Below, in pieces: positions 1 through 64,000 of a stretch of 64,000 nt of DNA. A program made the position numbers and the translations under genes. Positions within the stretch are counted from its first letter, which is position 1, and each line of letters opens with the position of its first letter. The DNA lies in the NCBI GenBank assembly GCA_002269645.1, contig NIVC01001502.1:62001-126000 (forward strand). The letters are read 5' to 3'. The stretch comes from Macrostomum lignano (taxonomy: Eukaryota). The notes beneath the pieces are model-generated. The model made no database searches and was not told the origin of the DNA. It saw only the letters and a list, made by a program, of their open reading frames with translations.

Positions 1-281
1 TTTGGTTCTTTGACTCTTGAATATTGTCGCAAATACAATATATACAACAATATTGATCATAGTCATAGAAACTTGCTTTCCAAGCAGATTAAATTGATTG
101 ATTGTCTTTGAAAATAACATATTGAAAATCAACAGCTATGTAGAGCTCTAAAAATATAACTGCAACAATTATAGTTTAATGTAATTGTTATTTAATTATT
201 TAAGTATTAATAGGTAATAATAAAAAGCTAAAAATAATAGCTCAACTAATCCATATATATGCTGATATACGTTGATTTAAT

Positions 282-362
282 ATCTGTCGCTGGATCGTCT
301 GTCGCCGGATTGACTGTTGCCGGATCATCTGTCGCTGGATTGTCTTGTTGCCAGATTGACTG
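282..362. repeat. Short degenerate 15-bp tandem repeat (~5 units, tctgtcgctggatyg)
   Basis: Units visible directly in the sequence. Confidence 0.7.
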
Positions 363-448
363 GATACCTTCCTGTAGGATACAAAATCCCACTGTTATGC
401 CACCAAAATTGTAACAGTGGGTTTTCCTATACGATATGAGATCTCACC

Positions 449-670
449 GCTGCCACCAAGTTGTCAAAGGCCTTTCAGCTCTCTCTAGAAATCTCAACCA
501 CTGACACTAAAGTTGTCAAAGGCGTAATTGCTCTCACTGAAATTATCCCATTGCTGCAACCAAGTTGTCAAAGGGCTGATTCTTCTGTCTCTTCAAATGA
601 TTCCACAGCTGTCACTAAAGTTGTTAAAGGGCTAAACTCCTGTTTATAAATGTTGGTAGCTGCCACCAAG
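449..670. repeat. Old degenerate ~52-bp tandem repeat with conserved core AAGTTGTCAAAGG
   Basis: Core starts at 458, 510, 562 and 618 (one mismatch), with a partial unit at 668; the rest of each unit is diverged. Confidence 0.65.
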
Positions 671-2526
671 ACTATTCTATTAATAAATTATGAGTTTATT
701 AATCTTAGAATAAGTCTAAGAATATTTCTTAGAATAGGTCTGAGTATTTAGTCTGAGTATTATTCTTAGAAAACTATTAGCCCTGAAAGATTTTACTTCT
801 GTTATTCCGGTAGTGTTTATTGTACTTTTGGCCTGAGTGGTCTATTGGCTATACTGGTATATGTATTCCATGTACTTTGCAAGTCCTTGGGTGTTACTGA
901 GATCAGAGGGTCACAGCCTCCGGTTATTATTACACATATCACTTCAGATCTACTTCGTATACTCTTACTACTCAATACTACTGCTTCTTAATAGTATCTA
1001 CTGTATACGTTTCAGTCTATTTCACTCTTACTTTGTAAAAGGAATTAACACAGAAAACATTTTTTCAATTCTTATTTTCTCGGAACTCTTACTATTTGCT
1101 ATCAATCACTTATTGCGGAACCGCAATGCGCGAGGTTGGCCTCTCCTCCGCCAAAAACGCTTCTATTTATACTAAAATTTGCTACAGTTTTAAACAAAAA
1201 TGCATTAGCACAAAATATTATAGAAAATATGAGTATTAAAACAAAATATGTTTCTTAGTTTTGGTGTGAATTCAAATTGACTAAACGGTGACTATTTTAT
1301 AAAGAAATCGGGAAGGGCCTTGCACAATTTCATAAAGAAAACTATACTAGTGCCCTTATGTCAAATGGCACCAACCTATATTTATATTTTTCCTATCTAA
1401 AAAGCAGTTTTTTAGACCAAAATCCTAGGGGCTTATATTGTTTTAATTATACTCAACTAAAATAAGGGTAACTAACTAAAAAGGCAAAACCATTTTCAGG
1501 AAAGCATGTCAACCCTTAGTATACTTTTTTACAGCTAGCTTCGGTTCACAATCATTTTAATGGGCAACATACATTTGGGTGATTGTAAACCAAAGGTGAA
1601 ATATAAGGTGCTATGACAATCTTACTATCTTTTGAAATAAACAAAGTCAATTTGCCAACATTTGATTTCATTTCATTGGAAACTATGGATTTTATGTCTT
1701 ACAACTGTTTTTTGTGGTGATTATCACTATTTAAGGTGATTGTCACTGTTTGGGATAATTGTAAACCAAAGGAATGCCAAAATTTCTACCTAAAAGCTTA
1801 AAAATCTGTGTTTCTAACCCCAAGATTAAATCCCAGGATTGGCCAAATTCCAAGATTAAATCCTAGGATCCTGGGATCACAAAAAAATTAGGATTTTTTA
1901 ATCCCTAGTCGCAATGCAAAAAAAGATCATTTATTATTGCAACACTGGCCTAAATTTGAGACTAGGCATATATTCAATAATTTTTTTGATATACATTTGT
2001 AACTATTTAAATTTTGTTTGGGTGTGCATTTAGCATAATCCAGACAGTTGCTTGTGGCTTTTTATGTTATGATATAATAAAATATAGGCCTATTGCTTAT
2101 CTATAGGCCTGCCTATTGCTTATTGCCTATTGACTAGCCTAATTAGTTTTAATAGATCATATAAACCAATTTTACAAAAGCATTTTTGGACTTCAATATA
2201 AAATTCAAGGCCTAAGACTAACAAATTTAGTTATGCACACCAGAATTTTCAAATATAGAGAAGCCATATAGTATTGTCTTGATAATAGATGTTGTTAATA
2301 TACAATTTATAAATTTTATCATGTAGGTCCTAATTAAAAAATTGTCATACAAAAGTCTAAACTATTTGAAAATTGGTATAAATATGTTCTAGTTTCTGGA
2401 ACAAAAGTATACATTTCTAAGATTATATCCAAATATACTAAATCCATATATTAAAAATGGTTATGACTAACAACTGAACCATAGTTTTGATTATATATTT
2501 GTGTATGCCAGGTCTAATGTTAGAAA

Positions 2527-3292
2527 AAATTATGAGATCTCATTTGTATGCCAGAACTTAAAAATGTGTCATTGACATAATGTTTCTGCTATGTTATATA
2601 TGCTGATGTATGCTAAAAAATGGCAAGTACCTTTGTTGTATGCTAGAAAATCCTGGCATATATGTTGTCTTCCAAACTATGGCAAATGAAAGAAGTACTA
2701 ATTATGTATATTACATTATTACATTGCATTATTACATTATGCATAATTATTACATAGCATTATATTATTACATTGGTACTTCTTTCATTTGCCATAGTTT
2801 GGAAGACAACACATACATGCCCAACACCTGTCCAACTGACCCATCCAAACTAGACAGGTGAAATGGCTATTGGCCATGGTAAGTCACAAAATTAAAAATG
2901 CAAAAAAACAAAAAATTGGCAAAGAAAGAAAGGATAGGAAGAGAAAAGGAAAAAAATAGAGGGAGAAAAGAGTGAAGGGAAAGAGGAGAAAGAAAGAAAA
3001 AGAGAAAAAAAGAGAAAAGGCAAGAAAAATCATATACAAATTTAAAATTAAGTCACAATTAGAGGAACTAAGTTGCAATCAAGAGGAACTAAGTTGCAAA
3101 TCTGGACAAAACTAAGTTGCACTGCATAGGTGAAATTTTGAGGTTGGGCATATATGAGACAACATATATGCCAGGATTTCCCAGTATACAATAAAGGTAT
3201 TTGTACATCAGCATATATTTAACACAGTGGAAACATTAATATGTCAATGGCACATTTTTTAGTTCTGGCATACAAATGAAGTCTTGTAATTT
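2527..3292. mobile_element. Foldback/long inverted-repeat element (~170-bp arms, 77-nt AT-rich loop), right arm interrupted by a MITE
   Basis: 2664-2698 is the perfect reverse complement of 2776-2810. 2527-2670 matches the reverse complement of 3157-3292 imperfectly. Removing 2812-3164 makes the right arm continuous. Confidence 0.75.
2812..3156. mobile_element. Non-autonomous hAT-type MITE (345 bp)
   Basis: 14-bp TIRs CATACATGCCCAAC / GTTGGGCATATATG (1 mismatch); 8-bp TSD AGACAACA at 2804-2811 and 3157-3164. 8-bp TSDs are characteristic of hAT elements. Confidence 0.8.
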
Positions 3293-4344
3293 ATATATAT
3301 ATAACATATATTTCTATAATCTTATATTTAAAGCTAAGTAGACTGGCCAGGTTTAATACATTTCTTCCTAGATGGTTACCAACTTAAATGCAAGACTGCA
3401 TTTGCATTTGATTTAAATTCCTAAAATCTTAAAATTAGATAATGAAAAGAAGATTAATAAATTACAATGCAAATCTCACAATTAAAAGAGTAACAGTCTT
3501 GATTCTATTGGTTTATTAAATCATATTGTCCAATGGGTTATTTATGTATTAACTATTTGTAATTAAGACATGTCTAACTATTTATAATTTTGTTTTAATG
3601 TTACAACCAGTGTTATCAAAGCTTTAAATCAGTTATTTAGTCCTACTAATTCACTCAATATTTTACTAGAATTCATAGTTTAACTTTGAGCATTGCTATT
3701 TATTATATGCCAAGTAGTCTGGATACTGTTCTAAGTTTTCTTTTATTGACTCTTATATTGACTCTAAATGAGTATATATTCCTATGAGTAATTCTATCTA
3801 TAATTTTTTTATATTTTAACTATCCAATTATTAAACTATAATCCTATATTCAGTTCTCTTTGTATAGAATAACTTGACCTCTATAATGTTTTAATGTATT
3901 ACAAGGTATTACTTGCATAACAAATGATCAATATATGTTGGATATTTACAAAAAGCACCATTTAAGCATTGAGAATCACTGTGACATTTGGCATCTTAGG
4001 TCCAAAGTCAGGATGGCGAATTCAAACCTAACTTGCTTGCTGGTGCAGTCAAAACTTTAAAATTAAATAAAATATTTGCCCTATCATTTTATATTACTAT
4101 ACCTCAAACCTAGTGAAGTTTACATATTTATAGATTTGACAATTGATAGAAGTATTAAACTTGCAAGAGTCCTAATAATTTTAAAATTATTGATACTTCA
4201 AATTAAAAAAAAACAGTGAATAAAATACAGAGTGCCAATTTAGAACTCATGGTCCAAATGCAGGATGCTGTGGTGTAATCCACCATTCCAGCTTTGCGAG
4301 TAGTAATCAGCCCCATATAATTGAGCACACTGCCAGTGCCAACA

Positions 4345-5148
4345 ATGAATGGCAACAAAGTTCACCCTTCGTCGAAGGCCTCGGCTCACTATAGGAATAG
4401 CAACAGCAGCGCCGCCGCTACCACCGGCGCCCCAATTGGTCGGCCGGCGCCATTACAGTCTGATAGCGCCGCTGGATGCGCCGGCGCCAAATCCGTGCCA
4501 GTGCTGCCGCAGATGATTGGCGCCGCCGCAGCTGCCGCCGCCGCCCTCGCCGCCTCGCCTTCTTCGTCCGGCTTAACGCCCGGCGCCGCGTCTTTAGTTG
4601 GCGCCGGCGCTAGCGCCGCAGACTCGGCCGCGCACAATATGGAACTGGCCTCGCTATTCGAGTGCCCAGTGTGCTTTGACTACGCCCTGCCCCCTGTAAT
4701 CCAGTGCCAGGCTGGTCACATTGTGTGCTCAAACTGCCGGGCTAAACTCACCAGCTGTCCGAGCTGTCGCGGGCCTCTGGCCAATATTCGCAACTTGGCT
4801 ATGGAGCGCCTAGCCGCCCAGGTACAGTTCCCGTGCAAATACGCTAGCAATGGTTGTCTGGCGGCGTTTCACCACACGGCTAAGGCTGAGCACGAGGAGA
4901 TCTGCGAGTTCCGGCCGTACGTTTGTCCCTGTCCTGGCGCCAGCTGTAAATGGCAGGGCTCACTTGAGAATGTCATGCAGCACCTCACGCAGCAGCACAA
5001 GAGCATCACCACTTTGCAGGGAGAAGATATCATCTTTTTAGCTACTGATATTAATTTGCCCGGCGCGGTGGATTGGGTCATGATGCAGAATTGCTTCGGC
5101 TATCATTTCATGCTTGTGCTGGAGAAACAGGAGAGAATGGATAGTCAG
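4345..5148 (+). CDS. SIAH1: Seven-in-absentia (SIAH/sina) E3 ubiquitin ligase, exon 1 of 2 (RING and zinc fingers)
   Basis: [49 protein letters not shown], then [33 protein letters not shown]-like SINA domain. First ATG at 4345; donor CAG|GTGAGT at 5149. Confidence 0.95.
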
Positions 5149-5243
5149 GTGAGTGGGCCATTCTTCTCTCTCGCAATCCGGTGTGTTCCTTTTCAAAATA
5201 TTTTAGCCATGATAGCAGTGACATGCCTTGTATGAGCAGATGA

Positions 5244-5640
5244 TTGGTCATGCATTTAGTCGCATACCCGACCCCATCTCCAGTTTCATACCCGACAACA
5301 TCTCCAGTCCCATACCCGATTCCATCTTCAGTCCCATACCAAATCCCATATTTAGTCCCATACCCGATCCCATCTCCAGTGCCATACCCGATCCCATCTT
5401 TAGTTCTATCTCCAGTGCCATACCCGATCCCATCTTCAGTCACATACCCGATACCATCTCCAGTCCCATACCCGGTCCCACCCTCAGTCCCATCCTGAGT
5501 CCCACCCTCAGTCTCATCCTGAGTCCCACCCTCAGTCTCATCCTGAGTCCCATCCTCAGTTCCATCCTCAGTTCCATCCTCAGTCCCATCCTGAGTCCCA
5601 CCCTCAGTCTCATCCTGAGTCCCACCCTCAGTCTCATCCT
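5244..5640. repeat. Intronic 24-bp (cccatacccgatcccatctccagt) and 12-bp (cccatcctcagt) minisatellites, segment A
   Basis: Units visible; the same variant order recurs in RPS3 intron 1. Confidence 0.9.
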
Positions 5641-5660
5641 AAATCTCCCGTCAATTCCCA

Positions 5661-5742
5661 AGTTGGCAGTGATTATAACCATTCTGCTGTTCACATTCGT
5701 ACAAGTTATGCCGACAGCATATTGTTCAGTATGATGCCAACT
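5661..5742 (+). ncRNA. Candidate box C/D snoRNA, paralog a (SIAH intron)
   Basis: Terminal stem AGTTGGCA/TGCCAACT; C-like GTGATTA at 5669; guide CTGCTGTTCACAT at 5684; D'-like CGTA; C'-like ATGCCGA; D-like ATGA at 5731. Confidence 0.65.
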
Positions 5743-5786
5743 GGAATTGATTTCATAAAATATGATTTTGTTGTTTTATATGAGCA

Positions 5787-5872
5787 GCTATGATTAAATT
5801 GCATTACTGCTGTTCACATTCGTTAGCCTTAAAGATTTGAGCTATGACGACAGCAACATGCTTTGTATGAGC
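5787..5872 (+). ncRNA. Candidate box C/D snoRNA, paralog b (SIAH intron)
   Basis: C-like ATGATTA at 5790; guide ACTGCTGTTCACAT; D'-like CGTT; C'-like ATGACGA at 5844; D-like ATGA at 5867; only a short GC stem. Confidence 0.6.
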
Positions 5873-5934
5873 AAATAATAGGTTATTCAGTCCCATACCT
5901 GATCTCATTGCAGATCCTTTCTCCATTCCCATAC

Positions 5935-6850
5935 TATACCAGATCCCATCTTCAGACCCGATCCCAGATCCCACCTCCCAGTCCCCATACCCGATCCTAT
6001 CTCCAGTCCCATACCCGATCCCAGATCCCATCTCCCAGTCCCATACCCGATCCCAGATCCCATCTCCCAGTCCCATACCCGATCCCATCTCCAGTCCCAT
6101 ACCCGATCCTATCCCTAGTCCCATACCCGATCCCAGATCCCATCTCCCAGTCCCATACCCGATCCCATCTCCAGTCCCATACCCGATCCCATCTCCAGTC
6201 CCATACCCGATCCCATCTCCAGTCCCATACCCGATCCCATCTCCAGTCCCATACCCGATCCCATCTACAGTCCCATACCCGATCCCATCTCCAGTCCCAT
6301 ACCCGATCCCATCCCTAGTCTTATACCCGATCCCATCTCTAGTCCCATACCCGATCCCATTTCCAATCTTATACCCGATCCCATCTCCAGTCCCATACCC
6401 GATCCCAGATCCCATCTCCCAGTCCCATACCCGATCCCATCTCCAGTCTTATACCCGATCCCATCTCCAGTCCCATACCCGATCCCATCTCTAGTCCCAT
6501 ACCCGATCCCATCTCTAGTCCCATACCCGATCCCATCTCCAGTTCCATAACCGATCCCATCTTCAGTTCTATACCCGATCCCATCTCCCAGTCCCATACC
6601 CGATCCCATCTCCAGTCCCATACCCGATCCCAGATCCCATCTCCCAGTCCCATACCCGATCCCATCTCCCAGTCCCATACCCGATCCCATCTCCAGTCCC
6701 ATACCCGATCCCATCTCCAGTCCCATACCCGATTCCATCTTCAGTCCCATACCCGATCCCATCTCCAGTCCCAAACCTGATCCTATCTTCAGTTCCATAC
6801 CCGATCCCATCTTCACTCCCATACCCGATCCCATCTCCAGTCCCATCTCA
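5935..6850. repeat. Intronic 24-bp minisatellite, segment B
   Basis: Tandem cccatacccgatcccatctccagt with variants; source of the GDGIGYGT pseudo-ORFs. Confidence 0.95.
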
Positions 6851-6962
6851 TTACATTATGTTTCTTCTTCATTTACACAACAGCATGATGTTAGCTAGCT
6901 TAACCACTACTGCCCAACTTCTCATCTTCTCAAATAGCATCTCCACCCCGCCTATACTGCAG

Positions 6963-7307
6963 GTGATGTTCTACGCCATCGTGCAGCTCATTGGCACCCG
7001 CAAGCAAGCGGAGCAGTTCGCCTACAGACTCGAGCTCAATGGCCAACGCCGCCGACTCACCTGGGAAGCGACGCCGCGGTCAATTCACGACGGCGTGCAC
7101 GCCGCCATTGCCAACTCGGACTGCCTGGTATTCGATTCCAATATTGCCTCCCTGTTCGCTGAGACTGGCAACCTGGGCATTAGCGTGACTATCAGCATGG
7201 CAACAGCCGCCGCTGTTGCTACGGGATCATTAAACTCTTCGTCTGATTTGCCTCAGCAGCAGCAGCAGAGTTCGTCCATTTGCGGTCAGGGCATGCAGAT
7301 TGGCTGA
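6963..7307 (+). CDS. SIAH1: SIAH/sina E3 ligase, exon 2 (substrate-binding domain); ~382 aa protein in total
   Basis: Acceptor CTGCAG|GTG, phase 0; [42 protein letters not shown] matches the SIAH C-terminal domain. Confidence 0.95.
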
Positions 7308-7507
7308 TGCAATTAGCGACCGTTGATAAGTTAATGATAATATATGCATACATCTATTGCTTTGTAAGAAGTCACTGATTTCACTTAAAATTGCTTTTTT
7401 ACCAAAACTGATTGATTGCTTTGAAACTGTGTGAAAAAACTGTCGTAGGAATCTCCTCCCTAAAACCGAACTGTATCACCTTCCTTCCAAGCCTGAAAAA
7501 AACAACC

Positions 7508-8160
7508 CATGAGACTCGCCAAAAATCCACCATGAGAATCGCCCACAATCCACCATGAGAATCGCCCACAATCCACCATGAGAATCGCCCACAATCCACC
7601 ATGAGAATCGCCCACAATCCACCATGAGAATCGCCCACAATCCACCATGAGAATCGCCCACAATGCACCATGAGAATCGCCCACAAACCACCATGAGAAT
7701 CGCCCACAATCCACCATGAGAATCGCCAAAAATCCACCATGAGAATCGCCCACAAACCACCATGAGAATCGCCAAAAATCCACCATGAGAATCGCCCACA
7801 AACCACCATGAGAATGGCCCACAAATCACCATGAGAATCGCCCACAATCCACCATGAGAATCGCCCACAATCCACCATGAGAATCGCCCACAAATCACCA
7901 TGAGAATCGCCCACAATCCACCATGAGAATCGCCCACAATCCACCATGAGAATCGCCCACAATCCACCATAAGAATCGCCCACAATCCACCATGAGAATC
8001 GCCCACAATCCACCATGAGAATCGCCCACAATCCACCATAAGAATCGCCCACAATCCACCATGAGAATCGCCCACAATCCACCATAAGAATCGCCCACAA
8101 ACCACCATAAGAATCGCCCACAAACCACCATAAGAATCGCTCACAAATCACCATGAGCAT
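7508..8160. repeat. 22-bp minisatellite (ccaccatgagaatcgcccacaa)
   Basis: About 29 visible units downstream of the SIAH stop. Confidence 0.95.
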
Positions 8161-9224
8161 GGCCCTCAAAATGCTTGTAAATGTGACAGTGAAGAGTTCG
8201 CGTGTACTCCAATGAGTACTTTTATTTCGGCATATTTCTCGCGCACTCTGCCATCCAAATCGTACAATTTCGAGAACTGCTTGCTTTGCATTGTAAAAAT
8301 ACACAAATTGAATTAATATTTAGCTCATCACCTAAACTCACTACTTATCCGTGTAGAAGCCCTTCAATAGTAGCGTGATGAGACAATTTTTCCATTGAGA
8401 ACAAAACTTGAGACGTGCATCGAACAAGGTCAATTTTTTTCTCTGTCCATTCTCTAGCTAGACAACTTTATTAGAAAATTGCAGACGCTGGTTAGCGACC
8501 CCGCTAAGAATCTTTATTTGTCAACAGAAATTGTGATTGATTGTATGTTTATTTATAAATTTACTCTCTATATTAATTTAGTTTGCTTCTGCGTACAATA
8601 ATAGTTTATCGCACATGTTTTGTGTCACTGCCGTGTGTTTATTAAGTTTTTTTCGAACAAAATGTATGCAAAAATGTATTAACCGGATTATTAATTATTC
8701 ACTATTGAGCGTGTGCAGCGCGAGTGCAGGTGCTTCGGTCCGTGGGTGGGGCGGCAGAACTCGCACATTTTCTTTGGGTCTCGTCTTTGCTTTGTGCTGT
8801 AGCAATATATATAGCTTATAACCCGGCTACTGGCAGTAGTTTATTACTTTTAATCCTGTTGTACAAACCCATTGTATCGTTAATGCCTTTTTTGTTATTA
8901 AATAACTCTCTTATCTGCAAACCAATTCAGTGTCTGAAGCTGTCACCGTCTTATTTTCTCCCTAAATTTGACCCTTAATATCATTTTGTTTGACTTAAGA
9001 CATCTGACAGCCGCAACCCTCCTTTTACTTTCTATATATGGAGTGGAAATATGAAAAAAATATTTTTTAATAAAACGAGACGCGTCTTCAGTTAAGCTGT
9101 CGCCTAAATCTTTAAGTTGCAATTGTTTTTAGTAACTAGTGCAGATTTATAAGCTCTGCATTATGCGACTTCACTTGGTTCTTGGCTCCTTTACTGCCAC
9201 TTGTCAGGCTGTAGGGAATAGGGT

Positions 9225-10245
9225 CGGTTGGGGAGAGTCAGTTGGGGAGAGTCAGTAGGGGGAGAGTCAGTAGGCCAGAGTCAGTAGGGGGAGAGTCAGT
9301 AGGCCAGAGTCAGTAGGGGGAGAGTCAGTAGGCCAGAGTCAGTAGGCCAGAGTCAGTAGGGGGACAGTCAGTAGGGGGAGAGTCAGTAGGGGGAGAGTCA
9401 GTAGGCCAGAGTCAGTAGAGGATAGTCAGTAGGGGGAGAGTCAGTAGGCCAGAGTCAGTAGGCCAGAGTCAGTAGGCCAGAGTCAGCAGGCCAGAGTCAG
9501 TAGGGGGAGAGTCAGTAGGGGGAGAGTCAGTAGGCCAGAGTCAGTAGGGGGAGAGTCAGTAGGGGGAGAGTCAGTAGGGGAGAGTCAGTAGGGGGAGAGT
9601 CAGTAGGGGGAGAGTCAGTAGGCCAGAGTCAGTAGGGGGAGAGTCAGTAGGCCAGAGTCAGTAGGGGGAGAGTCAGTAGGCCAGAGTCAGTAGGGGGAGA
9701 GTCAGTAGGCCAGAGTCAGTAGGGGGAGAGTCAGTAGGCCAGAGTCAGTAGGGGGAGAGTCAGTAGGCCAAAGTCAGTAGGGGAGAGTCAGTAGGGGAGA
9801 GTCAGTAGCGGAGAGTCAGTAGGCCAGAGTCAGTAGGGGGAGAGTCAGTAGCGGAGAGTCAGTAGGCCAGAGTCAGTAGGGGAGAGTCAGTAGGGGAGAG
9901 TCAGTAGCGGAGGGTCAGTAGAAAGAGAATCAGTAGGGGGAGAGTCAGTAGGCCAGAGTCAGTAGGGGGAGAGTCAGTAGGCCAGAGTCAGTAGGGGGAG
10001 AGTCAGTAGGGGAGAGTCAGTAGGGGAGAGTCAGTAGCGGAGAGTCAGTAGGCCAGAGTCAGTAGGGGGAGAGTCAGTAGCGGAGAGTCAGTAGGCCAGA
10101 GTCAGTAGGGGAGAGTCAGTAGGGGAGAGTCAGTAGCGGAGGGTCAGTAGAAAGAGAATCATTAGGGGGAGAGTCAGAAGGGGGGAGTCAGTAGGGGGAG
10201 AGTCAGTAGTGAGATAAGGAGAGTCAGTAGGGAGATGAGAGTCAC
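9225..10245. repeat. 15/16-bp G-rich minisatellite (gagagtcagtaggg[gg]/gagagtcagtaggcca)
   Basis: Units visible; ends ~40 bp upstream of the RPS3 ATG. Confidence 0.95.
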
Positions 10246-10283
10246 CACTCTTAAATAAGAGTATCCACTGTCCGCATGCAAGC

Positions 10284-10598
10284 ATGGCCGCCAGCAAGAA
10301 TGCTGTAATGAGCAAGAAGCGGGCATTCGTTGCCAACGGCGTGTTCCGCGCCGAACTGGACGAATTCTTGAAGCGCGAACTAGCCGAGGACGGGTACTCG
10401 GGCATCGAGCTCCGCGTGACCCCGGCCAAGATCGAGGTGATCGTGCTGGCCACCCGCACCCAGAGCGTGCTGGGCGAGAAGGGCCGCAAGGTTCGCGAGC
10501 TCACCGCCGTGCTGCAGAAACGATTCGGCTTCGAGGATGGCCAGATTGAAATCTACGCGGAGAAGATGGCCAACAGGGGTCTGTCCGCTGTAGCACAG
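10284..10598 (+). CDS. RPS3: 40S ribosomal protein S3 (uS3), exon 1 of 3
   Basis: [39 protein letters not shown] domain; donor CAG|GTGGGT at 10599. Confidence 0.97.
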
Positions 10599-10644
10599 GT
10601 GGGTTGAGCGTTGCCTTGGTGACAGATTTTATCATTTGTAACTC

Positions 10645-11070
10645 TGTCCCATCCTCAGTCCCATCCTCAGTCCCATCCTCAGACCCATTCTCAGTCCCAT
10701 CCTCAGTTCCATCCTCAGTCCCATCCTCAGACCCATCCTCAGACCCATCCTCAGTCCCATCCTCAGACCCATCCTCAGTTCCATCCTCAGTCCCATCCTC
10801 AGTCCCATCCTCAGTTCCATCCTCAGTCCCATCCTCAGTTCCATCCTCAGTTCCATCCTCAGTCCCATCCTCAGACCCATCCTCAGACCCATCCTCAGAC
10901 CCATCCTCAGTTCCATCCTCAGACCCATCCTCAGTCCCATCCTCAGACCCATCCTCAGACCCGTCCTCAGTCCCATCCTCAGTCCCATCCTCAGTTCCAT
11001 CCTCAGACCCATCCTCAGACCCATCCTCAGACCCATCCTTAGTCCAATCCTCAGAACCATCCCGAGTCCC
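10645..11070. repeat. 12-bp minisatellite (cccatcctcagt/aga) in RPS3 intron 1
   Basis: Units visible; same family as the 12-bp array in the SIAH intron. Confidence 0.95.
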
Positions 11071-11088
11071 ATCTCCCGTCAATTCCCA

Positions 11089-11170
11089 AGTTGGCAATGA
11101 TTATAACCATTCTGCTGTTCACATTCGTAGAAGTTATGCCGACAGCATATTGTTCAGTATGATGCCAACT
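11089..11170 (+). ncRNA. Candidate box C/D snoRNA, paralog a, RPS3 copy 1
   Basis: Near-identical to 5661-5742; C-like box ATGATTA. Confidence 0.65.
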
Positions 11171-11214
11171 GGAATTGATTTCATAAAATATGATTTTGTT
11201 GTTTTATATGAGCA

Positions 11215-11300
11215 GCTATGATTAAATTGCATTACTGCTGTTCACATTCGTTAGCCTTAAAGATTTGAGCTATGACGACAGCAACATGCTTTGTATGAGC
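11215..11300 (+). ncRNA. Candidate box C/D snoRNA, paralog b, RPS3 copy 1
   Basis: Matches 5787-5872. Confidence 0.6.
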
Positions 11301-12494
11301 AAATAATAGGTTATTCAGTCCCATACCTGATCTCATTGCAGATCCTTTCTCCATTCCCATACTATACCAGATCCCATCTTCAGACCCGATCCCAGATCCC
11401 ACCTCCCAGTCCCCATACCCGATCCCAGATCCCACCTCCCAGTCCCCATACCCGATCCCAGATCCCACCTCCCAGTCCCCATACCCGATCCTATCTCCAG
11501 TCCCATACCCGATCCCAGATCCCATCTCCCAGTCCCATACCCGATCCCAGATCCCATCTCCCAGTCCCATACCCGATCCCAGATCCCATCTCCCAGTCCC
11601 ATACCCGATCCCATCTCCAGTCCCATACCCGATCCTATCCCTAGTCCCATACCCGATCCCAGATCCCATCTCCCAGTCCCATACCCGATCCCATCTCCAG
11701 TCCCATACCCGATCCCATCTCCAGTCCCATACCCGATCCCATCTCCAGTCCCATACCCGATCCCATCTCCAGTCCCATACCCGATCCCATCTACAGTCCC
11801 ATACCCGATCCCATCTCCAGTTCCATACCCGATCCCATCCCTAGTCTTATACCCGATCCCATCTCTAGTCCCATACCCGATCCCATTTCCAATCTTATAC
11901 CCGATCCCATCTCCAGTCCCATACCCGATCCCAGATCCCATCTCCCAGTCCCATACCCGATCCCATCTCCAGTCTTATACCCGATCCCATCTCCAGTCCC
12001 ATACCCGATCCCATCTCTAGTCCCATACCCGATCCCATCTCCAGTTCCATAACCGATCCCATCTTCAGTTCTATACCCGATCCCATCCCCCAGTCCCATA
12101 CCCGATCCCATCTCCAGTCCCATACCCGATCCCATCTCCAGTCCCATACCCGATTCCATCTTCAGTCCCATACCAAATCCCATATTTAGTCCCATACCCG
12201 ATCCCATCTCCAGTGCCATACCCGATCCCATCTTTAGTCCCATCTCCAGTGCCATACCCGATCCCATCTTCAGTCACATACCCGATACCATCTCCAGTCC
12301 CATACCCGGTCCCACCCTCAGTCCCATCCTGAGTCCCACCCTCAGTCTCATCCTGAGTCCCACCCTCAGTCTCATCCTGAGTCCCATCCTCAGTTCCATC
12401 CTCAGTTCCATCCTCAGTCCCATCCTGAGTCCCACCCTCAGTCTCATCCTGAGTCCCACCCTCAGTCTCATCCTAAATCTCCCGTCAATTCCCA

Positions 12495-12576
12495 AGTTGG
12501 CAGTGATTATAACCATTCTGCTGTTCACATTCGTAGAAGTTATGCCGACAGCATATTGTTCAGTATGATGCCAACT
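12495..12576 (+). ncRNA. Candidate box C/D snoRNA, paralog a, RPS3 copy 2
   Basis: Near-identical to 5661-5742. Confidence 0.65.
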
Positions 12577-12620
12577 GGAATTGATTTCATAAAATATGAT
12601 TTTGTTGTTTTATATGAGCA

Positions 12621-12706
12621 GCTATGATTAAATTGCATTACTGCTGTTCACATTCGTTAGCCTTAAAGATTTGAGCTATGACGACAGCAACATGCTTTGT
12701 ATGAGC
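12621..12706 (+). ncRNA. Candidate box C/D snoRNA, paralog b, RPS3 copy 2
   Basis: Matches 5787-5872. Confidence 0.6.
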
Positions 12707-13900
12707 AAATAATAGGTTATTCAGTCCCATATCTGATCTCATTGCAGATCCTTTCTCCATTCCCATACTATACCAGATCCCATCTTCAGACCCGATCCCA
12801 GATCCCACCTCCCAGTCCCCATACCCGATCCCAGATCCCACCTCCCAGTCCCCATACCCGATCCCAGATCCCACCTCCCAGTCCCCATACCCGATCCTAT
12901 CTCCAGTCCCATACCCGATCCCAGATCCCATCTCCCAGTCCCATACCCGATCCCAGATCCCATCTCCCAGTCCCATACCCGATCCCAGATCCCATCTCCC
13001 AGTCCCATACCCGATCCCATCTCCAGTCCCATACCCGATCCTATCCCTAGTCCCATACCCGATCCCAGATCCCATCTCCCAGTCCCATACCCGATCCCAT
13101 CTCCAGTCCCATACCCGATCCCATCTCCAGTCCCATACCCGATCCCATCTCCAGTCCCATACCCGATCCCATCTCCAGTCCCATACCCGATCCCATCTAC
13201 AGTCCCATACCCGATCCCATCTCCAGTTCCATACCCGATCCCATCCCTAGTCTTATACCCGATCCCATCTCTAGTCCCATACCCGATCCCATTTCCAATC
13301 TTATACCCGATCCCATCTCCAGTCCCATACCCGATCCCAGATCCCATCTCCCAGTCCCATACCCGATCCCATCTCCAGTCTTATACCCGATCCCATCTCC
13401 AGTCCCATACCCGATCCCATCTCTAGTCCCATACCCGATCCCATCTCCAGTTCCATAACCGATCCCATCTTCAGTTCTATACCCGATCCCATCCCCCAGT
13501 CCCATACCCGATCCCATCTCCAGTCCCATACCCGATCCCATCTCCAGTCCCATACCCGATTCCATCTTCAGTCCCATACCAAATCCCATATTTAGTCCCA
13601 TACCCGATCCCATCTCCAGTGCCATACCCGATCCCATCTTTAGTCCCATCTCCAGTGCCATACCCGATCCCATCTTCAGTCACATACCCGATACCATCTC
13701 CAGTCCCATACCCGGTCCCACCCTCAGTCCCATCCTGAGTCCCACCCTCAGTCTCATCCTGAGTCCCACCCTCAGTCTCATCCTGAGTCCCATCCTCAGT
13801 TCCATCCTCAGTTCCATCCTCAGTCCCATCCTGAGTCCCACCCTCAGTCTCATCCTGAGTCCCACCCTCAGTCTCATCCTAAATCTCCCGTCAATTCCCA

Positions 13901-13982
13901 AGTTGGCAGTGATTATAACCATTCTGCTGTTCACATTCGTAGAAGTTATGCCGACAGCATATTGTTCAGTATGATGCCAACT
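13901..13982 (+). ncRNA. Candidate box C/D snoRNA, paralog a, RPS3 copy 3
   Basis: Near-identical to 5661-5742. Confidence 0.65.
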
Positions 13983-14026
13983 GGAATTGATTTCATAAAA
14001 TATGATTTTGTTGTTTTATATGAGCA

Positions 14027-14112
14027 GCTATGATTAAATTGCATTACTGCTGTTCACATTCGTTAGCCTTAAAGATTTGAGCTATGACGACAGCAACATG
14101 CTTTGTATGAGC
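14027..14112 (+). ncRNA. Candidate box C/D snoRNA, paralog b, RPS3 copy 3
   Basis: Matches 5787-5872. Confidence 0.6.
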
Positions 14113-15145
14113 AAATAATAGGTTATTCAGTCCCATATCTGATCTCATTGCAGATCCTTTCTCCATTCCCATACTATACCAGATCCCATCTTCAGACCCG
14201 ATCCCAGATCCCACCTCCCAGTCCCCATACCCGATCCCAGATCCCACCTCCCAGTCCCCATACCCGATCCCAGATCCCACCTCCCAGTCCCCATACCCGA
14301 TCCTATCTCCAGTCCCATACCCGATCCCAGATCCCATCTCCCAGTCCCATACCCGATCCCAGATCCCATCTCCCAGTCCCATACCCGATCCCATCTCCAG
14401 TCCCATACCCGATCCCATCTCCAGTCCCATACCCGATCCCATCTCCAGTCCCATACCCGATCCCATCTCCAGTCCCATACCCGATCCCATCTACAGTCCC
14501 ATACCCGATCCCATCCCTAGTCTTATACCCGATCCCATCTCTAGTCCCATACCCGATCCCATTTCCAATCTTATACCCGATCCCATCTCCAGTCCCATAC
14601 CCGATCCCAGATCCCATCTCCCAGTCCCATACCCGATCCCATCTCCAGTCTTATACCCGATCCCATCTCCAGTCCCATACCCGATCCCATCTCTAGTCCC
14701 ATACCCGATCCCATCTCCAGTTCCATAACCGATCCCATCCCTAGTCTTATACCCGATCCCATCTCTAGTCCCATACCCGATCCCATCTCCAGTCCCATAC
14801 CCGATTCCATCTTCAGTCCCATACCAAATCCCATATTTAGTCCCATACCCGATCCCATCTCCAGTGCCATACCCGATCCCATCTTTAGTCCCATCTCCAG
14901 TGCCATACCCGATCCCATCTTCAGTCACATACCCGATACCATCTCCAGTCCCATACCCGGTCCCACCCTCAGTCCCATCCTGAGTCCCACCCTCAGTCTC
15001 ATCCTGAGTCCCACCCTCAGTCTCATCCTGAGTCCCATCCTCAGTTCCATCCTCAGTTCCATCCTCAGTCCCATCCTGAGTCCCACCCTCAGTCTCATCC
15101 TGAGTCCCACCCTCAGTCTCATCCTAAATCTCCCGTCAATTCCCA

Positions 15146-15227
15146 AGTTGGCAGTGATTATAACCATTCTGCTGTTCACATTCGTAGAAGTTATGCCGAC
15201 AGCATATTGTTCAGTATGATGCCAACT
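15146..15227 (+). ncRNA. Candidate box C/D snoRNA, paralog a, RPS3 copy 4
   Basis: Near-identical to 5661-5742. Confidence 0.65.
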
Positions 15228-15271
15228 GGAATTGATTTCATAAAATATGATTTTGTTGTTTTATATGAGCA

Positions 15272-15357
15272 GCTATGATTAAATTGCATTACTGCTGTTC
15301 ACATTCGTTAGCCTTAAAGATTTGAGCTATGACGACAGCAACATGCTTTGTATGAGC
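15272..15357 (+). ncRNA. Candidate box C/D snoRNA, paralog b, RPS3 copy 4
   Basis: Matches 5787-5872. Confidence 0.6.
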
Positions 15358-16390
15358 AAATAATAGGTTATTCAGTCCCATATCTGATCTCATTGCAGAT
15401 CCTTTCTCCATTCCCATACTATACCAGATCCCATCTTCAGACCCGATCCCAGATCCCACCTCCCAGTCCCCATACCCGATCCCAGATCCCACCTCCCAGT
15501 CCCCATACCCGATCCCAGATCCCACCTCCCAGTCCCCATACCCGATCCTATCTCCAGTCCCATACCCGATCCCAGATCCCATCTCCCAGTCCCATACCCG
15601 ATCCCAGATCCCATCTCCCAGTCCCATACCCGATCCCATCTCCAGTCCCATACCCGATCCCATCTCCAGTCCCATACCCGATCCCATCTCCAGTCCCATA
15701 CCCGATCCCATCTCCAGTCCCATACCCGATCCCATCTACAGTCCCATACCCGATCCCATCCCTAGTCTTATACCCGATCCCATCTCTAGTCCCATACCCG
15801 ATCCCATTTCCAATCTTATACCCGATCCCATCTCCAGTCCCATACCCGATCCCAGATCCCATCTCCCAGTCCCATACCCGATCCCATCTCCAGTCTTATA
15901 CCCGATCCCATCTCCAGTCCCATACCCGATCCCATCTCTAGTCCCATACCCGATCCCATCTCCAGTTCCATAACCGATCCCATCCCTAGTCTTATACCCG
16001 ATCCCATCTCTAGTCCCATACCCGATCCCATCTCCAGTCCCATACCCGATTCCATCTTCAGTCCCATACCAAATCCCATATTTAGTCCCATACCCGATCC
16101 CATCTCCAGTGCCATACCCGATCCCATCTTTAGTCCCATCTCCAGTGCCATACCCGATCCCATCTTCAGTCACATACCCGATACCATCTCCAGTCCCATA
16201 CCCGGTCCCACCCTCAGTCCCATCCTGAGTCCCACCCTCAGTCTCATCCTGAGTCCCACCCTCAGTCTCATCCTGAGTCCCATCCTCAGTTCCATCCTCA
16301 GTTCCATCCTCAGTCCCATCCTGAGTCCCACCCTCAGTCTCATCCTGAGTCCCACCCTCAGTCTCATCCTAAATCTCCCGTCAATTCCCA

Positions 16391-16472
16391 AGTTGGCAGT
16401 GATTATAACCATTCTGCTGTTCACATTCGTACAAGTTATGCCGACAGCATATTGTTCAGTATGATGCCAACT
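16391..16472 (+). ncRNA. Candidate box C/D snoRNA, paralog a, RPS3 copy 5
   Basis: Matches 5661-5742, including the CGTACAAG variant. Confidence 0.65.
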
Positions 16473-16516
16473 GGAATTGATTTCATAAAATATGATTTTG
16501 TTGTTTTATATGAGCA

Positions 16517-16602
16517 GCTATGATTAAATTGCATTACTGCTGTTCACATTCGTTAGCCTTAAAGATTTGAGCTATGACGACAGCAACATGCTTGGTATGA
16601 GC
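16517..16602 (+). ncRNA. Candidate box C/D snoRNA, paralog b, RPS3 copy 5
   Basis: As 5787-5872 with one substitution before the D-like box; flank diverges afterwards. Confidence 0.6.
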
Positions 16603-16738
16603 ACATCTTAAGTCTCTTATCTGATACCATCTTCAGTTCAGTCCCACCCCCGATCCCAATCTCATCATTCAGTCCTTGACTACAAACATACATGTACTCG
16701 TAAATTCATAAGCCAATAATTTTAAGTTTTAGTACTAA

Positions 16739-16826
16739 TGGCAATGATTTTAACATCTATTGTATATCTGCTGTTCACATTCGTACCAACTTATGACGAC
16801 AGCTATTTAAGAAAAGTATGATGCCA
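16739..16826 (+). ncRNA. Candidate box C/D snoRNA, diverged paralog c
   Basis: Stem TGGCA/TGCCA; ATGATTT at 16744; guide at 16768; CGTA; ATGACGA at 16793; ATGA at 16818. Essentially only the boxes, guide and stem are conserved versus paralogs a and b. Confidence 0.65.
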
Positions 16827-16854
16827 AGACTAAATTAAAAGCAAACATAAGTAC

Positions 16855-17340
16855 TAGATGGCGCCTGATCAATCAGTGTCAGATGGCGCTAGATCAATCA
16901 GTGTCAGATGGCGCCAGATTAATCAGCGTCAGATGGCGCTAGATCAATCCGTATCAGATGGCGCCAGATCAATCAGTGTCAGATGGCGCCAGATCAATCA
17001 GTGTCAGATGGCGCTAGATCAATCAGTGTCAGATGGCGCCAGATTAATCAGCGTCAGATGGCGCTAGATCAATCCGTGTCAGATGGCGCCAGATCAATCA
17101 GTGTCAGATGGCGCCAGATCAATCAGCGTCAGATGGCGCCAGATCAATCAGTGTCAGATGGCGCCAGATCAACAATCAGCGTCAGATGGCGCCAGATCAA
17201 TCAGCGTCAGATGGCGCCAGATCAAACAGCGTCAGATGGCACCAGATCAATCAGTGTCAGATGGCGCCAGATCAACAATCAGCGTCAGATGGCGCCAGAT
17301 CAACAATCAGCGTCAGATGGCGCCAGATCAATCAGCGTCA
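16855..17340. repeat. 25-bp minisatellite (agatggcgccagatcaatcagcgtc)
   Basis: About 19 visible units near the 3' end of RPS3 intron 1. Confidence 0.95.
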
Positions 17341-17442
17341 CCGATTTACCGTCGTGTTGCCCCAAACAGCATAACTAACTTACACTCTACTAGCAGAATC
17401 CAATCCTCTTTACTAAAACAAACTGCCAACCCAACCATGCAG

Positions 17443-17694
17443 GCCGAGTCCCTGCGCTACAAGCTTCTCGGCGGCCTGGCTGTCCGTCGCGCCTGCTACG
17501 GCGTGCTGCGCTTCATTATGGAGTCTGGCGCCAAAGGCGCCGAAGTCATTGTTAGCGGCAAGCTTCGCGGTCAGCGCGCCAAATCGATGAAATTCACCGA
17601 AGGCTTCATGATCCACAGCGGCGAGCCGTCTGTCCGCTTCATTGACCGGTCTGTGCGGCACGTACAGCTCCGGCAGGGTGTACTGGGCATCCAG
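17443..17694 (+). CDS. RPS3: RPS3 exon 2
   Basis: Acceptor ATGCAG|GCC; [51 protein letters not shown]; donor CAG|GTGAGG. Confidence 0.97.
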
Positions 17695-17704
17695 GTGAGG
17701 CTTA

Positions 17705-18345
17705 TTGACTCACTGTATCAGTTATGACTCCTGTATGACTCGTGTATGACTCACTGTATGACTCCTGTATGACTCCTGTATGACTCACTGTATGACTAGC
17801 TATATGATTCACTTTATGACTCACTGTATGACTAGAAATATAATCACTGTATGACTAGCTATATAACTCACCGTATGACTCACTGTATGACTAGCTGTAT
17901 TAATCACTGTATCACTAACTGTATGATCCACTGTATGTTGCGCTGTATGACTCACTGTATTATTCTATCTATGGCTCACTGATATCACTAGCTTTATGAT
18001 CCACATTATGACTCACTGTATGAACCGCTGTACGAATCACTAACTAAATGATTCACTGTATGACTAGCTATATGACTCACACTATGACTTACCGTATAAC
18101 TCACTGTGTGACTAGCTGTATAAATAGCTGTATGACTCACCGTATGACTCACTGTATGACTAGCTGTATTACTCACCGTATGACTCACTGTATTACTCAC
18201 CGTATGACTCACAGTATTATTCTATCTATGGCTCATTGTATGACTAGCTGTATGACTCACAGTATTATTCTATCTATGGCTCACTGTATCACTAGCTTTA
18301 TGATCCACTCTATGACTCACTGTATGAACCGCTGTACGACTCACT
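17705..18345. repeat. Degenerate 12-bp repeat (ctgtatgactca) filling RPS3 intron 2
   Basis: Units visible. Confidence 0.85.
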
Positions 18346-18369
18346 AACTCCAATTTCAATTCCTCTCAG

Positions 18370-18537
18370 GTGAAGATCATGCAGAACTGGGAGGCCCCGG
18401 CCGGAGGCGTCGCGCCCCGCAAGCCCCTGCCGGATCACGTGACCATCGCCGATCCCAAAGAGCAGCCGGTGCCGGCCGAGCCTTATTCGGAGAATAAGCA
18501 GCAGAAGCCTCAGGCTGAGGTCATGGCCGTGGCCTAA
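18370..18537 (+). CDS. RPS3: RPS3 exon 3; 244 aa protein in total
   Basis: Acceptor CTCAG|GTG; VKIMQNWEAPAGGVAPRKPLPDHVTIADPKE, stop TAA at 18535. Not in the ORF track because it is short. Confidence 0.95.
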   Translation: MKIMQNWEAPAGGVAPRKPLPDHVTIADPKEQPVPAEPYSENKQQKPQAEVMAVA

Positions 18538-18727
18538 ACAGCCTGTTGAAGGATTGCGTTGGAGGACCTTTCAATGAATACTATGGTTAAAATTAGTAAA
18601 TTTGCTTGTCTCTGTGAGCAAAGAGACTGAGTGCAGTTGGCGACTGAAAGTTTGTTGGCTTGGAATCTTTGTTTAATAGTTTGTCTTTGTTATTTTATCG
18701 ACTAGTAGGCGTGTCCTATTTTGCTTA

Positions 18728-19725
18728 GTACCCCATTGAGTCCCTTTGATCCCTAGCTGAGTAAATCCCTTTGAATCCCTCTGATCCCTAGCTGAGTAAA
18801 TACCACTGAATCCCTTTGATCCCTAGCTGAGTAAATCCCATTGATCCCTAGCTAAGTACTCGTATATACCACTGAATCCCTTTGATCCCTAGCTGAGTAA
18901 ATCCCATTGATCCCTAGCTAAGTACTCGTATATACCATTGAATCCTTTTGATCCCTAGCTGAGTAACTCCCATTGAGTCCCCTTGATCCCTAGCTGAGTA
19001 AATCCCATTGAGTCCCCTTGATCCCTAGCTGAGTAAATCCCATTGAGTCCCTTTGATCCCTAGCTGAGTAAATCGCATTGAATCCCTTTGATCCCTAGCT
19101 GAGTAAATCCCATTGAGTCCCTTTGATCCCTAGCTGAGTAAATCCCATTGAGTCCCCTTGATCCCTAGCTGAGTAAATCCCATTGAGTCCCTTTGATCCC
19201 TAGCTGAGTAAATCCCTTTGAATCCCTCTGATCCCTAGCTGAGTAAATACCACTGAATCCCTTTGATCCCTAGCTGTGTAAATCCCATTGATCCCTAGCT
19301 AAGTACTCGTATATACCATTGAATCCTTTTGATCCCTAGCTGAGTAACTCCCATTGAGTCCCCTTGATCCCTAGCTGAGTAAATCCCATTGAGTCCCCTT
19401 GATCCCTAGCTGAGTAAATCCCATTGAGTCCCTTTGATCCCTAGCTGAGTAAATCGCATTGAATCCCTTTGATCCCTAGCTGAGTAAATCCCATTGAGTC
19501 CCTTTGATCCCTAGCTGAGTAAATCCCATTGAGTCCCCTTGATCCCTAGCTGAGTAAATCCCATTGAGTCCCTTTGATCCCTAGCTGAGTAAATCGCTTT
19601 GAATCCCTTTGATCCCTAGCTGAGTAAATCGCATTGAATCCCTTTGATCCCTAGCTGAGTAAATCCCTTTGAGTCCCTTTGATCCCTAGCTGAATAACTC
19701 TCTTTAAGTCACTATGCCCCTAGCT
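18728..19725. repeat. 35-bp minisatellite (ccctttgatccctagctgagtaaatcccattgagt)
   Basis: Units visible. Confidence 0.95.
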
Positions 19726-19765
19726 GAGCACAATCATAAATCATAAGCAAATTTCCATATTCCAG

Positions 19766-22700
19766 TTGCGTCCGAGAGCCTCCGGCTACTACAGCTTCTC
19801 GAAGCGGTCCGCCGCCGCTGCCGATGCCGCCGCCGCGGCGACGACCAAATCACCGGCGAGCATCTCAGTCGGCCTGCTGCCCTCTTCGACTGCAGCCAGC
19901 CGGCCAACTTCGTCGGTGCTCACCAGCCGCCAGTTGGCGTCAACAGAGCTATCAGTGTCGGCAAAGAAGTCGCCGTTTCAACGTGGACCGCCCAGTAGGT
20001 GCACCATGCCGCTGCCGCCGAGGCCGCATCAGCAGCAGCAGCAGCAGCCAGTGCTTCGAGACGAGGACGAGCAAACCAGCGTGCTGCGCGCCCTGCGCAT
20101 CATCGAGACCAGGAAACGGCGCTCCCTGGCGCCGCCCAGCATCAACAACGACGATGCAGAAGGCGGCGGGGAAGCAGCCGACATCGCCGAGGACGTCAAT
20201 CCGGACGTGGAGAATCGGGCCGACTTTGAAGACGCGTCGGCGACTTCTTTTTCGACAAAGAAAAAGCGGCGACGTGTCAGCATCGCCGCTGCGACACCCG
20301 CTGCCGCCGCAGCAGCCGCCGCTGCTCTTGACGACATCCTAGGTGATTCGTCTAGTGGCGGCGCCGCCGCGGCAGCCGGACCAACGTCGGAATCTGGCGG
20401 CGGATTAGACGGTGGCAAATTCAAAGCGACGTCGCTGCGCGAAGTGCTCGGCGGCGGGCCAATTCGGCTTCCGGTGGCGCCTAGGCGGATTTTGCCGCCG
20501 CCGCTTCCGGTGACGGAGCCGGCGCAGTCGGAGCAGCGAGATACTTCCGGACCTGCTGCCGCGCCGCTTCAACTAGCGGCAGTTCCGCCCAGTACCGAAC
20601 CAACTGCGACAGTCAACGTCGATGAAGCGATCAATGTCGGTTTGGTTTCGCCTTCGCCGTCAATTGCGTCGACTTCGATATTGTCGGCATCGGCGCGTCG
20701 CAGGCACCACCAGCAGCAGTCGTCAGCTCGGGCCACCGTCTCCGCTCTGGTCGCCAACCTGGAGCGCTCCGGCAGGCGTCGGGATGATGCCGCCGTATCG
20801 GCCAGCGATACCGTCGGCGAGGAATTGTCGTCGACGATGCCGAGCGGCGCCTCACCGATAGACCGACTGGCCGCCGCTCGGCAAGCTCGCGAACGCGACC
20901 GTCAGGCCAGAGCCAGTCGTCGGGAAAGAATTTGTCGCCTGCTTGCGGGAGAATCTGCAGCTGCGGCGAATAATTCGTTGAATAGCAGTCCTAGCACGCC
21001 CGCTGCCGCCGCTGCACCTGTGCTGAACCTTGCCGCTTCGGCAACGCCTTTGGCAGAATTTCGTAAGCCGCATTCTAACACTTCGTCTCTCAACGCTCCC
21101 GTGCTGGGGACCGCTTCTTCTGAAACTCCAACTACTGCTAGTAATATAACAGCTACCAACACTTCATCCGCAGCTGTTAGCTTTGGCCAAACAGTTTCCC
21201 AGACCCTGTCTGCAGCCTCCGTGTCAGTTACAGCAGCCTCGAACACGTCAACTGTAACGGTTTCTAACACTCAGTCTTCCACTGTAACATTTGGTCAGGC
21301 AGCTTCCAACAATCCGTCTGCCGCTGTAACATTTCGTCAGGCAGCTTCCAACACTCCGTCTGCCGCTGTAACATTTGGTCAGGCAGCTTCCAACACTCCG
21401 TCTGCCGCTGTAACATTTGGTCAGGCAGCTTCCAACACTCCGTCTGCCGCTGTAACATTTGGTCAGGCAGCTTCTAACACTCCGTCTGCCGCTGTAACAT
21501 TTGGTCAGGCAGCTTCCAACACTCCGTCTGCCGCTGTAACATTTGGTCAGGCAGCTTCCAACACTCAGTCTGCTGCTGTAACATTTGGTCAGGCAGCTTC
21601 CAACACTCCGTCTGCCGCTGTAACATTTGGTCAGGCAGCTTCCAACACTCAGTCTGCTGCTGTAACATTTGGTCAGGCAGCTTTCAACACTCCGTCTGCT
21701 GCTGTAAAATTTGGTCAGGCAGCTTCCAACACTCCGTCTGCCGCTGTAACATTTGGTCAGGCAGCTTCCAGCACTGCGTCTACTGCTGCATCTGTAGCTC
21801 CAGTGATTAGTCAACCAGCTTTAGGCTCAACTACTGCATCAGGTTTAAACCTGGCTGCTTCAAACTCTTCTTTTAATAATAATGCTTCTGCAAGTTTTAC
21901 AACTACAAGCTTTGGTCAAACTTCTACTACTGCTCCTGTGTTCAGCCAATCAGCTTTGAACACGTCGTCTGCTGCTCCAGCTTTCGGCCAATCAGCTTCT
22001 AATACGTCATCTGCTGCTCCGGTTTTTGGCCAATCAGCTTCTAATACGTCATCTGCTGCTCCAGTTTTTGACCAATCAGCTTCTAACACGTCATCTGTTG
22101 CTCCAGTCTTCGGCGAATCAGGTTCTAATAGGTCATCTGCTGCTCCAGTTTTTGGCCAATCAGCTTCTAACACGTCATCTGTTGCTCCAGTCTTCGGCGA
22201 ATCAGGTTCTAATAGGTCATCTGCTGCTCCAGTCTTTGGCCAATCAAATTGTAATACGTCATCAGCTGGTCCAGTCTTTAGCCAATCAGCTTCTAGTAAG
22301 CCAACGGCTGGTCCAATCTTTGGCCAATCAGCTTCCAACACGTCATCAGCTGGTCCAGTCTTTGGCCAATCAGCTTCTAGTAAGCCAACAGCTGGTCCAA
22401 TCTTTGGCCAATCAGCTTCCAACACGTCATCAGCTGGTCCAATCTTTGGCCAATCAGCTTCTAGTAAGTTAACGACTGGTCCAATCTTTGGCCAATCAGC
22501 TTCCAACGCGTCATCAGCTGGTCCAGTGTTTGGGCAATCAGCTTCAAATGCGTCATCTGCCACTCCGATCTTTGGCCAATCAGCTGCTAACACGTCATCA
22601 AATGGTCCAATCTTTGGCCAATCGGCTTCCAACACGTCATCAGCTGGTCCGGTGTTTGGCCAATCAGCTTCAAATGCGTCATCTGCCGCTACAATTTTCG

Positions 22701-23692
22701 GCCAGTCGGGTTCAAATGTGTCATCTGCCAGTTCAGGATTCGTATTTAGTAAAAGTGCTTCTTCCACAAGTTCCGTATTTGGCCAACCTGCTGCCACTAC
22801 AGCTTCCACGGCTTCCGCATTTGGTCACTCTGCTTCTAAATCTTCATCATCCGGTGCATTCACCTTTGGTAAAGCATCTTCGGTTGCATCATCGAGCTCT
22901 TCCGTTTTCGGACAGACAGTTGCCACTACCGCATCTGCCAATAATTTGTTTGGTCATGCTGCCTCCACTATCAGTAAGTCTTCAGGAACTTCGCTTTTTG
23001 GTCAATCAGCTTCTAACGCGTCATCCGCTGCTCCAGTCTTCGGCCAATCAGCTTCGAACACGTCATCCACTGCTCCAGTCTTCGGCCAATCAGCTTCGAA
23101 CACGTCATCCGCTGCTCCAGTCTTCCGCCAATCAGCTTCGAACACTTCATCCGCTGCTGGGGTCTTCGGCCAATCAGCTTCGAGCAACTCATCCACTGGT
23201 CCACTTTTCGGCCAATCAGTTTCGAACACGTCATCAGCCGGTACCCTATTCGGCCAATCAGCGAGCAGCAACCAGTCCACCGTGGCAAAACCGGCTGCCG
23301 CCGCTTCTCCCAATCCGTTCAGTTTCGGCAAATCAGCCTCAAATCCCAGCTTTAGTTTTGGCGCTAATAATTCCGGCGCTGCAAATGCCGCGCCAAATGC
23401 GCCACCATCTTCAACCAGCGCCGGCTTTACGTTTGGCCAGTCGGCAGCTGCCGCTGGATCGACTTCTTCAACTGGCGGCTCTTTGTTCAGCTTCGGACAG
23501 CAGCCGCCGCAACAACAGCAGAATCAGCAGCAGCAGTCATCCAGTGGTTCCGGCTTCAATTTCTCTCTTGGCGCGGCCGTCGCTGGAGCTGCGCCGCAAG
23601 CGCCGGCGCCAAATTTCAACTTCTCTGCGGCTGGTGGTGGCGCTGGCGAAGCGACTCGACGGGCGCCGATTAAACCGCGCCGAAGGCGGTGA
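19766..23692 (+). CDS. FG-repeat nucleoporin, POM121/NUP153/Nup1-like; start uncertain (frame opens after TTCCAG at 19765, first ATG at 20006)
   Basis: 1308-codon open frame with dozens of FG motifs (TFGQ, VFGQS, FSFG, FNFS), basic NLS-like clusters and a basic C-terminus RRAPIKPRRRR reminiscent of NUP153/Nup1. Confidence 0.8.
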   Translation: MRPRASGYYSFSKRSAAAADAAAAATTKSPASISVGLLPSSTAASRPTSSVLTSRQLASTELSVSAKKSPFQRGPPSRCTMPLPPRPHQQQQQQPVLRDEDEQTSVLRALRIIETRKRRSLAPPSINNDDAEGGGEAADIAEDVNPDVENRADFEDASATSFSTKKKRRRVSIAAATPAAAAAAAAALDDILGDSSSGGAAAAAGPTSESGGGLDGGKFKATSLREVLGGGPIRLPVAPRRILPPPLPVTEPAQSEQRDTSGPAAAPLQLAAVPPSTEPTATVNVDEAINVGLVSPSPSIASTSILSASARRRHHQQQSSARATVSALVANLERSGRRRDDAAVSASDTVGEELSSTMPSGASPIDRLAAARQARERDRQARASRRERICRLLAGESAAAANNSLNSSPSTPAAAAAPVLNLAASATPLAEFRKPHSNTSSLNAPVLGTASSETPTTASNITATNTSSAAVSFGQTVSQTLSAASVSVTAASNTSTVTVSNTQSSTVTFGQAASNNPSAAVTFRQAASNTPSAAVTFGQAASNTPSAAVTFGQAASNTPSAAVTFGQAASNTPSAAVTFGQAASNTPSAAVTFGQAASNTQSAAVTFGQAASNTPSAAVTFGQAASNTQSAAVTFGQAAFNTPSAAVKFGQAASNTPSAAVTFGQAASSTASTAASVAPVISQPALGSTTASGLNLAASNSSFNNNASASFTTTSFGQTSTTAPVFSQSALNTSSAAPAFGQSASNTSSAAPVFGQSASNTSSAAPVFDQSASNTSSVAPVFGESGSNRSSAAPVFGQSASNTSSVAPVFGESGSNRSSAAPVFGQSNCNTSSAGPVFSQSASSKPTAGPIFGQSASNTSSAGPVFGQSASSKPTAGPIFGQSASNTSSAGPIFGQSASSKLTTGPIFGQSASNASSAGPVFGQSASNASSATPIFGQSAANTSSNGPIFGQSASNTSSAGPVFGQSASNASSAATIFGQSGSNVSSASSGFVFSKSASSTSSVFGQPAATTASTASAFGHSASKSSSSGAFTFGKASSVASSSSSVFGQTVATTASANNLFGHAASTISKSSGTSLFGQSASNASSAAPVFGQSASNTSSTAPVFGQSASNTSSAAPVFRQSASNTSSAAGVFGQSASSNSSTGPLFGQSVSNTSSAGTLFGQSASSNQSTVAKPAAAASPNPFSFGKSASNPSFSFGANNSGAANAAPNAPPSSTSAGFTFGQSAAAAGSTSSTGGSLFSFGQQPPQQQQNQQQQSSSGSGFNFSLGAAVAGAAPQAPAPNFNFSAAGGGAGEATRRAPIKPRRRR
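21287..21770 (+). repeat. In-frame coding 42-bp minisatellite encoding TFGQAASNTPSAAV (~11.5 units)
   Basis: 42-nt period (e.g. 21301, 21343) with near-identical DNA. Confidence 0.9.
21935..22700 (+). repeat. In-frame coding 42-bp repeat encoding (A/G)PVFGQSASNTSSA; further units at ~23000-23270
   Basis: 14-aa periodicity in the ORF translation. Confidence 0.85.
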
Positions 23693-23804
23693 AAAGTAAA
23701 CGTGAATACCTTTTATGATCGTGTTCACTCACTTCGACTGACTTTTGAGGCTGAAATTTTGTCTAATCATAGACTACTCTAATTATCTCTAATAGGTTGA
23801 TCTC

Positions 23805-24470
23805 CCAATGGACTGGTCTTAGTCTCCGAATGGATTGGTCTTAGTCTCCCTAATGAACTGGTCTTAGTCTCCCTAATGAGCTGGTCTTAGTCTCCCAAAT
23901 GAGCTGATCAAGTCCCCCCAATGAGCTGATCAAGTCTCCCTAATGAGCTGATTAAGTCTCCCCAATGAGCTGATCAAGTCTCCCTAATGAGCTGATTAAG
24001 TCTCCCCAATGAGCTGATCAAGTCTCCCTAATGAGCTGATCAAGTCTCCCCAATGAGCTGATTAAGTCTCCCCAATGAGCTGATTAAGTCTCCCTAATGA
24101 GCTGATCAAGTCTCCCCAATGAGCTGATTAAGTCTCCCCAATGAGCTGATTAAGTCTCCCCAATGAGCTGATCAAGTCTCCCCAATGAGCTGATTAAGTC
24201 TCCCCAATGAGCTGATCAAGTCTCCCCAATGAGCTGATCAAGTCTCCCCAATGAGCTGATTAAGTCTCCCCAATGAGCTGATCAAGTCTCCCCAATGAGC
24301 TGATCAAGTCTCCCCAATGAGCTGATTAAGTCTCCCCAATGAGCTGATCAAGTCTCCCCAATGAGCTGATCAAGTCTCCCCAATGAGCTGATTAAGTCTC
24401 CCCAATGAGCTGATCAAGTCTCCCCAATGAGCTGATCAAGTCTCCCAATGAGCTGATTAAGTCTCCCTAA
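23805..24470. repeat. 22-bp minisatellite (aatgagctgatcaagtctcccc); repeated at 27031-27538 and 30261-30922
   Basis: Units visible; lies at the start of each PSMA5 duplication unit. Confidence 0.95.
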
Positions 24471-25315
24471 TAAAATGCACAAAGTTTTTCTTCTAAAAAT
24501 GCTCCGATAAGAAAAAATCAATACTCCGTGCTCAAATCCTGTCTACGATGCTTTTAGATGCAGTTTTTCGCGCATCTGCGTTTATTTTGCTATCCAGCTA
24601 TCTTTAATACTCTGATCTACCCCGTGCGTTTTCCATCTATTTGAAAGTTCTGCTCTTGACAAAATTGACACAGAAATTAAAAGTTTTTTTAAGTACCCGA
24701 TTAACATTCGAAAACATCTGACCGGAACTGCCTATGCTTTATGTTTTATAAATGTACTTTTCTGGCTTGCAAACACTTTTCAGTCACATTTATTCTCTCG
24801 AGTCTTTGCGCTTTTATAAGGTTTTTGTGTCGAAATACAATATTTCGAGTTCGCCAAATCCTCCCTGAAAGTCCCAACTGTTCTTTGTTATCTTTTTCGA
24901 TTTTTTTCTCTCAGTCATTTTTGTCTCTGTACGCTCAGCCCCCACGCCTGATTGTAAAAGCAATTTATATTATTACTATTATTATTATCATTATTATGCG
25001 CTCAATCGTCTGCCAAATTTGTCGTTGCGCAGCTAAAACACACACACTGTTTGACTTTGATCAGCAATAATAACATCTCTTTTCCTGGACGGCATTTCTT
25101 AATTTTGAAAATACATTTTGTTCGTCATTTTAAAAAAAATTATATTTAGCCTATATTTCTACTTGATAAGTAGCTTATTAAGAGTGTTGTATATTTTATC
25201 AAGAATTATGATAACGATTCAACTAATTTTCAAACGCTTTCTGCCAGAAGGTGCGCGCGCCGATCTTTCGGGAGTCAGTTATTAGCAATTGTGAAATCAG
25301 CAATTTATTGGCATC

Positions 25316-25454
25316 ATGTTTTTGACGCGCACCGAGTACGACCGCGGCGTCAACACCTTCTCACCGGAGGGCCGCCTCTTCCAGGTGCGCATTGCCTGGC
25401 CTGTGTACTATTTATCTATCTGTTTGTCTGTTTTTCTGTCTGTCTTTCTGTTTT

Positions 25455-25509
<55 letters not shown>

Positions 25510-25556
25510 TTCTGTCTGTCTGTCTGTCTTTCTATCTGTCTGTCTGTTTGCCTGTC

Positions 25557-25601
<45 letters not shown>

Positions 25602-25636
25602 CCTGTCGTCTGTCTGTCTGTCTGTCTGTCTGTCTT

Positions 25637-25673
<37 letters not shown>

Positions 25674-25682
25674 GTCTGTTTT

Positions 25683-25778
<96 letters not shown>

Positions 25779-26224
25779 CCATCTACCTACCAATCGCAGG
25801 TGGAATACGCGATCGAGGCCACCAAGCTGGGCTCGACAGGCATCGGCATCCAGACCAGCGAAGGTGTAGTCCTGGCCGTAGAGAAGCGGGTGACCTCCAA
25901 CCTGCTGGTGCCCAGCAGCATCGAGAAAATCTTCGAGGTCGACAAGCACATCGGCTGCGCTGTCAGCGGTCTGGTCGCCGACGCGCGCACCCTGATCGAG
26001 CGGCCAGAGTCGAGGCCACGCACCACTGGTTTGTTCATGGCGAGCAAATCCACGTCGAGGACGTGACCCGGTCCGTCAGCAACATGGCCCTGGCGTTCGG
26101 GGACGATGCCAGCAAAGGAGCCATGAGTCGGCCCTTCGGCGTGGCACTGCTGTTCGCTGGAGTGGACCCCACCGGCCCCAGGCTGTTCCACATGGACCCT
26201 TCTGGCACCTACATTAATTATCAG
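25316..26224 (+). pseudogene. PSMA5: PSMA5 partial copy 1 (exons 25316-25384 and 25800-26224; no exon 3; apparent -1 frameshift at ~26002)
   Basis: Exon 2 is 425 nt versus 426 in the other copies (GAGCGGCCAG vs GAGCGGGCCAG); could be a homopolymer sequencing error. Confidence 0.75.
25405..25790. repeat. (TCTG)n/(TCTA)n microsatellite in PSMA5 intron 1 (also ~28470-28858 and ~31858-32240)
   Basis: Visible in the sequence. Confidence 0.95.
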
Positions 26225-26239
26225 GTGAGGAAACTGCGA

Positions 26240-27030
26240 TTTTTTGGGATCTTGATGAAACTGGGATTTTTGGGATCTTGGTGAAACTGGGATTTTCGGG
26301 GATCTTGGTAAAACTGGGATTTTTGGGATCTTGGTGAAACTGGGATTTTTGGGATCTTGGTGAAACTGGGATTTTCGGGGATCTTGGTAAAACTGGGATT
26401 TTTGGGATCTTGATGAAACTGAGATTTTGGGGATCTTTATGAAACTGGGATTTTCGGGGATCTTGATGAAACTGGGATTTTTATCTTGGTGAAACTGGGA
26501 TTTCGGGGGTCTTGATGAAACTGGGATTTTCGAGGATCTTGGTAAAACTGGGATTTTTGGGGATCTTGATGAAACTGGGATTTTTGGGGATCTTGGTGAA
26601 ACTGGGATTTTCGGGGATCTTGATGAAACTGGGATTTTCGGGGATCTTGGTAAAACTGGGATTTTTGGGGATCTTGGTAAAACTGGGATTTTTGGGGATC
26701 TTGATGAAACTGGGATTTTTGGGGATCTTGATAAAACTGGGATTTTTGGGGATCTTGATGAAACTGGGATTTTCGGGGATCTTGATGAAACTGGGATTTT
26801 CGGAGATCTTGATGAAACTGGGATTTTTGGGGATCTTGGTGAAACTGGGATTTTCGGGGATCTTGATGAAACTGGGATTTTTGGGGATCTTGATGAAACT
26901 GGGATTTTCGGGGATCTCGATGAAACTGGGATTTTCGGGGATCTCGATGAAACTGGGATTTTCGGGGATCTTGATGAAACAGGGATTTTTGGGGATCTTG
27001 GTAAAACTGGGATTTTTTGGTATTTGGTAA
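26240..27030. repeat. 27-bp minisatellite (gatgaaactgggattttcggggatctt) in PSMA5 intron 2 (also ~29305-30260 and ~32690-33800)
   Basis: Units visible; source of the MKLGFSGIL pseudo-ORFs. Confidence 0.95.
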
Positions 27031-28382
27031 ATGGATTGGTCTTAGTCTCCCTAATGAACTGGTCTTAGTCTCCCTAATGAACTGGTCTTAGTCTCCCAAA
27101 TGAGCTGATCAAGTCCCCCAATGAGCTGATCAAGTCTCCCTAATGAGCTGATTAAGTCTCCCCAATGAGCTGATCAAGTCTCCCTAATGAGCTGATTAAG
27201 TCTCCCCAATGAGCTGATCAAGTCTCCCTAATGAGCTGATCAAGTCTCCCCAATGAGCTGATTAAGTCTCCCCAATGAGCTGATTAAGTCTCCCAATGAG
27301 CTGATCAAGTCTCCCCAATGAGCTGATTAAGTCTCCCCAATGAGCTGATCAAGTCTCCCCAATGAGCTGATCAAGTCTCCCTAATGAGCTGATCAAGTCT
27401 CCCCAATGAGCTGATTAAGTCTCCCCAATGAGCTGATCAAGTCTCCCCAATGAGCTGATCAAGTCTCCCCAATGAGCTGATCAAGTCTCCCCAATGAGCT
27501 GATCAAGTCTCCCCAATGAGCTGATTAAGTCTCCCTAATAAAATGCACAAAGTTTTTCTTCTAAAAATGCTCCGATAAGAAAAAATCAATACTCCGTGCT
27601 CAAATCCTGTCTACGATGCTTTTAGATGCAGTTTTTCGCGCATCTGCGTTTATTTTGCTATCCAGCTATCTTTAATACTCTGATCTACCCCGTGCGTTTT
27701 CCATCTATTTGAAAGTTCTGCTCTTGACAAAATTGACACAGAAATTAAAAGTTTTTTTAAGTACCCGATTAACATTCGAAAACATCTGACCGGAACTGCC
27801 TATGCTTTATGTTTTATAAATGTACTTTTCTGGCTTGCAAACACTTTTCAGTCACATTTATTCTCTCGAGTCTTTGCGCTTTTATAAGGTTTTTGTGTCG
27901 AAATACAATATTTCGAGTTCGCCAAATCCTCCCTGAAAGTCCCAACTGTTCTTTGTTATCTTTTTCGATTTTTTTCTCTCAGTCATTTTTGTCTCTGTAC
28001 GCTCAGCCCCACGCCTGATTGTAAAAGCAATTTATATTATTACTATTATTATTATCATTATTATGCGCTCAATCGTCTGCCAAATTTGTCGTTGCGCAGC
28101 TAAAACACACACACTGTTTGACTTTGATCAGCAATAATAACATCTCTTTTCCTGGACGGCATTTCTTAATTTTGAAAATACATTTTGTTCGTCATTTTAA
28201 AAAAAATTATATTTAGCCTATATTTCTACTTGATAAGTAGCTTATTAAGAGTGTTGTATATTTTATCAAGAATTATGATAACGATTCAACTAATTTTCAA
28301 ACGCTTTCAGCCAGAAGGTGCGCGCGCCGATCTTTCGGGAGTCAGTTATTAGCAATTGTGAAATCAGCAATTTATTGGCATC

Positions 28383-28521
28383 ATGTTTTTGACGCGCACC
28401 GAGTACGACCGCGGCGTCAACACCTTCTCACCGGAGGGCCGCCTCTTCCAGGTGCGCATTGCCTGGCCTGTGTACTATTTATCTATCTGTTTGTCTGTTT
28501 TTCTGTCTGTCTTTCTGTTTT

Positions 28522-28576
<55 letters not shown>

Positions 28577-28623
28577 TTCTGTCTGTCTGTCTGTCTTTCT
28601 ATCTGTCTGTCTGTTTGCCTGTC

Positions 28624-28668
<45 letters not shown>

Positions 28669-28703
28669 CCTGTCGTCTGTCTGTCTGTCTGTCTGTCTGT
28701 CTT

Positions 28704-28740
<37 letters not shown>

Positions 28741-28749
28741 GTCTGTTTT

Positions 28750-28845
<96 letters not shown>

Positions 28846-29292
28846 CCATCTACCTACCAATCGCAGGTGGAATACGCGATCGAGGCCACCAAGCTGGGCT
28901 CGACAGGCATCGGCATCCAGACCAGCGAAGGTGTAGTCCTGGCCGTAGAGAAGCGGGTGACCTCCAACCTGCTGGTGCCCAGCAGCATCGAGAAAATCTT
29001 CGAGGTCGACAAGCACATCGGCTGCGCTGTCAGCGGTCTGGTCGCCGACGCGCGCACCCTGATCGAGCGGGCCAGAGTCGAGGCCACGCACCACTGGTTT
29101 GTTCATGGCGAGCAAATCCACGTCGAGGACGTGACCCGGTCCGTCAGCAACATGGCCCTGGCGTTCGGGGACGATGCCAGCAAAGGAGCCATGAGTCGGC
29201 CCTTCGGCGTGGCACTGCTGTTCGCTGGAGTGGACCCCACCGGCCCCAGGCTGTTCCACATGGACCCTTCTGGCACCTACATTAATTATCAG
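28383..29292 (+). pseudogene. PSMA5: PSMA5 partial copy 2 (exons 28383-28451 and 28867-29292 intact; no exon 3 of its own)
   Basis: Intact frame and splice sites; followed by the next duplication unit instead of exon 3. Confidence 0.75.
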
Positions 29293-31768
29293 GTGAGGAA
29301 ACTGCGATTTTTTGGGATCTTGATGAAACTGGGATTTTTGGGATCTTGGTGAAACTGGGATTTTCGGGGATCTTGGTAAAACTGGGATTTTTGGGATCTT
29401 GGTGAAACTGGGATTTTTGGGATCTTGGTGAAACTGGGATTTTCGGGGATCTTGGTAAAACTGGGATTTTTGGGATCTTGATGAAACTGAGATTTTGGGG
29501 ATCTTTATGAAACTGGGATTTTCGGGGATCTTGATGAAACTGGGATTTTTATCTTGGTGAAACTGGGATTTCGGGGGTCTTGATGAAACTGGGATTTTCG
29601 AGGATCTTGGTAAAACTGGGATTTTTGGGGATCTTGATGAAACTGGGATTTTTGGGGATCTTGGTGAAACTGGGATTTTCGGGGATCTTGATGAAACTGG
29701 GATTTTCGGGGATCTTGGTAAAACTGGGATTTTTGGGGATCTTGGTAAAACTGGGATTTTTGGGGATCTTGATGAAACTGGGATTTTTGGGGATCTTGAT
29801 AAAACTGGGATTTTTGGGGATCTTGATGAAACTGGGATTTTCGGGGATCTTGGTGAAACTGGGATTTTCGGGGATCTTGATGAAACTGGGATTTTCGGGG
29901 ATCTTGATGAAACTGGGATTTTCGGAGATCTTGATGAAACTGGGATTTTTGGGGATCTTGATGAAACTGGGATTTTCGTGGATCTTGGTAAAACTGGGAT
30001 TTTCGGGGATCTTGATGAAACTGGGATTTTCGGAGATCTTGATGAAACTGGGATTTTTGGGGATCTTGGTGAAACTGGGATTTTCGGGGATCTTGATGAA
30101 ACTGGGATTTTTGGGGATCTTGATGAAACTGGGATTTTCGGGGATCTCGATGAAACTGGGATTTTCGGGGATCTCGATGAAACTGGGATTTTCGGGGATC
30201 TTGATGAAACAGGGATTTTTGGGGATCTTGGTAAAACTGGGATTTTTTGGTATTTGGTAAATGGATTGGTCTTAGTCTCCCTAATGAACTGGTCTTAGTC
30301 TCCCTAATGAACTGGTCTTAGTCTCCCAAATGAGCTGATCAAGTCCCCCCAATGAGCTGATCAAGTCTCCCTAATGAGCTGATTAAGTCTCCCCAATGAG
30401 CTGATCAAGTCTCCCTAATGAGCTGATTAAGTCTCCCCAATGAGCTGATCAAGTCTCCCTAATGAGCTGATCAAGTCTCCCCAATGAGCTGATTAAGTCT
30501 CCCCAATGAGCTGATTAAGTCTCCCCAATGAGCTGATCAAGTCTCCCCAATGAGCTGATTAAGTCTCCCCAATGAGCTGATCAAGTCTCCCCAATGAGCT
30601 GATCAAGTCTCCCTAATGAGCTGATCAAGTCTCCCCAATGAGCTGATTAAGTCTCCCCAATGAGCTGATTAAGTCTCCCCAATGAGCTGATCAAGTCTCC
30701 CCAATGAGCTGATTAAGTCTCCCCAATGAGCTGATCAAGTCTCCCCAATGAGCTGATCAAGTCTCCCCAATGAGCTGATTAAGTCTCCCCAATGAGCTGA
30801 TCAAGTCTCCCCAATGAGCTGATCAAGTCTCCCCAATGAGCTGATTAAGTCTCCCCAATGAGCTGATCAAGTCTCCCCAATGAGCTGATCAAGTCTCCCC
30901 AATGAGCTGATTAAGTCTCCCTAATAAAATGCACAAAGTTTTTCTTCTAAAAATGCTCCGATAAGAAAAAATCAATACTCCGTGCTCAAATCCTGTCTAC
31001 GATGCTTTTAGATGCAGTTTTTCGCGCATCTGCGTTTATTTTGCTATCCAGCTATCTTTAATACTCTGATCTACCCCGTGCGTTTTCCATCTATTTGAAA
31101 GTTCTGCTCTTGACAAAATTGACACAGAAATTAAAAGTTTTTTTAAGTACCCGATTAACATTCGAAAACATCTGACCGGAACTGCCTATGCTTTATGTTT
31201 TATAAATGTACTTTTCTGGCTTGCAAACACTTTTCAGTCACATTTATTCTCTCGAGTCTTTGCGCTTTTATAAGGTTTTTGTGTCGAAATACAATATTTC
31301 GAGTTCGCCAAATCCTCCCTGAAAGTCCCAACTGTTCTTTGTTATCTTTTAGATTTTTTTCTCTCAGTCATTTTTGTCTCTGTACGCTCAGCCCCCACGC
31401 CTGATTGTAAAAGCAATTTATATTATTACTATTATTATTATCATTATTATGCGCTCAATCGTCTGCCAAATTTGTCGTTGCGCAGCTAAAACACACACAC
31501 TGTTTGACTTTGATCAGCAATAATAACATCTCTTTTCCTGGACGGCATTTCTTAATTTTGAAAATACATTTTGTTCGTCATTTTAAAAAAAATTATATTT
31601 AGCCTATATTTCTACTTGATAAGTAGCTTATTAAGAGTGTTGTATATTTTATCAAGAATTATGATAACGATTCAACTAATTTTCAAACGCTTTCAGCCAG
31701 AAGGTGCGCGCGCCGATCTTTCGGGAGTCAGTTATTAGCAATTGTGAAATCAGCAATTTATTGGCATC

Positions 31769-31837
31769 ATGTTTTTGACGCGCACCGAGTACGACCGCGG
31801 CGTCAACACCTTCTCACCGGAGGGCCGCCTCTTCCAG
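31769..31837 (+). CDS. PSMA5: Proteasome subunit alpha-5, complete copy, exon 1
   Basis: [23 protein letters not shown]; donor CAG|GTGCGC. Confidence 0.95.
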
Positions 31838-31907
31838 GTGCGCATTGCCTGGCCTGTGTACTATTTATCTATCTGTTTGTCTGTTTTTCTGTCTGTCTTT
31901 CTGTTTT

Positions 31908-31958
<51 letters not shown>

Positions 31959-32005
31959 TTCTGTCTGTCTGTCTGTCTTTCTATCTGTCTGTCTGTTTGC
32001 CTGTC

Positions 32006-32050
<45 letters not shown>

Positions 32051-32085
32051 CCTGTCGTCTGTCTGTCTGTCTGTCTGTCTGTCTT

Positions 32086-32122
<37 letters not shown>

Positions 32123-32130
32123 GTCTGTTT

Positions 32131-32226
<96 letters not shown>

Positions 32227-32247
32227 CCATCTACCTACCAATCGCAG

Positions 32248-32673
32248 GTGGAATACGCGATCGAGGCCACCAAGCTGGGCTCGACAGGCATCGGCATCCA
32301 GACCAGCGAAGGTGTAGTCCTGGCCGTAGAGAAGCGGGTGACCTCCAACCTGCTGGTGCCCAGCAGCATCGAGAAAATCTTCGAGGTCGACAAGCACATC
32401 GGCTGCGCTGTCAGCGGTCTGGTCGCCGACGCGCGCACCCTGATCGAGCGGGCCAGAGTCGAGGCCACGCACCACTGGTTTGTTCATGGCGAGCAAATCC
32501 ACGTCGAGGACGTGACCCGGTCCGTCAGCAACATGGCCCTGGCGTTCGGGGACGATGCCAGCAAAGGAGCCATGAGTCGGCCCTTCGGCGTGGCACTGCT
32601 GTTCGCTGGAGTGGACCCCACCGGCCCCAGGCTGTTCCACATGGACCCTTCTGGCACCTACATTAATTATCAG
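32248..32673 (+). CDS. PSMA5: PSMA5 complete copy, exon 2
   Basis: [30 protein letters not shown]...[14 protein letters not shown]...MDPSGT; phase 0 at both ends. Confidence 0.95.
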
Positions 32674-33913
32674 GTGAGGAAACTGCGATTTTTTGGGATC
32701 TTGATGAAACTGGGATTTTTGGGATCTTGGTGAAACTGGGATTTTCGGGGATCTTGGTAAAACTGGGATTTTTGGGATCTTGGTGAAACTGGGATTTTTG
32801 GGATCTTGGTGAAACTGGGATTTTCGGGGATCTTGGTAAAACTGGGATTTTTGGGGATCTTGATGAAACTGGGATTTTCGGGGATCTCGATGAAACTGGG
32901 ATTTTCGGGGATCTTGATGAAACAGGGATTTTTATCTTGGTGAAACTGGGATTTCGGGAGTCTTGATGAAACTGGGATTTTCGAGGATCTTGGTAAAACT
33001 GGGATTTTTGGGGATCTTGGTGAAACTGGAATTTTCGGGGATCTTGATGAAACTGGGATTTTCGGGGATCTTGGTAAAACTGGGATTTTCGGGGATCTTG
33101 ATGAAACTGGGATTTTCGGGGATCTTGATAAAACTGGGATTTTTGGGGATCTTGATGAAACTGGGATTTTTGGGGATCTTGATGAAACTGGGATTTTTGG
33201 GGATCTTGATGAAACTGGGATTTTCGGGGATCTTGGTGAAACTGGGATTTTTGGGGATCTTGATGAAACTGGGATTTTTGGGGATCTTGATAAAACTGGG
33301 ATTTTTGGGGATCTTGATGAAACTGGGATTTTCGGGGATCTTGGTGAAACTGGGATTTTCGGGGATCTTGATGAAACTGGGATTTTCGGGGATCTTGATG
33401 AAACTGGGATTTTCGGAGATCTTGATGAAACTGGGATTTTTGGGGATCTTGATGAAACTGGGATTTTCGTGGATCTTGGTAAAACTGGGATTTTCGGGGA
33501 TCTTGATGAAACTGGGATTTTCGGAGATCTTGATGAAACTGGGATTTTTGGGGATCTTGGTGAAACTGGGATTTTTGGGGATCTTGATGAAACTGGGATT
33601 TTTGGGGATCTTGATGAAACTGGGATTTTCGGGGATCTCGATGAAACTGGGATTTTCGGGGATCTCGATGAAACTGGGATTTTCGGGGATCTTGATGAAA
33701 CAGGGATTTTTGGGGATCTTGGTAAAACTGGGATTTTTTGGTAAAACTACTGGAATTTTTAGAATCTTGATGAAACTGGGATTTTTAAGGATCTTAATAA
33801 AATTCTTTATTTACCGGTGCGATTAGGATTCCTATTAGAAAGTGGCACGGGGATTTTTTATTGACACCTGGGATTAGGATAAACCTCTCCGCCCATCTAT
33901 CCCCAACCTGCAG

Positions 33914-34159
33914 GCCAAAGCTATCGGCAGCGGTCACGAGGGTGCCCAGCAGCAGCTGGAGGAGGCCTACCACAGCGGCATGTCCCTGCGAGACGCTCTG
34001 GTGCTGGCCTTGAAGATTCTCAAGCAGGTGATGGAGGAGAAGCTGGACATGACCAACGTTGAGGTGGTGACGGTCACGCCCGACCGGAAGTACCACCTGC
34101 TGGCCAAGGAGGAGGTGGAGGCCGTCATTGCCGAGGTTGGGAGCAGCTCTGGGCCTTGA
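33914..34159 (+). CDS. PSMA5: PSMA5 complete copy, exon 3; 246 aa protein in total
   Basis: Acceptor CTGCAG|GCC; AKAIGSGHEGAQQQLEEAYHSGMSLRDALVLALKILKQVMEEKL; stop TGA at 34157. Confidence 0.95.
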   Translation, partial: AKAIGSGHEGAQQQLEEAYHSGMSLRDALVLALKILKQVMEEKLDMTNVEVVTVTPDRKYHLLAKEEVEAVIAEVGSSSGP

Positions 34160-34309
34160 GCTGAGTTCAACGACAAAGTTCAGTCGTTGAACAACAACAG
34201 AAGTTCAAACAACAGAGAACAGTTGGGAGGGATACGATTTTGGGTGCTTTTTGGGATTCTAAGGTAAAATGTGAGTTTAAGAAATTTTGTGCAAAATAAT
34301 TATTGATAT

Positions 34310-34920
34310 GGGTGTCTTTAGGTCATCCTAACAGTGTCTATAGATCACCCTAACGGTGACTATAGATCACCTCAAAAGTGTTTATAGATCATCCTAACGG
34401 TGTCTATAGGTCACCCTAACGGTGTCTTTAGATCATCCTAACAGTGTCTATAGATCACCTCAAAAGTGTTTATAGATCATCCTAACGGTGTCTATTGATC
34501 ATCCTAACGGTGTCTTTAGGTCATCCTAACAGTGTCTACAGATCACCTAATAGTGTCTATAGATCATTCTAACGGTGTCTACAGATCACCCTAACGGTGT
34601 CTTTAGATCATCCTAACAGTGTCTATAGATCACCTCAAAAGTGTTTATAGATCACCCTAACGGCGTCTATAGATCATCCTAACGGCGTCTATAGATCAGC
34701 CTAACGGTGTCTACAGATCACCCTAATAGTGTCTATAGATCATTCTAACGTGTCTACAGATCACCCTAACGGTATCTATAGATCACCTAAACAATGTTTA
34801 TATAAATCACCCTAACGGTGTCCATAGATCACCCTAACGGTGTCTATAGGTCACCCTAGCGGTGTCTATAGATCGTCGTAACGATGTCTATAGATGTCCT
34901 AACGGCGTCTATACGAGCGT
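34310..34920. repeat. 22-bp minisatellite (gtctatagatcaccctaacggt)
   Basis: Degenerate units visible. Confidence 0.9.
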
Positions 34921-35494
34921 AGATAATATATAAAAATCCTGATAGTGTATCTAAAGTGTTTAATGCAGGATCATCTAAATCTGGGCAATGTTTATAGGCA
35001 AAGCGCCCTTCAAATTTGCAATTATCCTATCAAATAAAATGTGACAATTAATTAATTATCCAGCAGCAGGCCTTCTTATGTTCAGTGCGATAAAAAAGCA
35101 CCCCGGTAGCTTTTGCAGCCAATTATTTTCTACGAGTAATAGGTAATAAAAATACGCTGTTAATACTACTATCAGCGACACATCCGGTACCCAGTGCTTT
35201 TGTTATACACTCGGTCAGAATAGCAAGCATATAGTTAGCCTAATTTTCTCTATATCTTTACATCCATATATGTTTACTAAGTAATAGTATGATCAACTAT
35301 AACCTTTGTTGCTTGTATTCGTTCTCTCTAACGTTTGATTCTCAACATTGCTGCTCCTTAATAACAATATACTGATACTGAAGGTAAGTGAAGCTACTTG
35401 TTGTTATCGGGCGCAATTTGTTGAGTAAATGTTTTCAAATTAACTTTGCCTGTTTTCTGTCTTGGTAATTTCATGACCCTGCTGCATAGATTAA

Positions 35495-36050
35495 CGGTAG
35501 CTTAACTTCAGGAGGCGCCAATTTCTCCTCAGTTCCTTCAGGTAGCGCCAGTTTCTCCTCAGTTCCTTCAGGTAGCGCCAATTTCTCCTCAGTTCCTTCA
35601 GATAGCGCCGCTTTCTCCTCAGTTCCTTCAGATAGCGCCACTTTCTCCTCAGTTCCTTCAGATAGCGCCACTTTCTCCTCAGTTCCTTCAGATAGCACCA
35701 CTTTCTCCTAAGTTCCTTCAGATAGCGCCACTTTCTCCTCAGTTCCTTCAGATAGCACCACTTTCTCCTAAGTTCCTTCAGATAGCGCCACTTTCTCCTC
35801 AGTTCCTTCAGATAGCGCCACTTTCTCCTGAGTTCCTTCAGATAGCGCCAGTTTCTCCTCAGTTCCTTCAGATAGCGCCAGTTTCTCCTCAGTTCCTTCA
35901 GATAGCGCCACTTTCTCCTCAGTTCCTTCAGATAGCGCCACTTTCTCCTCAGTTCGTTCAGGAAGCGCCATTACCTCCTCAGTTCCTTCAAGAAGCGCCA
36001 CTACCTCTTCAGTGCCTTCAGGAGCCACAACCTGATGTCCTTCAGATAGC
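35495..36050. repeat. 30-bp minisatellite (reads ALSEGTEEKV on the - strand; two TAG stops)
   Basis: About 18 units with no indels seen. Confidence 0.9.
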
Positions 36051-36563
36051 GCCCTAGCTCCTGAGACCAGGATGGAGCTACATGTAATAATATAAAAATC
36101 AAAACAATTTCAAAATTTAGCAGTGTGTAAACCGCTCCAGTTGTCATAATACTCGTAATTAATATAAAATTGGTGTACATTCAATTACACTACAGTTGCT
36201 AAAAGGTACTTGAAGATATACTAATACATGTATTTGTATAACCAATAGCATTGATCAACAATAGCATTATTTTATTACCAAAATAGAATTCAGAATTTTT
36301 TCTTAAAAATGGCTCCATTGGAAATTAATAAAAATTAACAGCGAAACACGGGTTGGTTTTGCGACTTATTGCAATGGGCTGTCTGCATGTTGAATGTACA
36401 TGTAGTAGGTGTACGAAACCTGCTGGGGCGGAGTATTTGTGTCAGATAAACGGTCAGTGATGCCGACATTTTGATATCGTATGTACATACATGTACACGC
36501 CTTCGAAAGTGGAAATATTTCTCTTGTTAACACTGAAATCGGATCTATCGCCTTCTTCGCGAA

Positions 36564-36767
36564 TCACGAGGCGCTCGGAACAGCAGCAGGACGGTGGATG
36601 ACCAGCGTCATGTCGCCCACGACGGCCTTTAGGATGGCAACAGCTTCATCGTGGGAGAGGCCGTCGAGGGAGCGGCCGTTCACAAAATCAATGCGGTCTC
36701 CTTTGAACAGCAGATTCTTGGCGGCGGATTCGTCAGTCACAGTGCGAACGTAGATTGGATGATCACC
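36564..36767 (-). CDS. MPDZ: Multi-PDZ scaffold (MPDZ/PATJ-like), terminal exon, last PDZ domain
   Basis: GDHPIYVRTVTDESAAKNLLFKGDRIDFVNGRSLDGLSHDEAVAILK resembles MPDZ PDZ13; acceptor CACAG, stop TGA. Confidence 0.9.
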   Translation of the reverse strand, partial: GDHPIYVRTVTDESAAKNLLFKGDRIDFVNGRSLDGLSHDEAVAILKAVVGDMTLVIHRPAAVPSAS

Positions 36768-36859
36768 CTGTGGAAGGCAGTTTCCTTGGCATTGCAGCAA
36801 TTACAGTAGCTCAGTGTGCGTACATGTACACACTGCAGACCCTTCTAGGCCACACTCGC

Positions 36860-37505
36860 CCCCCAGTTTCACCAGGGCCGTTCCCTACCCCTTCCATTGC
36901 CCAAGGTCACACTCGTCCCCTAGTGTACACCGGGACCATTCCTTACCCCATCTCTCGCCCAAGGTCACACTCGTCCCCTAGTGTACACCGGGACCATTCC
37001 TTACCCCATCTCTCGCCCAAGGTCACACTCGTCCCCCAGTGTACACCCGAGACCATTCCCTACCCCTTCCCTTACCCAAGGCCACACTCGTCCCCCAGTG
37101 TACACCCGAGACCATTCCCTACCCCTTCCCTTACCCAAGGCCACACTCGTCCCCCAGTGTACACCCGAGACCATTCCCTACCCCTTCCCTTACCCAAGGC
37201 CACACTTGGCCCGCGGTGTACACCCGAGACAATTCCCTACCCCTTCCCTTACCCAAGGCCACACTCGGCCCCCAGTGTACACCCGAGACAATTCCCTACC
37301 CCTTCCCTTACCCAAGGCCACACTCGGCCCCCAGTGTACACCCGAGACCATTCCCTACCCCTTCCCTTACCCAAGGCCACACTCGGCCCCCAGTGTACAC
37401 CCGAGACCATTCCCTACCCTTCCCTTACCCAAGGCCACACTCGGCCCCCAGTGTACACCCGAGACCATTCCCTACCCCTTCCTTTGCCACACACTCGTCC
37501 CCCAG
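36860..37505. repeat. 59-bp intronic minisatellite
   Basis: Period 59 (37081, 37140, 37199). Confidence 0.9.
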
Positions 37506-37514
37506 CGCACGCAC

Positions 37515-37745
37515 CTGAGGCGTGCCCCGGCCTCCGACAATGCTGAAGCCAAGCATGCCGTGCCGGCTGGAGTTCCTGATCAGCTTAACTGTCAGTCGGC
37601 CCGCCAGCTCTTCCCAGCGGCGAAATCTGAGCAGGACCGAGCCGGCCTGGTCAGTGCCAACGTGCCGGTCGATTAGCTGATTAGCCTCTTCAATTGTCAT
37701 TCCATCGACTAGATTTTCATTCACGCTAAATAATTCGTCGTCGGG
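37515..37745 (-). CDS. MPDZ: MPDZ-like exon (end of penultimate PDZ, start of last PDZ)
   Basis: PDDELFSVNE...LGFSIVGGRGTPQ; 231 nt, phase 0/0, AG/GT boundaries. Confidence 0.88.
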
Positions 37746-37841
37746 CTTAAAATGGAAAATAAAGACGTTTGGTATTGAAACGCCTGTGCTTGAGATATTG
37801 AAAGGTTTGGTGCTATAAAATTCTAAAAGTGAAAAATTTAC

Positions 37842-38020
37842 CCGAATTTTTCCCGACTTGATAGCCGGCCCGTCGTTCTCGAGGTTGCTAACAAAGATGC
37901 CCTGATGCGGTGCGGCGCCCTGAGCAGGGGCGTCCAACATGTGAGACGGCTGCGAGGTGAATTTGATCCCCAGCTCGCTAGCGGATCTGCTTTGCAGGTT
38001 CACTTCGTACACGGTGAACG
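37842..38020 (-). CDS. MPDZ: MPDZ-like exon (start of penultimate, degenerate PDZ)
   Basis: FTVYEVNLQSRSASELGIKF...QGIFVSNLENDGPAIKSGKIR; phase 1/0. Confidence 0.85.
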
Positions 38021-38604
38021 CTGCGGGTCGATGGCAGTGATAGAGGATTCAGTCTAAACGAGACTGCGTGAACTGATGATGACGTCATATTTAGGCTGAA
38101 GAATAGACAACAGCTATGCAAATTGTTTCGTACTGTTAATGTACGTGTATTGGGACAATATACGCAAGCAGAATAGAAAATTGGGATGAAATAAATTTGG
38201 CAAACTAATATAAAAGCATTATGACGCTTTTGTTAATTCTGCGGAAACCTCAAATTTCTATACTGATAGGCCTATCAAGTTCAAGAAGGCACAAACCGGT
38301 TAACTCCAATATAAGAGTCTAAAATTGACAGTTTAAAATGCCAAACAATATCACGTACACATGACATAATAGGCTATGCGCATTGCAAACCATCATACGA
38401 GACTTGTGCACCAAACACATTGATAGATAACAAAAGAAAGTTATTGAGAAACTATATATGTACCAAATGTATGAATATATATGTACCAAGTGTATGTACA
38501 TGTATTTTTGTCTATTATACTAAGGTATTAGTTACAAAAAATCAACCAGTCACCGCCTTTTTCTCAAAGGGAAAGAGAATATCACGACTCACAAGTACAT
38601 AGTC

Positions 38605-38720
38605 AAATTTTTCTCTGCCCCCGATAGTGTACATGCAACCCCTCCCCTCCTTTCTCTGCCCGGATAGTGTACATGCAACCCCTCCCCTCCTTTCTCTGCC
38701 CGGATAGTGTACATGCAACC
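38605..38720. repeat. ~40-bp repeat, 3 copies plus degenerate relatives to ~38900
   Basis: tttctctgcccggatagtgtacatgcaacccctcccctcc recurs. Confidence 0.8.
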
Positions 38721-39782
38721 CCTCCTTTGTCTGCCCCCATCGTAGGTGTGAAGCGAACTCAATGTACATACATCTATAAGCCTGCCTTCTCTGCCCACGG
38801 CTCCAAACCTAACGGGCGCAATGTACATACAACACGTCTCTCCTTTTCTGCCCCGGTCTAAAAAAGGGGTGTGCAATGTACATACGATTCCTCCTTCCAT
38901 CCATTTTTCTGCCCCTGCCCAAGTCCTTTAACTCCAACTAGATAAGGCGAGGCGTACAAAATAAAGAGAGAAATAATGAAAAAACAAGCGATCGATATAC
39001 TGCAAGCCTAAACAAGCAGATTTTACCGCAACTATAATTTAACCAGACTTAATAGCGAACCAGCGACAAACTCGAATTACACGAATTACTTGCGTGTAGT
39101 ATTATATTAATTAATAACTAAGAAAACCGAGCTTCGATTATTTAAACCGTGCTACGATAGAATTATTTAACTCAATAGGGCAGTAATATTGATAAAAGTT
39201 TCGTCAGTCACAACAATATTGTCCAAACAATAAAATAGATCAGTTTCTATAGTTCCAGCAGAACTACTAATATAAGATATAAGTGGATAGAAAGAGACAA
39301 ATGACTGCAACATCTACAAGAATTCTAACCTTTTTTGATTGACGGAGAACAGCCAGTCTCAGTCGGTTTCATAGTTTTTTTCGAAATCAAATGAAGAGCC
39401 AAAAATCTTTTTTCCTAATTTTTTTAATTTTTTCTAAGCTTTAATCTAAGACAAATTTAATCATATTGATTGACCAATTGATTGATTGATTGAAAGCAAT
39501 TCCAGCAAAAATGATTGGCTGTACAGATCGCGAGATTTAGTGGCCTAGTGATTCGCGAAGTTTTTTAAAATCCACCTGGAGACAAGGAGAAAAATGAATT
39601 AAAAGGTAGTAAATAATCAATGTTTTTTATTAATAAATATTTCCAACTGTATAATACAAACGTACGATATATAAACTATAAACGAGTACAATATCAATTT
39701 AAAATTCATCGCAGCATCATGTCTCAGTGTGCCTACTTGAACCAGTAGGTCAATCAGCAAATGTTTGATAAAAGCTCGTCAA

Positions 39783-39813
<31 letters not shown>

Positions 39814-39966
39814 CAGGTATTAAATGGTGATAATCAATTATATTTATAGTTTTTTTCTGACAAAATATTCTGAATAAAATTCAATAACAGGGTGCATCAT
39901 GCTAACGCCAGATTTCAACAAAAATCCGAGTAATTTAACGGATTTAATTTGTTTAAATGAGCTTAC

Positions 39967-40042
39967 CAGCTTTGCGTTTGGACTTCACCACGCCGACGTG
40001 TTTCAGGCGACCAATTAAAAAGCTGACTTTGCCCTGGGAAGA
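39967..40042 (-). CDS. MPDZ: MPDZ-like small exon
   Basis: SSQGKVSFLIGRLKHVGVVKSKRKA; phase 0/1 fits its neighbours; donor GTAAGC. Confidence 0.85.
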
Positions 40043-40099
40043 CTGCAAATTGGCGGCAAATTGGGGCGCTATTTGGTTAATAAATATTTGCTTTGTAAT

Positions 40100-40265
40100 A
40101 GGTATCTCAACTGTCTAACCGGTATCTCACCAGTATCTAACCAGTATCTAACCAGTATCTCACCAGTATCTCACCAGTATCTAACCAGTATCTAACCTGT
40201 ATCTAACCAGTATCTCACCAGTATCTAACCTGTTGCTCACTTGTTAAACCGGTGTGTTATCTGTC
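40100..40265. repeat. 11-bp intronic repeat (accagtatcta/c)
   Basis: Units visible. Confidence 0.8.
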
Positions 40266-40364
40266 TAACCGGTATAAAATGTCAAAATTATTTAACCTCC
40301 TAACTTGCATGTATCTAACATGGTAACTTCACCAGTCCAACCGGTATCTCACAATGTCACCCAC

Positions 40365-40481
40365 CTTAAGAATGGTGGCCACCTCGGCGTGAGGCGTCTT
40401 TCGCATGTCCCTGCCGTTGACCTCTAGAATCCTGTCTCCCGGTTGCAGGCGCTTGTCGCTTTCGGCCACGCCGCCTTTGAT
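40365..40481 (-). CDS. MPDZ: MPDZ-like exon (PDZ11-like C-terminal half)
   Basis: IKGGVAESDKRLQPGDRILEVNGRDMRKTPHAEVATILK; phase 0/0. Confidence 0.92.
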
Positions 40482-40714
40482 CTGAAGTTTGTTTTATAAT
40501 TTTATAAATGCTGCTACTCTCTATTACTGTACACTATTTTTTAATTAGTAGACTAACTGTGCATGTTTAACCATTTTTGGTCCGACAATAATATGCTTAG
40601 AGGCGCAGCTGCCTCGCGGCTTGCGACACCCTAATGCGAAAGTGACACTTATTTGTATACCTCCTGACACATCCTGACATATATGAACAAACATCCTGAC
40701 AGACAGGTACACAC

Positions 40715-40865
40715 GTCTTGACACTAATGTACACACATCCTGACACTAATGTACACACATCCTGACACTAATGTACACACATCCTGACACTAATGTACAC
40801 ACATCCTGACACTAATGTACACACATCCTAATACTAATGTAAAAACATCCTGACACTAATTTAAA
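40715..40865. repeat. 22-bp intronic repeat (acatcctgacactaatgtacac)
   Basis: Units visible. Confidence 0.85.
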
Positions 40866-41012
40866 AACCTTAGACTGCCATGTTTGCGCCACCTAGCATA
40901 ACTGCATGCTTAGGCGCCACATATAGGTAGCCTAAGCGTTTCCCCGATATGTATTGAAATAAATATTCCTCACTACGAACAGAAACAGTAAGCCGCAGTG
41001 CAGCTAACTCAC

Positions 41013-41321
41013 AATATCGGACACTAGCACGCCTTCGTCATTGGAGCGGGCCACAATGCTGAACCCGAGCCCCATGCCCTGCTTCCTGGTCAGCTCAATG
41101 CGCAGCTTATCGTACAGATCGTCCTCCGTGATCTCCTTGTCGTCGCGCCAGACTCGAAGCTTCACACGCGGCCCAGCCTGTAAGATAATATTTTTTGCTT
41201 CCTCGTGCGTCACGTTAGACAAGTCGCGATCGTCGACGCTGAGAATCTGGTCGCCGGCCCACAGTCGGCGGTCCTTCCACGCCGCTCCAGTGTCGTAAAC
41301 TTCGTGAATGACGATCGCGTT
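41013..41321 (-). CDS. MPDZ: MPDZ-like exon (PDZ10-like C-half and PDZ11-like N-half)
   Basis: NAIVIHEVYDTGAAWKDRRLWAGDQIL...KQGMGLGFSIVARSNDEGVLVSDI; strong resemblance to MPDZ PDZ10-11. Confidence 0.93.
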
Positions 41322-41497
41322 CTGCGCGCAGGGACGGCAATGAAATTCTTATTTAGTCGTTTATAAATTGTTTTTGTCCTTTAATGCAGTAATTTGCTGT
41401 TTATACTACTGATGATGTTGACTATCAGTAGCGTAATTAACATATCATGCTGGTTTTTGTTTTTTTCTGAATTTTATTCCCGACTTCCTCTCGGACA

Positions 41498-42172
41498 GCA
41501 TCTTTGGCGCCCCCTCTGCAGCATCTTTGGCGCCCCCTCTGCAGTAGCTTTGGCGCCCCCTCTGCTGTAGCTTTGGCGCCCCCTCTGCAGCATCTTTGGC
41601 GTCCCTCTGCAGTAGCTTTGGCGTCCCTCTGCAGTAGCTTTGGCGCCCCCTCTGCAGCATCTTTGGCGTCCCTCTGCAGTAGCTTTGGCGCCCCCTCTGC
41701 AGTAACCTTGGCGCCCCTTTTGCAGTAGCTTTGGCACCCCCCTCTGCAGTAGCCTTGGCGCCCCCTCTGCAGCATCTTTGGCGCCCCCTCTGCAGTAGCT
41801 TTGGCGCCCCCTCTGCAGTAGCTTTGGCGCCCCCTCTGCTGTAGCTTTGGCGCCCCCTCTGCAGCATCTTTGGCGCCCCCTCTGCAGTAGCCTTAGCGCC
41901 CCCTCTGCTGTAGCTTTGGCGCCCCCTTTGCAGTAACCTTGGCGCCCCCTCTGCAGTAGCCTTGGCGCCCCCTCTGCAGTAGCTTTGGCGCCCCCTCTGC
42001 TGTAGCTTTGGCGCCCCCTCTGCAGCATCTTTGGCGCCCCCTCTGCAGTAGCCTTGGCGCCCCCTCTGCTGTAGCTTTGGCGCCCCCTTTGCAGTAACCT
42101 TGGCGCCCCCTCTGCAGTAGCCTTGGCGCCCCCTCTGCAGTAGCCTTGGCGCCCCCTCTGCAGTAGCTTTGG
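41498..42172. repeat. 23-bp minisatellite (ctttggcgccccctctgcagtag); shorter copy at 44631-44824
   Basis: Units visible. Confidence 0.95.
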
Positions 42173-42715
42173 CGATCAATAGAGTAGAGTGATCGGCAGT
42201 AAACAGAGTTTTTACTGAAGTTAAAAAACTTGATATTTTGTCAGAAAATATTAGAAAAATGCATGAGTAATAGGAAAAGAAAATGGATGACGGTCGCAAT
42301 TACAAGGGATCGAAATGTGCATAGCAATTCTTTCTAATCAGACTTTTCTTCAGACAAGAAAGTCAACTTGCCGAGCACAGGGTCTCATGAAGTCCTATGG
42401 GAGGCGAATATCTTAATCAGAAGGGAAAGATTAAGGCTCAGGCTATCTATCACGCATCTGTGCCCCCCCCCCCCTAGCGAGCATGTCATTACTGCGGTAC
42501 TCGGCACTAATTTACCGCGTTCCCCAGTCCACAGCTGAGACCGCCCATCCCCCAAGTGGCCCATGCACTCTCCTCTTGATCTGGGGGAGACTAATTATCT
42601 ATTCGAGAATTAGAAAAGACGGAGGGACAGATGGCTCGGGTAGATAACAATTAATGAGATTAGGCAGGAAAGATTCATTGGGAAGTCTCCGATTCGCTTT
42701 CTGGGAGAGCAAACA

Positions 42716-44120
42716 CTGCCTGTCTCTTAATCCACCTGTCTCTTAATCCACCTGTCTCTTAATCCATCTGTCTCTTAATCTACCTGTCTCTTAATCCACC
42801 TGTCTCTTAATCCACCTGTCTCTTAATCCACCTGTCTCTTAATCCACCTGTCTCTTAATCCACCTGTCTCTTAATCCACCTGTCTCTTAACCTACCTGTC
42901 TCATAATCCACCTGTCTCTTAACCTGCCTGTCTCTTAACCTACCTGCCTCTTAACCTACCTGCCTCTTAACCTACCTGCCTCTTAACCTACCTGTCTCTT
43001 AACCTACCTGTCTCTTAATCCACCCGTCTCTTAATCTACCTGTCTCTTAATCCATCTGTCTCTTAACCTACCTGTCTCTTAATCCATCTGTCTCTTAATC
43101 CACCTGTCTCTTAATCCATCTGTCTCTTAATCCACCTGTCTCTTAACCTACCTGTCTCATAATCCACCTGTCTCTTAACCTGCCTGTCTCTTAACCTACC
43201 TGCCTCTTAACCTACCTGCCTCTTAACCTACCTGCCTCTTAACCTACCTGTCTCTTAACCTACCTGTCTCTTAATCCACCTGTCTCTTAATCCACCTGTC
43301 TCTTAATCCACCTGTCTCTTAATCCACCTGTCTCTTAACCTACCTGTCTCATAATCCACCTGTCTCTTAACCTGCCTGTCTCTTAACCTACCTGCCTCTT
43401 AACCTACCTGCCTCTTAACCTACCTGCCTCTTAACCTACCTGTCTCTTAACCTACCTGTCTCTTAATCCACCCGTCTCTTAATCTACCTGTCTCTTAATC
43501 CATCTGTCTCTTAACCTACCTGTCTCTTAATCCACCTGTCTCATAATCCACCTGTCTCATAATCCACCTGTCTCTTAACCTACCTGTCTCTTAACCTACC
43601 TGTCTCTTAACCTACCTGTCTCTTAACCTACCTGTCTCTTAACCTACCTGTCTCTTAACCTACCTGTCTCTTAATCCACCTGTCTCATAATCCACCTGTC
43701 TCTTAACCTGCCTGTCTCTTAACCTACCTGTCTCTTAACCTACCTGTCTCTTAATCCACCTGTCTCATAATCCACCTGTCTCTTAACCTGCCTGTCTCTT
43801 AACCTACCTGTCTCTTAATCCACCTGTCTCTTAACCTGCCTGTCTCTTAACCTACCTGCCTCTTAACCTACCTGCCTCTTAACCTACCTGTCTCTTAACC
43901 TACCTTACCTGCCTCTTAACCTACCTGCCTCTTAACCTACCTGTCTCTTAACCTACCTTACCTGCCTCTTAACCTACCTGCCTCTTAACCTACCTGTCTC
44001 TTAACTTACCTGTCTCATAATCCACCTGTATCATAATCAACCTGTCTCATAATCCACCTGTCTCCTAATCTTGTCTCTTAATCCACCTGTCTCTTAATCT
44101 ACCTGTTTCTTAATCCCTAT
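42716..44120. repeat. 16-bp minisatellite (ccacctgtctcttaat); second copy at ~45365-46655
   Basis: Units visible. Confidence 0.95.
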
Positions 44121-44411
44121 GTCTCAACTGGAAATATTTCAGAATACTGCACTGCAATGCCTGATTGCTGACCGACTCTCTTAATCAGCACTTCCTAAGC
44201 TCAGCGAGTGAACCAGGAGAGTCAGAGAGTGTCGGGTTGCCGTGTAGGGGATGCACATGAGAGTGTTTTTGGGGATGCCATCATGGTGTCTGCCTGAGCT
44301 GGTTCCCTCGGCTCTTCAATCAATGCCATTTTCACAGCAATTTCGAGTGAGACACTTCTGGTACGCCTCGCTTTGCTCCAGTGGCGCTCGCAAACAGCTC
44401 TCTCAGCCCGT

Positions 44412-44425
44412 GTTTCCATAGCAAC
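44412..44425. promoter_or_regulatory. RFX X-box motif GTTTCCATAGCAAC (copy 1)
   Basis: Matches the GTNRCC-AT-RGYAAC-type consensus with one deviation; function untested. Confidence 0.4.
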
Positions 44426-44572
44426 CAATATAGTAGCTGTTTAATGAGAGCTGTCCTTTCTAGTCCTATTATTCACGTCACTTCGTTCAATCAGCTCGGG
44501 TTTTAGGGTTGTATTGATTCTGGCGAGGGCAGGGACAGACAGACAGACAGAGAGACAGAAAGACAGACACAA

Positions 44573-44622
<50 letters not shown>

Positions 44623-46948
44623 ATAGATAGTAGCTTTGGCGCCCCCTCTGCAGTAGCCTTGGCGCCCCCTCTGCAGCATCTTTGGCGCCCCCTCTGCTGT
44701 AGCTTTGGCGCCCCCTCTGCTGTAGCTTTGGCGCCCCCTCTGCAGTAGCCTTGGCGCCCCCTCTGCAGTAGCCTTGGCGCCCCCTCTGCAGTAGCCTTGG
44801 CGCCCCCTCTGCAGTAGCTTTGGCGATCAATAGAGTAGAGTGATCGGCAGTAAACAGAGTTTTTACTGAAGTTAAAAAACTTGATATTTTGTCAGAAAAT
44901 ATTAGAAAAATGCATGAGTAATAGGAAAAGAAAATGGATGACGGTCGCAATTACAAGGGATCGAAATGTGCATAGCAATTCTTTCTAATCAGACTTTTCT
45001 TCAGACAAGAAAGTCAACTTGCCGAGCACAGGGTCTCATGAAGTCCTATGGGAGGCGAATATCTTAATCAGAAGGGAAAGATTAAGGCTCAGGCTATCTA
45101 TCACGCATCTGTGCCCCCCCCCCTAGCGAGCATGTCATTACTGCGGTACTCGGCACTAATTTACCGCGTTCCCCAGTCCACAGCTGAGACCGCCCATCCC
45201 CCAAGTGGCCCATGCACTCTCCTCTTGATCTGGGGGAGACTAATTATCTATTCGAGAATTAGAAAAGACGGAGGGACAGATGGCTCGGGTAGATAACAAT
45301 TAATGAGATTAGGCAGGAAAGATTCATTGGGAAGTCTCCGATTCGCTTTCTGGGAGAGCAAACACTGCCTGTCTCTTAATCCACCTGTCTCTTAATCCAC
45401 CTGTCTCTTAATCCATCTGTCTCTTAATCTACCTGTCTCTTAATCCACCTGTCTCTTAATCCACCTGTCTCTTAATCCACCTGTCTCTTAATCCACCTGT
45501 CTCTTAACCTACCTGTCTCATAATCCACCTGTCTCTTAACCTGCCTGTCTCTTAACCTACCTGCCTCTTAACCTACCTGCCTCTTAACCTACCTGCCTCT
45601 TAACCTACCTGTCTCTTAACCTACCTGTCTCTTAATCCATCTGTCTCTTAATCCACCTGTCTCTTAATCCATCTGTCTCTTAATCCACCTGTCTCTTAAC
45701 CTACCTGTCTCATAATCCACCTGTCTCTTAACCTGCCTGTCTCTTAACCTACCTGCCTCTTAACCTACCTGCCTCTTAACCTACCTGCCTCTTAACCTAC
45801 CTGTCTCTTAACCTACCTGTCTCTTAATCCACCTGTCTCTTAATCCACCTGTCTCTTAATCCACCTGTCTCTTAACCTACCTGTCTCATAATCCACCTGT
45901 CTCTTAACCTGCCTGTCTCTTAACCTACCTGCCTCTTAACCTACCTGCCTCTTAACCTACCTGCCTCTTAACCTACCTGTCTCTTAACCTACCTGTCTCT
46001 TAATCCACCCGTCTCTTAATCTACCTGTCTCTTAATCCATCTGTCTCTTAACCTACCTGTCTCTTAATCCACCTGTCTCATAATCCACCTGTCTCATAAT
46101 CCACCTGTCTCTTAACCTACCTGTCTCTTAACCTACCTGTCTCTTAACCTACCTGTCTCTTAACCTACCTGTCTCTTAACCTACCTGTCTCTTAACCTAC
46201 CTGTCTCTTAATCCACCTGTCTCATAATCCACCTGTCTCTTAACCTGCCTGTCTCTTAACCTACCTGTCTCTTAACCTACCTGTCTCTTAATCCACCTGT
46301 CTCATAATCCACCTGTCTCTTAACCTGCCTGTCTCTTAACCTACCTGTCTCTTAATCCACCTGTCTCTTAACCTGCCTGTCTCTTAACCTACCTGCCTCT
46401 TAACCTACCTGCCTCTTAACCTACCTGTCTCTTAACCTACCTTACCTGCCTCTTAACCTACCTGCCTCTTAACCTACCTGTCTCTTAACCTACCTTACCT
46501 GCCTCTTAACCTACCTGCCTCTTAACCTACCTGTCTCTTAACTTACCTGTCTCATAATCCACCTGTATCATAATCAACCTGTCTCATAATCCACCTGTCT
46601 CCTAATCTTGTCTCTTAATCCACCTGTCTCTTAATCTACCTGTTTCTTAATCCCTATGTCTCAACTGGAAATATTTCAGAATACTGCACTGCAATGCCTG
46701 ATTGCTGACCGACTCTCTTAATCAGCACTTCCTAAGCTCAGCGAGTGAACCAGGAGAGTCAGAGAGTGTCGGGTTGCCGTGTAGGGGATGCACATGAGAG
46801 TGTTTTTGGGGATGCCATCATGGTGTCTGCCTGAGCTGGTTCCCTCGGCTCTTCAATCAATGCCATTTTCACAGCAATTTCGAGTGAGACACTTCTGGTA
46901 CGCCTCGCTTTGCTCCAGTGGCGCTCGCAAACAGCTCTCTCAGCCCGT

Positions 46949-46962
46949 GTTTCCATAGCAAC
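46949..46962. promoter_or_regulatory. RFX X-box motif GTTTCCATAGCAAC (duplicated copy)
   Basis: Same motif carried in the duplicated segment. Confidence 0.4.
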
Positions 46963-47069
46963 CAATATAGTAGCTGTTTAATGAGAGCTGTCCTTTCTAG
47001 TCCTATTATTCACGTCACTTCGTTCAATCAGCTCGGGTTTTAGGGTTGTATTGATTCTGGCGAGGGCAG

Positions 47070-47410
<341 letters not shown>

Positions 47411-47845
47411 CCGTGTGTCCAGCAAATTGCAGTCTGGGCATTTGGGTCATTCGGGGAGGAACTGTTGCAAAGTCATTCATAGCAACGTCAATATATCAGC
47501 GGCTCTCCATTGATCCCAGAGTGTAATTTTGTTTTGAGCTCATATTATAGCAAGTTCTCTCATTCCACATGCGGACATGAAAAAGGCAGTCAAATCTTCC
47601 GCTGCCACTACAGCCCGCCCTCGGGCGAATCTCGCGCGCATGACTTGTTGAGTTGGGCAATATATTTCATATTACAATATGCAGCCTTCGGCTCAGCGTT
47701 ATAATTCTAACTTAAGCCCGATGAATAAATTAGCAGCTAGAAGAACTGATGGATTCGCCAAGTTTACTAAGATGACTGCAGGGACTTTCTTGGTGCGCAA
47801 TGAACTGTGATTGTTCTACAATCTGAATCTGATACACAGCGGAGT

Positions 47846-48340
47846 GACAGACAGTGAGCTCAAACACGACAGAGACGTCACAGTGAGCTCAAACATGACA
47901 GAGACGTCACAGTGAGCTCAAACATGACAGAGACGTCACAGTGAGCTCAAACACGACAGAGACGTCACAGTGAGCTCAAACACGACAGAGACGTCACAGT
48001 GAGCTCAAACACGACAGAGACTCACAGTGAGCTCAAAGACGACAGAAACTGTCACAGTGAGCTCAAACACGACAGAGACTGTCACAGTGAACTCAAACAT
48101 GACAGAGACGTCACACTGAACTCAAACATGACAGAGACGTCACACTGAACTCAAACATGACAGAGACGTCACAGTGAACTCAAACATGACAGAGACGTCA
48201 CAGTGAGCTCAAACATGACAGACGTCACAGTCAACTCAAACACGACAGAAACTGTCACAGTGAACTCAAACATGACAGAGACGTCAGAGTCAACTCAAAC
48301 GCGACAAAGACTCACAGTGAACTCAAACATGACAGAGATT
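47846..48340. repeat. 29-bp minisatellite (gacagagacgtcacagtgagctcaaacat)
   Basis: Units visible. Confidence 0.95.
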
Positions 48341-48525
48341 TTTGGGATGTCAAGACTTCTATAAATTGTCAATTCAAGTAATCTGTAAACATGGAGTCTG
48401 CAGAGTGCAGACTTCTGCAGCTTCGGTCTGTGGCTCAGCAGTATAAATGGTAGGGTAGAGATTTCGGTGTTTTATTTTATTCATTTGGGCTAGCGATCGG
48501 ACAGTCGAAGTCAGCTCCAACTCAC

Positions 48526-48845
48526 CAGTGTGGTATCGCTGCCGCCAACAATGCTCAGTCCGAGACTACTCGAACCTTTGTCAATCTCAATCGTAGTCTC
48601 TTGGCCAGCTACTATTTGACGGGTGGCCGGATTTGCAGAGGACGACTGCGCGTCCGACAACTCAGGCGGTTTATTTGAATCCCGCTTGTCCTTGCCGTCC
48701 TTCACCATGTGTTGGCCAGCAGATTTTGCAGTCTCGCTGATTCCCTCCTCCTTGTTCTTAGTAGAATCTCCTTGGCAGTTATTACTAGCCGCTGCTGCTG
48801 CTGCTGCTGGTGGTACTGCTGCGGCTCGGGAACTCTTGGCAGCAG
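48526..48845 (-). CDS. MPDZ: MPDZ-like exon (linker and start of PDZ10-like domain)
   Basis: NPATRQIVAGQETTIEIDKGSSSLGLSIVGGSDTTL; phase 1/0; donor GTGAGT. Confidence 0.9.
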
Positions 48846-50064
48846 CTGTGCAGTGAAAAATGGAAGGAAAAAGTTCTTTTAATAATATATAATACACGGC
48901 TTCTATCTTAGTTACACGCGTACAGGAACAACTTTCCTCGGGCCGGGGGTTGGGGAAGCGAGGATTCTAGAAGAGAATTTAAGGTCTTTAGTAGTTAGGA
49001 GAAGAAAGAGATAGAATGCACTGCAGGGCGCAGGAGGGTGGGGGAGGCTGCGGCAGTGGCGACGGATTGGGAGAGAAAAAAGGGGAGAGAGATTCTGCCT
49101 GTTTAGCCCCCCCCCCTCCCAACCCACATACCCCGGCAGAGCCAAGGCCATCTCAGAAGCAGAGTCTGTCAATAAACAGCCCAGTGGTCCATCGCTCTGT
49201 GCTCTGCTGTGCCAGCGGCCAGGCTCGATTCCAAGTGCAGTCACAATAATCATTTGGGGCTAAATTGGAATCTTGGCTTGGCTCTGCTCGAGCAATTAAC
49301 GCCCAGCTTGAGGGCCAACCCTCAAGACATACAGTGAAGTGTACATGCCTAACGATAAATAAAGTTAGGGCCGCTGTACACTCCTGTGAGTGTGTGCCTG
49401 TGCGTATGACCCCCTGGATATCAGCGCGCTTGTGTGCCTGCTCAGGGGAGTCGGCGGAATGGGCAGTAATGCCTCTCGCCGTTTGTGCGCCTAAAAGTGC
49501 GCCCTGCCTCCGACATCAAATCCATGCGCCGAACCGAATGTCATCATTTAAAACGAGACCAATTTAACCAACAAACCAGACGCTAAGCTGAGATTGCTGT
49601 TGCAAGTGTAAACTTGCGATTATAGAATACGACGAAGGAAGGAAGAACTGGCGCACCAGATTCTGGATTCAGAAGTTCTCCTTGGCCCAAGCCTCGTGTT
49701 GTGTCTTCCCTTCCCTTCTCTATCCCTCACTCCCTGCCTCTCCCCGCGTCTGTTAGTTGTAACCCTCCAACTCCCCAACCCATTCGACAAGGGCAGGGCA
49801 GAACCACATAGCCTCTGTAGCTACAGGCAGGGTCAGACAGGACTGTGAATTTTGTAATGTTATTATACAAGCTGCTGAGAGTGACGCCTCTTGAAAAAGC
49901 AGGAAAAAACTGTGCAGAGGAACCTTTAAAGGCCGCGCCGGCAGGGGAGTGCTGGCCGATTGCCCATGAGAATCGAGAGTCCACGCTTATCCGATGAAAG
50001 TCCTCGGACCATGAAACTGAGAGTCCTCGTTCATAAGGATAAGAGTCCTTGGCTCTCTGGATAA

Positions 50065-51020
50065 GAATTCTATGAGAGTCCTCACCCATACTTTGAGAGT
50101 CCTCACCCATACTATGAGAGTCCTCACCCATACTATGAGAGTCCTCACCCATACTATGAGAATCCTCACCCATACTATGAGCATACATGCGCAACAGTCG
50201 GCCGAGTCGGCCGATCCGGCCGACCGATTTGGCGGCCAACCAAGGTAAGTCGCAAAAATGCCCACCCGAAAGAATCATACGTAGTACTAATTAGATGACG
50301 AGGCATTTAGCCCTTATAAGACAGTCATAGTTACTCCTGCCGTTTACCCAAAATTGCGTTAATTTTGCTCAAGGGTTTCTTTTACAGGTAAGTCGCATTT
50401 TTGGCCAAAAACTACGTCGCATTTTTTGTTAAAACTAAGTCGCACGGCCGACCGAATTTTGGAGGTTGCGCATGTATGACTATGAGAGTCCTCACCCATA
50501 CTTTAAGAATCCTCACCCATACTTTAAGAATCCTCACCCATACCATGAGAGTTCCTCACCCATACTTTAAGAATCCTCACCCATACTATGAGAGTTCCTC
50601 ACCCATACTATGAGAGTTCTTCACCCATACTTTAAGAATCCTCACCCATACTTTAAGAATCCTCACCCATACTTTAAGAATCCTCACCCATACTATGAGA
50701 GTCCTCACCCATACTTTAAGAATCCTCACCCATACTTTAAGAATCCTCACCCATACTATGAGAGTCCTCACCCATACTTTAAGAATCCTCACCCATACTT
50801 TAAGAATCCTCACCCATACTTTAAGAATCCTCACCCATACTATGAGAGTCCTCACCCATACTTTAAGAATCCTCACCCATACTTTAAGAGTCCTCACCCA
50901 TACTATGAGAGTCCTCACCCGTACTTTAAGAATCCTCACCCATACTTTAAGAATCCTCACCCATACTATGAGAGTCCTCACCCATACTATGGGAATCCTC
51001 ACCCATACTATGAGTCCTCA
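50065..51020. repeat. 21-bp minisatellite (atcctcacccatactttaaga), split by a MITE
   Basis: Units on both sides of 50182-50478. Confidence 0.95.
50182..50478. mobile_element. Non-autonomous hAT-type MITE (297 bp)
   Basis: Perfect 14-bp TIR CATACATGCGCAAC/GTTGCGCATGTATG; 8-bp TSD ACTATGAG at 50174-50181 and 50479-50486; subterminal TAAGTCGCA repeats. Confidence 0.88.
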
Positions 51021-52004
51021 CATCTGATTTTTTCTCGCTCTGACTCTGAGATTGTGAATATTGCTTTCAGGGAATCAAATGTATTTCATGAATTACGTTT
51101 TTTCTCCTTTTTTACATAAAAAAAATACAACACTCCATACTCGTTCGTATTAATAATATAGCTGGTCATTTTATAATCTATAGTATAGAAATGGCTTACT
51201 TACCAGTAAAAGACTGCGTATAACTGACGCCGCTGTGTGCGCGTGCTTCAGGCTCTCGAGACAAGCTTAGCTTACACAGAGTTGGTGTCTGTCTCACTCT
51301 CAGAAAGATTTTTCTTCTTTAAACTAAATGCCGTTGGCCTCTAAACTCGGATCCAGCTAGCTGCTAAACTAAATAATTTAATTTATTCCACCAGCCCAAA
51401 GCCAACCAACCCCATTTTAGTTTACTCCAGTCGTCCAGTGGGTGATGGGTTTACTGAGCTAGACCAGTTGGCACTGTGGCTCTGGGAATGTACATTCCTG
51501 CTTCGTCACCCCTCGGACCCCAAACCCTAACCCCCAAAACCCTCCTTCCAATTCCAAATAGATTGCCAACCTATATAGAAATGATGTACATTTCAATTTA
51601 AGTAGAGTACGTTAGAGAGCTGCTAAAAATAGATCAGACCATTTCACCCCTATTGCGCACAATGCGTTTGTTTTTCCTGCCCATATCTTTTCAGCTTTAA
51701 GTTAAGGAAACATTTTAAAATAATTAATGCTCTTAAATCTTCAATGCATGAAATTTATTGAAAAGTGATCTAAAAGTGATATAACTCAGCAACATTGAAA
51801 ACCGCGCACCTTAGACCCAGTGCCGAAGGCTCTGGCTATTTCTCTAGTAGGGTGGAGGGCACTGGCGGTTTTGAATGTAGCTGAGTAAATAACTGCTTGT
51901 AAATGGAAGACCACAGGAGTTCCTAAGCCTAATCTAATTAGACTAGAGTAAAAATAAAAACTTCACAGCTTTAAGCATGACGAGCAATTAAAATAGGAGT
52001 GCCC

Positions 52005-52205
52005 AATCGGAGTTAGTGTCCCCAATCAGAGTGAGGATCGTGCCCAATATCTGAGTGAGGATCGTGCCCAATATCTGAGTGAGGAGTGCCCAATATCCAA
52101 GTGAGGAGTGCCCAATATCTGAGTGAGGAGTGCATAATATCTGAGTGAGGAGTGCCCAATATCCGAGTGAGGAGTGCCCAATATCTGAGTGAGGAGTGCC
52201 CAATT
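52005..52205. repeat. 22-bp intronic repeat (gagtgcccaatatctgagtgag)
   Basis: Units visible. Confidence 0.9.
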
Positions 52206-52244
52206 TGACTACTGAAAAGCCAAATAAAGACCGCGCCATCTCAC

Positions 52245-52614
52245 CGTCGCTGTCCGCAGCCTCAGGCGGCAGGGCGATCCGCACCTCCTTTCTCTGCTTA
52301 GTTTTGGTGGGTGCACCTGCGACCGGCTGAGCTGCCTGCGTCGCATCAGGAGCTGCTCCATCTGCACCATCAGCTGACTGCAAACGGCGTGCCACAGTGA
52401 TGACCACCTGACCAGACATTGATCGCAGCTTCTCCAGTGCTTCATCATAGGTAGCCTCGGCAAGCAGGAACTCGTTGGCTTTGATGAGCCGGTCTCCAGT
52501 TCTGAGGGAGCCCTCGGCAGCGGCGGGACCCTTCTCGGTGATGTGCTTCACGTATATGCCGGGCTCATTGTCTGCGTTGCTCTCCATGATAGCGAAGCCA
52601 AGGCCCTGCTTGCC
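52245..52614 (-). CDS. MPDZ: MPDZ-like exon (PDZ9-like domain)
   Basis: GKQGLGFAIMESNADNEPGIYVKHITEKGPAAAEGSLRTGDRLIKANE; phase 0/1. A NAGNAG acceptor could shift the boundary to 52617. Confidence 0.88.
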
Positions 52615-52764
52615 CTGCTCAAGGGGATGAGGTAATGATCGAAGGTGTTTGTTCCTGTGACAGCTTCTCTCCCAGCACTGTCAACGAAATTGCCTGCAAA
52701 ACTGTACCGAATCACAACAAAAACGTAAGAAGCCCTGAAATCATCCTTAATATGAGAGTAAAAG

Positions 52765-53510
52765 TGTACGTCCCAATAACCATCCCTAAATACGTCCCAA
52801 TAACCATCCCTAAATACGTCCCAATAACCATCCCTAAATACGTCCCAATAACCATCCCTAAATACGTCCTAATAACCATCCCTAAATACGTCCCAATAAC
52901 CATCCCTAAATACGTCCCAATAACCATCCCTAAATACGTCCCAATAACCATCCCTAAATGCGTCCCAATAACCATCCCTAAATACGTCCCAATAACCATC
53001 CCTAATACGTCCCAATAACCATCCCTAAATACGTCTCAATAACCATCCCTAATGCGTCCCAATAACCATCCCTAAATACGTCCCAATAACCATCCCTAAA
53101 TACGTCCCAATAACCATCCCTAATGCGTCCCAATAACCATCCCTAAATACGTCCCAATAACCATCCTAATGCGTCCCATAATAACCATCCTAACCATCCC
53201 TTAATACGTCCCAATAACCATCCAAATACGTCCCAATAACCATCCCTAATACGTCAAAGATAGTCATTCCAAACACGTCCTAATAACCATCCCTAATAAA
53301 TCAAAAATAGCCATTCCAAATACGTCCCAATAACCATCCAAATACGTCCCAATAACCATCCCTAATACGTCAAAGATAGTCATTCCAAACACGTCCTAAT
53401 AACCATCCCTAATAAATCAAAAATAGCCATTCCAAATACGTCCCAATAACCATTCCTAATACGTCCCAATAGCCATACCTAATGCGTCCCAATAACCATC
53501 CTAAATAAGC
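52765..53510. repeat. 24-bp minisatellite (tacgtcccaataaccatccctaaa)
   Basis: Units visible. Confidence 0.95.
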
Positions 53511-53765
53511 CTTAATACTATTGTATTCCCAACGAATGCAAAGTAAATTCTTATTTTATATCTATGGCTCAGCCATGGTTAAATATACAGACAAGTGAGT
53601 CGCAGCCCCAGAGGCTGATCATTATCTTCTTAGACAAGAGCGAGTGCACCAACAATACAACAAATACCACCTCAAAATCGGCCCTAATGCCGCCCGAAAA
53701 CCGCCATTAGTTCGCTTATCTATACTACTCCAAAACCGCCCCTGCAGTACCGCACTCATACTCAC

Positions 53766-53999
53766 CTTAACCAGAGTACAGGTGATTTCAATCCCATACT
53801 TTCCAACCGAGTCAACGGTCTTTGAGTCATCAGCTGACTGCGCCGCAGCGGTGGCATCTTCGGCAACTTTAACGGTAACTCCGTTTCCCGTAGGCTGCTC
53901 TGTTACAGCGGCCGGAGTTTGGGCTTCTCCTTCGTTTGCCGATTTTAAACTGTCGGACTCTGCGATGGGTCCAGCTGAATTGCCAGTTGTTATTGTCGT
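53766..53999 (-). CDS. MPDZ: MPDZ-like linker exon ending in the first strand of a PDZ domain (IEITCTLVK)
   Basis: 234 nt, phase 0/0, CTCCAG acceptor, GTGAGT donor. Confidence 0.85.
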
Positions 54000-54144
54000 C
54001 TGGAGGAGGTTGGGGTTGGCGCCACGAATGAGGTGGCTATGCAATTTTGGAATGAGGGAAAGGGGTTTGGGGTTTGAATAAACTTCTGGACAGCCAATCA
54101 GGAATGAAGATTTCCATATACAATGGAGATGAAGTCGGGAATGC

Positions 54145-54275
54145 GGATTTGATTCAGGAATGAGGATTTGAGTTAGGAATGAGGATTTGAGTCAGGAATC
54201 AGGGTTTGAGTCAGGAATGAGGATTTAAGTCAAGAATGAGGATTTGAGTCAGGAATGAGGATTTGAGTCAGGAAT
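54145..54275. repeat. 19-bp intronic repeat (gaggatttgagtcaggaat)
   Basis: Units visible. Confidence 0.85.
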
Positions 54276-54319
54276 AAGAACTCAACTTGCAGAACAAAGA
54301 CAGATCACTTCAGACTCAC

Positions 54320-54496
54320 ATTGCTATCTTCTGCATCAAGCGGCAGACTGTGCGGCGGCTGCAGCGGCTTCACAGCCATTGAAGCTATCGAATCCGACCG
54401 CCTGGCAACCACCAGCTTGACGATTCGGCCGCCGCATTCCGCAATCACCGGGGCCGCGTTTAGGTGCGACTTGCCTTGCAATGACTGGCCGTTCAC
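54320..54496 (-). CDS. MPDZ: MPDZ-like exon (PDZ8-like C-half)
   Basis: VNGQSLQGKSHLNAAPVIAECGGRIVKLVVARRSDSIASMAVKP; phase 0/0. Confidence 0.9.
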
Positions 54497-54573
54497 CTGA
54501 GCAAGGATTGAAATTACTGTATGAAATCTTGCTCACTACTTACAGTAGCAAACACTGACTATTAAATTTGACG

Positions 54574-55203
<630 letters not shown>

Positions 55204-55400
55204 CTCGAGCAGTTCGTCGCCCACTTTGAGCCGGCCATCAGCCGCCGCAGCTCCATCTGGCCGGATGCCGCAGACGAAAACGGACATCTGTCCGGGATCC
55301 CGATGGCCGGACAGTGCGAGGCCCAGGTTGTGCCTGCCGCTTTTCTCTATGGCCAACAGACAGACTGACAGATAACCCGGATACTTGATTGACAGGTGCT
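55204..55400 (-). CDS. MPDZ: MPDZ-like exon (PDZ8-like N-half)
   Basis: IEKSGRHNLGLALSGHRDPGQMSVFVCGIRPDGAAAADGRLKVGDELLE; phase 1/0. Not in the ORF track. Confidence 0.92.
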
Positions 55401-55491
55401 CTGCGAAATGATTTATAAGTTTAGTATGAGTTTTTCAGTATTTCTAAATAGTTTTAAGGGTTTCCTGATGACACTAAAAATCGGTACTCAC

Positions 55492-55576
55492 TGTCGGGAT
55501 CAGCCAGAGGGTAACCGAACTCGTCATCGCCTGATACTGTTGCGGGGACCGAGTTCGAATTCGAATGGCGGGTTTC
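55492..55576 (-). CDS. MPDZ: MPDZ-like small exon
   Basis: Contains DDEFGY, a motif found before PDZ8 in MPDZ; phase 0/1 joins the next exon in frame. Confidence 0.85.
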
Positions 55577-55724
55577 CTGGAAATCGAATGATTTTGTTAA
55601 AGTACATGTACTTAGGAAAATGCTTCGTTCGACCAACAAGTACAATATAACTTGTACGAGTATAGGGTGCAGTGTACCTGATGGAAGAACCTTAGGTCTT
55701 ATTACTTTTCATTCGGGTTTCAGA

Positions 55725-56230
55725 AAAGATTGTGTCAGATTGAAGATTGTGTCAGGTTGGAGGTTGTGTTAGGCTGGAGGTTGTGTCAGGTTGGAGGTTG
55801 TGTCAGATTGGAGGTTGTGTCAGATTGGAGGTTGTGTCAGATTAGGGGATTGTGTCAGATTGGAGGTTGTGTCAGATTAGGGGATTGTGTCAGATTGGAG
55901 GTTGTGTCAGATTGGAGGTTGTGTCAGATTGGAGGTTGTGTCAGATTGGAGGTTGTGTCAGATTGGAGGTTGTGTCAGGTTGGAGGTTGTGTCAGATTGG
56001 AGGTTGTGTCAGATTGGAGGTTGTGTCAAATTGGAGGTCATGTCAGATTGGAGGTTGTGTCGGATTGGAGGTTGTGTCAGATTGGAGGTTGTGTCAGATT
56101 GGAGGTTGTGTCAGGTTGGAGTTGTGTCAGATTGGAGGTTGTGTCAGATTGGAGGTTGTGTCAGGTTGGAGTTGTGTCAGACTAGAAGTTGTGTCAGATT
56201 GGAGGTTGTGTCAGGTTGGGGGACTGTATC
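55725..56230. repeat. 17-bp minisatellite (tgtgtcagattggaggt)
   Basis: Units visible. Confidence 0.95.
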
Positions 56231-56779
56231 AGATGTTATCCACGAGTCCCAAATAACTGTATGAGAAATGGCAAGCATGATAGAAGTGCAGAACTACATA
56301 GGAACAAATATCAGTGTCTTCGAGTTTGGACCAACGAATTCCCCTTAGTACGGAGAAAAAATTTTAAAAAAGCAAATGATTTGCTTTCTAAACCAAGCTA
56401 GACGACCTTCCTGCTGAAAGAGAACGGAGGGGGCGTTGGTCCGTGAGGGCAGATCGGCAACACTGACGAGTCCGCGGTAGGGAGGAACCTCGCCGCCTCC
56501 GGACAGATTCGATGACATTTTTGTTTGCTCATCGGGTTTGCTCTGGCCCTCTCTGGGGCTCCCATTCCCCACGTCATCTCACTCAGGCTCAGGCCAGTCC
56601 AGAGTGGCGATAGCTACGGAACTGAAGTGAAAGTGCAGACGGAGGAGAGCTGTGGAGCGTGTGCCATGGAAACTAGAGAAATCGCCAGTTTGCGTTTGGG
56701 TGGAGATTAAGCTATGGAAGTGTGTCTGCCGGTTCGAGCAAAACAAGGCTGAATTTTGTTGAAATTCGATACCTTGTGG

Positions 56780-57540
56780 GGGTGGGGGCAGCAAGTGGCT
56801 CACCGAAGGATCAGGGAGGGGCAGCAAGTGGCTCACTGAAGGATCAGGGAGGGGCAGCAAGTGGCTCACTGAAGGATCAGGGAGGGGCAGCAAGTGGCTC
56901 ACTGAAGGATCAGGGAGGGGGTAGCAAGTGACTCACTGAAGGATCAGGGAGGGGCAGCAAGTGGCTCACTGAAGGATCAGGGAGGGGGTAGCAGGTGACT
57001 CACTGAAGGATCAGGGAGGAGCAGCAGGTGGCTCACTGAAGGATCAGGGAGGGGCAGCAAGCAGCTCACTGAAGGATCAGGGAGGAGCAGCAAGCGGCTC
57101 ACTGAAGGATCAGGGAGGAGCAGCAGGTGGCTCACTGAAGGATCAGGGAGGGGCAGCAAGCGGCTCACTGAAGGATCAGGGAGGAGCAGCAAGCGGCTCA
57201 CTGAAGGATCAGGGAGGAGCAGCAAGTGGCTCACTGAAGGATCAGGGAGGAGCAGCAAGTGGCTCACTGAAGGATCAGGGAGGGGCAGCAAGTGGCTCAC
57301 TGAAGGATCAGGGAGGGGCAGCAAGTGGCTCACTGAAGGATCAGGGAGGGGCAGCAAGTGGCTCACTGAAGGATCAGGGAGGGGCAGCAAGTGGCTCACT
57401 GAAGGATCAGGGAGGGGCAGCAAGTGGCTCACTGAAGGATCAGGGAGGGGGTAGCAAGTGGCTCACCGAAGGATCAGGGAGGGGGCAGCAAGTGGCTCAC
57501 TGAAGGATCAGGGAGGGGGTAGCAAGTGGCTCACCGAAGC
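56780..57540. repeat. 33-bp minisatellite (gcagcaagtggctcactgaaggatcagggaggg)
   Basis: Units visible. Confidence 0.95.
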
Positions 57541-58163
57541 ACCAAAAGGGTGAAGCGTCACTCGGAAAGCAATCAATGGCAGCAGTGGGAGGTTAAAGGC
57601 TTGTTAATATAAAATTATAAAGGCAGGCCAACAAATCTGTTGACAGCCAGACTGATTAACGAATGGTTGTGATGAGTTTTCCTGTCAAGATGAGAATTAA
57701 TATTTTGCACGGCGCTGTTTATCAATATTTCAAGATTGATGGTGGAGTCGCTGAGGAGCTCAACAGGCTCGGGATTTTTTTCCTCTTTGTCCCAGTTACT
57801 TGACAGACTAATTTGGCACTATTATTAAAAACTGAGCTCCCCGTGACGTGAGAAAGATTGGGATTAGAAAGAGAGTGAAAGTCAATTTCATTCTTTTATA
57901 AGTTCAACTCGATTTTGGGAGTTTTTGGAGGGTAATCCTTGCTGATTCGCCTGAACGAGCATTGTTGAACCTGTAGCTAAAGATGGAAAGGTCTCTCAAC
58001 TGTTCAGAACTTTCTTAGCTTGAGTTCTCCCTTAGTTTGGATTGGGAAATGCCTGTCTGTGAGTCTGGGAGCTGGGAGCTGGGAGAGCTGGTGCCTGCAT
58101 GCGTGTCAGTTCGTCTCCACGGCACATGCTTGCAGAGTGGGATATCAATCACTACAGCCTCAC

Positions 58164-58196
58164 CGTCTCGACCCCTGCTGCAGCGTCATCATCACT

Positions 58197-58232
<36 letters not shown>

Positions 58233-58355
58233 GGAATCAGCAGAATCCTCAGTGGTAGCAGCAGCAGCAGCCACCCTACCATCGGGTTCGTCACCACCAG
58301 GAGACAGAGCCACCGCCCCAGTCAGGTAGGCGGTGCCCCGGCTAAACAGAAGCCG
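58164..58355 (-). CDS. Possible low-complexity (poly-Ala) linker exon of the PDZ gene; acceptor uncertain
   Basis: Donor ACG|GTGAGG, TGCAG acceptor, 192 nt phase 0/0; no homology recognised. Confidence 0.35.
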
Positions 58356-58658
58356 CTGCAAGCTGCGGCAGATGCAGCACCTGCGACACGTCATAATTCT
58401 CTGAACTTCTCAACTGCTGGCCTTCCGTGAGCACTGCTCCAGCTCTTGTCTAGCGAGGACCGATCGCGGGTCACATTTTTAGAGAACTGACTCGCTTCCT
58501 CCTCTTCCTCCATCCTCATCGTTTGTCTGTCCCCTCATCCCCGGTTTGTTTTGCGATTCTGAGCTCGGGTCCCGTCTCGCACTCTCTCCTGCTCGTCTCT
58601 GACTGGCTCCCAGACCCAGCCTCATCCGGGCATTAGCAAATTTCTTTCCCCAGCTTAC

Positions 58659-58821
58659 CCCCCTTGCTTTTCCTCCGCTCTTTCCCCATCCTTCTCTGCT
58701 TTTCCTGCTCCTCCAGTTTTGCAGAGGCGATTCTTTCAAGACTAAGGCGGGGATTATCGTGCATCGAAGTTGCGAGCAATGAATTCTGATTGCTGAGACT
58801 GGCTGGGTTTGGGCTATACAT
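58659..58821 (-). CDS. Possible alternative exon of the PDZ gene
   Basis: TGCAG acceptor, GTAAGC donor, open frame MYSPNPAS...KERRKSKG; no phase-compatible next exon found. Confidence 0.25.
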
Positions 58822-59019
58822 CTGCATATACTCTGTTGCACTAAATAAAAAGACGTGTGAATCATCCCGTGTTGAATACGAGTGTGGGGGGGGGCTGTGG
58901 TTGCGGGTGCACAATGGATACATAGAAATGCGATGACTTGAAACTGTTCTGATTTTAAATCTGCCCCTAAGCTGTGAGGTCTGTACATGTACAGCTAGCT
59001 TAGGCATTTTATATTTCCT

Positions 59020-59235
59020 CTCCCCTCTCCCTCCCCTCTCTCTCCTCTCTCCTCTTTCCCCTCTCCCTCTCCTCTCCTTCTTATCTCCCCCCTCTAATCT
59101 CTCCCTCTCCCTCTAATCTCTCCCTCTCCCTCTTATCACTCCCCACTCCCTCTTATCTCTCCCTCTCTCTCTTATCTCTCCCTCTCCCTCTTATCACTCC
59201 CCACTCCCTCTTATCTCTCCCCCTCTTTCTTTCTT
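59020..59235. repeat. Polypyrimidine (CT-rich) repeat
   Basis: Visible in the sequence. Confidence 0.85.
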
Positions 59236-59724
59236 GTACAACTACTCCTATCCCTCACTCTGTTTTGTTTCTTTCCCGCCTCTCACCCAACGTCATTCCC
59301 TACACCTCCCTATTGGCACAGTTAATCTCCATAAATAACTAATTAATTATATATCTGCACAATGGCAGTGGATATTGCGTTCACTTAGAAACCCCCTGAC
59401 TCAACCAGAGTGCTTAAAGCCCAGTTATTCGCCTCGCTCCTCACGTGCATCCTTTTTGGGGCCGGGCAATTTGTACCGAGCCAAATATTTATTAATCCCC
59501 CTTCCGAACAATCAGCACCTGGTCCATTAGCGCAGATAGATAGACACTGTTTCTAATTTTAGAAGCAGAAAACACTAATGAGATCTTTATACCTGCGAAT
59601 TAATATGATCTGCCGTAAGCAACCGCAATTGGCTGCTGCTTGTCAGGTCAGATTAATACAACTAAACCGATCCAGGGGAGAACTGCTATTCGCTTCCAGG
59701 AAACTGCTCTTGGCCATAGACAAT

Positions 59725-60512
59725 AAAGCCAGTCAAGCTGATAAAAAGCCAGTCAAGCTGATAAACAGCCAGTCAAGCTGATAAACTGCCAGTCAAGCTG
59801 ATAAAAGCCAGACAAGCTGATAAAAAGCCAGTCAAGCTAATAAAAAGCCAGTCAAGCTAATAAAAAGCCAGTCAAGCTAATAAAAAGCCAGTCAAGCTAA
59901 TAAATGCCAGTCAAGCTAATAAATGCCAGTCAAGCTAATAAAAAGCCAGTCAAGCTGATAAAAAGCCAGTCAAGCTGATAAACTGCCAGTCAAGCTGATA
60001 AACTGCCAGTCAAGCTGATAAACTGCCAGTCAAGCTGATAAAAAGCCAGTCAAGCTGATAAAAAGCCAGACAAGCTGATAAAAAGCCAGACAAGCTGATA
60101 AAAAGCCAGTCAAGCTGATAAAAAGCCAGACAAGCTGATAAAAAGCCAGTCAAGCTGATAAAAAGCCAGTCAAGCTGATAAACTGCCAGTCAAGCTAATA
60201 AAAAGCCAGTCAAGCTGATAAACTGCCAGTCAAGCTGATGAAAAGCCAGTCAAGCTGATAAACTGCCAGTCAAGCTAATAAAAAGCCAGTCAAGCTGATA
60301 AAAAGCCAGTCAAGCTGATAAACTGCCAGTCAAGCTAATAAACAGCCAGTCAAGCTGATAAAAAGCCAGTCAAGCTGATAAAAAGCCAGACAAGCTGATA
60401 AAAAGCCAGTCAAGCTGATAAACTGCCAGTCAAGCTAATAAAAAGCCAGTCAAGCTGATAAAAAGCCAGTCAAGCTGATAAACAGCCAGTCAAGCTGATA
60501 AACAGCCAGTCA
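59725..60512. repeat. 20-bp minisatellite (gccagtcaagctgataaaaa)
   Basis: Units visible. Confidence 0.95.
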
Positions 60513-60545
60513 GGTTTGCTGTGGTAAACTTTAATCCTCTATGTA

Positions 60546-60559
60546 GTTGCCATAGCGAC
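60546..60559. promoter_or_regulatory. RFX X-box motif GTTGCCATAGCGAC
   Basis: Fits the 14-bp X-box pattern; function untested. Confidence 0.45.
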
Positions 60560-60904
60560 GCGAAATCAGTTTATCTGATTATGCATTTTCACGAGGCAGT
60601 TTAATGCACCGCTAACAGCAGTTCTTAAGCGACTACTAACTAGGAACGTAGATTCCAATCGCGTGCAGTCTTCATTTTCCCCTCAGACAACCCGAATTTC
60701 GATCGATAAAGGAAAATTTCTAAGGGAAATCTGCTCCCTTCCTGCTGGAGAAGAATTCGAGATGACACGCAAAATACAGAATTAGAAAATTGCTTGTTGA
60801 GGAACACGTGAGGTTAAGCTGCTGCATATAGGTTCAATTGTAGATCGTACTTCTAGCTTCTTTAAGTAATATTTTATAGGTTGTAACTATCCTAACCTTT
60901 TTTT

Positions 60905-61480
60905 AGGATGTCATCCTGACACCCTGCCATCCTGCCATCTTGACATCCTGACATCCTGACATCCTGACACCCTGCCATCCTGACACCCTGCCATCCTGAC
61001 ACCCTGCCATCCTGACACCCTTCCATCCTCACATCCTGACATCCTGACATCCTGGCACCAGCTGCCATCCTGACACCCTGGCATCCTGACACCCTGTCAT
61101 CCTGACACCCTGTCATCCTGACATCCTGCCATCTTTACACCCTGCCATCTTGACACCCTGCCATCTTGACACCTCGCCATCTTGACATCCTGCCATCCTG
61201 ACATCCTGACATCCTGACATCCTGACATCCTGACATCCTGGCACCCTGCCATCCTCACACCCTGGCATCCTGACACCCTGGCATCCTGACACCCTGTCAT
61301 CCTGACATCCTGCCATCTTTACACCCTACCATCTTGACACCCTGCCATCTTGACACCCTGCCATCCTCACACCCTGCCATCCTGCCATCCTGACATGTCA
61401 TCCTGATATGCCATACTTCCATATCCTGACATTCTGACATCCTGCCATCCTGACATTCTGACATCCTGACATCCTGCCAC
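60905..61480. repeat. 8/9-bp-based composite repeat (catcctgac / accctgc)
   Basis: Units visible. Confidence 0.9.
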
Positions 61481-61502
61481 TGTATTTGAACTGCTCACTC
61501 AC

Positions 61503-61637
61503 CGCACTGTCCAGCGTCCCAGCTGTTGCCGGATTTCCGTCCGTAGCTTCATCCGCACCGACGTCCCAGGCGGGCACTTCGGCTATGGGTGGCTCGGGTG
61601 TCAGCGCCGGCCTGCTGCTCGATTCGGAGTCGCTGGG
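61503..61637 (-). CDS. Probable linker exon of the PDZ gene (gene likely continues beyond the window)
   Basis: TTTCTCTCAG acceptor, GTGAGT donor, 135 nt phase 0/0, GC-rich open frame PSDSESSSRP...EVPAWDVG between two minisatellites. Confidence 0.6.
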
Positions 61638-61704
61638 CTGAGAGAAATTGGGTTTGATTTTTTGTTTATCTTAACGTCTTTGGCGTTGATTTGACAGTTT
61701 GTGT

Positions 61705-62200
61705 TTATTGGGTGTCAGTTAGGGTTGGGTGTCAATTGGGGTTGGGTGTCAGTTAGGGTTGGGTGTCAGTTGCTGTTGGGTGTCAGTTGCTGTTGGGTGT
61801 CAGTTAGGGTTGGGTGTCAGTTGCTGTTGGGTGTCAGTTGGGGTTGGTGTCAGTTGCTGTTGGGTGTCAGTTGGGGTTGGGTGTCAGTTAGGGTTGGGTA
61901 TCAGTTAGGGTTGGGTATCAGTTGGGGTTGGGTGTCAGTTGCTGTTGAGTGTCAGTTGGGGTTGGGTATCAGTTGGGGTTGGGTGTCAGTTGCTGTTGGG
62001 TGTCAGTTGGGGTTGGGTGTCAGTTGCTGTTGGGTGTCAGTTGGGGTTGGGTGTCAGTTGGGGTTGGGTGTCAGTTAGGGTTGGGTATCAGTTGGGGTTG
62101 GGTGTCAGTTGCTGTTGGGTGTCAGTTAGGGTTGGGTGTCAGTTGGGGTTGGGTGTCAGTTGGGGTTGGGTGTCAGTTGGGGTTGGGTGTCAGTTGGGGT
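61705..62200. repeat. 17-bp G-rich minisatellite (gggtgtcagttggggtt; some units contain TTAGGG)
   Basis: Units visible. Confidence 0.95.
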
Positions 62201-62649
62201 TAGGTGTTGTTTGGTGTCAGCTATGGTTAAGTAGCGTTTTTGGAGGTTTTTCCTAAATATTTCCTTTACGTGCACGAAAAGGTACAGAAAAGTACATTGT
62301 GAGCTGTCGCTAAATTATATGACGTCACAAAAAGCTCAATAAATAGTTGACAGGTAAAATAAAGAAGATTTAAGCATTAATAGTTTGACAAAAATGTAAT
62401 AAAAATTCATATAAGTACGCAGCTCTATAGTCAGGATGCGACACAGATATTCAGTTAGGCTATCAGTATAAGCGATAGAAAAAACTGGAATTATATGAAT
62501 ACGCGTGTGTTGCAATCCCACATTTTTTCAGATAGAAGCATATGTAAGCATCTACCAGTGCCTCAGTACTCAATGGGTTATTCTAATAAATGATTGATAG
62601 CCTGAAGCAAGAATTTCTGCTCTAGTTCTATGTACGATTGCAGTCAGAC

Positions 62650-63650
62650 ATGTGACACACTGCCTGTCTAACATGAGACACACTGCCTGTCTAACATGAG
62701 ACACACTGCCTGTCTAACATGAGACACACTGCCTGTCTAACATGAGACACACTGCCTGTCTAACATGAGACACACTGCCTGTCTAACATGAGACACACTG
62801 CCTGTCTAACATGAGACACACTGCCTGTCTAACATGAGACACACTGCCTGTCTAACATGAGACACACTGCCTGTCTAACATGTGACACACTGCCTGTCTA
62901 ACATGAGACACACTGCCTGTCTAACATGAGACACACTGCCTGTCTAACATGAGACACACTGCCTGTCTAACATGAGACACACTGCCTGTCTAACATGAGA
63001 CACACTGCCTGTCTAACATGAGACACACTGCCTGTCTAACATGAGACACACTGCCTGTCTAACATGAGACACACTGCCTGTCACACACTGCCTGTCTAAC
63101 ATGTGACACACTGCCTGTCTAACATGTGACACACTGCCTGTCTAACATGTGACACACTGCCTGTCTAACATGAGACACACTGCCTGTCTAACATGAGACA
63201 CACTGCCTGTCTAACATGAGACACACTGCCTGTCTAACATGAGACACACTGCCTGTCTAACATGAGACACACTGCCTGTCTAACATGAGACACACTGCCT
63301 GTCTAACATGAGACACACTGCCTGTCTAACATGAGACACACTGCTGTCTAACATGAGACACACTGCCTGTCTAACATGAGACACACTGCCTGTCTAACAT
63401 GAGACACACTGCCTGTCTAACATGAGACACACTGCCTGTCTAACATGTGACACACTGCCTGTCTAACATGTGACACACTGCCTGTCTAACATGAGACACA
63501 CTGCCTGTCTAACATGAGACACACTGCCTGTCTAACATGAGACACACTGCCTGTCTAACATGAGACACACTGTGTGTCTAACATGAGACACACTGCCTGT
63601 CTAACATGTGACCACTGCCTGTCTAACATGAGACACACTGCCTGTCTAGC
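62650..63650. repeat. 23-bp minisatellite (acatgagacacactgcctgtcta)
   Basis: About 43 visible units. Confidence 0.95.
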
Positions 63651-64000
63651 ATTGTGCTGATTGCAGTTACCACAAACCAAAGCGATCGAAAGGCAAAGAA
63701 AATCGTATATAGTTCATGCAAGTGCCATAATTAATATAATTCAAATAAGAATATTTCTGTTGATAAATAAGGCGGGTAAAAATCAGAAATGATTTACATT
63801 TTATGCACAGTATTCACGCGGCTTTCAAAACAGAAAATTGGCAAGATGCGTAAAGAGGCATGCGTAAGAGTTCTTAGAAACTTACCATCACAAGCAACAC
63901 ATAGTCCTTGATTTAATTTTTTTTAAATGAAAAAGATAGTAGTAGCGATAGCGATTAACAATGCTGATTTTCATATTACTGAATTCTTATTGTTCTTTTA

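What the first reader, a model, noticed from the sequence alone, without database searches (positions are those of the whole stretch)
5300..16432. RPS3 intron unit is a circular permutation of the SIAH intron interior
SEEN: the SIAH intron reads A-S-B, while RPS3 intron 1 reads S-B-A-S-B-A-S-B-A-S-B-A-S'. In SIAH the segment is bounded by an identical 41-bp direct repeat (5300-5340 and 6713-6753, 1413 bp apart). That 41-mer is exactly the B-to-A junction in RPS3 (12134, 13540, 14785, 16030; first periods 1406 bp). Diagnostic bases place a possible crossover in a ~32-bp window: the first S has A11097/G11130, internal copies have G/G, and the last has G16399/C16432. INFERENCE: either a 1.4 kb circle formed between the 41-bp repeats, multimerised and integrated at a resident S, or the SIAH segment was templated from the RPS3 array. 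Either way, intronic DNA carrying snoRNA candidates moved between unrelated neighbouring genes via minisatellite homology. The 1406/1406/1245/1245 pattern implies additional stepwise duplication.
Basis: partly seen in the sequence, partly recalled or inferred. Interest (0 to 1): 0.75.

Follow-up and report, generated by a model that had tools for sequence, protein, structure and literature searches.

The report
snoRNA cassette copied between neighbouring introns
In one haplotype of the flatworm Macrostomum lignano, a 1.4-kb piece of the SIAH intron (two snoRNA-like genes plus flanking minisatellites) was copied by homologous recombination into a matching resident copy in the neighbouring RPS3 intron and expanded to four tandem units; it is a clean example, but the mechanism is ordinary.

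Summary
The window is Macrostomum lignano. Two other haplotype contigs of the same SIAH-RPS3 locus (L001, L002) carry an unexpanded RPS3 intron 1, with one S between resident flanks (P-S-D). S is also present in the SIAH intron of all three haplotypes.

The window's array is that resident S split by four inserted units. These units carry SIAH-specific flanks. The unit joint is SIAH's right array fused to SIAH's left array exactly at the 42-mer. So the DNA went from SIAH to RPS3, anchored in S itself, and the unit was closed at the minisatellite 42-mer.

The a-a-b-b pattern of the units argues for stepwise unequal exchange, not a one-shot multimer. A circle is possible but not required. Ectopic gene conversion or synthesis-dependent strand annealing (SDSA) gives the same product.

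S holds two box C/D snoRNA-like elements, and a third paralog lies downstream in the RPS3 intron. All share a 17-nt block containing a 13-nt complement to conserved large-subunit (LSU) rRNA. No Rfam family matches.

Kb-scale tandem duplications of minisatellite-bounded units occur twice more in this window. Interest is moderate.

The parts
4345..7307 (+). SIAH (seven-in-absentia) gene: exon 1 at 4345-5147, single intron at 5148-6961, exon 2 at 6962-7307.
   Evidence: ORFs and splice sites. The 382-aa product matches M. lignano SIAH. The L001/L002 gene calls carry Sina Pfam domains.
5180..5252 (+). e0: possible decayed relic of an e2-like element at the 5' end of the SIAH intron, followed directly by 24-mer repeats.
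   Evidence: 53-nt, 77% match to the 3' half of e2, E=0.003 within the window; alignment. The profile search does not detect it, so this part is weak.
5258..5460 (+). B': left 24-mer (type-1) minisatellite of the SIAH intron. It contains the left 42-mer at 5299-5340.
   Evidence: TRF; exact-match extents. From 5299 to S it is 99.5% identical to the array. To the left of 5299 only generic repeat similarity remains.
5461..5640 (+). A: 24/12-mer (type-2) minisatellite. It ends in the A-type junction to S, which has a 5-bp deletion relative to the P-type junction.
   Evidence: TRF; junction types in the alignment of 11 S copies.
5636..5945 (+). S in SIAH, a unique segment holding two box C/D snoRNA-like elements. 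e1 is 5655-5746 (core 5665-5738). e2 is about 5783-5875.
   Evidence: The 17-mer CTGCTGTTCACATTCGT lies at 5684 and 5807.
5945..6846 (+). B: right 24-mer (type-1) minisatellite of the SIAH intron. It contains the right 42-mer at 6712-6753.
   Evidence: TRF. 6668-6753 is identical to the array at 12089-12174, and the similarity drops right after 6753.
10284..18537 (+). RPS3 gene: exon 1 at 10284-10598, intron 1 at 10599-17442 (6.8 kb), exon 2 at 17443-17695, exon 3 at 18371-18537.
   Evidence: Spliced translation of 244 aa. It is 100% identical to M. lignano uS3, protein P0001.
10642..11073 (+). P: resident 12-mer minisatellite (CTCAGTCCCATC) upstream of the first S. The same array is present in the unexpanded alleles.
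   Evidence: TRF. The P-type junction is shared by W_R1 and the RPS3 S of L001 and L002.
11071..16372 (+). Four tandem S-B-A units: U1 11071-12476, U2 12477-13882, U3 13883-15127, U4 15128-16372. Unit joints (42-mers) lie at 12133-12174, 13539-13580, 14784-14825 and 16029-16070.
   Evidence: The units carry SIAH-type A and B flanks. One unit differs from the SIAH 42-mer-to-42-mer segment by 6 mismatches in about 1350 bp plus repeat-unit indels.
16366..16603 (+). R5: the last S copy. Its left junction is the donor A-type. Its right end is the resident D-type, truncated at S position 238.
16604..16739 (+). D: resident unique sequence downstream of S in RPS3 intron 1, with about three degenerate 24-mer-like repeats.
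   Evidence: It has the same D-type right junction as the unexpanded alleles of L001 and L002; window 16600-16855 is 98% identical to them with no mismatch and one gap.
16740..16825 (+). e3: third box C/D-like paralog, resident in RPS3 intron 1 and also present in L001 and L002.
   Evidence: 69.8 bits; fold with a GGCA/UGCC terminal stem.

Best explanation
The window comes from Macrostomum lignano. Both the SIAH intron and RPS3 intron 1 have long carried paralogous copies of a small cassette: [12-mer minisatellite]-S-[24-mer minisatellite]. S encodes two sense-strand box C/D snoRNA-like RNAs (e1, e2). RPS3 has a third paralog (e3) further downstream.

In the haplotype sampled here, homology-directed repair copied SIAH-type sequence (S-B joined to B'-A-S) into the resident S of RPS3 intron 1, 5.4 kb downstream.
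- Both ends of the inserted tract lie inside the 231-bp S core.
- The unit was closed where SIAH's right and left 24-mer arrays share an identical 42-bp variant repeat.
- The intermediate cannot be decided from sequence. It could be template switching during ectopic gene conversion or synthesis-dependent strand annealing (SDSA), a transient tandem duplication in SIAH that was then converted across, or a one-unit circle.

The single inserted unit then grew to four by stepwise unequal exchange or slippage between units (a-a-b-b pattern). The result is 11 snoRNA-like genes in one intron of a highly expressed ribosomal-protein gene.

Shown: the anatomy, the polymorphism, the direction and the joint. 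Inferred: the repair pathway, snoRNA function and any dosage effect.
For: Organism and comparators:
- The RPS3 product is 100% identical to M. lignano uS3.
- L001 and L002 are other copies of the same SIAH-RPS3-nucleoporin locus, mostly 97-99% identical in unique DNA (one upstream segment in L002 is 93%).

Unexpanded alleles:
- L001 and L002 have one S in RPS3 intron 1 with P-type left and D-type right junctions, plus e3.
- The RPS3 gene spans 3.3 kb there, against 8.25 kb here.
- Their S differs from W_R1/R5 at several further positions (e.g. CCGTG and GACAAC). S is only 231-300 bp between dissimilar flanks, which I judge too short for a long-read overlap, so a clean assembly collapse is unlikely.

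Direction:
- The B-type right junction and the B'/12-mer-S-B layout occur at SIAH in W, L001 and L002. At RPS3 they occur only inside W's array.
- W_R1 keeps resident P on its left, and W_R5 keeps resident D on its right.

Joint: array 12089-12174 equals SIAH 6668-6753 exactly, and array 12133-12238 equals SIAH 5299-5404 exactly. They overlap in the 42-mer, and identity falls to generic repeat level just outside it on both SIAH sides.

Recency: the SIAH unit and an array unit differ by 6 of about 1350 aligned bases (0.44%), against 2-3% between haplotypes.

Stepwise growth: U1~U2 (2 mismatches), U3=U4, and the two pairs differ by 4 mismatches plus 161 bp of indels.

Proneness to duplication: L002 has an independent 965-bp tandem duplication of S in SIAH. 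The window holds two other kb-scale tandem duplications of minisatellite-bounded units.

snoRNA reading:
- All copies lie on the sense strand.
- The paralog alignment keeps TGATT, the 17-mer, ATGMCGACA and GTATGA invariant while the spacers diverge.
- e1 folds with a terminal stem of 8 bp (12 with its outer extension) enclosing the boxes, z=-2.4.
- The C-box variant UGAUUA co-occurs with the D-box variant AUGA. By standard K-turn geometry this replaces the G-C pair by U-A (my inference).
- The 13-mer ATGTGAACAGCAG, complementary to the guide-like block, lies in a conserved LSU rDNA primer site.
- Human SNORD143/144, which guide 28S Um2402, also share one intron. That the 13-mer spans the site equivalent to Um2402 rests on my memory of the human 28S sequence.
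Against: - Only one assembly of this haplotype is available, and no reads. U3=U4 being identical could be a very recent duplication or an assembler stutter.
- W also has an expansion that L001 and L002 lack at a second site (23.8-33.8 kb). That could mean real haplotype differences or a systematic difference between assemblies.
- Excision and integration at the 42-mer are mirror images, so the joint alone does not give direction. Direction rests on the haplotype comparison.
- L001 is 100% identical to W across SIAH exon 1 to S but about 2-3% different downstream. It is therefore a mosaic and not a fully independent witness.
- No Rfam family matches S or e3.
- The D' box is non-canonical, and e2 lacks a clear terminal stem.
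- The M. lignano rRNA sequence and expression data were not available.
Confidence: 0.7

Rival explanations
1. A 1.4-kb extrachromosomal circle formed by recombination between the two SIAH 42-mers. It multimerised (rolling circle or concatenation) and integrated by a single crossover into the resident S of RPS3.
For: The unit joint is exactly the product expected from recombination between 5299-5340 and 6712-6753. The array is bounded by S on both sides with resident outer flanks, as expected for integration by one crossover in S. The site pattern A/G, G/G, G/C fits one crossover if the circle was G/G and the resident copy was A/C.
Against: - Every SIAH S seen has C, not G, at the second site, so an extra mutation is needed.
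- The units fall into adjacent near-identical pairs that differ from each other by 161 bp of indels. That is the signature of serial single-unit duplications, not a multimer made at once.
- SIAH still holds its copy, so a circle would have to come from a sister or replicated copy.
- Gene conversion or SDSA with a template switch gives the same sequence without a circle.
- No circle can be observed with these tools.
Confidence: 0.15
2. The RPS3 array is the older structure, and the SIAH A-S-B segment (42-mer to 42-mer) was templated from it, or a one-unit circle from it integrated into a small resident 24-mer array in the SIAH intron.
For: Excision and integration at the 42-mer give mirror-image structures, so SIAH 5299-6753 could be one array unit inserted at a resident 42-mer. 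L001, the only other carrier of the A-type SIAH haplotype, is identical to W there and may share it by descent.
Against: - The array is absent from RPS3 in L001 and L002, which have clean P-S-D.
- L002's SIAH intron, a clearly different haplotype, also has 24-mers-12-mers-S-B with the B-type right junction. S and B are therefore native to SIAH.
- The B-type junction occurs at RPS3 only inside W's array.
- L001 carries SIAH A-S-B with both 42-mers but no RPS3 array.
Confidence: 0.05
3. Assembly artefact. The array, or its copy number, was created by misassembly of reads from the SIAH intron, or from a SIAH haplotype with a tandem array, into the RPS3 intron.
For: The genome is 15% simple and tandem repeats, and its assemblies are known to be difficult and redundant (PMC5730564). 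U3 and U4 are identical. W is expanded relative to L001 and L002 at two separate sites.
Against: - The joint sequence (B-tail/42-mer/A) does not exist as such in SIAH, so it must come from reads.
- The units differ by SNPs and indels in a consistent hierarchy.
- R1 and R5 are clean hybrids with resident outer flanks and private SNPs.
- Two chimeric joins inside a 231-bp segment would be required.
Confidence: 0.07
4. S plus its flanks is a mobile element or a snoRNA retroposon that inserted independently into both introns.
For: The same orientation at two nearby loci. snoRNA retroposons are known in mammals (from memory).
Against: - No inverted repeats were found.
- In the junction alignments I saw no poly(A) tract or target-site duplication next to S; this was by eye, not a dedicated scan.
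- The transferred tract includes more than 1 kb of intronic minisatellite and ends inside homologous S.
- No further copies in about 132 kb, and none in the RPS3 paralog locus L003.
Confidence: 0.02

Closest known systems
Interlocus (ectopic) gene conversion / SDSA with repeat expansion, followed by unequal sister-chromatid exchange (for example the yeast double-strand-break repair studies of tandem repeats by Paques, Leung and Haber 1998; cited from memory)
   Same: The donor stays intact. The tract ends lie in shared homology (S). Repeats in the template allow dissociation and re-invasion that adds whole units. Array copies are more alike than the alleles are (0.44% against 2-3%). Copy number then changes in single-unit steps.
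   Different: Here donor and recipient are introns of two unrelated neighbouring genes. The co-converted material is a snoRNA-like cluster plus two kinds of minisatellite. The pathway is inferred from the end product only.
Intronic box C/D snoRNA paralog pairs, for example human SNORD143/SNORD144 in intron 3 of SEC31A (PMC11773364)
   Same: Two related C/D-type elements sit in one intron on the sense strand. The shared guide-like block is complementary to the conserved LSU rRNA segment that, by my recollection of the human sequence, contains Um2402, Cm2409 and Gm2411.
   Different: There is no detectable sequence or covariance-model homology. The boxes are UGAUUA and AUGA, not UGAUGA and CUGA. 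The D' box is unclear. The copy number here is 5 pairs plus 1. The host genes differ.
U15 (SNORD15) in intron 1 of vertebrate RPS3 (Tycowski et al. 1993; from memory)
   Same: A box C/D snoRNA hosted in the first intron of RPS3.
   Different: Rfam SNORD15 does not match. The predicted target region is different. The RPS3 paralog L003 has no such element.
snoRNA retroposons (snoRTs) and cis/trans duplication of snoRNAs between introns (Weber 2006; Zemann et al. 2006; from memory)
   Same: The outcome is the same: a snoRNA paralog acquires a new host intron.
   Different: The transfer here is DNA-templated and homology-dependent, not RNA-mediated. I saw no poly(A) tract or target-site duplication. 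Flanking intron DNA came along, and the target already held a paralog.
eccDNA formed by recombination between direct repeats, and its reintegration
   Same: The unit joint is the sequence a 1.4-kb circle excised between the 42-mers would carry.
   Different: No circle has been observed. The chromosomal donor is intact. The unit hierarchy does not fit a one-shot multimer.
Higher-order tandem repeats (macrosatellite-like arrays) built from minisatellite-bounded units
   Same: Head-to-tail kb-scale units with identical joints, copy number that varies between haplotypes, and two more examples in the same window.
   Different: The array is small (4 units), intronic and very young. Its unit was imported from a neighbouring gene.

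Membership tests
Box C/D snoRNA | Box C (RUGAUGA) near the 5' end and box D (CUGA) near the 3' end, able to form a K-turn. | tested here: inconclusive
   All three paralogs have RUGAUU(A/U) and AUGA at the expected places. By K-turn geometry the G-to-U change in C and the C-to-A change in D keep a Watson-Crick pair (my inference). The boxes are not canonical.
Box C/D snoRNA | A terminal stem of 4-8 bp bringing the C and D boxes together. | tested here: inconclusive
   Met for e1 (8-bp stem, 12 bp with its outer extension; z=-2.4) and for e3 (5 bp, with an outer extension beyond it). No clear terminal stem for e2.
Box C/D snoRNA | An antisense element of at least 10 nt to rRNA or snRNA, immediately upstream of box D or D'. 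| tested here: inconclusive
   The invariant block contains CTGCTGTTCACAT, the complement of ATGTGAACAGCAG, which lies in a conserved LSU rDNA primer site. The downstream D' box is not recognisable. M. lignano rRNA was not available.
Box C/D snoRNA | Intronic, on the sense strand of a host gene (the typical animal arrangement). | tested here: met
   All 25 profile matches are on the + strand, inside the SIAH intron or RPS3 intron 1.
Box C/D snoRNA | Match to a curated family, or evidence of expression or fibrillarin association. | tested here: not met
   No Rfam match at gathering score. The best E-values are 1.4-3, for unrelated C/D families. Expression cannot be tested with these tools.
Interlocus gene conversion / homology-directed copy | Donor and recipient share homology at both tract ends, and the donor is retained. 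| tested here: met
   R1 is resident-left and donor-right. R5 is donor-left and resident-right. Both switches lie within S. SIAH A-S-B is intact.
Interlocus gene conversion / homology-directed copy | The copies are more similar to each other than expected from the divergence of the surrounding or allelic DNA. | tested here: met
   0.44% between the SIAH unit and an array unit, against 2-3% between haplotypes in unique DNA.
Tandem array grown by unequal exchange | Head-to-tail units with identical joints, hierarchical similarity of neighbouring units, and copy-number polymorphism. | tested here: met
   Four joints have the same 42-mer context. The a-a-b-b hierarchy is seen. There are 5 S copies here against 1 in L001 and L002 at RPS3, and 1, 1 and 2 at SIAH.
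eccDNA-mediated transfer | Physical detection of a circle carrying the joint. | not testable with these tools
   Only the joint sequence is consistent with it.
Transposable element / snoRNA retroposon | Defined termini (TIR or poly(A)), target-site duplications, and dispersed copies. | tested here: not met
   No inverted repeats. No further copies in 132 kb. The tract ends lie in homologous S, and I saw no poly(A) tract or target-site duplication in the junction alignments. The whole genome could not be searched.

The most novel reading that the evidence does not exclude
Minisatellite-flanked snoRNA cassettes act as recombination-mobilised modules in M. lignano. Direct-repeat recombination in the flanking minisatellites releases one-unit circles (or drives template switching), which paste the cassette into any intron already holding a paralog. 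Amplification inside a highly expressed ribosomal-protein intron is then retained because it raises snoRNA dosage. This would be a DNA-level, homology-based route of snoRNA host switching and copy-number evolution, distinct from retroposition.
Probability: 0.12. Interest if true: 0.65.

Novelty: new member of a known kind. Interest (0 to 1): 0.38.

Why it matters
This is a well-resolved natural 'before and after' pair. Unexpanded and expanded alleles of the same intron are both available, with the donor 5 kb away and the recombination joint defined to 42 bp. It shows how related minisatellites on both sides of a unique segment make that segment prone to duplication, and how sequence can be transferred between neighbouring genes. 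If the elements are real snoRNAs, it also shows how snoRNA paralogs in different host genes can be homogenised and amplified at the DNA level.

For M. lignano genomics it is also a warning. Kb-scale copy-number differences between haplotypes are common at this locus (three cases in 64 kb), and they affect gene models.

The processes involved are textbook ones: gene conversion and unequal exchange in a genome that is 15% tandem repeat. The interest is therefore as a clean example, not as a new mechanism.

Tried and rejected
- Rfam at gathering score on the whole window and on L001 and L003, and at E<=10 on 5150-5960 and 16590-16870: no credible family.
I reached the loci through the homologue search instead.
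- The SIAH homologue search gave only UniRef entries without contigs, so no further loci.
- A search with the 49-aa stop-free peptide across S, meant to find other contigs carrying S, found nothing. Genome-wide dispersal of S therefore remains untested.
- Transposon reading: no inverted repeats and no extra copies. Rejected.
- Unequal crossing-over directly between SIAH S and RPS3 S: rejected, because it would duplicate or delete SIAH exon 2 and RPS3 exon 1, which is not seen.
- 'SIAH is an excerpt of the array': rejected, because identity stops sharply at the 42-mer on both SIAH sides and because of the haplotype data.
- Clean collapse of an array in L001 and L002: judged unlikely. It would need an overlap of only 231 bp, and their S carries private SNPs.
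- The RPS3 paralog locus L003 has no S, no minisatellites and no guide motif in its intron 1, so it gave no ancestral state.
- The L002 SIAH duplication has no crisp joint, so it could not serve as the predicted intermediate.

Full report

Yes. The 41-mer ATCTCCAGTCCCATACCCGATTCCATCTTCAGTCCCATACC occurs exactly six times in 64 kb: at 5300, 6713, 12134, 13540, 14785 and 16030, all on the + strand. The SIAH pair is in fact identical over 42 bp (5299-5340 and 6712-6753).

The unique segment S (about 310 bp, 5636-5945) has six copies with spacings of 5428, 1406, 1406, 1245 and 1245 bp. Five copies are 99.3-100% identical. The sixth (16366-16603) stops at S position 238. SIAH 5258-6846 aligns over more than one period of the RPS3 array, so 'A-S-B is a rotated window on (S-B-A)n' is a correct description.

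The diagnostic bases are as reported. Site 1 is A at 11097 and G in all the other copies. Site 2 is G in R1-R4 and C at 16432.

The units compare as follows:
- U1 vs U2: 2 mismatches in 1406 bp.
- U3 = U4: identical.
- U2 vs U3: 4 mismatches plus indels of 112, 24 and 25 bp.

The gene models hold. SIAH has exons at 4345-5147 and 6962-7307. RPS3 has exons at 10284-10598, 17443-17695 and 18371-18537. Both genes are on the + strand.

**2. Where the window comes from, and the comparators**

The spliced RPS3 product is 100% identical to a Macrostomum lignano protein. The exact-protein look-up returned two contigs of assembly GCA_002269645.1 that carry the same SIAH-RPS3-nucleoporin-proteasome locus (L001 and L002), and one contig with a 95% paralog (L003).

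In unique DNA, L001 and L002 are mostly 97-99% identical to the window; one upstream segment in L002 is 93%. L001 is 100% identical from SIAH exon 1 through S and about 2-3% different downstream, so it is a mosaic.

The genome paper reports that 15% of the genome is simple or tandem repeat and that the assembly contains 180 Mb of redundant blocks at least 95% identical (PMC5730564). L001 and L002 are therefore other haplotypes or redundant chromosome copies.

**3. The key result: unexpanded alleles exist, and both introns are old homes of S**

In L001 and L002, RPS3 intron 1 has a single S, covering S positions 8-238. It is preceded by a 12-mer minisatellite P. It is followed by unique sequence D, a third snoRNA-like element e3 and a 25-mer array. 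The RPS3 gene spans 3.3 kb there, against 8.25 kb here.

S is also present in the SIAH intron of all three haplotypes. There is one copy in W and in L001, both with the A-S-B layout. There are two copies 965 bp apart in L002. L003 has none.

Aligning all eleven S copies gives two left-junction types and two right-junction types:
- Left, P-type: found at W_R1, at the RPS3 S of L001 and L002, and at both SIAH copies of L002.
- Left, A-type (carrying a 5-bp deletion): found at SIAH of W and L001, and at W_R2-R5.
- Right, B-type: found at every SIAH copy and at W_R1-R4.
- Right, D-type: found at W_R5 and at the RPS3 S of L001 and L002.

The window's intron therefore reads P-[R1]-B-A-[R2]-B-A-[R3]-B-A-[R4]-B-A-[R5]-D. 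This is the unexpanded P-S-D allele with four (B-A-S) units inserted inside S, and the inserted material carries SIAH-specific flanks.

A clean assembly collapse of an array to P-S-D is unlikely. In my judgement it would need an overlap confined to 231 bp of S. In addition, the S of L001 and L002 has private differences from W_R1 and R5.

**4. The joint and the direction**

Array 12089-12174 is identical to SIAH 6668-6753, the tail of B. Array 12133-12238 is identical to SIAH 5299-5404, and from 5299 through A into S the match is 99.5%. The two stretches overlap in the 42-mer. Just outside the 42-mer, on both SIAH sides, similarity drops to the generic level of the repeat family. The unit is therefore the product of joining SIAH's right array to SIAH's left array at the 42-mer.

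Excision and integration are mirror images, so the joint alone does not fix the direction. The haplotypes do:
- B-type flanks and the 24-mer/12-mer-S-24-mer layout are native to SIAH in all three haplotypes, including the clearly different L002.
- At RPS3 they occur only inside this array.
- L001 has the SIAH A-S-B segment with both 42-mers but no RPS3 array.

I conclude that the transfer went from SIAH to RPS3.

The event is young. Measured from 42-mer to 42-mer, the SIAH segment and an array unit differ by 6 of about 1350 aligned bases, plus four repeat-unit indels. Haplotypes differ by 2-3%.

**5. How it most likely happened**

Entry into RPS3 used homology in the unique S core. R1 is resident on its left and donor on its right. 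R5 is donor on its left and resident on its right. Unit closure used the minisatellite 42-mer.

Three routes give the same sequence:
(a) A break in or near RPS3 S is repaired from SIAH S. The nascent strand copies S-B, dissociates, re-invades at the upstream 42-mer, copies A-S and anneals to the other side of the break.
(b) A tandem duplication forms in SIAH by unequal exchange at the 42-mers, and simple gene conversion then carries S-B/A-S across. L002 shows that SIAH duplications of S do occur.
(c) A one-unit circle integrates by a crossover in S.

I cannot separate these from one assembly.

What I can say is that the four units were not made at once. Adjacent pairs are near-identical (U1~U2, U3=U4), while the two pairs differ by 161 bp of indels and 4 SNPs. 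That pattern points to serial single-unit duplications.

An equally parsimonious history has resident A/G and donor G/C, with the internal copies being R5-left/R1-right recombinants from the first unequal exchange. G11130 is private to R1-R4.

W_R1's left flank and its A at site 1 resemble the SIAH copies of L002 more than the RPS3 copies of L001 and L002. This hints that exchange between the two introns is recurrent.

Direct unequal crossing-over between the two S copies is excluded, because it would duplicate SIAH exon 2 and RPS3 exon 1.

**6. What S is**

S contains two related elements, e1 (5655-5746) and e2 (about 5783-5875). A third, e3 (16740-16825), sits downstream in RPS3 intron 1 and is also present in L001 and L002.

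A sequence profile built from them finds 25 matches in 132 kb. All are on the sense strand, all lie in these two introns, and there are none elsewhere and none in L003. The 17-mer CTGCTGTTCACATTCGT has 13 exact matches in the window and no other match at up to 3 mismatches, against 0.15 expected by chance.

The paralog alignment keeps TGATT, the 17-mer, ATGMCGACA and GTATGA invariant while the spacers diverge and take indels. This is the pattern expected of box C/D snoRNA paralogs (C, guide, C', D).

e1 folds with a terminal stem of 8 bp (12 bp with its outer extension) that closes on the boxes (z=-2.4). e3 has a shorter stem. e2 has none that is clear.

The boxes are UGAUUA and AUGA, not UGAUGA and CUGA. 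In standard K-turn geometry, C-box G6 pairs with D-box C1, so the two changes together keep a Watson-Crick pair. This is my inference from established K-turn structure and was not tested.

The complement of the first 13 nt of the block, ATGTGAACAGCAG, lies within a conserved LSU rDNA primer site, GTTCCATGTGAACAGCAGT (PMC10538997). By my recollection of the human 28S sequence this segment contains Um2402, Cm2409 and Gm2411. Um2402 is guided by SNORD143 and SNORD144, which also share a single intron (PMC11773364).

Against the snoRNA reading:
- No Rfam family matches.
- The D' box is not recognisable.
- I had no M. lignano rRNA sequence and no expression data.

I put 'functional box C/D snoRNAs' at about 0.6.

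A 53-nt, 77% match to the 3' half of e2 lies right after the SIAH splice donor (e0). It may be a decayed older copy, but the evidence is weak.

**7. Context and verdict**

The window has two more kb-scale tandem duplications of units bounded by minisatellites, at 23.8-33.8 kb and 42.8-47.2 kb. The first of these is again single-copy in L001 and L002. Such events are therefore routine in this genome.

The finding is real. The direction can now be stated.

The circle-multimer mechanism is neither needed nor favoured. The processes involved are known ones. I rate it a new, unusually clean member of a known kind, of moderate interest.

Noticed in passing
window 23801-33802 (units starting about 23.8, 27.0 and 30.3 kb); compare L001:17989-21453: There are three tandem copies (97.6-98.7% identical, periods about 3.07-3.39 kb) of a unit made of a 22-mer array, unique DNA, a (TCTG)n microsatellite and a 27-mer array. 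In L001 and L002 the unit is single-copy and contains exons 1-2 of a proteasome alpha-subunit gene. This haplotype therefore appears to carry three copies of the gene's 5' part, with the last exon present only once.
   Followed up: partly
window 42815-47164: Two tandem copies (97.6% identical, period 2553 bp) of a unit made mainly of a 16-mer array and a (GACA)n microsatellite, next to 23-mer arrays. This is another kb-scale duplication bounded by minisatellites.
   Followed up: no
L001:1-1410 (breakpoint equivalent to window position about 1379): L001 carries an extra partial copy of the SIAH intron's B array (including an exact 41-mer at L001:1008), the 3' end of the intron and the first 130 bp or so of exon 2. 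It lies about 3 kb upstream of the SIAH gene and is absent from the window. The copy runs off the start of the locus, so whether an S lies further upstream is unknown.
   Followed up: partly
L002:5107-6381: There is an independent tandem duplication of S in the SIAH intron of haplotype L002. The period is 965 bp, the left junctions are P-type, and the spacer arrays are only about 86% alike. The S cassette has therefore duplicated at least twice independently.
   Followed up: yes
window 4321-5945 compared with L001:4386-6010: The window is 100% identical to L001 over 1.6 kb (SIAH exon 1 to S) but only 97-98% identical on either side. The haplotypes at this locus are mosaics, produced by recombination, by conversion between chromosome copies, or by chimeric assembly.
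   Followed up: partly
window 19766-23692: A long single ORF (1308 aa) encodes an FG-repeat, nucleoporin-like protein. Its repeats are coded by 42-bp (14-aa) minisatellites at 21262-23262. Minisatellites in this genome are therefore also found inside coding sequence, in frame.
   Followed up: no
window 10642-11073 compared with L001:10356-11455: The resident 12-mer array P upstream of S in RPS3 intron 1 has 36 repeats here and 92 in L001 and L002. Almost every intron and spacer in the window is filled with a different minisatellite family. The first 4 kb of the window is AT-rich (28-33% GC), unlike the rest.
   Followed up: no
window 5749-5789 (between e1 and e2): A short stretch reading ATGATTT-TGTTGTTTTAT-ATGA-GCAGC looks like a collapsed mini-copy of the same C/D unit. 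The D-box-GCAG-C-box motif recurs at the end of e0 (5240-5250). S may itself have been built by older tandem duplication of one snoRNA unit.
   Followed up: no
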